DNA from: Malacoraja senta
Lineage: Eukaryota
Assembly: GCA_038087875.1 (NCBI GenBank)
Contig: CM075988.1
Span: 25,918,001-25,978,000 of the forward strand
DNA: 60,000 bases
Direction of reading: 5' to 3'
The stretch's first letter is position 1. The number at the start of each line of letters is the position of its first letter. The translations under genes and the position numbers were made by a program. Under the pieces are notes generated by a model. It did no database searches. It worked only from the letters and a program-made list of their open reading frames with translations, and was not told where the DNA came from. Positions 1 through 60,000 of the stretch are shown here, in pieces.

Positions 1-58
1 GGGATCAAACCCGGGTCTCTGACACTGTAAGGAAAAAATCTTCTGTGCCACTGTGCGG
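1..58 (-). mobile_element. tRNA-derived SINE (HE1/V-SINE-like), 5' end, partial
   Basis: The reverse strand gives a tRNA-like head with a B-box (gggtttgatccc). Confidence 0.7.
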
Positions 59-332
59 CCGTAATAGGTGTGAGAAAAAAGTTTCAAGGTAGTGATTGCC
101 AATGTTAAAGATTTGTAACTGTAGGATATATGCGGAAGTGAGTTCCGTGGGATGGGCGATACATCTGATATTGATCCTAAGTTTACTAAATATGGAAATC
201 TTCATCCATAATTTGCACCTAATGAAGTTGGCTAACCCCGCATAAGAACAAGGTTATGACATTTTCAACATGAGTATTTATCTGGCAGTAAACTTCAATC
301 TTTTGTGATTGTGCAAGTGTCAAACCGTCCAG

Positions 333-506
333 GATCTACAGAAGAAGTTTACGACAGTGAAGATTCTGACGTCAGTAGTATTGGGAGCGTCGACAATGAC
401 TCGTTTACAGACACCAATCGTGCATTTCGTTCTCAAAAGGAAATATGTGAACAACTCAACATCAACCACATGCTTCAGCGCATCTTTCTTATTACCCTTG
501 ACAACA
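333..506 (+). CDS. UBE4A: UBE4A coding exon (first in window); the acceptor could alternatively be 318 or 342
   Basis: Encodes ...[30 protein letters not shown]; donor gtgagt at 507. A start at 333 matches the recalled human segment length. Confidence 0.85.
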
Positions 507-3500
507 GTGAGTATCAAGCATGCTTATCTTGTATGAACAATTTAAAGTTGATGCACCAGTGGCAGAATTACAATATATATTGTAAGTAAGATACAAAATG
601 TTCTACCTGAGTACTCAGAAAAGTATTCCCTGCTGTTGCTTGCACCTGTGCAAGGCTGCCAGTTTGCTGTTGAATTGGGAATACTTTTAAGCTGTGGCAT
701 TGCAATTATTAAATCGGTATATTTTAAAACCTGAGAAATCTGCCGGTCAATGGGTGTAAATAAATGTATTGATGTGCAGAAATGCTCTAATGTTGGTCTA
801 TTGTCCTGGCACTTAAGCTTGTGAATTAAATGTTTCTTTATGAATCCAAGCAAATGTAATTGTTACTTTTCATCTAGATTTGCAGCAGTATAATGGCAAT
901 TGCTATTAATGCGTAGTTCAGTGCTAATCCCTAAATTTGTCTATGATATTTAGCCTATTCACTTTAAGAAAGAATCACTTTATACTATAGGAATGGAAGC
1001 CTATATAGATAGTCCAAGATAAAATCTGACTGTAAGAAATACTTTCCGATCAACAACATCTGCGGGGAGAGAAACAGAGAAGCTTTGTTTTGGTCATTCA
1101 CTTGCTAAGAAAACTTTTGCCAGACATTGCCTAATTTCAAATCCAAAAATCTGTGCAAGATGATTTGATAAGCATTCTTAGGTGAAACACACGAGTTTGG
1201 ATTTAAGCTCTCACCTATATCTTTCCTGCATATAATGCCTTGCTTGGTCTGTTATGGGACAATTGATTAAAAATAAATATTTCTGCTTCTCCTTCCACAG
1301 CCGCTCAATATTTTCAAATCCCATTCTCTTTCTTTAAACGGTTTCTCATATTCTACACCTTGCTGTACCCTCATTGTTTGCATCATGCCCTATGATAATG
1401 TTCTATGCCGTGTTCTTGTATTCCACATCCCATCAAGTTATTTGTTGTTTGTTTATGTATAATTTCTTTATATTCTCTGTATGCAATTATTCCCTCGTTT
1501 CTTTTAATTTCCCCCCCCCCCTCTTTAAATGCAATATTTTGTTGTTGTTGAAGTCAACCACATGAGGCCTGTTCATTAACTCAACTTCTGATAAGTGACA
1601 TTGAGATGAATATTATTTTAATATATTTATAGGTGACCCGAGTTTGAAGGGAGGGAATGGAATTCCACCACGCTGTGTTTTTTTGGACGATATGGCCGTG
1701 GACCTGGATGGGCAGGACTGGCTTGACATGAAAAATGTTGAACAGGTATAAATAATTGCTAACATAGTGTCTTTTTCACTATTTGGGTGATTTCTTGCGG
1801 TATTTAACTAATCTCAATTACATCAGGATGATTACTTACTTAGATATTTGTTTTGGTCAAAACAAGATATTTTGACAAAAGCTATAAATAAGTGATAGGA
1901 TTGAGAGATTCCTGCAATCAGTTGTATCTGTTGCATGCTTGCCTTCATCGGTAAGGGTACCGAGTATAAGAATTGTAATGTGACCTTGATTCCTTGTCTC
2001 CATTACATGAGGTGGCCTTGTCCAGTCACCTGGTTATTGAATAAAGCAAGAGTTTTATATTATCTTGCGCAGGTTTCATTGAGCCATCTGGTGTACATTT
2101 TCTCCACTGCCATTTGATTCCTTAACTCTCAAACTAGCATCCTCTATTTGAGACACCACTCGCCTCCCATTAGCATCAAGAATCTCTTTTTGCAATAAGT
2201 ATTCATGGTTATGTTTGAAACTTGTTATATTCTAGAACCATCACATGTGGAAATCGTACCAACAGTGTAATCACCTTCAAAGAGAAAGCTCCTGCATTTT
2301 ATATTATGATTTATTATTTTACACCACGTCTGCCACTACAAATATTGTGGCTAACAGAAGAATTTGAAATTCTTTCAGTGTTTTTACAGGATAGACATTC
2401 CCTCCTCGTAACTTGAACATCGAATTCGGGAATATCCTGTCACCTCTTGGACTCCCTTCTAAACAATGCAACACCTGTTCAATAATGCAAAGTGCAAAGA
2501 TGAGCACAGGACATCAAGTTTGCCCTGAAAATCAAATGCTGAAATAAAAGGGAAGACGGGACAAATTCAGAAGTGGTGCACCCTTGTAGACTGTTTACAG
2601 ACTCCCTTACCAGGGGAGAAGTAAAACCTCCCAGAGCAGTCAGGAAAATAGCTGAAGAAATTCTACTCTAACCCTCAGAGGCTGCTCGGCAAAGTGATTA
2701 ACCCCTTATGTGCAATTAAACTCCTCTTCCTTCAGGCACTTATCAAGTTTCCTTTTACATATTGGAACAATACATACCACATTATGGTATATTTTTATTC
2801 CGAAAGGTGATATTTGAGAAAGCTAAGTAACTTTTTTTCTACATGAAGGTAGACACAAAATACTGGAGTAACTCAGCGGGACAGGCAGCATATCTGGAGA
2901 GAAGGAATGGGTGACGTTTTGGGTCAAGTCCCTTCTTTGTTTCCACATGTATGCCTTCCCATCCTATTATCCTTATCAGCCAAATGTATTCAATTTTATT
3001 ATTTTATACATCTCAACTATATTCCTCTGAGTAGTTTTTCCTCAAATGGCCCTGACTCCTAAGGTTTTATGAAATTTTCATAAATTTTCTCTACCGTTTT
3101 GAACTCTATTGCAATTTGCAGGCTAAAGTAGAATCAAACCACTGTGTAAATTTGCCAAAGTTTATTTCCATCCAGGCTATTTTACTTTTTATATTCCATC
3201 TTACTCATGATTTCATTGCTGAGAAGGAAATGAAGGTCTAATGGCTAGGTTTTTGCTTGTGGCATGCTGATACCGATGAACAGCAGCATACAATAACGAC
3301 TTGGAGTCATTTTTATCCATTATAGAAAAAACTACTTCCCCCTATTTAGTGTATGCACTCCTTCATAATTTATTTAGTCAGGGTCTAGACCTTGCTGTAA
3401 TGCCGCTGTGGATTTGGCCATTAGTTTGTGTCTCCCATGATTCTGATCTGTAAATTAATGTTTCCGCTTATGTAATTAGAAGGTTGGCAGCAAATCTCAG

Positions 3501-6500
3501 TCTGCGGGTGCTATGCAGCTTCTCAAAATTGATTTCCTTTGAGGAAGAACTACTTGATGTGCATTTTCTGCTTAAATTGAATGACTGTCAAATGAGAATT
3601 TCAAGCAAGCAATTTTATATACTGTTGTTGAAAAATAGAATAATTCACTTCAGTCGTGCATTCACTTCAGTCCAATGATGGTCAAGTATGAAGTCACTGA
3701 TTAAAAAAACAAAAAACAAGGTTTGGTTTATTTTCAATGTTTGTTTAATCCATGAGTTACTTAAGGAACCATGTGATATGATCAAAACAATTATTTTGAG
3801 AAATTAGAGAGCGCCATGCTTTATGAGCAAGTTTAGGAGCGAGAGAAGTGGAAACAATTCTAGAAACAGAAAACTGCAGATGCTGGTTAATACATAAAAG
3901 GATACAAAGTGCTGGAGTAACTCAGCAGGTCAGGCACCATCTCGGAGAACATGATTGAGACCAAAAGCGTCACCTGTCCATGTTCTCCTGAGTTACTCCA
4001 GCACTTTGTGTCCTTTTGAGGAAAAAAATCAGTTTCAGCCTCAATTTTTTTTTCTGTTTTGTTAAGAATAGAGTGACTAGTTTTGTTCTGGTGCAAATAC
4101 AGTGAATGGTTTTGTTCTGGTGCAGTCCTATAAGTGCCTATTACGTTTTAAAACAATTCAATAACGGAATTATGATTAAAGCTCAAATATTCTGCAATTA
4201 GTATTTTGTGCAATTCAGTTGTAATTTGAACTGACAGATATTATCTGGAAATGGTACCTTTCAGACTATATTACACTTGCCAAGTATTAGTAATGTTGTA
4301 AGCCAGGATCAGTATTTTTGCCTTTTATGATGGGTAAGGAATTCGGAATGATGGATGTGAAGTCGATTTAGAATTTTGACCTTGTACCTTTTGACTAAAG
4401 TCAAAGATGACGAACATAAAATATAGATTATTGTTTATTTTAACAGGCTTTGTTCAATCGAATGCTGATTCCAGAACCAGGAATTCATTTGATCTGTATG
4501 ACACCGGCAAACATTATGAATGTAACCGCTGATCGAGATGCTGGAGAGAAGGAAGTCATGAAATACCTATTTGCTTGCTTCCAAAGAGTAAAAGGGGAGG
4601 TATGCACATGCAAGCGTTGCTCCTGTCTCTGGAGCGCAGTAATTCTCCTTTATGTCATTCAATTGACTATTTGAGAGGTATAGATCGGGTAGATGCACAG
4701 AGGTTCTTGCCCAGAGTAGGTGAATAGAGGAATAGATTTAAGGTGAAGGGGAAAAGGTTTAATAGGAATCTGAGGGGTAACTTTCACACAAAGGGTGGTG
4801 GGTGTATGGAACAAGTTGCCAGAGGAGGTAGTTGAGGCTGATACTATCCCAACGTTTAAGAAACAGACAGGTACATGGATAGGACAGGTCTGGAAGAATA
4901 TAGACCTAACGCAGGCAGGTGGGACTAATGTAGCTGAGACATGTTGGCTGGTGTGAGCAAGTTGGACCGAAGGGCCTGTTTCCACATTGTATGACTATTT
5001 CTCGCGTGTGACTAGAAAATGAATAACAGTAGCATGTATATTCAAAGTCATCACACTTTGTCCTCTGCCACACTGAATATTTCAGTTCACATGTGAAATC
5101 AACTTTTGTACTTGACGCAGACCTTTGCCCATGTAGGTATGGTATGGATGGAATTATTTAAAGAGGCAAATAAATTTATCAATTTCAGCCTGTAAGTTAA
5201 AATCTGTGCTGGAATCATTTTTATTATTTGAAATACTACATAATTGTACCACTTTTTCTGTTCGATAGTTTGACGAAAATATGTTTTCTCAATAGATTAC
5301 AAAAGTCCCAGAAAACTTGTTGACTTACGCAATTCGTTGTAAGGTCCTGATTGTGTCCAATGCACGCACTGCTCTTCTCACACCTGAGATCTATGGTGAT
5401 CAGAATATCTATGAACAAATACTTGAATTGCTTCTTGAAGGAGTAAGTGGACCACGTAAGTAAATATTCCAGCCGTAGTATTTGTGTGAGGTGCTGAATC
5501 AGTTTGCACTATGTTTTGGTGAATGTGAAAGAATATATTTGTATACAAGAAATTGCACTTGTACAACACCTGACAAATTTGAGATATTTAGTTTAGCTTA
5601 GGGATACAGCTTGGAAATAGGCCCTTTGGCTCACCGACCATCCACACCAACCATCGATCACCTGTTAGCACTAGTTCTATGTTATCGCACTTCCTCATCC
5701 ACTCGCTACACACCAATTTACAGAGGCCAATGAACCTACAAATCTGCACGTCTTTGGGATGGGGGAGGAAACGAGCTCCCGGATCAAACCCATGCGGTCA
5801 CAGGAGAATGTGCAAACGCCACACAGACAGCATCCGAGGTTGGCATAGAATCCGGGTCTCTGGTGCTGTGTGGCAGCAGCTGTACCCCTCCACCACTGTA
5901 CCGCCTAAATGTTGCAAAGTCCTCCATAGCCACTTCAGTATCTTTTGAAGTCGTTGGCATTCTAATCACAGTTACTAGTTGAATGATATACTCAGAACTG
6001 TCATTTGTCAATGCCCGAGAAATTTGGTCGCAATTGATTTAAAGTCAAAGTTGCTTAGTGGGTTTGAATCGCACTAACAAGCCACATAAGCATGCAATGG
6101 GAAAATGATTGTGATCTCCATGTATGTGATGGGGTCGGCTGGACATAAAATTGTCTGAAAGAGTGTCCCGACCTGAAATGTTGTCTATCAATTTTCTGCC
6201 ACAGATGCTGCCTGACCTGCTGAGTTCTTCCAGCATTTATTTGCTCTAGATACAGTAATAGTGTCAGCTGGGGTGATTGACATTGTTTCTGAAAAATTGG
6301 AGCCAGAATAGGTAATGAGAAAGTCGCATGGGTCAGAACAAAACCAGATCTTGGCAGAAGGAAAAGGGGCTACTGGAATGCAGGTTGAATTGATCCTTTA
6401 TCCGAGCTGCTTACAAATAATTTTCCACAGAATTCATCGATAGAATCATTGTAAATTCCTCCTTTGTGGAGGGAACGCAAATTTTAATTTCCATGGTTTT

Positions 6501-9500
6501 GGAATGCAGCTGGATACACCTTCAGGATACCCAATTCCACTGCCATGATTAAAAAAACAAAAACAACTACAGATGCAGGAAATGTGTAATAAAAACAGAA
6601 AATGTTGGAAACACATAGTAGGTCAGGCAGCATCTGTGGAAAGAGAATTACCGTGATGCAAGGTTATGCACTGGTGTCCTCTCCCATTTCCAACATGCCA
6701 TTCGTTGTTTGGGCAAACCATTTCAAGTCCAATCTTGGAGCAGTGTTTCCCATTGATATTATGTGTCCATATTTATTTTTTATGCACTGTACCTATTACT
6801 AATTTTGAAAAATCAATACAAAATTGTATTCATTGGCTTATTTCATGGATTGCTTCACGAAAAGCATACTACTATCAAAATATTTAAAGCTGAGGGTGAT
6901 ATATAGAGAGGACAGGACATTTGATAAATTTATCGTATCTATTCCAGGATCTTTATGGACAGAAACAAATAATGGGGCTGGAGGGGCTGAGGGGAGCAAT
7001 CGTGCCAATGTTCTGAAATCTGAGTATATGGATTGGATGTGAAGTCTAAGAACATTGTTTTAATGAGATTAGTTGTGGACTGAAATGATGCAGATGATTA
7101 TTTAACTTTCTTGTAAATAAAGACTTTAAGAAATCTTCAAATGAACATAAATGTGATTAGAAATTGGAGGCCCCCAGCAATGTGAGGTACTAAGATAGAC
7201 TGTTACTATTGCCTTGAGCCTGCTAAGTGTGCATGGAAGTGGGATGAAATGTAGCTCTGGGTGTCAATGCTTCTAGCCTTACATTTGCAAGGACTCTGTC
7301 GATCAACTGTATAGAGATGTGGATGGTTATTTAATCTGTCATGACCACCATCCAAAATCAGGAAACAGTTTCCACTATAGAGTTTTCCTTTTTTAAATAA
7401 TTGACGTTTTGCAATAAATATCGTTGATGGAAAGCTTTTTAGCATAAACCATTCTACTTGTTTCAATAAAATTCACAGTGTAATCTCTACTTATACAGAG
7501 TTTGATGATGTTGCTGAGTTCATGGAAGAAGTAATAATGATGTTAAAGGAAGAAGAAGAGGTCAGGACATTCAATGAAGTCATATTTCCAGTTTTGGACA
7601 TAATACTGCACCGTATTAAAGAGTTGGATCTCTGCCACGCAATGCTGTACAGCTATCTGGATGTCCTCCTTTACTTCACCCGGCAGTTTGACCTAGCGCA
7701 AGTAAGAATTCCTTAAAATTCTATCCTATATCCTCTTTTGGTTTGACATGGTCACTGAAGTTACTTGTAGTGGAGTTTCTATCAGCTTGATGTAGAATGT
7801 AATGAATGCGTATTATAGTCTGTTAGCTGCCCTTCCCACGTACCATTCAGTTTAGTTGTTAAACAATTTGTAATGTAGTCAAGTCAATTTTATTTCTATA
7901 GCACATTTAAAAACAACTCTCGTTGACCAAAGTGCTTTACATTAGTGCAGGTACTAATGTGCTACAAACAGTGGTACATAGATCAACAATACATACATAA
8001 ATACATACATACAGTGCTCCCTCAGAGGACCTCAAGAAAGGCTTGAGAGTAGAAATAGGTTTTAAGTCTAGACTTAAAAGAGTTGATGGAGGGGGCAGTT
8101 CTGATGGGAAGTTCCATAGTTCCATAGTCTAGGTGCTGCAACCGCAAAAGCGCGGTCGCCCCTGAGCTTATGCCTAGACGGTCTGATGGTCAGTAACCCC
8201 AAGTCGGCCGATCTGAGGGACCTGGAGGTGGTATGGTGGGTAGGCAGATTTTGATGTAGGTGGGGGCAAGCCCGTTAAGGGCTTTGTATACATAAAGAAG
8301 GAGCTTGAAATTGATTCGGAACCGCACTGGGAGCCAGTGGAGAGAGGCCAGAATTGGGGTGATGTGGTCCCTTTTTCGGGTGCCAGTCAGGAGTCTCGCT
8401 GCGGCGTTTTGGACCAATTGCAGGTGGGACAGGGATGATTGGCTGATGCCAATGTAAAGGGAGTTGCAGTAATCAAGGCGGGAGGAGATAAATGAGTGGA
8501 TGATCAGTGAAGATCAGCAGATGTGATATGAGAAGACACATGACTAAAACAAAATTATTATTTTGTGCTACTATCCCATCTTACATAGTGGGGACAATAT
8601 CACCCAGTAATTCAGATTAAAATGTGATACAATGTGTTTGAAGGAAGGGTGAGTTTCAATCCTATTTTAAGTGAATCTTTAAATAAAACTAAAGATTTAA
8701 GTTTTAAATCTTATCAAGCAATCAAGGTGCTTCTGGACAATGTGGAGTATGGGATGGGTAATTGTTTGCAATGTGTGTTCAGCATGGAAACGGGCCTTTT
8801 AGCCCACCAAGTCCATACCGATTATCCGTTAAAGCTAATTCTGTTATCCTGTTTACCTATTCACTCATTACCTAGTTGGGGCAATTTACAGAGACCAATT
8901 AACCTACAAACCCGCATGTTGAGGGATGTGGGAAGAAACCCATATGGTCACAGGTAGAATGTGCCAACTCCACGCGGACAGCACCCAAGGTCAGGATTGA
9001 ACCCAGGTCTCTGGCACTGAGGTAGCAGCTTTACCAGTTGCACGACTGTGCCACCACACTGTTTTGATGCTGATTCGTTTGAATGGTAAAATTAGCTCAA
9101 GACAAAAGATCTTTTCTGTTCTGTTGTGCTGCAGCTACAAAATCTGCAAAATGACCTCGTGGAGTGTTAATCATTAGTGCCTATTTCTTCAGAGTTTAAC
9201 CAAGAATAGCTTGTATGATGAAAGTTGCCTTAAAAATGTACCAGTCAGCTTGGCTTTATTGTATTACCTTGCTCAGCTCTCAAGTTGCTGACTTGGATTG
9301 GGGGACTGGTTCCATGGCTGCCAGCTGCCCTCTGCCACTTACCTCAAATGGTTGTCTTTTTTTATGTCTCTCCTATCCTCATTCAATCTTGCGCACCCTT
9401 GTAAGCACACCCTCTCTCTCCCATTCTCAAGATTTTAAATGTGCATTTTCCACCCGGGGAAGCTTTGATGGGAGCAAAAATTCTGTTTTTCTTGATATTT

Positions 9501-12500
9501 TGCTATCCTTTTGGGAGATCTTGCGAAAATCCTTTTAATTCTGTAATGGATCGTGGGGTCTGACAGTTGATTTCTACATGTTTTAATGTTTTAAAATGTG
9601 TTATGTTGTAGCTGCTGATTACCTATAATACATTTACGTTTAAGTTGATGTCATTTGTTTTAATATTTAAATTTAATATATATATATATTTTTTAAATCC
9701 ATAAATTGCAATGTAATTAGTTTGTTAAATTTGTCATTAGGCTTTCTTGGATCACATTAAACCAAAGGATCCAAAAAATGGGAACATGTACCAGCAGACC
9801 CTGCTAGGAACTGTCCTGAACATTTCTTGTTTGCTGAAGACTCCAGGAGTGGTGGAAAGTCACTTGTATTTTCTGAATCCTTCACGGTCTAGTCCTCAGG
9901 AAATAAAAGTCCAGGAGTCGAATATTCACCAGGTGCGTCTTTGGCAAGTTGGGTTCTTTGAAGGCCTGTGGTATAGTGCATGCAATTATTTGTTATTTTC
10001 CACCACTTTTATTTCAGATTGCCACACTCTGCCTCTAGTTCAACGAGTAGATTGTATATTTAATTTTGTGTAGATCAGGGGTGGGGAACCTACGGCCTTC
10101 TAGGCCATTAAGTGCGGCCTTTTGAATGAATCCAAATATTGTAGAACAAAATCCTTTTATTTTTATTAATATTTTTTTGTTCGTCTTTTATTTTTTTTAA
10201 TTTTATTCTTAAAATGAACGTATTTTAAATACCAAAGAGTAAAAGAAGATTCAACAAAATAATCCTCCCCGACTGACGGCCACAATTAAAACATTAGTAA
10301 GTCATGAGGGCTATTTTAACAAAGTAATGTACATTTTGAAGTATATCTAATTGAAATTTCTTGGATGCGGCCTTTTTAGATTACAGCTAACTTAATGCGG
10401 CATTCCAACGTGAAAAGGTTTCCCCACCCCTGGTGTAGATCAATCTTGCAAGTAGCCCCAGAATTTTCAGTAAATGTTCAGATTATTAGTAGAGAACCTA
10501 TAGTTTATCTTGCCTCCCTTGTTCCTCATTTCTTCTTCCAACCACACAATCTCCTTAACCTCAATCCAGTGGAGGTTTCTGTATATAAAATTGGTGTCAG
10601 AATCCACTAGGAACTGGTTATTTCTCCATTTAATTCAACTTGAGACTCTTGCATTTGTAATGAATTGATATTGATAAATTAGAGATTGGGTAACTCAAAA
10701 GAATTGGATTGAATATTGAGTATTCCCCTTTGTAATTGTGTTCCAGAATGGTTTATAGTCATCAGTTCTGTCATTGGCATCTCATGACTGTTTCGTTAAT
10801 TTGATTCATGTTGTGTATTATTAAGGAAAATATTTGTTGCTGATCTCTTACTGTCCTTTGGACAAGATGCTGCCTTGGTCTCCACTATTCCATCCAGCAG
10901 CCTGTTCCATAGGTTGTTCAAAATAATATTCACATCAAGACAACTTGAATGTTATTCGTCGAGTTTATTGTCATATGCACAGGCACGTAGATGCGCAGAA
11001 ACACACAAAAGCAAATTATACTTAAATTGCGCGTATTTCTAAAAGAAAGAAGTGCAAGAGAAAAAACAAGACATTGGGGCAAAAAGATTATTATTTTTAA
11101 AAAAGCAAGTCCCTGGTTTTGACAATGATCTTATTGTTGACATTGGTTTGGGGTTGTGCAGGTTGATTCAAGAACCTGATAGTTGTCGGAAAGTTGCTGT
11201 TCCTGAGCCTGGTGATTCTTGCCTCATTTAGCTCCGGGATATTCCTAAAGATGTGTGACAAATACTATCCTCTGAAATGTTTCAGAGGATATTGTTTTAA
11301 CAAATTTTCCCACAAATTATGTAAGTACCAACTGGGTGTTTTTTGGATGTAGGTTTACTTGTATAAGATTTCTGTGGGTTGAGGTTCTGCTGCATACAAA
11401 AGCAGCTAAGTTGGCTGCAACCAGTGTGAATGGATTGTTGCATCATTAAGGGTTAAACATAACCACAGCCAGCTACACAGATAGAGGTCATGTACCTTGT
11501 AGCACAATTTGAAGAGTTGTCCTGACCAACATCATTGACACAATGATGCCTATATTACAGGGTATTATAAATAGTCTGAAAGTTTTTTTTAAATGCAGAT
11601 GTTGAAATTCTGAAATAAAATGCTGGAAAAATCTTTCTGTGGAAAGGGGAATGGCCAATGTTTCAGGTCTGAAACACTTCATCGGACTATTTTTTGCCAA
11701 TGGTTGCTTTATTCACTGATGTAAAAAGTAATCCATTTGACAAATTTTGGAAGCTGTTGAGATGTGATATTTCTCTATTTCAGATTATTTTTAGAATTAC
11801 TCCCATTAAACATGGGGTTGTTGGTGACTGCATTTATTCATTGAGATCACGTGAATCTAATAGTTCTAAACCTTGGTCTTTACATTTTCTTTTGAATCTC
11901 TTTGTCATTGAGGGCACACACATATCTGCTGTTAATTCTGAGTGGATTGGTAGCCAGCTCTGCCTCATTTGCCTGTTGGTTTTCCTGCTGCTTACATCAG
12001 ACATTAAGTTTGTTTAACATCTTAGTTTGGAGAAGAATACTCAGATGTTCTTACTTTCATTTTGCAGTTCATGGTTCAATTTCATGACAAACTCCATCCG
12101 ATTCTACGGAACCTCATCCAGCTTTCCCCTGATACAAAGCAAGGAATCCTTTCCTGGCTCGGAAACTGTCTCCATGCCAACTCTGGTCGGACAAAAATCT
12201 GGGCTAACCAGATGCCAGATCTCTTCTTCCAAATGTATGCATCGGATGCCTTCTTCTTGAACCTTGGTGCGGCTTTGCTGAAACTTTGTCAACCCTTCTG
12301 CAAATCAAAGTCACTGAAGCTTTTAACTTTTAACCCTACTTATTGTTCCCTGAAGGAATTGAATGAAGAAGAGCAGAAAAGTAGAAATGTACATATGAAA
12401 GGTATGAATTGAAATGGAGATGGTGTGTTTTACCAGTGGCTAGAAGTTATTTTGGTTGGGTTGTTAATCTTTCATTTTGTGCAACTCTGTTGTTTTGTTA

Positions 12501-15500
12501 AAGTTTCCACAGTTCCTATGTTAAATGAAGCACGTATCTGTCATCTTGGCTCTGATTGATACAATGATACAATTTATTTGTTGTCATTTGAACCTCATTG
12601 AGGTTCAAACGAAATTTGGTTTCTGCAGTCATACAAACAAGTAGAAGAACCAAGACACAACACAATTTACACAAACATCCATCACAGCGAATCTCCTCGC
12701 TGTGATGGAAGGCAAAGTCTTATCTCTCCCCTGCACTCCACTTTCTCCTCCCGATGTCAGAGTCAAAGCCCCCGGCGGGCGATGGTAAATAAGTCCCGCG
12801 GCCATTAAAGCCGCGCCGGGCGATGCAAGGCCGCGCTCCGGGTCTTGATGTTGGAGCCCCCGGCGGGCGCTAGCAAGTCCCGCGGCCATTAAAGCCGCGC
12901 CGGGCGATGTTGGGCCCCGCTCCAGGTCATTTTCAACCCCGCAACTCGGGCGGGAGAAGTTGCCGTTGCGGGAGCTCCGAAAAGCTGTCCACCAGACCTG
13001 CGGCTGGAGCCTCCGAATCTCCGGGGTCGGGTCGCAGCCGCGCGCCACCACAGCTCCTCCCGTTCCGAACTCGGCCAGCTCCGCGATGGTGAGTAGTCCG
13101 CAGGCTCCGCGAGTGGAGCCCCAGGTCGTTCCGGTTGGAGGCCGCTCCACGGTGCAAGGCCCCAACGACAACGGAGACCCGACAAGGGAAAAGGTCGGGT
13201 CCTCCGTACAGGGAAAAGATTTTAAAAGTTTCCCCACGCCCCGCCCCCCCACGCACATACCCAGTTAAAAAACCCCACTATAACTACACTCAAACGAGAC
13301 AACAACAAAAAAGACAGACTGACTGCAGAGGCCGCTGCGACGTGAGTCAAGCTAAACCATTTTATTCTGCTTCACTTGTAAGTTAGTTTTAGCATCATAT
13401 TAAGACTAGCAAAGATGCACAGCTGGTTTTGATTTCCATAACGCATTAAAATTAAGTACCAATGGCCTCTTTGATGTAGCATTTGATTGTGCCATTGACA
13501 GGAGTCCCAGATTCTCACTGACCTTGGCCATGATTTCTATTCCGTTGGAGAGGTAATCAAGACAAGTCAGTCTATACTATACCTAGTCATAGTGAGCAAG
13601 AGCTAAATGTCATCTTGGACCGGAACCAAAAGACTGGGAGTTCATTGTCAAAATCCTATGGGATGATCAAAGATTTCATTAATATAGGTGTACACGCATG
13701 CCAAATAACTGCTATGTTATCAGTCTGCTGACAACTGCTATGTTGCCTGATGTATAGTTCTGCCCAATCCACTCTTGGAAATATGTGAATTTGAAATGGC
13801 CTGATTGCAGCGTTTGCTAGTGGTGAAAGTAACCGACAGAGGGGAGAGGAGGTGGTGGGTTGAGGAGGCTATGAGGGTGAAGGAGAGGCTGGTTGCAAGA
13901 AAAGTGGAGGGTCACCAGAAGTCTGGTCAAATACATTGCTGGAGGAACAGCAGGTGAGCCACATTTATGGGGTGGGGTCGGCGATAGAAAGGAATTGTTA
14001 TTGCTTCATACCAAGATGTCATCAATTCCTTTCTGACCTGCTGAGTTCTTCCAGCAGTTTTGTTTACTCCAGATTTCAGCATCTGCAGTCTCTTGTGACC
14101 GCAGTTAAGGGGAGATGGTGTTGGAAATACTAGCTACATTTTCAGATAAGTATCCTTCCCTGTTCTTGGTAACCCAGTTAAATTAAAGGAGCTAGGATTG
14201 TTGTTTGCATGTGAAGTGGGGCAGCAAATGCTGTACACATGGTGCTGGGCATCAATTCTGATACATTAGCCATGCAGTGGGCGCTACATTTCTGCTTCAG
14301 TTAACAAACATGTCTTTTTCATCATTGTGAATTTTGAAACTGTTTTAACACCTGCAACAGGGTACCACTTCTTTGAATTTGGAGCCTATAATAACCTATA
14401 TGTAAATTATTATAACTTAATTCAGGAAATCTGTTCTCTATGAATCACATTAAATATTGAAACTTAAGCACGAAAATCTCTCTTCTGAAAGCTCTTTATT
14501 TCTTTGCCTTTAGGCTTGGACAAGGAGACATGCTTAATTTCGATGCCATCGGGATTGGAGCCACCATTCGCTGAAACATATAACCTAGTCACGGAGAATT
14601 TAGTCCTGACTCAGTTTGCTTTACGCTTGGGTTTTCACAGGTACTGAGAAAATGCATAAATAACCAGATGTAAGAAATTGTAAAGATGAAAGCATATCAA
14701 AACTGACGTATCATGAGCCATCTAATTTTCCTGTTCTCTCCATAGAAAGAGAACTTTGAGAACTCTGAGATGGGATTAAATCCTATTCTGGGGTAACCAA
14801 GCAGAAAACTGGGATGAATCATTGACTGATTGAGTAAACGATAAACAAGCCGCAAAGCCTGAGAGTTTTGTCATTTTAAATGTGGATATGCACATTCATA
14901 CAGCCAATAAGGGCAGTAAAGATATTGAAGGTTTATGAGTATGGTGGCAAGCTGCTCACCATCACATGCTATGAGTTATAATATAAGATATTGCGATGAA
15001 TCTGGATATTAAACAACAAATGTAAATAAAAATCACTCAACGGATCAGGCAGCATATGTGGAAAGAGAAACAAGGTTAACGTCTCTGGTCAACAAGCCTT
15101 TGTTGTACCGTTCCGCCACATCATTTCTATAACTTAAAAGTGAGCTTACTTTCTCTCTTTCCTAGCTCTGATGAAGAATTTTGAACCTAAAACATTAACT
15201 CACTTTCTCCTTCCACAAAAGCGGCCTGACATGTTGGGTATTTCCAGCATCATGCATAATTATTTAAGGTGAAGGCAAACTGGGTATCATGGTTAACTGT
15301 TCCATGCTGAGACCCAAATGAGAAAGACCATGCCCTGAAAATCCATTGATTATCTCCAAAGAGTAGTGTCTTTGGATACAAGAGATAAGATGAATTTACT
15401 TTTTTAAAGGGTGATCTGTAGTGATACGATCCCTCTTTGACCATGTAGTTGACAGTCAAAAACGAGGTGAAGAAATCTTCCTCAACATTTCCCTACTTCT

Positions 15501-18500
15501 AATATCTGTTCACTATACCAATTGTTCAAAGTTAGAGGCAATTCCCATTAAAAAAATAATTGATGTTTTAATGAAATTTCAAATATTTCTTGAAAAAACA
15601 ACCAATGTGAGTATTAAAAATAGTTACTGTTTCAATTTTGAGCATTGTAAATCGCCTTTCCTACCATCATGATCTACATGCAGGATTTCTCTCAATGTCT
15701 TCCTTTTGCATTGCCTCAGTGGGATGTCGCCTATAGTGCATGGACCTCTCAAAGATGCAGCTGGGTTCTTTATTTTTACAGATTACACGATCAAATGATA
15801 AAGATGAACCAGAGCTTGCACCGGCTACAGGTTGCCTGGAGGGAAGCACAGCAGTCTTCCAACCCAGCGGCAGACAACCTGCGTGAGCAATTCGAACGCC
15901 TGATGACCATTTACTTATCAACCAAAGCAGCAGCCACAGAGCCACAGATGCTCCAGAACTGTATGAACTTGCAGATCTCTACCACTACAATATTGGTCCA
16001 GTTTTCTCTAGGCAATCAAGGAACAGAATACATGGAGGTGAAATTCCCTCTTCTGGATGTGGAATACTGCATGCTTTCTCATATTCCAGGTATATAGCAT
16101 GTCCTAACAGAGATTTAAGCACATTGCATATGATCCCTGTGGATGCTCAATCAATTACATTTTCAAGTTGATATTCATGGATTTTTTTTTGATGGAGTAT
16201 CAAAGGATATGAAATATTGTTAGGTTAATAGAATTGAAATGAGAAACCGGCCATGATCTTGTTGTGTCAGGACTTGGGAGTTATAGACAATAGACAATTG
16301 GTGCAGGAGTAGGCCATTTGGCCCTTCGAGCCAGCACCGCCATTCACTGTGATCATGGGTGATCATCCAGGTTGAATGGTCTGTGCTGTTATCTGGGCAT
16401 ACAGGGCATCTTCACCTTTGAGAACTACAAAACAAAGGACACCAGTGTCGTTTTGTTTAATTGTTCATTTTATTATTTTAAAAATCTTTTCAATGTGTGC
16501 ATTACTCATTGAGCTTCAGTTATTGCTCTCTCTATGTTGGCCAATGATACCTTGGGCCTGCATGGCCCTCTTGAAAATGTGAGCATTTAATATCCTTTGC
16601 TCACCACCTTTTGACATTTTGTTCTTTTTTACCTCTCAAAATTAGTGTTCATCCTCTGTCTCTTCTGCTTCTAACTGCAAATACTTGTGAGCATGGCTAA
16701 GGGTTAACTAATTTTAATTTATAGTGAAACACTGGTCTAGCTTTTAATGTAAGTTACATTGTTCAACGGGATTATAGGTAGCTCTTGTTCCCATTGTCTT
16801 GTTTCTTTGCGGTGAGTTAATAACCTGAGCTCACTTTTGGAGAGTAAAATCAATGTTCACAGACCTGCCAACCATGTCAAATTCCATGCTCCTTTCTATT
16901 TCCAGGATTCAAAAGGACACAGAGTGCTGGAGTAACTCAGCGGGTCAGGCAGCATCTCTGGAGAACATGGACAGGTGACTTTTCACGTTGAGATACCTAC
17001 TTCAGACTAATAACTATTTACTTATCAACCGAAGCAGCAGCCATCAGTTTGAAGAAGGTGCTCGACTTGAAACATCACCTGACCATGATCTCCTGAGATG
17101 CTGCCTGACGTGCTGAGTTTCTCCAGCACTGTGTCCTTTTGTATATTAACCTGCAGATGCAGTTCCTTGTTTCTACATTCTATGGACAATGGGGACTGTT
17201 GGTGGGGGGGGGACGGAAAAAAGGGGGAGCAGATGTGCTTTGTAACTTTGTCAGTGTCGTAGGTGGCTGCTGTTTGTATACATTGTGTACGCAAGCAAAG
17301 AATCACTGTGCCTAGTCACATGTAACAATAAAATATTCCTATTCCTAATTATGCAGTCAGCCTCAATATTGACTTACTTAACATCTCACACTCTTTCCTA
17401 AGAGAAAGTAAAGTGAATGGGCACCAAAACACCAAAGGCCTTCTTTCCAAACCATAACCAAGGCCACTTCACAAAATAGTGGAGCTTTGTGGGTGGAAAT
17501 GGACGGTATATTTCTTAGTAGGTTGCAGTGGTCCGAGACTATACTTTTGACTGAGCAGAATTTATTTTCCTTGCAATTAGCAGGTCTGTCATATCCTCTG
17601 GGTAACGGTATTCAAAGTGTCTATGAAATGATTGTGTAGTATTTTGGAATGTTCAAAAGGCCTGCAAACCTTTTTCCATTTCAACCTAATTTGATAAGCA
17701 AGAGTGTAAAATACTTTCTAGTTAATAATGTGCACTGTTTCTTTTTGATATAGTCACTATTCTGTTTCCATTTCTTTGTCACAGAATTCTTTGCTGAAAA
17801 TCTGGGAGATTTTTTCATCTTCTTACGAAGATTTGCAGATGACATTCTGGAAACTGCAGGCGATTCCCTGGAACAAGCTCTAAACTTTGTCAGTGTATTC
17901 ATGGGTAACGTAGAGAGGTAAACGCTGGGAACTTCTTGAATTTATTCAGCAATGTACAGGTCTTAGATAGACGTAGATTGTGACACTATTCATGAGTGAA
18001 AGGAGCAGAATTAGACCCATCAAGTCTACTCCGCCATTCAATCATGGCTGATCTATCTATCCCTCCTAACCCCATAACCTCTGACACCTGTACGAATCAA
18101 GAATCTATCTATCTCTGCTTAAATATATCCACTAACTTGGCCTCCACAACCTTCTGTGGCAAAGGATTCCACAAATTCCACTATCGAGTTAATATAGATT
18201 TGTATCCCAGGAGCATTTGGATAAAATAGCATGCAAGCAAAAATTATTTTCTGCAGCAAAGATTGGAGCAGAGTTTCACAAATATTCTTTCATCTGGAGT
18301 ATTGGTCATTTACATCATAAGAATTCAATAAAGTATTATTTTAGGCATTTGAAATATTTTTGTCTACTTGCACTAGGAAAACAAACCATCAATGCTTATC
18401 GGGGTTATACACTTTTGAAGCAGAACATTATAACAGCAGCTTTAAGTGTTGAAAGAGTATAATTTAAAAAAGTATTGCAGTTGAAAGCACCTGACTTTAA

Positions 18501-21238
18501 ACCTGTTGATGACTGGCAAATTTTGACCAATTTCTTCCCCCCATCTCATTTACATCATTATTTCTTTTCATTTACAAAATTGTAACATTGAATGGTGTTA
18601 AGGGATTTGTGCTGACTGACTGGCTAGCTTCTTTCCTCTGCTCCCTTCAATACCTCAGGATGAAGAACCCTCACTTACGAGCAAAGCTGGCTGAGGTGCT
18701 TGAGGCTGTGATGCCTCACATGGAGCAGGTGCAGAATCCAATGATGAGTAGCATGTTCCACCGAGAGCGGGTCTTCGCCTCATTCCGACAGGCATACTAT
18801 CTCGCAGAAGCACTTATCAAAGTGTTTGTGGACATTGAATTCACAGGTATGTGTGAAATGTTGTAACAGATAAATGCTGAAGGGCTAGTATATAACTATA
18901 GTGATAGTGCTATACAACTATAGTGACCACATACTTTATACCATATACTTCATTGGCTACAAAATATCTGTTAACTTACATCTTGATGTATGAACATCAC
19001 ACTTCTCTCTACTTTCCAGAAAGTTGTTCGAGGGGAAAAATATTGTCCCTATTTATTGTTTTTCACCAGAGAGCATGGAATTTGTTTTTGCCCTGGACTG
19101 ACTCTACCATTTAATGAATCAGTGGCACGTTATTGTCACATGTACCGAGGTACAGTAAAACGCTTTGTTTTGCAGACAACCCGATAAAATCACAAACCAT
19201 ATATCATCAGGGCTATCTATTGGCTGCCCCTGCACGTGACAGCAAGTCCAGAGAATTTCTAAATAACAAACAATTTCTTGATATGAATGTAGTTTTATTG
19301 AGACCACTGTTGCTGACATTTTCTGCCTCCAGGTGATCCACATCAGTTTGAACAAAAATTTAACTACAGGCGACCTATGTATCCTATACTAAAATACATG
19401 TGGGGATATGAAAACTACAGGGAAAGCATAAAGGTTTGTCTTACTTTTAACGTATATTAAAGGTATTATTTCCTACACGTCCTCACTCTATATACATGCC
19501 TGGGAGGTCAGGACTTTCATATGAAGAAAGACTGGATAGACTCGGCTTGTACTTGCTAGAATTTAGAAGATTGAGGGGGGATCTTATAGAAACTTACAAA
19601 ATTCTTAAGGGGTTGGACAGGCTAGATGCAGGAAGATTGTTCCCGATGTTGGGGAAGTCCAGAACACGGGGTCACAGTTTAAGGATAAGGGGGAAGTCTT
19701 TTAGGACTGAGATGAGAAAAACATTTTTCACACAGAGTGGTGAATCTGTAATTCTCTGCCACAGAAGGTAGTTGAGGCCAGTTCATTGGCTATATTTAAG
19801 AGGGAGTTAGATGTGGCTAAAGGGGTCAGGGGGTAGGGAGAGAAGGCAGGTACAGGATACTGAGTTGGATGATCAGCCATGATCATATTGAATGGCGGTG
19901 CAGGCTCGAAGGGCCGAATGGCCTACTCCTGCACCTATTTTCTATGTTTCTATAAATAAATATACTCTTTGTAATCAGTCCATGGAAAGTATTTTAAAAG
20001 AGGTATATTTTATTCTCTGTGTCTACCTTCGATTTTCCAGCATCTGCAGTTCCTTCTTAAACAAATATCTTTTATTCTCGACAACAATATTTTCTTTTAA
20101 TATAATGATGGTAATGTAATAATCTGAACATGTGAATAAATGATTTTGTAGTTATTCATTGCTGGCCAGCCAGTTCCCCAGTCTTAATCAGATCCATAGT
20201 CCACAGGATACAGCAAGTTTAAAAGAAAGGGGAGGGGGTGATTAAATGAGAGTGAAGTAATGAGAATGGGGGGAGGGGTAGCAAAGTGATGATGATCATT
20301 TTGACTCCTTGGGTCTCATTACTAACTTTTGTTTGCAAATGTCAGATCAGAGGCTTCCTGTTGAAGTAAGTGTGGAAACTTTACAGGACAATAGTGGAAA
20401 TATATGAAGATTTTTTACGTTGGTGATTTTATGCTAGTGATGTAACAAACAGCCTGTTAAGTATTACTTTAAAGTTGTGTTTGTTGGCTTGGAGTCCTTG
20501 GGAAAGACTGTGTGCATGGTGTGGGAGATGGAACTGAGGGAAGATGTTCCTGGAGAGTGGCTGAGCTCTGATCTCCTGTTCCCAACTTTGAATGCTAAAA
20601 TGTGCCCAAAATGTATCCATCTATAGAAGGTGCAACTTCAGACAAAGCAGAGATTTTTTAGATGGTAATGTTGTATTTACAATTTAATATCTGGCAAACC
20701 AGGAAAAGATATTATTTTGCAATTGTCAAAAGCTTGTGATTTCATGCTGTAAGATACTTTGTAACTGAAGTGTATCTGCTGTTTTCTCTTGGCTTACAGA
20801 ATTTAGCTGACTATGCATTTGACAACTTGGAGGCAATGAACCCTCCACTTTTTCTCCGATTTCTCAATCTGCTCATCAATGATGCAATCTTTTTGTTGGA
20901 TGAAGCTATCCAGGTATCTTGTGGCAGAGTTCTTTTTGTTTTCATTTTAGTTTTTAAACATACTCTTCTGTTGTCTCCTTCAACAAAAGTCAGTTATACA
21001 ATAATTAATTTAGTTTTATATTTATCTTCCCACAACTCCTGAAAATACTGACTCATTGTCATGTACCAGAAGATCTGATTTACTTCTGGGATGTTTCCAG
21101 GCTAGGTGTCCTGAAGAAATAAGGAACCACAGATGCTGGTTTACTAAAAAATATAAAGTTCTGCGGTAACTCAGCAGGTCAGGCTGCATCTCTGGAGAAC
21201 ATGGGGAGGTGACATTTTGGGTTGAATCTGAAATGTCA

Positions 21239-21317
<79 letters not shown>

Positions 21318-24300
21318 TCCAAAGATGCTGCCTGACCCATTGAGTTAATCCAGCATTTCAAGTATTTTTTGTGTCCATCTCTCAGTTCTTTGTTTGAATG
21401 TCTTACTAGAGCATTACTGCTGAGACTAACTCTATTTCAGCAGGACATCCACTCAACAGTTTCAAACCAGGATCTCCCCAGCAGTGATCAGGAGAGGGAG
21501 CCCTTGCTAATTTTATTTTCCCCTCTCCCTATCTCAGGGACATTGTGGGCAGTGATTGATGTTGGGGGGGGGTTGCAAATCACTAAGAGCATTAGCAAAA
21601 AGTTGCACCTGGTGCATTTTGCTCCTGTAATACCACATGATATATATTTATCCTATAACCCAGTGGGTCAAGTGGGGTGATTATAAATATTTGCATTGCT
21701 GGCAGACTTTTCCTTTGAATTGACTATTCACTAGAAACTTGCATGCAATAGCAAAAGCTACCAGATGATAGGATAAACCTGGAATAATTATGTTTCTATC
21801 TCATTAAGCATGTTAGGTTTGGCCACAAATCTGTAAATTGTAATTTGAGATCTTTTATTCAATTTTATAGTATTTGAGCAAGATTAAGATTCAACAAATT
21901 GAGAAGGACCGAGGGGACTGGAATAATTTGGCTTCCGAAACTCGCAGGGAAAAAGAGGGTAACCTTCAGATGTTTGGGCAGTTGGCACGCTTCCACAACA
22001 TCATGTCCAACGAAACAATTGGAACGTTGGCCTTTCTCACTTCAGGTCAGTGAAATGCCATGTACAGTAAAATGGTGTCGGGGGTTATGGGGAGAAGGCA
22101 GGAGAATGGGGTTGAGAAGGAAAGCTAGATCAGCGATGATTGAATGGCGAAGTGGAATTGATGGGATGAATGGCCTAATTCTGCTCCTATCACTTACGAA
22201 CGTATGAAAAGAAGAATCGGGGAAGCATTGGTGTCTGATAGCTTTAAAAACTGCTGCTTGTGGACTTTAGGGAACACCAAATGGGGTTAATTCACTTCTT
22301 GTACTATTTCTATATTACTGCATAACAGAATTTCTTCCTCGAAGTAGCATTGCAGCAGGAACATAAGAATAGTTTAAAAGCATTCAGCCTATTCTGCCCT
22401 TTAATTAGATCATGGAAAATAGGTATCTGAACTCCTTTTACCTGCTTTAACTCATTTGATGCCCATATTCTATATTAATAGATCTACCAATACTATGTGT
22501 AGGAAAGCACTGCAGATGCTGGTTTAAATCGAAGGTAGACACAAAATGCTAGAGTAACTCAACAGGACAGGCAGCGTCTCTGGAGAGAAGGAATGGGTGA
22601 CGTTTTGGTTCGAGACCCTTCTCCAGAGTCTGGAGAAGTCCGATTCCAATTAATTATTTCCAGAAATGCTGCCTGTCCCAATGAGGTACTCCAGAATTTT
22701 GTGTCTACCAATACTATTATCCCCAAATTTGATTATCAGCCTGCATTGAATTAACTGAATTCAGGCAAGGCAGCAGGATGTTGCAAATGGCTGTTGTATC
22801 CTTGGGCTGCAGACAGGTGAAAACAAGTGGTTCTGTTCCTGGCCACTGTTTGGACACTCTTGTTGGATGAGATTGGAACTGAACTTGGCTGTGGAAGTGT
22901 TCCCAAGCAGTCAGTGCCAGTTGGACAAAACTGGTCAGCTTGGCGATCAGTGCCTCTCAAAATCCACTCCCAACAAGAGTGGAAAGAGACAAAAAATTGA
23001 AAGTTTTTTTTTTTTTAAACCTCATTCAATTGAAGGAATTTTGTCTGAAGAAGGGTCTCAGTTTATCAGTCTGAAGAAGGGTCTCGACCCGAAACGTCAC
23101 CCATTCCTTCTCTCCAGAGATGCTGCCTGTCCCACTGAGTTACTCCAGCTTTTTGTGCCTGTCTTCCTTCGATTTAAATTGGTTTAGTGACCTATTGTGC
23201 TTTTCTCTGGCAGAAATCAAGGCGTTGTGTGTGCATCCCATCCTTGCTGAGCGGATCATCTCCATGCTGAATTACTTCCTTCAACACTTAGTGGGACCTA
23301 AAATGGGTGCCCTCAAGGTCAAGGATTTCAGTGAATTTGACTTTAAGCCTCAACAACTGGTGTCTGACATTTGCACCATCTACTTGAACTTGGGGTAAGT
23401 GGCGACAGTTCAACGAAGTAAAATACCAAGAACCTGGTACCAAGAATCATATATTCCAATTTGATGCTTGATTACTAAAAGGCTGACAGATTTATGATAG
23501 CAAGGAATCCCATAAAATAGACATTGCGCACCCTGTTACAGTATCTTCTTGAGTCTCCTCAGATTGTTAGTCATTAGGATTCAAGATCAAGAAAAATAGA
23601 AAATAATATTACTTTTCCTTTTTCCCCCCATTTAGATTTCTGCTTTTAATCTTAAAGATTGTGGAGTCAGGGGATATGGGGAGAAGGCATGAACGGGGTA
23701 CTGATTGTAGATGATCAGCCATGATGACAGTGAATGGTGGTGCTGGCTCAAAGGGCTGAATGGCCTACTCCTGCCCCTATTGTCTATTGTCTATTTGGCA
23801 ATTGCTGGTTTTGATTTTCTGTGCACTATTTTAATGGACCTGTGCATCATTTTAACACACAATCTTTACTCCAGTCATTTTAAATTAGACGGGCAGGGAT
23901 TTCAGGTTGTGTAGAGATTCCTGTGTTATAAAGAACACTGAAAACACCTGCAACTGTGCAGGTGTGTGATCTGTAAAGAGTGGTTTGTAACTAGCCAGTG
24001 GGGGGTATGGGTAGAAGCAAAGCAGAATGACTGTATTCAAACAAATGATCTTCATTAGAATCTTCAACAACAGCTGGTATGCATGGCATTGATGGGATTT
24101 TCGATTACCACCTTTATTTTGAGTATGATGGGATGTCCTGCTTTTAAATTCATTAGTTTGCATTTCTTAATCCATGTCTGAATTTAGTTTACATTATTTC
24201 TCAAGCATGCAGTTACAATATGTATTTAACTTTCCCTTGATATTTGAGGTGTAAATGTATTTGGTTGCCTTAATGTTTAATTGGTGACTCTCCACTTCTC

Positions 24301-25395
24301 TTCCTCCATCAGAGTGAAAGAGGTTTTCTGTGCCACCGTGCCAAAGGATGGGCGCTCCTATTCTCCTATGTTATTTGCACAGACAGTGAGGGTATTGAAA
24401 AAGATCAATAAGCCTGGCAACGTGATCATTGCATTCAGTGAACTGGCTGACAAAATAAAGGTAGGTATACTGTGTTATCAACTTGGCATGTATTTACATA
24501 ACTTCATTAACAGTGAAATAAAGATTTTTTTTAAATCTTGAAGGCGATAATATGTCGAGTAGATGCAGAGCCTTGGGGATCCTCGTTGTCATTCGAATAA
24601 CATAATAGCGATAGAACATGCCATGGTGCAATAACGTCAGGTCTTAGACATTGGCTCTCATGCATTCGTAGTTAACTACTGATACAGGAAACAGAACATG
24701 GTATTCCGTACGATAGCTCCAAGTAACACTATATTCTACATGGTTTCATTGTACTTATTAATGGATGTGTTGGTGTGGGGATCGCTGGTTGGCGCGGACT
24801 CAGCTCTGTTTCCGCATTGTATCTCTAAACTGAAACTTTCCACATGTGCTGCCTGACTTGCTAAGTGTTTGCAGCATTTTCTGTTATTTCACTCTTGGCT
24901 CCAAGGTCTTCAATCAGCCACTCCAATATTGAAAAGAAAATGGAGGGCTGTTTGCTGTGGTACTAACTTGACCAGCAATAACGTTTGTTCTGCCCATCAG
25001 TCTCTTGCAGACCTGCAGCAACAAGAAGAGGAGACATTTGTCGATGCACCAGATGAATTCCTCGACCCTATAATGAGCACGCTGATGGTAGATCCAGTTA
25101 TACTGCCCTCCTCCCGGGTCACAGTGGATAGGTCAACCATAGCCAGGCACCTCCTCAGGTAAGGCATTTTCATCTGCACAGCCCACAGTTGATGACTGAA
25201 TTTTAAAGAATGGATTTTGATTTCCAATAACTTGATATTCCATTTTTTATTTTTTGCTTTAGTGACCAAACTGACCCTTTCAACCGTAGCCCGCTCACAA
25301 TGGATCAGATCAAAGCAAACTTGGAAATAAGAGAGAAAATTCAGCAATGGCTGACGGAAAGAAAACGACAGAAGGATCAAAATGGGCAGACATAG
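333..25395 (+). CDS. UBE4A: Ubiquitin conjugation factor E4 A (U-box E3/E4 ligase), spliced CDS, 5'-partial; 18 coding exons in the window, about 1030 aa
   Basis: The exons join in frame across GT-AG introns and translate to a UBE4A-like protein ([62 protein letters not shown]-box [48 protein letters not shown]). Stop TAG at 25393-25395. Confidence 0.97.
1633..1745 (+). CDS. UBE4A: UBE4A coding exon
   Basis: ag|GTGAC...CAG|gtat; [37 protein letters not shown]. Confidence 0.95.
4447..4599 (+). CDS. UBE4A: UBE4A coding exon
   Basis: [15 protein letters not shown]...[24 protein letters not shown]; bounded by AG/GT. Confidence 0.95.
4665..4997 (+). mobile_element. CR1-type LINE 3' fragment
   Basis: ORF2 tail (aggaatctgaggggtaacttt...cacacaaagggtggtg) plus 3' UTR ending gaagggcctgtttcc. 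Confidence 0.85.
5296..5455 (+). CDS. UBE4A: UBE4A coding exon
   Basis: [16 protein letters not shown]...[27 protein letters not shown]; donor gtaagt at 5456. Confidence 0.93.
5587..5905 (-). mobile_element. tRNA-derived SINE (HE1/V-SINE-like), near full length
   Basis: tRNA-like head, central gtttgcacattctcc core, 3' end similar to local CR1 3' ends, (ctaaa)n tail. Confidence 0.82.
7499..7701 (+). CDS. UBE4A: UBE4A coding exon
   Basis: [12 protein letters not shown]...[13 protein letters not shown]...[16 protein letters not shown]; donor gtaag. Confidence 0.95.
7877..8505 (-). mobile_element. L2-type LINE 3' fragment
   Basis: [51 protein letters not shown]; (ttgac)n tail. Confidence 0.88.
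8778..9056 (-). mobile_element. tRNA-derived SINE (HE1-like)
   Basis: Same layout as 5587..5905. Confidence 0.8.
9741..9932 (+). CDS. UBE4A: UBE4A coding exon
   Basis: [23 protein letters not shown]...[21 protein letters not shown]. Confidence 0.96.
10076..10432. mobile_element. hAT (Charlie-like) MITE
   Basis: TIRs CAGGGGTGGGGAACCT / AGGTTTCCCCACCCCTG; perfect 8-bp TSD GTGTAGAT (10068-10075, 10433-10440). Confidence 0.9.
12068..12401 (+). CDS. UBE4A: UBE4A coding exon
   Basis: FMVQFHDK...[21 protein letters not shown]...LLTFNPTYC...NVHMK. Confidence 0.96.
12558..13347 (-). mobile_element. GC-rich non-autonomous retroelement-like repeat with a hairpin and short-repeat 3' tail
   Basis: Abrupt GC-rich insert in an AT-rich intron; hairpin 12587-12609 next to a (gatacaat)n tail; internal duplication; related sequence at about 55062-55515. 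Confidence 0.6.
14514..14640 (+). CDS. UBE4A: UBE4A coding exon
   Basis: [41 protein letters not shown]; bounded by AG/GT. Confidence 0.95.
15782..16089 (+). CDS. UBE4A: UBE4A coding exon
   Basis: [24 protein letters not shown]...EPQMLQNC...LSHIP. Confidence 0.96.
16911..17177. mobile_element. Palindromic Penelope-end-derived mini-element. Representative of a family with copies near 2845, 3865, 6155, 6565, 13935, 15035, 21118, 22497, 23043, 27732, 30255, 31534, 31746, 37373, 37614, 41978, 42820, 50120, 50660, 51170, 53635, 54145, 55520, 56373 and 58351.
   Basis: Shared motif ctgaagaagggtctcgacccgaaacgtcacc...agatgctgcctg(t/a)cccgctgagttactccagca...ccagcatctgcagttcc, in either or both orientations, matching the 3' end of the element at 35219..36648. 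Confidence 0.85.
17785..17917 (+). CDS. UBE4A: UBE4A coding exon
   Basis: [43 protein letters not shown]. Confidence 0.96.
18659..18846 (+). CDS. UBE4A: UBE4A coding exon
   Basis: [20 protein letters not shown]...[15 protein letters not shown]. Confidence 0.96.
19333..19433 (+). CDS. UBE4A: UBE4A coding exon
   Basis: [33 protein letters not shown]. Confidence 0.96.
19496..19952 (+). mobile_element. CR1-type LINE 3' fragment
   Basis: [37 protein letters not shown]; (tttctatg)n tail. Confidence 0.9.
20800..20913 (+). CDS. UBE4A: UBE4A coding exon
   Basis: [38 protein letters not shown]. Confidence 0.96.
21241..21314. repeat. (TA)n microsatellite inside a palindromic mini-element
   Basis: Seen directly. 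Confidence 0.95.
21871..22045 (+). CDS. UBE4A: UBE4A coding exon
   Basis: [17 protein letters not shown]...[26 protein letters not shown]. Confidence 0.96.
23214..23394 (+). CDS. UBE4A: UBE4A coding exon
   Basis: [59 protein letters not shown]. Confidence 0.96.
24313..24460 (+). CDS. UBE4A: UBE4A coding exon
   Basis: [49 protein letters not shown]. Confidence 0.95.
25001..25158 (+). CDS. UBE4A: UBE4A coding exon (U-box)
   Basis: [52 protein letters not shown]. Confidence 0.96.
25263..25395 (+). CDS. UBE4A: UBE4A last coding exon
   Basis: [43 protein letters not shown]. Confidence 0.96.
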
Positions 25396-26989
25396 AATGA
25401 TAAAGCAAAAAAAAACAAATGAAGTGTGCAGTCGTGGGACATTTACTGCTGTCTATGACTGCCTGTGTACAAGGACTATCCAGGGACTTAATGGCATATC
25501 TTAATCCATCTTCACAACTCTTGTTCAGTACGAATCAATTTAACGGAATGTTCTTGTAGCTGTGCAAGAGTTTGGCCCAGCACAGTTTCACTTTTGCTCT
25601 TAAGCAACCGACTGCCAGCATTAGCAAGTAGTGTTCGATGTTTTCCTGTTGAGTTGGCTGACTGGAAATCAGTACTTGGAGAAGGCCTGAAACATAAGTC
25701 AAATGAGTGAGGAGTTCATAGCTAACAAAATGGCTGTTTGAGTTGGTGTATTTGGTGACCTTGAAATTATGCTGTGCAGTATTTATCTTCAAGCATTAAT
25801 TATGCTTCTATGAAATTCTTTTTCCAGCTGTTTCAATGGGCCTGTTGACTTATTCTATGAGTTGGAGAGTCCAATGAAATAGCAGAAAAAGGAGTTTGAT
25901 GGTTACTGCAGCATAACATCCTTCCCAGGCCTGTGTTTTTATTTCTCTTAATTTATCAGAATCACATCTTTTAAGACATTGACTGGATGCTTACTTATCC
26001 AGCTAGAAAAGCTTTATAGGGGTGTAAAGCGGGAAGCAACTAATATAATGCACCAGCATTGGTGAACTTGGTCTTTATAATATGCATGCCTCAAGACTAA
26101 TACCATTGTACATTTTCTGTAAAATTAACCTACAGTTGAAGGTGGATAACTTCCGACATGACGCTTAAGTTGTTTGAAAAAACTCGACTGGTACTGCATC
26201 TTGCATGCCAGGATTTCCATTAAGGAACATCTAAAAATCCTTTTTATGATGTCCATTTGTGTGGTTGAATCCCTCCAAACGTTGGCGTGTTCCAATGCAG
26301 CTGTTAGTACTGCACGCTGGAACCCAACCCCATAACGCCTGTAAAACAATGTGTTTAGTGTACAGAAACAAATCAATTATAATTGCAAGTCAACAGATAC
26401 TTAATATAATTTGCAGAGGCTCAATAACTTTGTTTAAACTAACTCTGCTCCCAGACACATGAGCCCAATGAAAACTGAATTTCTGGAATTCAGCCTGTCC
26501 CTTCCCATTGGATTCCCTGTTGGAAAGTGAAGTTTGGTACAAAAACCCTCCAGCTCCTGAATTGTCTTCGGCCGCTTAATAACGCTGTTTCCATTCTGTG
26601 ATGCTTTCTCACCCTAAGACCACAACATAAAGGCTCAAGGCTTGTTGTGCCTGTTAGTGAATTTCAACAGTTTTCTAACCACAAATACAGTTCATGTGCA
26701 AGATTTTTTTTCTTTGCAGATTTCTGTGCTATCTCTTTGCTCTTCCAGCTCATTGTACTGAAAGATTGTGCTATCATTGACTGCTTATTTCCAAGTCGTC
26801 AGTTGACTCTGCCCCATTTCATCAATGAGGAAGGGAGTTAGTTCTGCAAGTTTATACTGCAATAAGTGAACATCACCTAGATTATACTGGGTTAATGCAA
26901 AGAATGCCATCAGAGGTATGGATGCCCAACTTTATGGAAACGTTACCGGTCAATGTCAGGTTTATTGGTTGTTGACATTTTTTCCCCCA

Positions 26990-26995
26990 AATAAA
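26990..26995 (+). terminator. Candidate UBE4A polyadenylation signal (AATAAA)
   Basis: AATAAA about 1.6 kb after the stop codon, in a repeat-poor stretch, followed by U/GU-rich sequence. Other sites are possible. Confidence 0.35.
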
Positions 26996-29708
26996 CAGCA
27001 ACATAATTCTAAATCTTGAGCCGTGGATCTAACGGAATGGCTAAGGTTATTTAATGTATTTAGTGTTCTTTATATTGTAAAGTGCTGTAGATTCGTCATG
27101 AGAGTAACAAAAAATAATGTTTTTTCCCAATGTTTTTGTGTATTTAGTGGTACTTGGGTGGTGGTGTGCAGTTATGAGCCAGAGCTGAGGAATGTTGATT
27201 CTACAGGCTGCAAAACACTCTGGCCTTACCTTGATTACTTGATTTTTTAATTTATGCACACAAATTTTAAACCCACTGCCCCAATTATTGCCTTAAAACG
27301 CCACTTACGGGCTGCCACAGTCCACATGTTCTGATAAGGTAGGGCACACTGACCTCCCTATTTTTTTTGGGGGTCTTTGAAGGAAAATTTGAGAAGATTT
27401 TCCATTGGGCTTTTTATCCTTTCTCTTTGTCTGATATTGTTTGACTGTTTTCCATTTTTCTATGGCGATTTGTGGAGATGGAGATTGGCAAAACCACAAA
27501 ATGCAAATACTTGATTCATTATTTTCATCTGTAGAGGAATTCCTGATTGCTGCAAGATTAAAGTAGCCTTTATTGTCGAAGAGAAGTTGATCTTGTTTTA
27601 CCCTCATTTGGTTAAAAGCAAATGCTATAAATTTGCATTACTTCAGTTAACTGAGCATAAATCTCCTTTGCTTCCGTTATGTCTGACTTTGTGCTGTACA
27701 CAACTGGAGGCATCCTGCTGGGTCCATGGTGTCTGATAAAAGGTCGTTGACCTGAAATGTTAACTTTGTCTCTCTATCCACAGGTACTTTCTGACCTGCT
27801 GAGTTCTTTCAGCATTTCCCATTTTGTTCCTGGTTTCCAGTGTCTGCAGTATTTTGCTTTTGGGATATTTCTAATTGCCTGTGAACATTGTTTGAATAGA
27901 GAAGAGTGTGACATCTGTTCATTTGAATTTGCGAGATTTAAACAATCATAGAAATGTTTTCACAGGAAGTTTATTCATAGTATACAAGTTCCTTTCCTCT
28001 AAGATGTGAATTGTACATGGATGAGCTATTTTTCAACAGCTTTTTCACATCTGCATCCTTGTTGTAATCAATAGCTCATTCACTGTTCTGCAGTTGACAG
28101 GATGCTGAATGAAAGACTGGGTTTAAGACTCTCGGTGTGACTGCATTAGTTTAGAGATGTAGTTGCTTGCTATGTTTTGCAATTTTGATACCCTAATTTC
28201 TTGTAGACAGCAGATACTGAGATTGGGATACAGGCGGACTGTGGGCTGAAGAATCATCATTGTTAATCATCTTCACGCTGAGTGAAGACCATTATATTAA
28301 TTATTCATAAGAGAAAGAGGTTATTGTTGGTCATTTCAGTACCCACCATTTCCTTTGAAAAATTAGGGCATATGCACAGAAATGCTTTAAATTTACATGT
28401 AAGCCATGAAAGAATTCATAAATTGAAGCCATTGTACATTAAAAAACTTGATTCAATATCAGAATGCCAAAGTAGATCAATATTGTTTTCAAACTTCTTT
28501 GTGCATTATTTATGCTTCCCATCACTACCTCCTCAAGCATGATTCATCTTGTGGAAGGACAGCATGGTTGGTGTTGTGTTCTGGTCTCTGCTGGCATTGC
28601 AGCTATGAATAAGAGATCTGCTTCACTGCTGGATCCTCTTGGAGGAAGGAATGGTTCCCCAACAAGACCAAGTGTGGAGCAGCACTCTGCTTTCTGCAGG
28701 GGTGCTGCTCCCCACCCCTGTTGAATAGGGAACCCATCCCACCAGTATGCTGCTGCACCCTACAGTGCCTGCACCTGACCATTAGATGAGCAAAGAAAGA
28801 ATGTTCCATTTCAAATGTACCGGGTAGGAGAGTGACCTGACTGCAAGCTGACTCCTCATGTCCCAACATCGAAAAGGCAGGGCTGGGCAGGCCCACTGGA
28901 CAGAAAGGGGGCTGCAGTTACTGCCATCTTTCAGTAATTGTGTATATGAAGGAATGGTAAAAGTGCACAATTATAAATTGTTTTTTTGTCAAATCCAAGC
29001 ATCTATTGTCCTAAAGGCCACGAACAAGCCAAGTGAAGCTCACTTGCATCATCCAGGGACATTTAACAAATCCTGCTTTATCTCTAGTGATGGAATCCAG
29101 TGCACTGCACTTTTGTCATGCCAGTCTCTTGCATATACTCACAGCGAAGGCAAGTGCGGTAAGGATGACCAAATGCAACATTCGCTGTAGTTTTTTTTCT
29201 CCCTGGAAGATGGGTGGTTCTCTTTGACTTGATGTACAATATCCAACAGGTATTTTAATCAGAGGGTGGTGAATCTGGAATTCATTGCCGCAGATGGCTG
29301 TGGTGGCCAAGTCAATGGATATTTTTAAGGCAGAGAATGATAGATTCTTGATTAGTACGGGTGTTATGGGGAGAAGGCAGATGAATGAGGTTGTGAGGGA
29401 AAGATAGATCAGCCATGATTGAATGGCGAAGTAGTCTTGATGGGCCGAAAGGCCGAATTCTGCTCCTAGAATTTATGAAGTTTATCACTTTATTTGTCAC
29501 GTACCAAAGTAGAGTGAATTCATTTTTGTATACAGTTCAGTACATGTATCACTGTGAACAAGAGTGGCAATTTGCCACAGTATTAGCTTAAATGTAGTAT
29601 CTTGTTTTAGTTGTGGAATCACCTATTCAGAACCAGAACTATTCACGCTGATGTATTAACGTTGAAGAAACGCCCTCCTATTCGGGCGCTTCGCGCTGGG
29701 ATTAATCT

Positions 29709-29921
29709 CATAGAAACATAGAAAATAGGTGCAGGAGTAGGCCATTCAGCCCTTTGAGCCAGCACCGCCATTCAATATGATTATGTCTGATTATCTAAAA
29801 TCAGTACCTGCTTTTTCCCCATATCCCTTGATTCCGTTAGCGCTGAGAAAAAAAAATCTAACTCTTGAAAACATCCAGTGCCTTCTGTGGCAGAGAATTC
29901 TACAGATTCACAACTCTCTGG
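29709..29921 (-). mobile_element. CR1 3' fragment. Similar short CR1 ends near 16290, 17992, 22070, 23660, 29260, 32345, 32780, 33900, 34275 and 49735.
   Basis: catagaaacatagaaaataggtgcaggagtaggccattc is the reverse complement of the tail at 19900-19952. Confidence 0.8.
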
Positions 29922-31913
29922 GCGGATGGAAATAATCCATGGGCCCTATATGAACTAATTCTGCCCGCTGTTCGGGCCAACGTTTACCTGCCACTCGCTG
30001 TCTAAAATGTTCATTGTTGTTTGTGGAGACGACAACACTCCCATTCCATCCACTGATAGATGCTCTCTTGCGATGAAAGGACATTTCTTCGGTGATTTTC
30101 TCAACTCCTGGCAGTCTGTTGGTTGATGCATCGCCCTGCGAACCCTGTCAGGTAGATGAGTCTAGCAGTGAGGCAACATTGTCACCGCGTTTGGGTGAAT
30201 CTCCGTGAACTACAGGGACGCGCCACAGCTTCGCCACCCGCGTGGAGCCACAGATACAGAGAGCTGGAGACAGTAACTCCGCGGGTCAGGCAGCATCTCT
30301 GGAGAAAAGCAATAGGTGACGTTTCGGGTCGAGACCCTTTGTCTATCGTCACCTAACCATGTTCCAGAGATACTGTTACTCCCGCAATTTGTGTCTTTCC
30401 TTGGTAAACCAGCATCTGCAGTTCCTTGTTTCCCAGCCATTGTACCTGTAAGGAGTGTTTCAGGCGGTACTGTACATTGTAGACCCCAGGTCGCCAACAT
30501 ACTCCACATGGTTATTGGTGGATGGAGATTTAAGGACGAGATGTCAGCCACACGCCGCTAGTCTCGAGGACCCCCACACGTTAAAGTGACCGCGGATGTC
30601 GACTCCAACGGAAACATGACCCATGCCGTGCCTTGCCTCCACACTTGCTGCCACCAGCAATGTTTTATTTGCTCCAGATTCCTGTATCTGCAGGCTCGTG
30701 TCCCCAAAGCAAAATCTTCCCGGAATGGGGGTCGTGGGATCATTGAGGTTTAGAACCAGGCTCAGCGAGTCCACGCTGACCATCAACCCCCCCCCCCCCC
30801 CCCCCCCCCCGCGCTATTGACTCATCAACTCTCCCAACACTCGCTGAGAAGTGAATCGGAAGCGGGGTAAACAATGAGCCAAGCTCTTACGGGCAAAGAT
30901 ACTAGAGCGGAGCTCTATGATCTTTGCTTCCGGGCACATTGGGCACCGGGACGTATGGCAGTGAGCAGCGGGAGAGGGCGATGGGAGCCTCTGTCGGAGT
31001 GGCGCTGGAGGATGGCGAGTGTTTACTGAGATGCCGTGATCGGCAGGGACACCCAGGGGTGGAGAGCGACATAGCGCGTCTGAAAAAAGGTTTTGTTGAA
31101 CTGAATTTGGTAAGGACTTTAAGCATATTTATTTTTAAAAATCGGCTGCACAAATATGATCAGAAGTCGGAATAGCCGCGCACGAAACCCAATTGAAAGC
31201 CCCCTAATTTACACTTTATATTGACCGTTGTCATCCTGTAAAAGAATAGCAGTGTTGGGGATTTAAGTGGAATTTAGTGAACTTGGGCACCTTCATCAAA
31301 TGTGTGGAAGCTTTCCCTACCCGGTGCGGGACGGCTAGGTAACAGGAATAATTCATTTTTACTTTTGAAATAATTGTTAACCTGCTACTTTGATGTGCCG
31401 TTTAAAATATAATTAATATCATTTAAATTGGTTATTGCTACATGGTTTAGGTACCATTTACTTGCCCCTAGTGTGCAATGATTTAATACTGTGTGAAAGT
31501 TGTGTCTAGGAACAATTACTTGCATACAATTAGAAGGTAGACAAAAATGCTGGAGGAACTCAGCGGGTCAGGCAGCATCTATGGAGCGAAGGAGTAGGTG
31601 ACGTTTCGGGTCGAGACCCTTCTTCAGACTGAGGGCATACAATTAGGGCATCTTTGCTATAAAGCAGCTCATGTAGTCAATATTATAACCATTACATGGA
31701 ATGAGGTACAGTCAGACATTGAGGTTTGTGTCCAGGAACAGTGTCCAGTCTGAAGAGGGGTTCGGCCCGAAACGTCACCTATTTCCTTCGCTCCATAGAT
31801 GCTGCTGCACCCGCTGAGTTTCTCCGGCATTTTTGTCTACCTTCCAGGAACAATTGCCTGGATACAATCATCAATAGTTAATGTTATAACCAATACCTGG
31901 GGACAATTAGGGC

Positions 31914-32316
31914 AATAACCAACCTGACCTCCCGGTGGCTCAGCACTTCAACTCCCCCTCCCATTCCGTATCTGACCTCTCTGTCCTGGGTCTCCTCCAT
32001 GGCCACAGCGAGCAACACCGTAAATTGGAGGAAATGCACCTCATATTCCGCTTGGGCAGTCTACATCCTGGGGGCTTGAACATTGAATTCTCCCAACTCT
32101 GCTAGCCCTTGCTGTCCCCTCCCCTTCATCAGCCCTCTGGTTGTCTCCTCCCACCCCCTAGCCCTCGGGCTCCTCCTCCGCCTTTTTTCCTTTTTTCCTT
32201 TCTTCTCCCCACCCCCTATCAGTCTGAAGAAGGGTTTCGGCCCGAAACGTTGCCTATTTCCTTCGCTCCATAGATGCTGCTGCACCCGCTGAGTTTCTCC
32301 AGCACTTTTGTGTACC
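31914..32316 (+). mobile_element. 3' fragment of the same Penelope-like family
   Basis: Near-identical to about 36223-36610; retains 11 nt deleted in that copy. Confidence 0.9.
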
Positions 32317-32546
32317 GACATTAGGGCATCTTTGCTACATTACCTTTAGTCAGAGGGTAGTTAATCTGTGGAATTCATTGCTACAGAGGGCTGTGGAGGC
32401 CGAGACAGTGGGTATTTTTAAGGCAGAGATGTCTTAGGGTGTCGAGGGTTATGGGGAGATGGCAGGAAAAGGGGATTTAGATTCAAGAGAGTTTATTGTC
32501 ATGTGTCCCAGATAGGACAATGAAATTCTTGCTTTGCTTCAGCACA

Positions 32547-32773
32547 ACAGAATATAGTAGGCATGACTACAGAATATAAGTAGGCATGAATACAGAATAT
32601 AGTAGGCATGAATACAGAATATAGTAGGCATGAATACAGAATATAGTAGGCATGAATACAGAATATAGTAGGCATGAATACAGAATATAGTAGGCATGAA
32701 TACAGAATATAGTAGGCATGAATACAGAATATAGTAGGCATGAATACAGAATATACTAGGCATGACTACAGAA
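32547..32773. repeat. 22-bp minisatellite, 10 units (ACAGAATATAGTAGGCATGAAT)
   Basis: Seen directly. Confidence 0.95.
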
Positions 32774-33041
32774 CAGAGGTGAGCGGAGGCAGAGGTGAGC
32801 CAAGATTGAATGGCGGAGTGGACTAGACGGGCCGAACGGCCTGATTCATCTCCTCTCACCTGTGAACCTGGGGCCAGGTGCAGCCAGGCATTGAGGGAGG
32901 TGGCCAGCGCCGCGCCTGCAGGACCCCGCGTGCCGGATAGGAGCGGGGTGAGCGCGCAGGCACGGCGGCGGGCGGCTTGGCTGGCTGGCTGGCTGTCGCG
33001 GGGTCCTGTCGGCGCCGGCGGGGCGGGGTGACCTTGTGGAG

Positions 33042-33105
33042 ATGGCGGAGGCGGCGAAGCGGCTGGTGCGGAGCGTGGTGGCGGGGGCGCCGGTACTGGC
33101 CAGCG
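33042..33105 (+). CDS. ATP5MG: ATP5MG coding exon 1
   Basis: gagATGG Kozak context in a CpG island; donor G|gtaat at 33106; phase compatible with exon 2. Confidence 0.85.
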
Positions 33106-36100
33106 GTAATGTGGGGTGGGGTGGGGTGGGGGGTGGTGCAGCCCCGGGCCCGGCCCGGCTCGGCTCCCAGAGCGGGGGATGCGGCAGGAAACGCCGCGGC
33201 TCACCGGGCCCTCGACAGCACTAGGCCGGAGCCCATGGCAACCAGGCCGGGAGCGCGCACAGGGGGGGGGGGTAGGGTCACTCTCTCCCCGGGAGCGCGC
33301 ACAGGGGGGGGGGTAGGGTCACTCTCTCCCCGGGAGCGCGCACAGGGGGGGGGTAGGGTCACTCTCTCCCCGGGAGCGCGCACAGGGGGGGGGGGGTAGG
33401 GTCACTCTCTCCCCGGGAGCGCGCACAGGGGGGGGGGTAGGGTCACTCTCTCCCCGGGAGCGCGCACAGGGGGGGGGGTAGGGTCACCCTCTCCTCGGGA
33501 GCGCGCACAGGGGAGTCAGCGGTCACTCTCTCCCCGGGAGCGCGCACAAGGGGGGCAACGGTCACCCTCTCCCCGGGAGCGCGCACGGGGGGTGGCAGCG
33601 GTCACCCTCTCCTCGGGAGCGCGCACAGGGGAGTCAGCGGTCACTCTCTCCCCGGGAGCGCGCACAAGGGGGGCAACGGTCACCCTCTCCCCGGGAGCGC
33701 GCACAGGGGGGGGGGCAGCGGTCACCCCCCCCCCCCCGGACCGCGACTCTCCCTGACACTGACCCCCGGGCCTCAGTGCTCCCCACAGCCGGCTCCCGTG
33801 TGACAGCGCCCGGCGCCACCCCTGCCCTCTGGCCACCTCTTCTAGTAAACGTGGCTGACTTCGACTACCTCTGTCACTTTGGCCCTTGTTTGTCATTGTC
33901 ACACAGCACCGAAACATGCCGTTCAGCCAACCTGTCCATGCGGACCAAGATGCCCCATCTAAGCTCGTTGGATTTGCCCTCGTTCGGCCCGTCCCTCTGA
34001 ACCTTTCCTTTCCATTGTCCAAATAACGATTGGCGTGGCTCCTTGCAAAATGGATCAGAGTAATTGAGCCTTTTTAATAGTGTGAAAAATGTGTAAACTG
34101 GCAAGGTAGTAATCTGAATGTTGATGTTCGTTAATTGAAATAGAACACGGGTCTGTGTTTTGCGTTACCGTGCAGCTGCTAGAGTAAAGTCTTTATTATC
34201 TGTGGGGTTTGAACATACTGCATGTTGAGAGGGTTGTCAAATTAGACCTCTAACTCCTAGCCAGGGGCATGCGAGAGAGTTAGATTTAGCTCTTGGGGCT
34301 AAGGAATCAAGGGATATGGGGGAAAAAGCCGGATTTTGGAGGATCAGCCATGAACATATTGAATGGCAGTGCTGGCTCGAAGGGCCGAATGGCCTACTCC
34401 ACCTATTTTCTATATTTCTATGCCCTTGAAGGCCATGATTAAGATAAGAGTTTGCTACTCCATAGGGATGGATGGGGATAAACTACACCTTGCAAGATAG
34501 CTGTGGGATTGTTGCTGAGGTGTTGGCTCCTTATAACCTATGTGGACTCACTGTCCGTTTTGCTGAACACTTGTGCTCAGTCCATCTGCTAAGGCCTAAC
34601 TGGATCTCTAGGTCAATAACCATTTAAATTCCTTGTTCCCATACTGCTCTTTCTGTCCTGTGCCGCCTCAGTGTGAGGCCACATGCAAACTAGAGGAACA
34701 TCACCTTGTATTCTGGGTAGTTTACATACCAATGGTATGAACATTAAATTCTCTAAGTTTAGGTAGCCTCAAATCATCCCACATTGGGCAGAATGACCTT
34801 GTGTCCTTTGGTTTTCAGAAAATCAAGTGGCGTTCTCATTGAAATGTACAGGTTTCTATGGAGGAGGGGGATTGATAGAATATATTGCTGCGAGAATGTT
34901 TACCAAGTATAGGAATCCAGATTTGGAGTGCAAGGTTTCACTACGAGGAGTTGGCCACAAGACTGCAGTGTGACTGGAATTTCTTTTCAAGGTTGTGAAT
35001 TATTTGGATTTTATGTTTCCTTGCTCATTGAATATTTATTTGATATATACATAGACTTTGGATTTCGTGGGTTATCAGAATCTGGCAGCAAAATGGAGTT
35101 GTGAGTAAAGATTAAATCGGCTGTAATTTTTATTGAAAAATGGAGCAAAATTGGGAGGATTCGAAGAAGGATGTTATGATCAATTTAGACAAGTAGCGAC
35201 ATAAACATGCTATATTATAAGGCGTCCAAATACAAGGCGTAGCTATGGGCACACGCATGGGCCCCAGCTACGCCTGCCTCTTTGTCGGGTACGTAGAACA
35301 ATCCTTGTTCAATACGTACCAGGGCCCCATCTCCGACCTCTACCTCAGCTACATCGATGACTGTTTTGGTGCCACCTCCTGCACCCACACACAACTGACT
35401 GACTTCATCCGCTTCACCACCAACTTCCATCCGGCACTCAAATACACCTGGACCATTTCTGACAACTTCCCTACCATTCCTTGACCTCACTATCTCCATC
35501 GCAGGTGATAGACTTCATACCGACATCCACTACAAACCTACCGACTCCCATGGCTATCTGGACTACACTTCTTCCCACCCTGCTTCCTGTAAGGACTCCA
35601 TCCCCCACTCCCAATTCCTCCGTCTACGCCGCATCTGCTCCCAGGATGAGGCGTTCCACACCAGGGCATCCGAAATGTCCTCATTCTTCAGGGAACGGGG
35701 GTTCCCCTCCTCCACCATAGATGAGGCTCGCACCAGGGTCTCTGCCATACCCCGCAACACTGCTCTCTCTCCCCATCCCCCCACTCACAACAAGGGCAGA
35801 GTCCCCCTAGTCCTCACCTTTCACCCCACCAGCCGTCACATACAACAAGTGATCCTCCATCAGTTTCGCCACCTCCAACGTGACCCCACCACTCGCCACA
35901 TCTTCCCATCTCCCTCCATGTCTGCCTTCCGCAAAGACCGCTCCCTCCGTAACTCCCTTGTCAATTCTTCCCTTCCCTCCCGTACCACCCCCTCCCCGGG
36001 TACTTTCCCTTGCAACCGCAAGAGATGCAACACTTGTCCCTTCACCTCCCCCCTCGATTCCATTCAAGGACCCAAGCAGTCGTTCCTGGTGCGACAGAGA

Positions 36101-38184
36101 TTCACCTGCATCTCCTCCAACCTCATCTATTGCATCCGCTGCTCTGGATGTCAGCTGATCTACATCGGTGAGACCAAGCGGAGGCTTGGCGATCGTTTCG
36201 CCGAACTCCTCCGGTCGGTCCGCAATAACCTACCTGACTCAGCACTTCAACTCCCCCTCCCATTCCGTATCTGACCTCTCTGTCCTGGGTCTCCTCCATG
36301 GCCACAGCGAGCAACACCGGAAATTGGAGGAAATGCACCTCATATTCCGCTTGGGCAGTCTACATCCTGGGGGCATGAACATTGAATTCTCCCAACTCTG
36401 CTAGCCCTTGCTGTCCCCTCCCCTTCATCAGCCCTCTGGTTGGTTGTCTCCTCCCATCCCCCAGCCCTCGGGCTCCTCCTCCGCCTTTTTCCTTTCTTCT
36501 CCCCACCCCCTATCAGTCTGAAGAAGGGTTTCGGCCCGAAACGTTGCCTATTTCCTTCGCTCCATAGATGCTGCTGCACCCGCTGAGTTTCTCCAGCATT
36601 TTTGTGTACCTTCTATTTTCCAGCATCTGCAGTTCCTTCTTTAACACAATGCTATATTATGTAATTATTTGATTATGTCTTGACCAGAGGGAGGTTAATA
36701 GCTGCAGTAAGTGTTCATCTTTGGCTGTTCATGTATTTTTTTAAACCATGAGTGTAGAAGCTGGCAAATCATGTTGCAGTTATATAAGATGTTGGTGAGG
36801 TCGCATTTAGAGTATTGTGTTCAGTTCTGGGCACCATGTTATAGGAACAATGTCATCAAGTTGGAAAGGGTACAGAGAAGATTTGAGGATGTTGCCAGGA
36901 CTCGAGGGTCTGAGCTAAAGGGAGGCATGGAGCAGGTTGGACTTGGAGGGCAGCAACATGAGGGGTGATCTTAGAGGTGTATAAAATCATATTTTATATG
37001 AGAGGAATAGATCGGGTACATGCACAGAGTCTCTTGCCCAGAGTAGGGGAATCGAGAACCAGAGGACATAGGTTTAAGGTGAAGGGTGAAAGATTTAATA
37101 GGAATCTGAGGGGCAACTTTTTCACACAAAGGGTGGTGGGTGTATGGGATGAGCTGTCAGAGGAGGTAGTTGAGGCAAATACTATTGCAATGTTTTAGAA
37201 ACATTTAGGCAGGTACATGTTTAGAATATGATATAACAGGATATGTTTAAAAGGATATGAGCTAAACGCAGGCAGATGGGACTAGTGTAGATGAGACACA
37301 TTGGTCGGAGTAGGCAGGTTGTGCCAAAGGGCCTGATTCCACGCTCTATGACTATGTGTCGCTAAGATTTAAAAGACACAAATTGCCAGAGTAACTCAGC
37401 GGGTCAGGCAGCATCTCTGGAGAACGTGGATAGCAACGTTTCAGGTTCGGAGTGCAAAAGAAATGCATTTATGACAAAAAAGTGGCAATTTGTTGAGAAA
37501 AGCACCATAGATTATTGAATCATAAGTATGCTGCATATGTTCTTTGCTTTGTGAACTTGTGTAAAGAGAAGAGTCACGGGTTGAAGTGAAGGATTGAGCT
37601 CTTTTTTGTGCCAAGGTAGACACAAAATGCTGGAGTAATTCAGTGGGACAGGCAGCATCTCTGGAGAGAAGGAATGGGTGTGAAGAAGGGTCTTGACCCG
37701 AAACGACTTCTCTCCAGAGATGCTGCCTGTCCTGCTGAGTTACTCCAGCATTTTGAGTATTTTTTGTGCACTGGAAGGGTAGTCTGCCACCAGGATCCTT
37801 GGGAAATGTCTAAAAGAGGAATTATTGAATTCTCCACTTTGGTTGGTTTGTAGTTTTTCATTGGAAAATTCTTCCTAATGTTTTATTTTGGTTATCCTTA
37901 ACCTTTCCTTTTAGATAATTGCTGTGCTGTATTTTTCCATGTTTGAGTGTATCTATTTGTTACCGTGTTTCACTGGTGGTGTCATTATATTCTTACCAAA
38001 CTGGTTGCATGTTTTCTTTGCAGCAACCCTGCAGTACTCAAGGCCTCGTCTAGCGACCTTTTGGAAATATGCTCGAGTAGAGCTGTCTCCTCCAACTCCT
38101 GGTGAAATCCCAGTGGCCGTTGAAAGCTTCAAGGGCCTTGTTGCATCATTCAAGGCTGGGAGTTACAAACAAATTACTGTCAAG
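33042..38184 (+). CDS. ATP5MG: ATP synthase membrane subunit g (ATP5L), exons 1-2 (33042..33105, 38024..38184); 3'-partial
   Basis: The spliced product MAEAAKRLVRSVVAGAPVLASATLQYSRPRLATFWKYARVELSPPTPGEIPVAVESFKGLVASFKAGSYKQITVK matches subunit g (YSxPRLATFWxYAxVELxPPTPxEIP). Intron 1 is phase 1, GT-AG. Confidence 0.93.
33248..33726. repeat. G-rich minisatellite, about 40-bp unit, 12 units, in ATP5MG intron 1
   Basis: Unit CGGGAGCGCGCACA(G)nTAGGGTCACTCTCTCCC and variants. Confidence 0.95.
34545..34770 (+). mobile_element. Older, degenerate Penelope-like endonuclease fragment
   Basis: Decayed similarity to 36190-36400 (cgttttgctgaacac, tcccatactg, caaactagaggaacatcacctt, ggtatgaacatt). Confidence 0.6.
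35219..36648 (+). mobile_element. Penelope-like retroelement, 5'-truncated (RT C-terminus, GIY-YIG endonuclease, 3' pLTR-like end), frameshifted
   Basis: GVAMGTRMGPSYACLFVG...YIDD RT motifs; CNRKRCNTC; NLIYCIRC...IYIGETKRRLGDRF GIY-YIG. 12-bp TSD ATGCTATATTAT at 35207-35218 and 36649-36660. Confidence 0.92.
36750..37355 (+). mobile_element. CR1-type LINE 3' fragment
   Basis: [51 protein letters not shown]. Confidence 0.88.
38024..38184 (+). CDS. ATP5MG: ATP5MG coding exon 2
   Basis: tttctttgcag| ... AAG|gtaac; TLQYSRPRLATFWKYARVELSPPTPGEIP. Confidence 0.95.
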
Positions 38185-39374
38185 GTAACTAAGGGTTGAG
38201 AAGTACTTTTTAATCGTAGCAGGTTCAATCTGTGCATTGAAAGATAACAGTGCTTGCTGCTTGCAGTAATTCCTTACTCATCAAATTGGCTTCCACAGTG
38301 TATCTAATCTTCAACTGTTCAGTATTGTGCAGCCAATTGACTGAATGGTTTCCAAAGGTTTCATTCAAAAATTTATGTTGTTAATTAAAAAAATAATCAT
38401 TTGCAGCCCTTGCATCACAGCTTGTTCTTACAATTAAGTTATATTTATTCCCATTGCCCAGTTGCTCTAAATCTCATTTGCTTATCTCTCTGGCTGTGGA
38501 ATTGTTTTAAACCATCGAAATATTTTAAATACTATCAATACTCTCACAAAAAGAAAAGTGCTTTGTTTTCTCTCATCACTCCATGTACAATTGCTTTATC
38601 GTTAGTATCATTGTACATCCTCTCCTATTTTAAGAGGTTGTCATCATTAATAAAGAGTGATGCTGGAAGTAGCCACATTATTTTATTTAGTGCCCAGCCA
38701 GCATTTTGTAAAGATTTTATATAGCTTGTTATTTTACCTGGGTCTATTAACAAACCCAAGGATCCTCTGTGCATTTTTAGACATTTTCTCTACTCAGACT
38801 TAATGGTATATGGGACAAATCTTGGACACCATTAAAATTGTACAATTTCATAATGCTTCTCGGCTGACAGTGCCAAGAAGTTGTTATTGTGTAATACAGA
38901 GCTATTTTAACACGGTGGAATCTCAAAGCTATCAGACAAGACTGATGGGCAATATGGTCCCTTTATCTCTTAGACCAAGAGGTGCACCTGAAGAGCACCA
39001 GAGTAACTTATTTGTTGATTGTGTTTCAGAGATGTACCAGTTGTCTAATTCTTCATCGCACCTTTCTCTTGCATCCTTAACATCCTCTACTCTCTCCCAA
39101 ATTTGCCCTTATAACCTGGATGATACTGCGACCGCTTTCTGGCATGAAAATGGATACATTGCCTTGTGTGATGCCGCTTATATGATTGATGTCCATTTTT
39201 GCCTAAAGTGCAATGTGACTTTGGGCAAATTCTGACTGTTGTATGTTGATATGAATATCAAATAATAGGATGACTTGATGAATGAATAGTTGGGTTGGAA
39301 ATATATGGTAGTTCAGTTCTGCCAGCATGCGTTGCTGCTGGAAGAGAGAATTTAACAGGTTTTGGCATTGTAGG

Positions 39375-40083
39375 CATGGAATCCATGGCGAGTTAGCCGA
39401 CTAGAAATAAATTTGGCTTCATGGAAGGAAGCAGAGGTTGATGGTGGAAGTTTTTTTTTTCCGGACTGGAGGCCTGTGATTAGTGGTGTGCCTCAGGGTT
39501 CGGTGCTGGGCCCATTGCTGTTTGACATCTATATCAATGATTTTGAAGAGAACGTACAAGGTATGATTAGTAAGTTTGCAGATGACACTAAAGTGGTTGG
39601 TATTGTAGATAGTGAGGATGGTCGTCAAAAATTGCAGCAGGATCTTGATGGTTGAGCAGGTGGACTGAGAAATGTTAGATGGAGTTTAATACAGAGAATG
39701 TGAGGTGTTGCATTTTGGGAAGTCAAACCAGGGCAAGACCCACACAGTGAATGGCAGGGCTCCGGGGAATGTTGAAGAACAGAGGGATCTAGGAGTGTTT
39801 ATATATAGTTCCATGAAAGTGGCATCACAGGTAGATAGAGTGGTCACGAAGGCTTTCAGCGCCTTAGACGTCATTTGTCAAAGTATTGAGTACAGAAGTC
39901 GGGAGGTGTTATTACAGTTGTACAAGGCATTAGTGAGGCCACATTTGTCGTATTATGTTCAGTTTTAGTCACCCAGTTATAGGAAAGACGCTGTTAAGCT
40001 GGAGAGGGTGCAGGGAAGATTTACGAGGATGTTGACAGGACTCTAGGCCCTGAGCTACAGGGAGAGACTGAGCAGGCTAGAAC
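39375..40083 (+). mobile_element. CR1-type LINE RT fragment running into the gap
   Basis: SGVPQGSVLGPLLF.IYIND...ISKFADDTK; contains stops and frameshifts. Confidence 0.9.
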
Positions 40084-40283
40084 NNNNNNNNNNNNNNNNN
40101 NNNNNNNNNNNNNNNNNNNNNNNNNNNNNNNNNNNNNNNNNNNNNNNNNNNNNNNNNNNNNNNNNNNNNNNNNNNNNNNNNNNNNNNNNNNNNNNNNNNN
40201 NNNNNNNNNNNNNNNNNNNNNNNNNNNNNNNNNNNNNNNNNNNNNNNNNNNNNNNNNNNNNNNNNNNNNNNNNNNNNNNNNNN
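40084..40283. other. Assembly gap (200 N)
   Basis: Run of N. Confidence 1.
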
Positions 40284-41604
40284 TATGGGGGGATGGGTGG
40301 GAGTAAATGAGTGCACAAAAAAAACCAGGTGTCTTCCTCGTGTTAATTGGTGAAGTGCTGATTTTTTTTTTAAGGGCGAGCCTTACTTTCTCAGCTGTAC
40401 ATCATTATGGGAAAACTCCGTTTTCAGGAAGATGTTCATGATGGGATGTAGATTGAAACAATTTGACTACTAATTAACTAATATGAAAATTTAATATTAT
40501 ATTTTCCAAAATTTGAATATATTCACTATGCTTTTCAATTTGCATTTATAACATCCTGTACCAGAATTATTAACAGGTTTTTGAATTGGTTGTGGTTGGT
40601 GGACAGGGGGCAATGTGAAATAATATGTGTGGTGTGGTGAAGAATTTTTCCTTCTGCTGAGCTATGTACAAAACATGACTGAGCATGTGAATTTCTGCCA
40701 GGTATGAAAAACTACCTGAATTGCCTAACTCCCCACCATCTGTACCCTTAACAAGCCAGGATTAATTGCCATGTGTAGATTTGAGTAGTGATTAGGTGAC
40801 ATCCTGGGATGTAAAAAATCTGCAGGAGAAAACAGAAGTTCTACATTTTTAGGGTCCTGTGCAAGTTGGGAGGTCATGTAAGTTGAAATTGAATTCTCAA
40901 ACAAATCATAGCAAATTGTAAAGATGTTTCTGGGTGAGTATCATCTTTCACTCATGGCAATATTATAGGCACAGTTGAAACCAAGGTTCATAAAAATTGT
41001 CACCCAAGTGGAGATGTGTGAAAATGCTGTGGCACTCCGATTACTTTAAATATAGCGTGAACATTTTGTTCAAGATGAAAAAGGGAAACAATTCACAATT
41101 TACTCAAATATTTTCCTCCTCACCCTGACTTCTTCCATAGCTCATTAAGTTTGTTAGCATTGGACTCGCATTGTTTTTATCATCCCAATATGTTTGTAGA
41201 TAGTGAGTGCTTGCTATTGAATGGCTCATGAGGCTGCCAGCCTTTTCCGTTATCACCTAAATGATTTTTGCTCGTGTACAATTTTTAAATAGAAGGGAAA
41301 GGACCATTACTAAGGCTGATTTTTCATTTTTTCATTTTTGCAGCCTAGTAAGTATTAGAATGTACTTTCCTGCAGGATTTGGTTCAGGACACCGGCCTTT
41401 CTCGTTATCTGTATTGTAAAAAGTATAACATTTGTCATGTTCCCCTTGGCCACTCTATGAGACCAACTAACTATCATAAATGAAGCTCAAAACTGGACAT
41501 TGGTTTAATATAATTGCTGATTAACTCATTGAACATTGGTGGGGATCTATGTTACATTGCTCAAGATAATATATGATTTGGTGCTCTCTTGCTGTCCAAA
41601 CATC

Positions 41605-42480
41605 AAATAAAGTCAAATCGAGTTTGTCATATCCACGTATGGTATCTTGCATGCAGAAGCATCCTAGACAAATACGAACAATTAATTTCCATAAATTTAT
41701 AATGACATCAAATTACAAGAAATTCTGCAAGACAATAACAATAGCATCAGTGCAAAACACAATTAGAATAAAAAAGTCCATGGTATTGAAGAGGTCATCT
41801 GTTGTCGAGGTCGGATGTGTGGGCTGTTTAAAAAATCTGATAGTGGTACGAAAAGGAATGATCTCAAAGCAGGTTGTGTGTGACGTAAGCATTCTGCACA
41901 TTGTGATAGTTGATGTTAGCAATGAGAAGAGGATGATGGAGATACTTGATGATAGATGCCATTACCTTAATGTGTAGGAGACCCTTCTTCAGACTGAAGA
42001 AGTCTGATTCCCATTCCTTCTCTCCAGAGATGCTGCCTGTCCCGCTGAGTTACTCCAGCATTTTCTGCCATTTAAGGCAGTACTGCATGGAGATGCTTTT
42101 GATGGTGGGGAGAGCTGTGCCCATGGTGGATCAGGCCAAGTCCCTGTAGCATCCTGTGTCCCTGTGCGTTTGAATTGGCGTACCAGGCCATGATACAACC
42201 AGTCAGGATACTTTCTACAGTGCATCTGTCGAAATTTGTCAGAGTATTCGGTGATATGCCAAATCTTTTTAAACTTCTAAAAAGTAGAAAGACTGGCATG
42301 CTGTTTTTGTGATTTTGTCTGTGTGCTGGGCCCAGAACAGGTCATCCAAGATGTTCATGCCAAGGAATTTAAAGTTGCTATTTCCACTGCCGATCCAACA
42401 ATGGAAACTGGCATGTGGTCTCCCGACTTCCCCTTTCTGAAATCAATGACCCTTGGTCCTGTTGAGGTAGAGGTTGTTGT
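41605..42480 (-). mobile_element. Rex1/Babar-type LINE 3' fragment, interrupted by a Penelope-derived mini-element
   Basis: RSLKRFGISPNTLTNFDRCTVESILTGCIMAWY. Confidence 0.75.
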
Positions 42481-44003
42481 GGCTCCTAACCGAGTGTGTT
42501 GATCATGTATACTTACATTTACTATCTTGAATTATTTACACAGTGAGTTTATTTTAAGTTCAGGCCCACTTGTTTTATGGAGTGACCAATTTAACCTGCT
42601 GGTGTTGTATTCCAGCTTTTATACATGGCCACTTAAGAACATTTTACTGGATATCTGAATTGGTGCATGTTGTAACTGCCTTCAGGCAATTATATTATTA
42701 TGAGAATTAAAACCATTGCAAATTCATGTAAGTACTAACAAATAATTTTCAAGGAAAATTTACAAGACAGAACAAGGACATCTTGTCTTCTGGTTTATAA
42801 AGAACTATCTAACCTAATCAGTCTGAAGAAGGGTCTTGGCCTGAAACATCACCCATTCCTTCTCTCCAGAGATGCTGCCTGTCCCGCTGAGTAACTCCAG
42901 CAATTTGTGTCTACCTTCGATTTAAACCAGCATCTGCTGTTCTTTCTTACATATCTAACCTAATCCCAGTTCTTGATCCAATTCCCTTGGTTCTTCAAAA
43001 GCATCCAGCCATTTTAAAATGATGAGCAAGTTTCTGCCTCCTACCAGCCTTAACATGTGTGGGGTTCTGACCCCTGCTAGCTTCTTGTTTTAAATAAACT
43101 CTTCCCTCAACCAATTAATTTGAATCTTTGATATCGCAGCTAAAGGAAATGTGCCCCTGTTTATTCTTCGAAGAAACTCCAAAGAAAACACCCATAGCAT
43201 ATCCTATATTTTTTCATGGTTATGGGTTTGCAGTCCTCAGATCTCTGCAGCCTCTCTCTGATGGAATCAAACCTTTCTCGGAATGTGGGGTTTAGAACTC
43301 TACATATACTTATGTTATGGTGTAACAAGCATTGAACACAATTCTGCATCTAGGTTTTAGTTTCACCGAATAAAGGAAAATGTTCTATATGCTTCTTTAA
43401 TTGCAGTTATCAATTGATCCTGATTATCTTTTCAGCATCAGTAACCATACACTCTATGCTTCTCATTATCCTCATTCATTCCCTTGTTTTGTTGCTACTC
43501 TCTAAGTGTATTACTTACTTTTCTTTGGATTGTATTCTGTTTGACACTTCTGTGTTCATCTAACCAGATGATGTAACTTCTGCTGAAGCTGACTGCTTTC
43601 CTCTTCCCTGCCAACCATATGGCCAAGTTTTATATCATCTGCAAACCGTATATGTAATGTGTCTCCCCTACATTTGTGGTGCCCACAAACTCTTTAAATT
43701 ATTTTGTTTTGGTAAATTAGCAAGGTAGCAATTTAGGTCCTGGCCTGTGCCATCAGTTGTACTCCCCCGGGAGTCAATACTGTTATAATTGGTCTTGGCT
43801 TCCTTCCCATTGTCTTTTGTGAGAGAAGGGATCATATGATAAATTCCTCTAATAGTAAAGGAAGGTGTGTGTACTTGATACTTTGGTGTTTTCCCCATCT
43901 GCCACCGCTGTGTAGGCTGTATATTATTTACAAAATATTCTTGCTCTTGAAGAAATAGCTGAGAGTCTGAAGATTACTGATGCTCATGGACAACTGCACT
44001 ATA

Positions 44004-44661
44004 CAGTTGATCCCAAACATACTGCTAAAGCAACAAAGGAGTTTTTCGAAAGCTAAAAAAATGAGCGGCCAAGTCAATCACCCGATCTGAACCCAATTGA
44101 GCATGCCTTTTATATGCTGAAGAGAAAACTGAAGGGGACTTAGCCCCCAAAACAAGCATAAGCTAAAGATGGCTGCAATACAGGCCTGGCAGAGCATCAC
44201 CAGAGAAGACACCCAGGCAACTGGTGATGTCCATGAATTGCAGACTTCAAGCAGTCATTGCATGCAAAGGATATGCAACAACAAACTAAACATGACTACT
44301 TTCATTTACATGACATTGCTGTGTCCTAAACATGGTGCCCTGAAATGGGGGGGACTAGTCAAGTCAAGAGAGTTTTATTGTCATGTGTCCCAGATAGGAC
44401 AATGAAATTCTTGCTTTGCTTCAGCACAACAGAATATAGTAGGCATGAATACAGAACATCTCAGTGAGTCCTTATACTATGTATAAACACAGCTGTAATT
44501 TCTACATGGAGAACCAAAATGTATAAAATGGCCTTTATTAAAATCTGACACCGTGCACTTTAACCACATGTGATTTTTCTATTACAAATCTCATATTGTG
44601 GAGTACAGAGGCAAATAAATAAATGATGGGTCTTTGTCCCACACCATTATGGAGGGCACTG
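44004..44661 (+). mobile_element. Tc1/mariner transposon remnant, internally deleted, with a nested retroelement tail at about 44358-44475
   Basis: DPKHTAKATKEFF and PSQSPDLNPIEH transposase motifs; ends TA-CAGT ... CACTG-TA. Confidence 0.85.
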
Positions 44662-46239
44662 TATATTGGCCATTTTCGTTTGTGGAACTTTGAATGGTGA
44701 GGAGGGAATACAGTGTTTCTGTTTACATATTTCATGTAGAAATGTTGCCAGAACTTCGCTTTCTTTATTTGTATCCTTCAACTTGCTTCTGAAAGCAGAT
44801 AATATACCTGGAATGTGTATATACTGTAGTCGAGACCTGATAATGCCAAAGGATATTATTGGAGTAAACAAACTGTAGCAATGTTTCCAATTGACAAAAG
44901 AACTGATACTTCCCACTGCTTATACAACCCTTTCTAGCCTTTAGGGCATGAACTATAGGAAAACGAGCTGCTTGGGAAGAATTAAAACCAACAGGTATAG
45001 GTTGATCTGAGCCAGGTGGGTGCTACATAATGATTCTTGTCCCACCCGTGTTTAAAACTAAGAGGTTGTGCCTCCCACTTCTGAACTCCACGCACAGTTC
45101 AGAACGGAGGATTGGGATAGCAGAACTGAATTGCGTTGAAGTCCTTACTGAAATCTCTTATGCGTTATGCAAAAATAGTATTTTCTTAACGTCATCTCGG
45201 CAGGTGGCTATAACGATGTGCTTCCCACCCAACAAGAATTGCATGGTACCGTTTGAATTGACTATAATGCAGCTTTTTTTTTAGATTTCCGGGTGAACAG
45301 AAGGCAGTCACTTTGCTGTCAATGGAAAATTAAAACTCGTTCTCCCAGGCCGCGAAGGGGACACTGCGTCCAGACTCCTCTTATCAATAGCTGATGGTGT
45401 GCGTGTGTGGGGCGGGGGGCTTCCATCTGTTCCTGTGTTTAACTTTGAAAGCGTCTGCCTCTCAATTTGCATCTTAGCCCAGCCCTTTTTCCCCTCTCTG
45501 CGTTGATGCTTTCCAAGTTGCGCCACAGCATACAGGCAGCTGGAGTGCGAGTACCAGAAGTGTTACATTTGGACACTGGTGATATTCTAACTCAAAGAAC
45601 TTCCATAAGGCACGTTTTTATTTATTCCGTCTGTGTTGACGCCATAAAATAGTCATAACTGCAATTTGTATCCAGAACACAAGCAAACGCAATGTTAACA
45701 TGACATTTTCGGAATGGCTGCGTTCTATGTAATGTTTCTAAAAAAAACCCACTCCGTTTAGAACCAATGCAGTTATTTTGTATTTGTTATACATTTAATA
45801 TTTTAGAGTAATTCATAATTCCAGAATTCCCCGTGGACCCCGGACCGTGTATAACGCTGAATTATTATTAGTTGACGCCGTATCATCTCTACGTTATTCT
45901 CTAGAGATAACGATGTCGTAATGTGGCCAAGTGCCCGACTCGTGTATATTAAAATCGTGCCTATTTACCACCGCTAAGTGCTGAACTATGCTGATACAGG
46001 GTTAATGGTGTCAGCCCTGGCTGCTGATTATTGTATACTTTTGCGAGGGACAGCTTCGACGTATCGATTATTTATTCAGCATCCTGTGGTTTTCCTTGGG
46101 GGCGCAGTAGGCTGAATTTTAACGTCGCCTCTTGTATCAACACGTGTATCCATGGCTCTCCAATTCAGGGTTTGGGGTAGGCTAATAAATCCCTCCCACT
46201 TGGTCCCGGAATCCTGAATAATGCAATTTCAACAGTCCC

Positions 46240-46620
46240 GTTGCTTGTGTGCCGCGCTATTCAGATTGCGAGGTGAGCAGGTCTCTCTGGTGCATTCCGA
46301 ACGGCTCCTCCCTCAGGCCCCGGAAGCTGAATGTGGTGGTTGCCTTCCGGCGACGGCAGCTGCGCGGCGGCTGCTGCTGAATTCAGATTGCGGGGCGGCG
46401 GTCCTCCCCCACACACAAACAGACTCCCCAAAATGGCGCACACAGCTCGGACTCGCTTCCCAGCTCGGCCCTGGAAAAAATCAGGACGTTCACGGATCCT
46501 GGGCTTGAAGAAGGATTTTAAACACGGATTCGACGCCGCACTGCCAGTCTCTGCCGCTATCGGCAAAAACCTCCACAAGTTCCACGACCTCTTCGGAGAA
46601 AGCAGCAGCAGTGAGGTGAA
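46240..46620. promoter_or_regulatory. CpG island / KMT2A promoter and 5' UTR
   Basis: CpG-rich; ETS-like CCGGAAG near 46320; YY1-like CAAAATGGCG at the start codon. Confidence 0.7.
46433..46615 (+). CDS. KMT2A: Histone-lysine N-methyltransferase 2A (MLL1) coding exon 1; no further exons recognised in the window
   Basis: MAHTARTRFPARP (menin-binding motif, cf. human MAHSCRWRFPARP) and GFDAALPVSAAIGKNLHKFHDLFGES (cf. GFDAALQVSAAIGTNLRRFRAVFGES). aaaATGG Kozak, phase-0 donor GAG|gtgaa, and position downstream of ATP5MG as in human. Confidence 0.92.
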
Positions 46621-46918
46621 TTTTTTTTGAGAAGAGGGGGAGAATTTTTTTTTTTTTAAGATAGCCCTATTTTTTTTGAAGAATGGACGGGGCAATAAAC
46701 AGTGGCAGTGTTGAGTGAAGTGGGGAGGAGAGCTGAGTGAGTGCGAAGCTGGTGTGGAGCAGGAGCTGCCCGTGTGACAGTCAGATCTGACATCCAGCCA
46801 CCAAGAGGGGAGGGAGGGAGGGAGGGAGGTGGTCGCATTCTTTAGGGGGGCAGCAAAAAAAAAAGGCCAGGATTATTGAGAATGTGTTCTCTGTTAAAGT
46901 TCCACTTTGTAAAAAAAA

Positions 46919-46921
<3 letters not shown>

Positions 46922-46951
<30 letters not shown>
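46922..46951. repeat. (TA)n microsatellite
   Basis: Seen directly. Confidence 0.9.
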
Positions 46952-46958
<7 letters not shown>

Positions 46959-48171
46959 GCGATATACATTAACGTTACGCTGCCCAGAGCTGGAGTTGCA
47001 GCCTGCCTCCTTCTGCATTTCTAATCACCTGTTTGGCGGGCTTTCCTCCAGCGACCGCCATCATGTTCATGATGCAAATTCAGCTCAGCATTTTTTATAT
47101 ATCGTCCTTGCACTCACTTCATGCCACTTATTTTCAGTGCCTATGTATGCAAATCTGCATTTTAAAATTGCATCATTAATTTTCCATTCACCGTATTTTT
47201 TTGCAGCATTTGCAAATATCTGGTCATCAACTTCACGCTGAAATTATATTTTTCTCTGCGTCCAGTGGAGGCAGCTTTTTTTGGGGTGGTAGGGGGTTGC
47301 AGTTGTTGATACAGTCCCGTTAACCTTGACTCGTGCTTTTGAGTTGACAGAGTAAAGTTTGCATTATAATTTGGTGAATTCTTAGCCAACCTTTTCCTAA
47401 CCACACCCCTGCTGTCCAGTATTTCAGTGCCTGTATGATTCATTTTAGTATACTGTTATAACTCGATTCAGATTGAAACCTGAGTAATTCATATTGTTAC
47501 AGTTTAAAATGAAAAAGCCCCTTTTGTCAGTGTTTAAAATAAAAATAGCTTAATTCTTTGCAAACAGTTATATTGAGCAGTTTGTATAATGCAGCAGGTA
47601 ATCATTTTTTTGCAGAAAGTGTATCGCCCAAATTTGGGTAGGAATAATGCACTTAGATGTACTTGGGATCTTAACAAGGGTAGTTTTTTGCGGGACAATT
47701 TTTTATTAATTTTGTGGGGTGATAGCATTGAAAAAGATAGTTCTCAGACTTGAATTTCCAGCAGAGGTAGCACTTCAAGGGACTTTGGATTTAATCTTTT
47801 TGAGATGTCAACTCCATTTTAATGCTTAAGGTGCTTACCACTGAAAATAAAATTTTGTTATGTTTTTAGATGGGTGTAGGGGTGTACCCTTGTAAAATGC
47901 GTAGTTATTTATTGTTTATAATTAGAATGAAAATTTAGTGTGGCAGGAAAAACACCGTGAAATAACATGCAGCAGGTAAGTGTAGGAAACATATCAAGGC
48001 ATCAAAGTTGCATTAATCTAATTTATGTTATATTAATTATATTGTGACTAAAATGTTAACGTCTACAGTGTTCAGACCTGCTTAACTATCCTTTCAAAGA
48101 GCAGGTAGATCATTTCCTGCAATCCATGCTGCATGATGGATGTCACATAATGTCACGTGTGTCACATAACT

Positions 48172-49579
48172 GGACCAGTTCCTGTGGACTGGAGGGTAGC
48201 CAATGTAATCCCACTTTTAAGAAAGGGGGGATAGAGAAAATGGGGAATTATAGACCAGTTAGCCTTACATCGGTAGTGGGGAAGATGCTTGAGTCGATTG
48301 TTAAAGATGTTATAGCAGCGCATTTGAAAAGCAGTGACATAATCGGTCAAAGTCAGCATGGATTTCATGAAGGGGAAATCATGCTTGACTAATCTTCTGG
48401 AATTTTTTGAGAATGTAACAAGTAGAATGGATAAGGGAGAGCCAGTGGATGGTGTATCTGGTGTTTCAAAAAGCCTTTGACTAGGTCCCACACAAGAGAT
48501 TAGAGTGCAAAATTAGAGCACATGGTATTGGGGGTAGGGTATTGTAATGGATAGAGAACTGGTTGGCAGACAGGAAGCAAAGAGTAAGAATTTACGGGTC
48601 CTTTTCATAATGGCAGGCAGTGACTAGTAGGGTGCCGCAAGGCTCGGTGCTGGGACCCCAGTTATTTACAAGGTATATTAATGATTTAGACGGGGGAATT
48701 AAATGTGACATCTCTAAGTTTGCGAATGACATAAAACTGGGTGGCAGTGTGAGCTGCGATGAGGCTGCAGGGTGACTTGGATAGGATGGGTGAGTGAGCA
48801 GATGCATGGCAGATGCAGTATAATGTGGATAAATGTGAGGTTATGCACTTTGGTGGCAAGAACAGGAAGGCAGATTATTATCTGAATGGTATCGGATTAG
48901 GAAAAGGGGAAATGCAATGAGACCTGGGTGTGCTTTTACATCAGTCGCTGAAAGTAAGCATGCAGGTACAGGCAGTGAAGAAAGCTAATGGCATGTTGGC
49001 CTTCATTGTGAGAGGATTTAAGTTTAGGAGCAAGGAGGTCCGACTGCAGTTGGACAGAGCCCTGTTTTGAGGAAGGACATTAATGTTGTTGAGGGAGTGC
49101 AGTGTAAGTTCACCAGGTTAATTCCCAGGATGTCGGGACTGACATATGATGAAAGAATGGGTCGACTGGGATTGTATTCACTGGAATTTAGAAGGATGAG
49201 AGTGGATCTTATAGAAACATATAAAATTCTTAGAGGATTGGACAGGGTAGATGCATGAAATATGTTCCTGATGTTAGGGGAGTCCCGAACCAGGGGTCAC
49301 AGTTTAAGAATAAGGGGTAGGCCATTTAGGACTGAGATGAGGAAAAACTTCTTCACCCAGAGAGTTGAGAATCTTTGGAATTTTCTGCCACAGAAAATTC
49401 ACTGGATGTTTTCAAGAGGGAGTTAGATTTAGCTCTTAGGGTTATAGGAATTAAGGGATATGGGGAAAAAGCGGGAATGGGGTACTGATTTTAGATGATC
49501 AACCATGATCATATTGAATGGTGGTGCTGGCTCGAAGGGCCGAATGGCCTACTCCTGTACCTATTTTCTATGTTTCTAT
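48172..49579 (+). mobile_element. CR1-type LINE, 5'-truncated, degenerate RT
   Basis: GNYRPVSLTSVVGKMLESIVKD, SQHGF, PQGSVLGP and FANDIK motifs; 3' tail tttctatg. Confidence 0.92.
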
Positions 49580-51593
49580 AATAATTACCTTAAAATGCAG
49601 AAACTGACAATTTCTGAATTTGGATGAACTGTACTGGTGCCGGGCATCCCAGATTTGATTTGAAGATGAAACCTACTTCAGATGCTGACCATCATGAAAG
49701 TATTCAATTGTTTGTCAGCTTTTCTATTTAAGGCAGGTGGGACATGTGCAGCTGGGACATGTTGGCCGGTGTGGGCAAGTTGCGCCGAAGAGCCTGTTTC
49801 CACACTGTCACTATGACTCTAATATTATTACTTATTTAACTTGTTTGTATGAATGTGGCAGATGATTGCCGATTGTCAAAGGCCATCGCTGGTTTAAACC
49901 TTTCCATAGTTGATCTTTGCATTTCAATATTTGGGGGGGGGGGGGGGGGAATCCATGCGTGAAAACCCTTTTCACTTTTCACAATTACTCAACACTTGAA
50001 ATATTAGAGACAGCATAAAGGTTTTGGAAAAAAACAGGCAAAGTCATCAGCTTGACTGAAGCGATAAAAAGACTTAGTTAGTTTTTATTTGTATTTATAA
50101 CATCCTTGTATAAAAATATGATGAAGATTCTCGACCCAAAACCTCACCTATTCCTTTTCTCCAGGGATGCTGCCTGCCCCGCTGAGTTACTCCAGCTTTT
50201 TGTGTATATCTTTGGTGTAAACCAGCATCTGCAGTTTCTTATACATTCTTGTATGCAATATTTCTAGTAGTTTATTTTGATACCGCCTGATTGTGAATAA
50301 CCATTTATTGTCCTCTTTTCAACCTCCTTCCCCACTGATCTTGGAGACTAAATGTTCCATTTGTGGTGTAAATGGCCAGTATTCAGCATTTGCTAATCGC
50401 ATACTCCTGATGCCCAGATTCCATAATCTCGCCTGATTTAAATTTCTTTCTTCCCCATCATCGATGATTTTTTTCAGAGCAATTTGTCGTCATCTGGCTT
50501 TGATTAGTGGCTAAGCAAGGGTGCTGGTGATCGGACAGAGGTCTTTGAATCTCAATGGTTCAACACCTTGGATGGTGTGCTGAATTGTGTGCTTCCATGG
50601 TTAATGTTTTTAAAAATAAGATTTCAAATGTTTTAAAGAACAAGGGTATCATCTTGGAAACACAACTGCAGAAACTGGAATCTTGAGCAAAGTGCAAAAG
50701 GGTGGAGAAACTCAACAGGTCAGGCAGCACTGTGGAGGGAAATGGACAGGTTACATTGCAGATCGGGACTCTTCCTCAAACCTGACCTGAAATGCGACCT
50801 GTCCTTCCCTCCACAGATGCTGCATGACCCACAGTTCTTCCAGCCTTTTTTTTTTATCGCTCAAGATTCTTATAGTTTCTTATGTCTTTGATACTCTTGT
50901 TCATTTTTAGATCCTTTATATGTGCAGTTTGGCAGTGCATTTTTTAAATAACACTGATTATCTTCTGTCCTTTATTGATGTACTTTCCACTTGGTTTAAA
51001 ATCTAAATCCTCCTCGGTAATCATTCAGGGATTATATCCCTGGAAGTGATTTTATTGATTTTTTTATTCAATACATCCTAATAAAATACAGCAATGCTGT
51101 GGAGAGGGTAACGTAGGAGATAATTTATAGATATTTTATCAGCATACAAAGGTACTGGATACTTTAACAAAGAAGAAAATGCTGGAAACACTCAACAGGT
51201 CAGTCAGCATCCATGGTCAACCAAAATGTTAACTGTTTCTCTTTCCATGCGTGCTTAGTGTTTTTATTTCAGATTTTCAATGACTGCGTTTTTTTCACAT
51301 ACTGGATACTTTATTGGTTGAGACTTAAAAGGCATTATAGTTAAGAGAGGAGACTTCCTCTGTACGGTTATTTCCTTTCAGCAAAGCAGACCGAGTGAAA
51401 ATTTAATAAAAAAGGGATAAAATTGAAGCTCAGGTGCAGTGAGCAGATGGATTTATTTCCTTTCGAAAAATTAATAACTGTAAGCAATACGAATTCAAGT
51501 TAATCAATAGAAGGATTGAATGAGTATTGACTTTTTTTTCACATGATTAACAGGGATATGAAACTTGTTATCTGAAAGGCTAGTGGATGTAAA

Positions 51594-51970
51594 AACATAG
51601 AAAATAGGTGCAGGAGTAGGTCATTCGGCCATTCATTATGATCATGGCTGAAATTCCAAAATCAGTGCCCTGTTTCAGTTTTCTCCCCATATCCCTTTAT
51701 TCCGTTAGCCTTAAGAGCTAATTCTCTCTCATGAAAACATCCAGTGAATTGGTCTCCACTGCATTCTGTGGCAGAGAATTGCACAGATTCACAACTCTCT
51801 GGGTGAAAAAGTTTTTCCTCATCTCAGTCCTAAATGGCCTACCCTTTATTTTTACACTGTGACCCATGCTTCTGGACTCCCCCAACACGGGGAACATCTT
51901 TCCTGCATCTAGCCTGTCTAAGCGCATAAGAATCTTATATGTTTCTATAAGATCCCCTCTCATCCTTAGA
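51594..51970 (-). mobile_element. CR1-type LINE 3' fragment
   Basis: [25 protein letters not shown]...KNFFTQRVVNL. Confidence 0.88.
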
Positions 51971-53214
51971 AATGGTCATCAAATATAAAAGTTCCTCAAT
52001 GAGCCATGAACTCTAATCTGCAAGGTTATAGTTTTGCCTGTCAAGTGGGATTAATTTAGTTAATTTTTGGTCAATGTCAACATGATGGGCTGACTGGTCT
52101 ATGGCTGTGGTGCGGTTTGTATGATTAACTCCGTGGTTGAGGTTTTATATCCCGCTCATCAGAAAAAAAACTCTGCTTGAGATCAGCTAATTTACAGTAA
52201 CACAGTATTGGAATGTTGCTTTTAAGTTCTTGTGATACAGAGTTAGAGGTACTAAGTTCTGTCATAAAGTGCATACATCCAGGCTGAAGGGATGCCTGCA
52301 TTTTTTGCCAATATCAACATCCTCAATTGTTTAAAATCAGATGATATCAACAATCTTCCTTTGTGATTACAGAAACGACCACCTTGAGTCAAGTTCCAGT
52401 TGGAATCAGTGTAATTTTAAGTAGACGGGGAGTTGAGTGACTCCTGTACAGCATCTCACCTTACAGCGTCTTATTTACAAATGGGATTGCCAGATCCAGA
52501 CATCTCTGTATAATGAGGGTGGTGGAGGTATAATAAGGCATAAAGGAAGCCTAATAGGACAAAGACTAGAATAAGCTGGATAGAGGTGAAAGGAAATTAA
52601 GAAAAACAAATAAGTGGCAACATTGCTGTCAGATAAAATCAAATAGAATTTCTGAGTATATTAAGAATAGGATGATTGGTATGGAAAAAAAGTAGTGCCT
52701 GTTAGGACCAAAAGAATGTGGGTGAGTTCTCAATGAATATTACTGCACGATAAAGGACGATTGTGACAATGGTATTTAGGAAATATGTGGAAGATTGGAT
52801 GGGGTGAGTAAAAGAGGACCTATTAGGGGGAGTTTCTTTGAAAATTGATAAATTGCCAGGCCTAGAATTATATGTGAAGCATGTTAAAATAATCAAGAGA
52901 GCAAATTGCCGAGGCTCTGATCATTTTGCAGTCATTTCTGCCTGCAGGAGTGGTGCCATGGAATTGTCAGGCTGCTAATATTGTACTGTTGGTATAAGAG
53001 GGAGGAATGGATTACCCCCCCCCCCCCCCCCCCCAAAGTACAAGGCTGTTGTTTTACCTTTGGTTATGGGCATATTCTTGGATCAGTTGCGAGGATCATT
53101 TAGATGGTCATAGATAAATTAAGGACAGTCAGCAGGGATTTAAGATTGTGTCTACTTTAATTTCAAGGAGTTCTGTGAGGACAATGCATTAGATATGATG
53201 TATGTGATTTTAAT

Positions 53215-53530
53215 TAACATGACAGTGCAGCATTTGTTGCTGCAGCCTCATAGTTTAGAGGAGTTGGGTTCGATCCTGAGCTCTGGTGGTGTCTGTATGG
53301 AGTTTGCCCTGTGCATGTTTCCTTTGGCTGTTCTACAGTGTCCCATATCCTAAAGATGTGCTGGTAGGTTAATTGGCTAATGTAAATATAAATTGCTCAA
53401 AGTGGGTAAGTTGTATACAATTGAGGGAAGAGGGTCAGTTATAGGACCGCTGGGAAATAAGAGTGGATGAATGACACTGATAGGATTGTTGTGTGGGTAC
53501 TTGTTTGACTCTGGACCATATCTTAAATGA
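53215..53530 (+). mobile_element. Degenerate HE1-like SINE
   Basis: gggttcgatcc B-box, tgtctgtatggagtttgc core, tcccatatcctaaaga. Confidence 0.65.
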
Positions 53531-56500
53531 ACTAAGCAACTAATTTGGCAAATTTAACAAAGACCCTCGCAGCAGACTGGTTTGAAATGTCATTGGAGCA
53601 AAACTTGTACTGCTGACATTCTGAAATTAACATGTCAGAAGAACATACAGGTCCAGCAGTATCTGTGGTGAATGAAATAGTTAGTGTATGAGTCGAGGAT
53701 CTTTTGAATGCTTCCAGCATTTTCTGTTTTGGTCAAAGAATGTAAATTTCCATTGGATTTGAAGAGTAATGTCTTGATCCAAATTTGGATCAGTGGCATA
53801 AAGTAGAGAGTAAGGATTGACAGATTTTTTTTAATGATTAGAAGGCTCTTTACATTGGGATTCGCCAAAGCCTTTCATTTTATATATATTGTTGACAGAT
53901 TTAAGTATATGAGAGAAAGCAAATAACTTTCCCAATGATACAAATATTGGCCATAAAGTTCAATAAATAAATTACTTTACCTGCCGAGTTCTTCCAGTAG
54001 GGTCTATGGAGGTAAAGGGATGGTTGCCATTTCATTTGAAGGACATTGTCAAAGAGCAGTAAGAAAGGGATTCACATTGAAGAGAAGTGGAGAATTTCAA
54101 AGTGGGGTTACATTAGTAAATTTGCATTGGTGCAGTTTGGAGATGCAAGAGATTGCAAATGCTGTATCTGGAGCACAAAATGAACTGCTTGAAGAATGCT
54201 GCGGATCAGGAACCATCTGTGGAGGCAAGTTTAAAATTATAACTAGCAAGATGATCGGCATTTACGGTTGTTGCAAGTTACAGAGAGCACCAAGGAGAAT
54301 TTTTTGTTAGTGTATAGAATTGAGGGGTCCAGATAGAATAAATGGGAAGAACATTGTTTTCCCTGTTGGAGATTTGGAGTTGGAAGTCAAAAATCAAGTA
54401 GTAGATTGAAATAGTTAGAGGAGGGATTAGATTACCTCATTGGTGCCCCTTGGTCTATCTTTGATCGGGCTTTACTGGCTTTGTCTTGCACTAATCATTA
54501 TTCACATTATTTCCCCTTATCGTGTATCTGTACACTATGAATGGCTCAATTGTAATCATGTATTGTCTTTCCACTGTCTGGTTAGCACGCAACAAAACTT
54601 TTCACTGTACCTCGGTACACGTGACAATAAACTAAACTGAACTGAAGGGAGGCAACTGGTGGGTTTGGAATGCTGTCTGAACGGCTGGTAGAGTAGAAAC
54701 TTTCACTGCATTCATAAAACTAGTTGAAATGCTTTAACGTTCATGGGTTACTGGTCAAGTGCTGGAGGTAGAATTAAGGGGGGTGGGTAGAACTTCGATT
54801 AAAAGGCAATCTCTGGAGTCTTAAATTATTTTGATTCATAAAATTGTTAGATGAGTTATGGGAATTTCCAGTTAAATGGTGTACCCATATAATATCCTAT
54901 ATCTCACTATGTATAGATTTGAACCTGATTTAATAAGAGTGTTATTTGGTGCTTGCTAACACAGTAGTCATTTGGGGATTGTGGTTAATTCATGAGCTGA
55001 GACATAGGAACTGCTGTCCCCGCTTGAGGTATCTGACTTGAAGCATTAATTTTGTGTTTCAATGGTCCTTTAATGTCACGTGTACCGAGGTACAGTGAAA
55101 TTTGATTTACCATATAGTCATTCAAAAAAAAAGCAACAAGATACATAACTACATAAAGATTAAACATAGACTTAAACAGCCACCACAGCGGTGTGTGAGA
55201 ATCCCTAAGGCACACAGCATAAGTGGAGACCAACAGCCATCAGTTCAATGTCCGGGCTACTCACATGCTCGTTCATCGTGATGTGACCAGAGTTGTACCA
55301 ACTGCTGTCGCTCTCTCTGCAGTCCCTGTCCGCCCGAACAGTCAGAAAGCCGCCGCTCTCGCACTAGACGGGATGTCCTCATGTGGCGATGTCCGCGCAA
55401 AACACCGAGATCACTGCACTCACGGCACTCCCTCCGAGTCCTCACCAGTGCAGGCAGCACGTTCATCTTGTTATCGGCGACCTCACATTCCCCACTGTGA
55501 TGGAAGGCAAATAACGTATACCTTCTTTCCAGAGCTGTTGCTTGGCCTACTGTGTGGTTCCAGCATTCTATTTTTATTTCAGATTTGTGACATCTGCAAA
55601 GTTTTTAAATGTTCACTACTTGACACTTGAGGCCTTGTGGGCCCTGCAGTAATAGTGGTAATGGGCAAATAATAGTGACCAAATTTGAGACAGACTAGGC
55701 CAACATGTCAGAATTGTCCATTTTCAGATTGCTCTTTCACAGTTCCCAGTTTTCCTAAAGAGTGTGTTTTTCTTTGGAGTGTATGTGCATTCTATGAGAT
55801 GAATGCCCTCTTGCTTGTTCAAGTGCCAAATTTTCATAAGATGCTGGGTACGTAATGTTTGGGAGCAGGATGCTTCACAGTAGCACTGTTCTCAGCAGCA
55901 CTGTTTTCCATTCAGATTTTGAGGGAAGAGGAGGCAGTACAGCCACTGGATGTTCAGCCTAGGGTTGTTTTTGCTGTGACAGAAATTGGAGGTTGACTTT
56001 TAATGGGAAACACTGAAGTGTTATACTCTTGGTCTGAGATATTCAGGTCGGAACAATAATCAAAGCCACAGTTGAAAATTATAACTAGCTTCAGTATATT
56101 GTGAAATATATACTGCTTTAACTTTTTAAACCCCTTTTACCATCATTACACAATGTCTTGGTTGTTTTGCATTGCATCCCTGTTATTCTTTCTGCCTGGA
56201 AGTGATGATTGATGCTGGACTGTAGATCTAAATGGCATTCAATGCCTCTTTTGGTTATTGATGGGTTATTTGATTGTGGAAAGTGGATCTATTTTTATCC
56301 AATGTCCTATGACAAATCTACCAGCAGAGGGAGCAATGTGTATGTTTGTTTATCTCACAGTGAAGCTAACTTTCTGAAGAAGGGTCTCGACCCGAACGTC
56401 ACCCATTCTTTCTCTCCAGAGATGCTGCCTGTCCCGCTGAGTTACTCCAGCTTTTTGTGTCTATCTTTGGTTTAAACCAGCATCTGCAGTTCCTTCCTGC

Positions 56501-57342
56501 ACACTAACTATTTTGACTTGTCTTTGACTAGGTACCTTAAATCTGCTACATGTAAAACATCTTTCTGGTCTGTAAGATTCTATATTCATGCTTATCCACT
56601 TAACGTTGGAGCACCCCTATTTTGCAGAAGAGATCCTTCCATGGTATTTTACAAGCTTCACAATTTAACTGCTTTCTTTGTGTGAGCACTGAGTTACTTG
56701 GATGAAACGTCCCCTTTTCTGTTCTTTGCTCACCATTCACTGATATTTGCAATGAGTAACTTTTGGATGGCATTAAAGTGCTCAATACAACTTCGGAATA
56801 AGAGATTGTCCTTGGTGGTACAGCATGTGCCTTTTAGGCAGAAATTGTAAATTCAAACACAAATATTAGACGAAATGACATATTTTGTGAATTCAATACT
56901 GGTCATGGAGCGTGGAAACGTTCTGATTCTCGGTTAAGAGTTGAAACAGAGTTGCTGCATATGTGCTCAAATGAGCATAAGGGTCCATGGTTCTTTTGAA
57001 GAGTGGTAGGTTATGTTCTACCCATGTTTTCTTGTTCAATAGACATTAAAAGAATGACAATTTGCCATCTCATTGTGCATTTGTGGGTCTACATTGTGTA
57101 TATTTGGGCTGTTGTGTTTACATACGTTGAAGTGACTGGCATTTGAAAATAATTTCTCATCCAGAGTCAATTTAAAATGAACCTTTCACTGGACTTATTT
57201 GTAAAATACAAGCTTAATTTGTATCCTGGAGTCTATTTTCCATATATAAGCATGAATGTTAGAAATAAGTTCAGAGTAATGATCATTTAAAATCTACTTG
57301 AGGAAGAATAGTCCTGTTAAATTACAATCTGGTTAGAAATTA

Positions 57343-57695
57343 GGAGGCTGGGGGGTGACCTTACTGAGGTGTCAAGATTATAAGGGGCGTGGATAAAGTG
57401 AACGCTTAGCCTATTTTCCAGAGTAGAGGATTCTAAAACTAGACGCCAGAGGCTTAGGCGAGATTTAAAAGACACCTTAGGGGAGACCTTTCCACTTGGA
57501 GGGTAGTCCGTATCTGGAATGTGTTGCTAGAGGAAGCTATAGAAGGAGATGTAATTGCAACTTTTAAGATATCTGGGCAGATTTATAGATATTGAGGGTT
57601 TAGAGATATGGGACAAATGGGACTAGCCCAGAATGGGTTACTATGGGACTAGCCTAGTTGGCATGGGCAAAGTGCGCTGAAGTGCCTCTGTACTG
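57343..57695 (+). mobile_element. Degenerate CR1 3' fragment
   Basis: ggaggctggggggtgaccttactgagg; tail resembles the other CR1 ends. Confidence 0.7.
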
Positions 57696-58535
57696 TACAG
57701 TATGGATTGAGCTGAGATATAGACTGAAATATTCCTATGCTGTTTTTGATAAGTCGTTATTTGAGTGGCGAATGAGGCTGAAAACTGGAGATGCAGCTAA
57801 AAGTGAATATTCTAGTCATCTGTCAGGTGGAATTTATGTAGAAGCATACATTTAAGTTGTTGCAATATGATTCGCCGATTTGTTCAGAATTTGCAGAAGG
57901 AATGGTCGGGTTGTGTTTGGTGGCAATGGGCTTAAATTGCTCAATGCATTAAATAATGACTAATTAGCATTCCCCTTTGGTCAATGTACATTTCTGGCTA
58001 TGTGTAAGAGCTAAAACTTAGTCTAGCCTGGATTAGTGTAGGTTTAAGTGTAAAAGCCACCTAATATTGATAAACTTATAATTTGTACCTTTAGTGCTCT
58101 CTACCTGCTGGCAGAATTTCGTGAGGAACAGTGGCCCTCTCCTACCTTGTCAAAGTTATCTGACTAGCAATGACGTTATATTTAGGAAAGGAAGGTTGGA
58201 GGAGTAGGCTTTTTTTTTTGGAGTGAATAGCAAAGATAACCTTGGTACTTAATCTCTTGATCCCATTTTGTCTGTTTCCCCCAAATGATGCAGCTCATTC
58301 TGACGAATCTACTATTTGGGCAAAAAACAAATTCATCACCAACAAGCTTGGTCTGAATATGGGTCTTGACCCAAAACGTCACCTATTTCTTCTCTCCAGA
58401 GACGCTGCTTGACCTGCTGAGTTACTCCAGCTCTTTGTCTTGTGTAAACCAGCAACTGCAGTTTCTTCCTACACGGCTTGGGAATAAACTCATTTGCATA
58501 TATCCCAATACAGAACTAAGAACAGGAGCTCAAAC

Positions 58536-59578
58536 TAGCAATGTTACAAAATATTGAGATTTTAAAAATAAAGTCTGCAATTTATCCCATCAGATAAAGC
58601 ATAAAAAGAAGTTTAATTTGACACCTAATTCACTTTCATATCTTCAGTATTAAAAAAGTTATGGCCATTTTCATACTCGGAAATTAGCATATTGTTCCCT
58701 ATTGCTTTTCCATTGACTTAACACAAAAGCTGTGATCGAGGACAGGCAAAAGCCCATAACTTTCTTAAAAATTAAGAGACCTGAAAGAAATTTTCAGTTA
58801 TTATAGATTGAAGCATTCTGAAACAAATATGAAACAATCTTACTTAGATGACATGAAATTAAAGCATATAATTAGTTAGTTACCTAATTGTAGCTAATTA
58901 CAAAATTCAATTACTAGATCTAAACATCTATCAATTTCTTAAGAATAGATTAACATTTTTAAATAGCCTAAGTGTCCAAATAACATTCACACAAGAATTC
59001 ACAATATAACATAATTTTTAAATCTCATTGTCATGAATTTACAGGCCAAATGGAAGGAATTGAATGTTTAATACCTGTAAATTAATGGGCATTTAAATCA
59101 TCTTGTGAGTGAGGATTTCTGGAACGCGATCTTTTGGAACGTTCATTTGCGGTGAATTTAACCCCGTATTGGCATGAAATATTCTGCCGTTAATTCGGGG
59201 AATAAAATCACCGTTTCGCATGAAAAAATGTGAATTAAAGGCTTCTTAAGAAGCACTTTTATACATTAAAATAAACCACTTTCGTTTACCTGTCCCGTGT
59301 GTGAAATCCGTCCCCGTTATCGGCGTTGACGGCTTTAGGAGCTGCTTTCAAAATGACTCCAGGGCTGACAATGACGATTTAATAAAAATAAAAAATTCAC
59401 AAAACGCCCCTAGGAACGATTTTTCAGCAAACGCTTGTACTCCAACTAAATATAATTCAGGACAAGGTAGGAGAAACCCGCGTTTTAAGCCCGCCCCCCC
59501 CCTTAAAGGCGCCAAAATCGCGCACACGGCCAGTGACAGAATTACAGCGCCATTGAAGGTACGTTTTGTAACATCCTA
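58536..59578. mobile_element. Non-autonomous DNA transposon (hAT-like), about 1.04 kb
   Basis: Imperfect TIRs TAGCAATGTTACAAAA / TTTTGTAACATCCTA; flanking direct repeat CTCAAAC (58529-58535, 59579-59585); no transposase ORF. Confidence 0.75.
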
Positions 59579-60000
59579 CTCAAACCTAACCTGTTGGGAG
59601 GAGAAAAGCTATACAGTAGCTTACACGAAGAGCCAGTAAAGGAGTTCTGCATTTTAAAAGGTATTATGGGATTTTACTTGGAGAAAGTGTGCTTAGTTAC
59701 AACTTATTACTCTTCAGTTATATGTCAGCAGCAGATGCATAGTGGACCAGATCTCCTAATAGCTGATTGTAATGAACCGGACAGGAAACATAATTTACAA
59801 TGCACTTGGATGACGTTCCAAGAACTCCTAATGCTCTTGGTCTTAGAGGGAGTGTCGATGCTGTTGTGAATCTGCCTCATCATTTTATAAAATAACTCTC
59901 CTTCCTCTACATAGAGATAAGTGCAGGCAACATGGCTATCAAGGAAGTCACCTGATTTATGACTAAGTTCATTAAATTTTGCATATCAAATTGAATAATC

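What the first reader, a model, noticed from the sequence alone, without database searches (positions are those of the whole stretch)
36514..36550. Minimal hammerhead-ribozyme core at the 3' end of the Penelope-like element
Seen: CTGAAGA-A-GGGT(TTCG)GCCC-GAAA-CGTT at 36518-36545, which is CUGANGA, a 4-bp stem II, GAAA and an NUH triplet. The same core is at 32224. Variants ending GAAACGTC are at 23071, 31750 and 31599-31627 (minus strand); the one at 23071 has an alternative stem II, GGGT(CTCG)ACCC, that keeps its pairing. Established: Penelope-like elements carry minimal type I hammerheads whose palindromic, loopless stem III (here AACGTT or ACGT) implies dimeric cleavage, and one extra residue after A9 is tolerated in some natural hammerheads. 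Inference: this is a self-cleaving RNA that processes element transcripts. Stem I is weak (2-3 bp) in these copies, so activity is uncertain.
Basis: partly seen in the sequence, partly recalled or inferred. Interest (0 to 1): 0.7.

Follow-up and report, generated by a model that had tools for sequence, protein, structure and literature searches.

The report
Hammerhead ribozyme in fish Penelope retrotransposon
This is the small hammerhead-ribozyme motif that Penelope-type jumping genes are known to carry, here in a dead copy likely from a shark- or ray-like fish; most short copies nearby start just before the motif and keep it uncut, so cutting is likely weak and likely not needed for the element to spread.

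Summary
The motif lies about 115 nt after the stop of a 5'-truncated, broken Neptune-type Penelope-like element (PLE; 35219-36648, 12-bp target duplication), sense in intron 1 of an ATP5MG-like gene. In 25 of 67 related PLE loci a minimal hammerhead sits 93-132 nt after the ORF (0 antisense, 0.0 shuffled), and stems I and II covary. It is therefore a real member of the known PLE minimal hammerheads (Cervera 2014). Activity is unshown and looks weak: stem I has 2 bp, a rival hairpin is 3-10 kcal/mol more stable in silico, and no RNA ends pile up at the cut site.

Copies end at two points about 36 nt apart (the PLE tail). Four public runs show the same ends. The likely reading is run-off cDNA from the 5' end of uncut transcripts, so cleavage probably does not make the transposition template. 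New member of a known kind; interest 0.3.

The parts
36518..36545 (+). Minimal type I hammerhead core: CUGAAGA, extra A, 4-bp stem II, GAAA, palindromic CG, UU; predicted cut between 36545 and 36546
36516..36547 (+). Extent including the 2-bp stem I (G36516-C36547, U36517.G36546)
36513..36519 (+). TCAGTCT, fits the initiator consensus YYANWYY (consensus recalled); inferred transcription start near A36515; the common 5' end of solo copies maps to 36513-36516
   Evidence: start site inferred, not mapped
36611..36648 (+). PLE 'tail' between the two 3' ends (36610-12 and 36646-48)
35219..36648 (+). 5'-truncated, frameshifted PLE copy: RT C-terminal part (YIDD), thumb, CX4CxxC linker, GIY-YIG-type endonuclease, stop 36402-36404, 3' pLTR
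35207..35218 (+). 12-bp target-site duplication, left copy (right copy 36649-36660)
31920..32319 (+). Second ORF-end-bearing copy with the identical core at 32224; ends at the short 3' end; 5' limit approximate
31746..31845 (+). Solo pLTR copy, core at 31750, 10-nt duplication-like flank
31528..31632 (-). Solo inverted copy, core at 31627, 11-nt duplication-like flank
23066..23175 (+). Solo copy with intact core at 23071, sense in an intron of a UBE4A-like gene, about 40 nt before a splice acceptor
42820..42952 (+). Full solo copy (hammerhead start to tail end) with a 14-bp target duplication; core at 42823

Best explanation
The motif is a minimal type I hammerhead in the pseudo-LTR of a Penelope-like retrotransposon; it is likely a weak, conditional ribozyme that would cut after GUU/GUC only as a dimer or with help from the element's protein, and the RNA that gets copied into DNA is likely the uncut form. 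Shown: the core sequence, its conserved place after the ORF, stem covariation across families, solo copies that begin at -7..+3 of C3, and two 3' ends about 36 nt apart. Inferred: the pLTR promoter starts transcription about 3 nt before C3 (near A36515). The PLE reverse transcriptase would start inside the RNA, about 95 or 130 nt downstream (the two tail ends). On a transcript's first pLTR it would run off the 5' end and give the 95-135-bp solo and head-to-head inverted copies; on a read-through or tandem RNA it would continue into the ORF. Cleavage, where it happens, would remove a capped leader of about 31 nt or split multimers, so it would act as a regulatory or clean-up step and not as the step that makes the template. 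The copy at 36518 itself is a dead insertion and probably inert.
For: 25 of 67 related loci carry a strict sense motif 93-132 nt after the ORF end, 0 of 67 antisense, 0.0 expected from shuffles. On 18 sequences, 7 of 10 pairs change on both sides, covariation score 0.56 against 0.18 shuffled (0/500) and at most 0.10 for slid controls. 23 of 38 window hits start at model positions 1-8; only 2 of these 23 have PLE sequence upstream. Four runs show loose ends at 36513-36516 with unrelated flanks (agreement 0.33-0.45) and at 36610-12 and 36646; depth over 36526-36627 is about 7-20 times the ORF bins. One related clade has TATAAA starting 37-41 nt before C3 (10 of 25 loci; background 1 of 350 windows) and its short copies start at -3, -4, -10, -10, -17, -47. 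Anole PLE: internal RT start, protein-assisted cleavage, uncut RNA is the main substrate (PMC11167929).
Against: No cleavage or start-site data exist for this family. Stem I is only 2 bp with a wobble, and stem II pairing probability is 0.00-0.04 in three window copies against at least 0.89 in 11 of 19 relatives. The strict descriptor demands the core, so core invariance there is built in; an unbiased count in one clade shows U4C in 26 of 50 copies. The 10 TATA loci are one clade and not independent; the window element has no TATA. 15 of 38 window hits start further in (model 15-58), and one (37680-) starts within about 1 nt of the predicted cut. depth is not a copy number.
Confidence: 0.62

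Rival explanations
1. One reading: the ribozyme cuts tandem transcripts into unit-length (possibly circularised) RNAs that are the transposition template.
For: Core and stems are conserved across distant families. Proposed in PMC4209133. A religated circle would also keep the core intact in cDNA.
Against: A circle has no end at -3, so it does not explain the sharp 5' boundary upstream of the cut. Only 1 of 36 ORF-less hits starts at the cut. No begin/end pile-up in two RNA runs (weak, see Tried and rejected for limits). Dispensable in vitro in the anole element.
Confidence: 0.15
2. In this lineage the ribozyme is vestigial; the sequence is kept as an internal promoter (initiator TCAGT plus ACGT near +27..+30, like the Penelope DPE) or as a protein-binding site.
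For: 2-bp stem I and a dominant rival hairpin. Core not better kept than downstream sequence in window copies. D. virilis Penelope has an internal promoter with DPE RGACGTGY (PMC2377424). Intact cores are tolerated sense in host introns.
Against: All core positions and stem II pairs are intact in the youngest copies. 2-bp helix I occurs in listed natural PLE hammerheads. Neutral decay of dead copies predicts the result either way. A zebra-shark-labelled protein that reads through this region (P0002...SLMKGLRPKRQ) is compatible with a change only at the free N7 position (back-translation, inferred).
Confidence: 0.13
3. The short copies are an independent SINE-like non-autonomous family with their own master genes, so their 5' end reflects a one-time truncation and says nothing about the transcription start of the autonomous element.
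For: 41994 and 22629 share the same head-to-head junction and internal deletion, so some short structures were amplified as units. Short copies far outnumber ORF copies.
Against: The same boundary is seen in young and old subfamilies and in a distant clade with a TATA box at the matching distance. Solo copy 31750 carries the diagnostic bases of the ORF-bearing subfamily. This rival can hold together with the best explanation.
Confidence: 0.25
4. The boundary is a 3' splice site (pyrimidine tract plus CAG ending at 36516), like the D. virilis Penelope intron that ends at helix I.
For: The sequence 36470-36516 looks like an acceptor; precedent in PMC4209133.
Against: Spliced copies should share an upstream exon, but loose ends at 36513-36516 have no consensus (agreement 0.33-0.45). 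No AG precedes C3 in the relatives. No RNA joints among the 15 rows shown (626 not shown).
Confidence: 0.07

Closest known systems
[quoted passage not shown]
   Same: CUGANGA, one extra base after A9, G10.1-C11.1, GAAA, palindromic CG, NUH, position in the pLTR, many solo genomic copies, opposite-strand pairs.
   Different: Helix I is 2 bp with a wobble (mostly 3-5 bp in their Fig. S3, though 2-bp cases are listed). No cartilaginous fish appears in the table and alignment text that I saw.
PAc, Poseidon PLE of Anolis carolinensis (Frangieh et al. 2024, PMC11167929)
   Same: Hammerhead roughly 100 nt upstream of internal RT start sites, 30-40-nt tail, no RNA-seq ends at the cut site.
   Different: PAc is Penelope/Poseidon clade with the ORF starting in stem II; this element has the CX2-5CxxC linker of Neptune/Nematis, and its ORF start is not in the window. 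The parts of that paper I read do not discuss solo copies ending at a start site.
Non-LTR retrozymes (Li, Clavereau, Pollet 2026 preprint, 10.64898/2026.07.22.740005)
   Same: pLTR-derived, hammerhead-bearing short elements; reported in one chondrichthyan genome.
   Different: Retrozymes are tandem arrays; the copies here are solo or head-to-head inverted, with no tandem array of this unit.
Solo and inverted pLTRs of Adineta vaga and D. virilis Penelope (PMC3846280, PMC2377424)
   Same: Inverted 5' pLTRs, tail, target duplications, promoter inside the pLTR.
   Different: Here solo copies outnumber ORF copies several-fold and share a sharp 5' end at the ribozyme; in D. virilis the start site is about 125 nt upstream of the core with an intron between.

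Membership tests
PLE minimal type I hammerhead | CUGANGA and GAAA boxes, NUH | tested here: met
   CUGAAGA, GAAA, GUU
PLE minimal type I hammerhead | Extra base between A9 and 10.1; G10.1-C11.1 pair | tested here: met
   A36525; G36526-C36537
PLE minimal type I hammerhead | Loopless palindromic 15.2-16.2 | tested here: met
   ACGT; C-G in 17 of 18 aligned sequences
PLE minimal type I hammerhead | Short helix I closing the core | tested here: inconclusive
   2 bp only in the window; 3-6 bp in 18 of 19 relatives; first two pairs are paired in 18 of 18 and covary
PLE minimal type I hammerhead | Located in the pLTR, sense to the ORF | tested here: met
   about 115 nt after the stop; 93-132 nt in 25 of 67 relatives
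PLE minimal type I hammerhead | Self-cleavage as dimer or protein-assisted | not testable with these tools
   needs an in vitro assay; one search shows no end pile-up but cannot decide
Canonical type I hammerhead (Rfam models) | 6-bp helix I with loop-loop tertiary contact; Rfam match | tested here: not met
   no hammerhead family among 8 matches at E<=5; helix I 2 bp
EN+ Penelope-like element | RT followed by C-terminal GIY-YIG endonuclease | tested here: met
   62% identical to P0001, which hits RVT_1 and GIY-YIG; the window pieces themselves gave no Pfam hit
EN+ Penelope-like element | 30-40-nt tail, inverted 5' copies, target duplication | tested here: met
   two 3' ends about 36 nt apart, 9 head-to-head pairs, 12-bp duplication
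Neptune (or Nematis) clade | CX2-5CxxC linker between RT and EN | tested here: met
   C-X4-C-X2-C; definition from PMC8557442
Neptune (or Nematis) clade | RT phylogeny separating Neptune from Nematis | not tested
   no named reference set was available
Non-LTR retrozyme | Tandem array with a hammerhead in each unit | tested here: not met
   none of the 8 tandem-repeat rows is this unit

The most novel reading that the evidence does not exclude
In Neptune-type PLEs the promoter fires a few bases before the hammerhead, and internal RT initiation turns each fresh transcript into a strong-stop-like cDNA of 95-135 nt that integrates alone; this by-product has become a very dense short repeat in cartilaginous fish (about 38 hits in 60 kb). 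The ribozyme would exist to cut off that capped leader and limit these abortive events, and the weakened 2-bp stem I in this lineage would explain why the solos flooded the genome.
Probability: 0.2. Interest if true: 0.6.

Novelty: new member of a known kind. Interest (0 to 1): 0.3.

Why it matters
The ribozyme itself is a known feature of Penelope-like elements, so its presence here is expected. What these ribozymes do is still open (PMC8557442). This family offers a natural read-out: many genomic copies record where reverse transcription started and stopped, and they stop just upstream of an uncut hammerhead. If a whole-genome census and start-site mapping confirm this, it would extend the in vitro anole result (uncut RNA is the template) to a second PLE clade in vivo, and explain the origin of an abundant short repeat.

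Tried and rejected
Rfam scan: no hammerhead family; the 8 weak matches are below gathering scores, and mir-9186 at 37639-37741 is the inverted pair of this repeat. No own genome is held, so no genome-wide census was possible. A degenerate DNA pattern gave 0 hits in viral and prokaryote collections; protein scans of viral contigs gave no relative. Sequencing-run search: no RNA holder listed. Read begin/end pile-ups: none in two poly(A)/oligo-dT runs; these are fragmented libraries from other organisms than the best DNA holder, only 5-6% was read, and reads over the repeat are strand-balanced, so they are probably host transcripts; this neither shows nor excludes cleavage. Core-versus-flank rows for 36512-36560 were not among the 40 of 480 differences shown. 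L085 looked full-length but is two truncated copies; no full-length element was found, so the ORF start relative to the ribozyme is unknown. Earlier scan findings: none. Lunse et al. (PMC5785218) is not held; it is cited only through a review. Literature searches for this motif or for run-off solos in sharks or skates found no such description; Repbase, Dfam and subscription papers were not searchable, and bioRxiv supplements are closed, so absence is not shown.

Full report
Observation. The sequence at 36518-36545 reads as stated: CTGAAGA, one extra A, GGGT-TTCG-GCCC, GAAA, CG, TT. A spaced pattern occurs 5 times against 0.06 expected, but these are copies of one repeat. Rfam has no hammerhead match, as expected for a form without stem III. 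Stem I is 2 bp in all six intact-core copies, followed by an A.C mismatch. The 23071 variant of stem II is a one-sided U.G to U-A change.

The element. The motif lies about 115 nt after the stop (36402-36404) of a broken ORF holding the RT end (YIDD), thumb, a C-X4-C-X2-C linker and a GIY-YIG-type nuclease. The window pieces gave no Pfam hit, but the closest homologues (59-62% identity, labelled Rhincodon, Stegostoma, Chiloscyllium) include P0001, which hits RVT_1 and GIY-YIG. The linker marks the Neptune or Nematis clade (PMC8557442, passages); I did not separate the two. A 12-bp duplication at 35207-35218 and 36649-36660 bounds the copy to 35219-36648. It is 5'-truncated and frameshifted, so it is dead. 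It sits sense in intron 1 of an ATP5MG-like gene (exon 1 from 33042, exon 2 near 38025), downstream of a UBE4A-like gene (132 of 168 ORFs were scanned; gene names recalled from the Pfam domains). A cartilaginous-fish host is inferred from the homologue labels.

Is it a real hammerhead motif? I fetched 98 loci encoding relatives (animal contigs inside metagenomes and MAGs, hosts unnamed, probably invertebrates). Of the 67 with a located nuclease end and at least 300 nt downstream, 25 carry a strict minimal hammerhead 93-132 nt after the ORF end on the sense strand, 0 on the antisense strand, and 0.0 are expected from shuffles. In an alignment of 4 window copies and 14 of those 25 relatives, 7 of 10 pairs change on both sides, the covariation score is 0.56 against 0.18 for shuffles (0 of 500) and at most 0.10 for slid partners. 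The descriptor required the core and some pairing, so that part is circular; the fixed position, the strand and the different stem sequences are not. Many of the 42 'misses' hold a homologous motif with changes. In one clade 26 of 50 copies carry U4C, a change reported to lower but not abolish activity in a viroid (PMC3088659, passage). The motif fits the consensus for metazoan PLE minimal hammerheads, already reported in fish, coelacanth, frog and reptiles (PMC4209133, parts 1-2 of 4 and supplement parts 1-2 of 3).

Is it active? Not shown. ViennaRNA prefers a hairpin between the GAAGG of the core and the downstream CCUUC; the hammerhead-like fold is 3.4-10.5 kcal/mol less stable over six copies and four lengths. 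Relatives show a similar gap (median 5.4), but stem II forms with probability of at least 0.89 in 11 of 19 relatives and 0.00-0.04 in the three window copies tested. Among 23 window copies only 6 have an intact core, and core positions are kept at 87% against 84% downstream (p=0.24); neutral decay of dead copies predicts this either way. Intact cores lie sense in introns of two host genes (36518, 23071), which argues against efficient monomer cleavage, weakly. Published data agree: no monomer activity and low dimer activity; protein-assisted cleavage that is dispensable for insertion in the anole element (PMC11167929, parts 1-2 of 4; figures not visible, supplement search empty).

What the copies record. 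A profile of the repeat finds 41 hits in the window (38 at E<1e-6; 0 in the reversed control). 23 of the 38 start at model positions 1-8. Only 2 of these have PLE sequence upstream; the upstream matches among the others appear to come from neighbouring inverted partners (by inspection). In those 21, homology to the ORF-bearing copy ends at -7..+3 of C3, about 30 nt upstream of the predicted cut. The other 15 start at model positions 15-58; one (37680, minus) starts within about 1 nt of the cut. 3' ends group near model 90-102 and at or beyond 118-120; duplication-like flanks of at least 9 nt occur in 3 of 22 copies against 1 of 462 mismatched pairs, and nine pairs are head-to-head. Laying two RNA runs and two contig sets at 80% identity gave depth about 7-20 times higher over 36526-36627 than over the ORF, loose ends before 36513-36516 with no shared flank, loose ends before 36512 with pyrimidine-rich (UTR-like) flank, and loose ends after 36610-12 and 36646 (only the best-supported rows are shown; depth is not copy number). 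The two 3' ends match the PLE tail between two internal RT start sites. No read ends pile up at the cut; the libraries cannot decide this.

Mechanism, inferred. TCAGTCT at 36513-36519 fits the initiator consensus (recalled). In one related clade TATAAA starts 37-41 nt before C3 (10 of 25 loci, all one clade; 1 of 350 background windows), which would put the start about 7-10 nt before C3, and short copies in that clade begin at -3, -4, -10, -10, -17 and -47. PLE promoters are known to lie in the pLTR (PMC2377424 and PMC3846280, passages). The simplest reading is that transcripts start just before the core, RT starts about 95 or 130 nt in, and runs off the uncut 5' end to give solo and inverted copies; ORF-bearing copies need read-through RNA. 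Cleavage would then trim a leader or split multimers and would not define the template. Rivals are the unit-length or circular template model, a vestigial ribozyme kept as promoter, an independent SINE-like master (supported by the shared junction at 41994 and 22629) and a splice acceptor.

Novelty. PLE minimal hammerheads are known, and hammerhead retrozymes were reported in one chondrichthyan genome (10.64898/2026.07.22.740005, part 1 of 5 and passages; supplements closed). Reviews were seen as passages only (PMC6765202; PMC6155905). My searches found no account of this family or of solo copies that stop at a start site before the ribozyme, but repeat databases and closed journals were not searchable. 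Verdict: new member of a known kind, interest 0.3; the run-off reading with a limiting role for the ribozyme has probability about 0.2 and would merit 0.6.

Noticed in passing
window 12026-25400 (+) and 33042-38183 (+): Exons of a UBE4A-like gene (Ufd2P_core, U-box) followed by an ATP synthase subunit g (ATP5MG-like) gene; names recalled from Pfam domains.
   Followed up: partly
window 31521-32337: Composite insertion: inverted solo, direct solo and ORF-end copy, with an 18-bp word repeated at 31642 and 32320 and pieces of local host sequence repeated between the units; suggests template jumps or capture of target DNA.
   Followed up: partly
window 41980-42090 and 22507-22708: Two loci share the same head-to-head hairpin junction at the hammerhead 5' end and the same internal deletion; at 22627/22629 one base change is mirrored in both arms.
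   Followed up: partly
window 23043-23070; L085 560-640: Short stutters of the first 10-17 nt of the hammerhead just upstream of a solo copy, as if RT re-primed at the template's 5' end.
   Followed up: no
L014, L029, L051, L058, L064, L081-L083, L087-L091 and others: A whole PLE subfamily carries U4C in the hammerhead core (26 of 50 copies in that clade) and still amplified.
   Followed up: partly
L008-type loci, 70 nt upstream of C3: CCAAT-like box and TATAAA (about -37) directly upstream of the hammerhead: a compact Pol II promoter inside the pLTR.
   Followed up: partly
L081-L098: Animal PLE sequences lie inside contigs of three prokaryote MAGs in the genome collection, most likely host contamination.
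   Followed up: no
window 35200-36420, run X21: First-mate strand bias of about 3:1 over much of the ORF, which in most stranded libraries would mean mostly antisense RNA; library chemistry is not known.
   Followed up: no
window 36548-36640: Long predicted hairpin downstream of the ribozyme that spans both 3' ends (z=-2.4 for 36515-36648); a candidate RT-binding or initiation structure.
   Followed up: partly
window 32547-32773 and 33247-33727: A 22-bp and a 39-41-bp minisatellite flank exon 1 of the ATP5MG-like gene.
   Followed up: no
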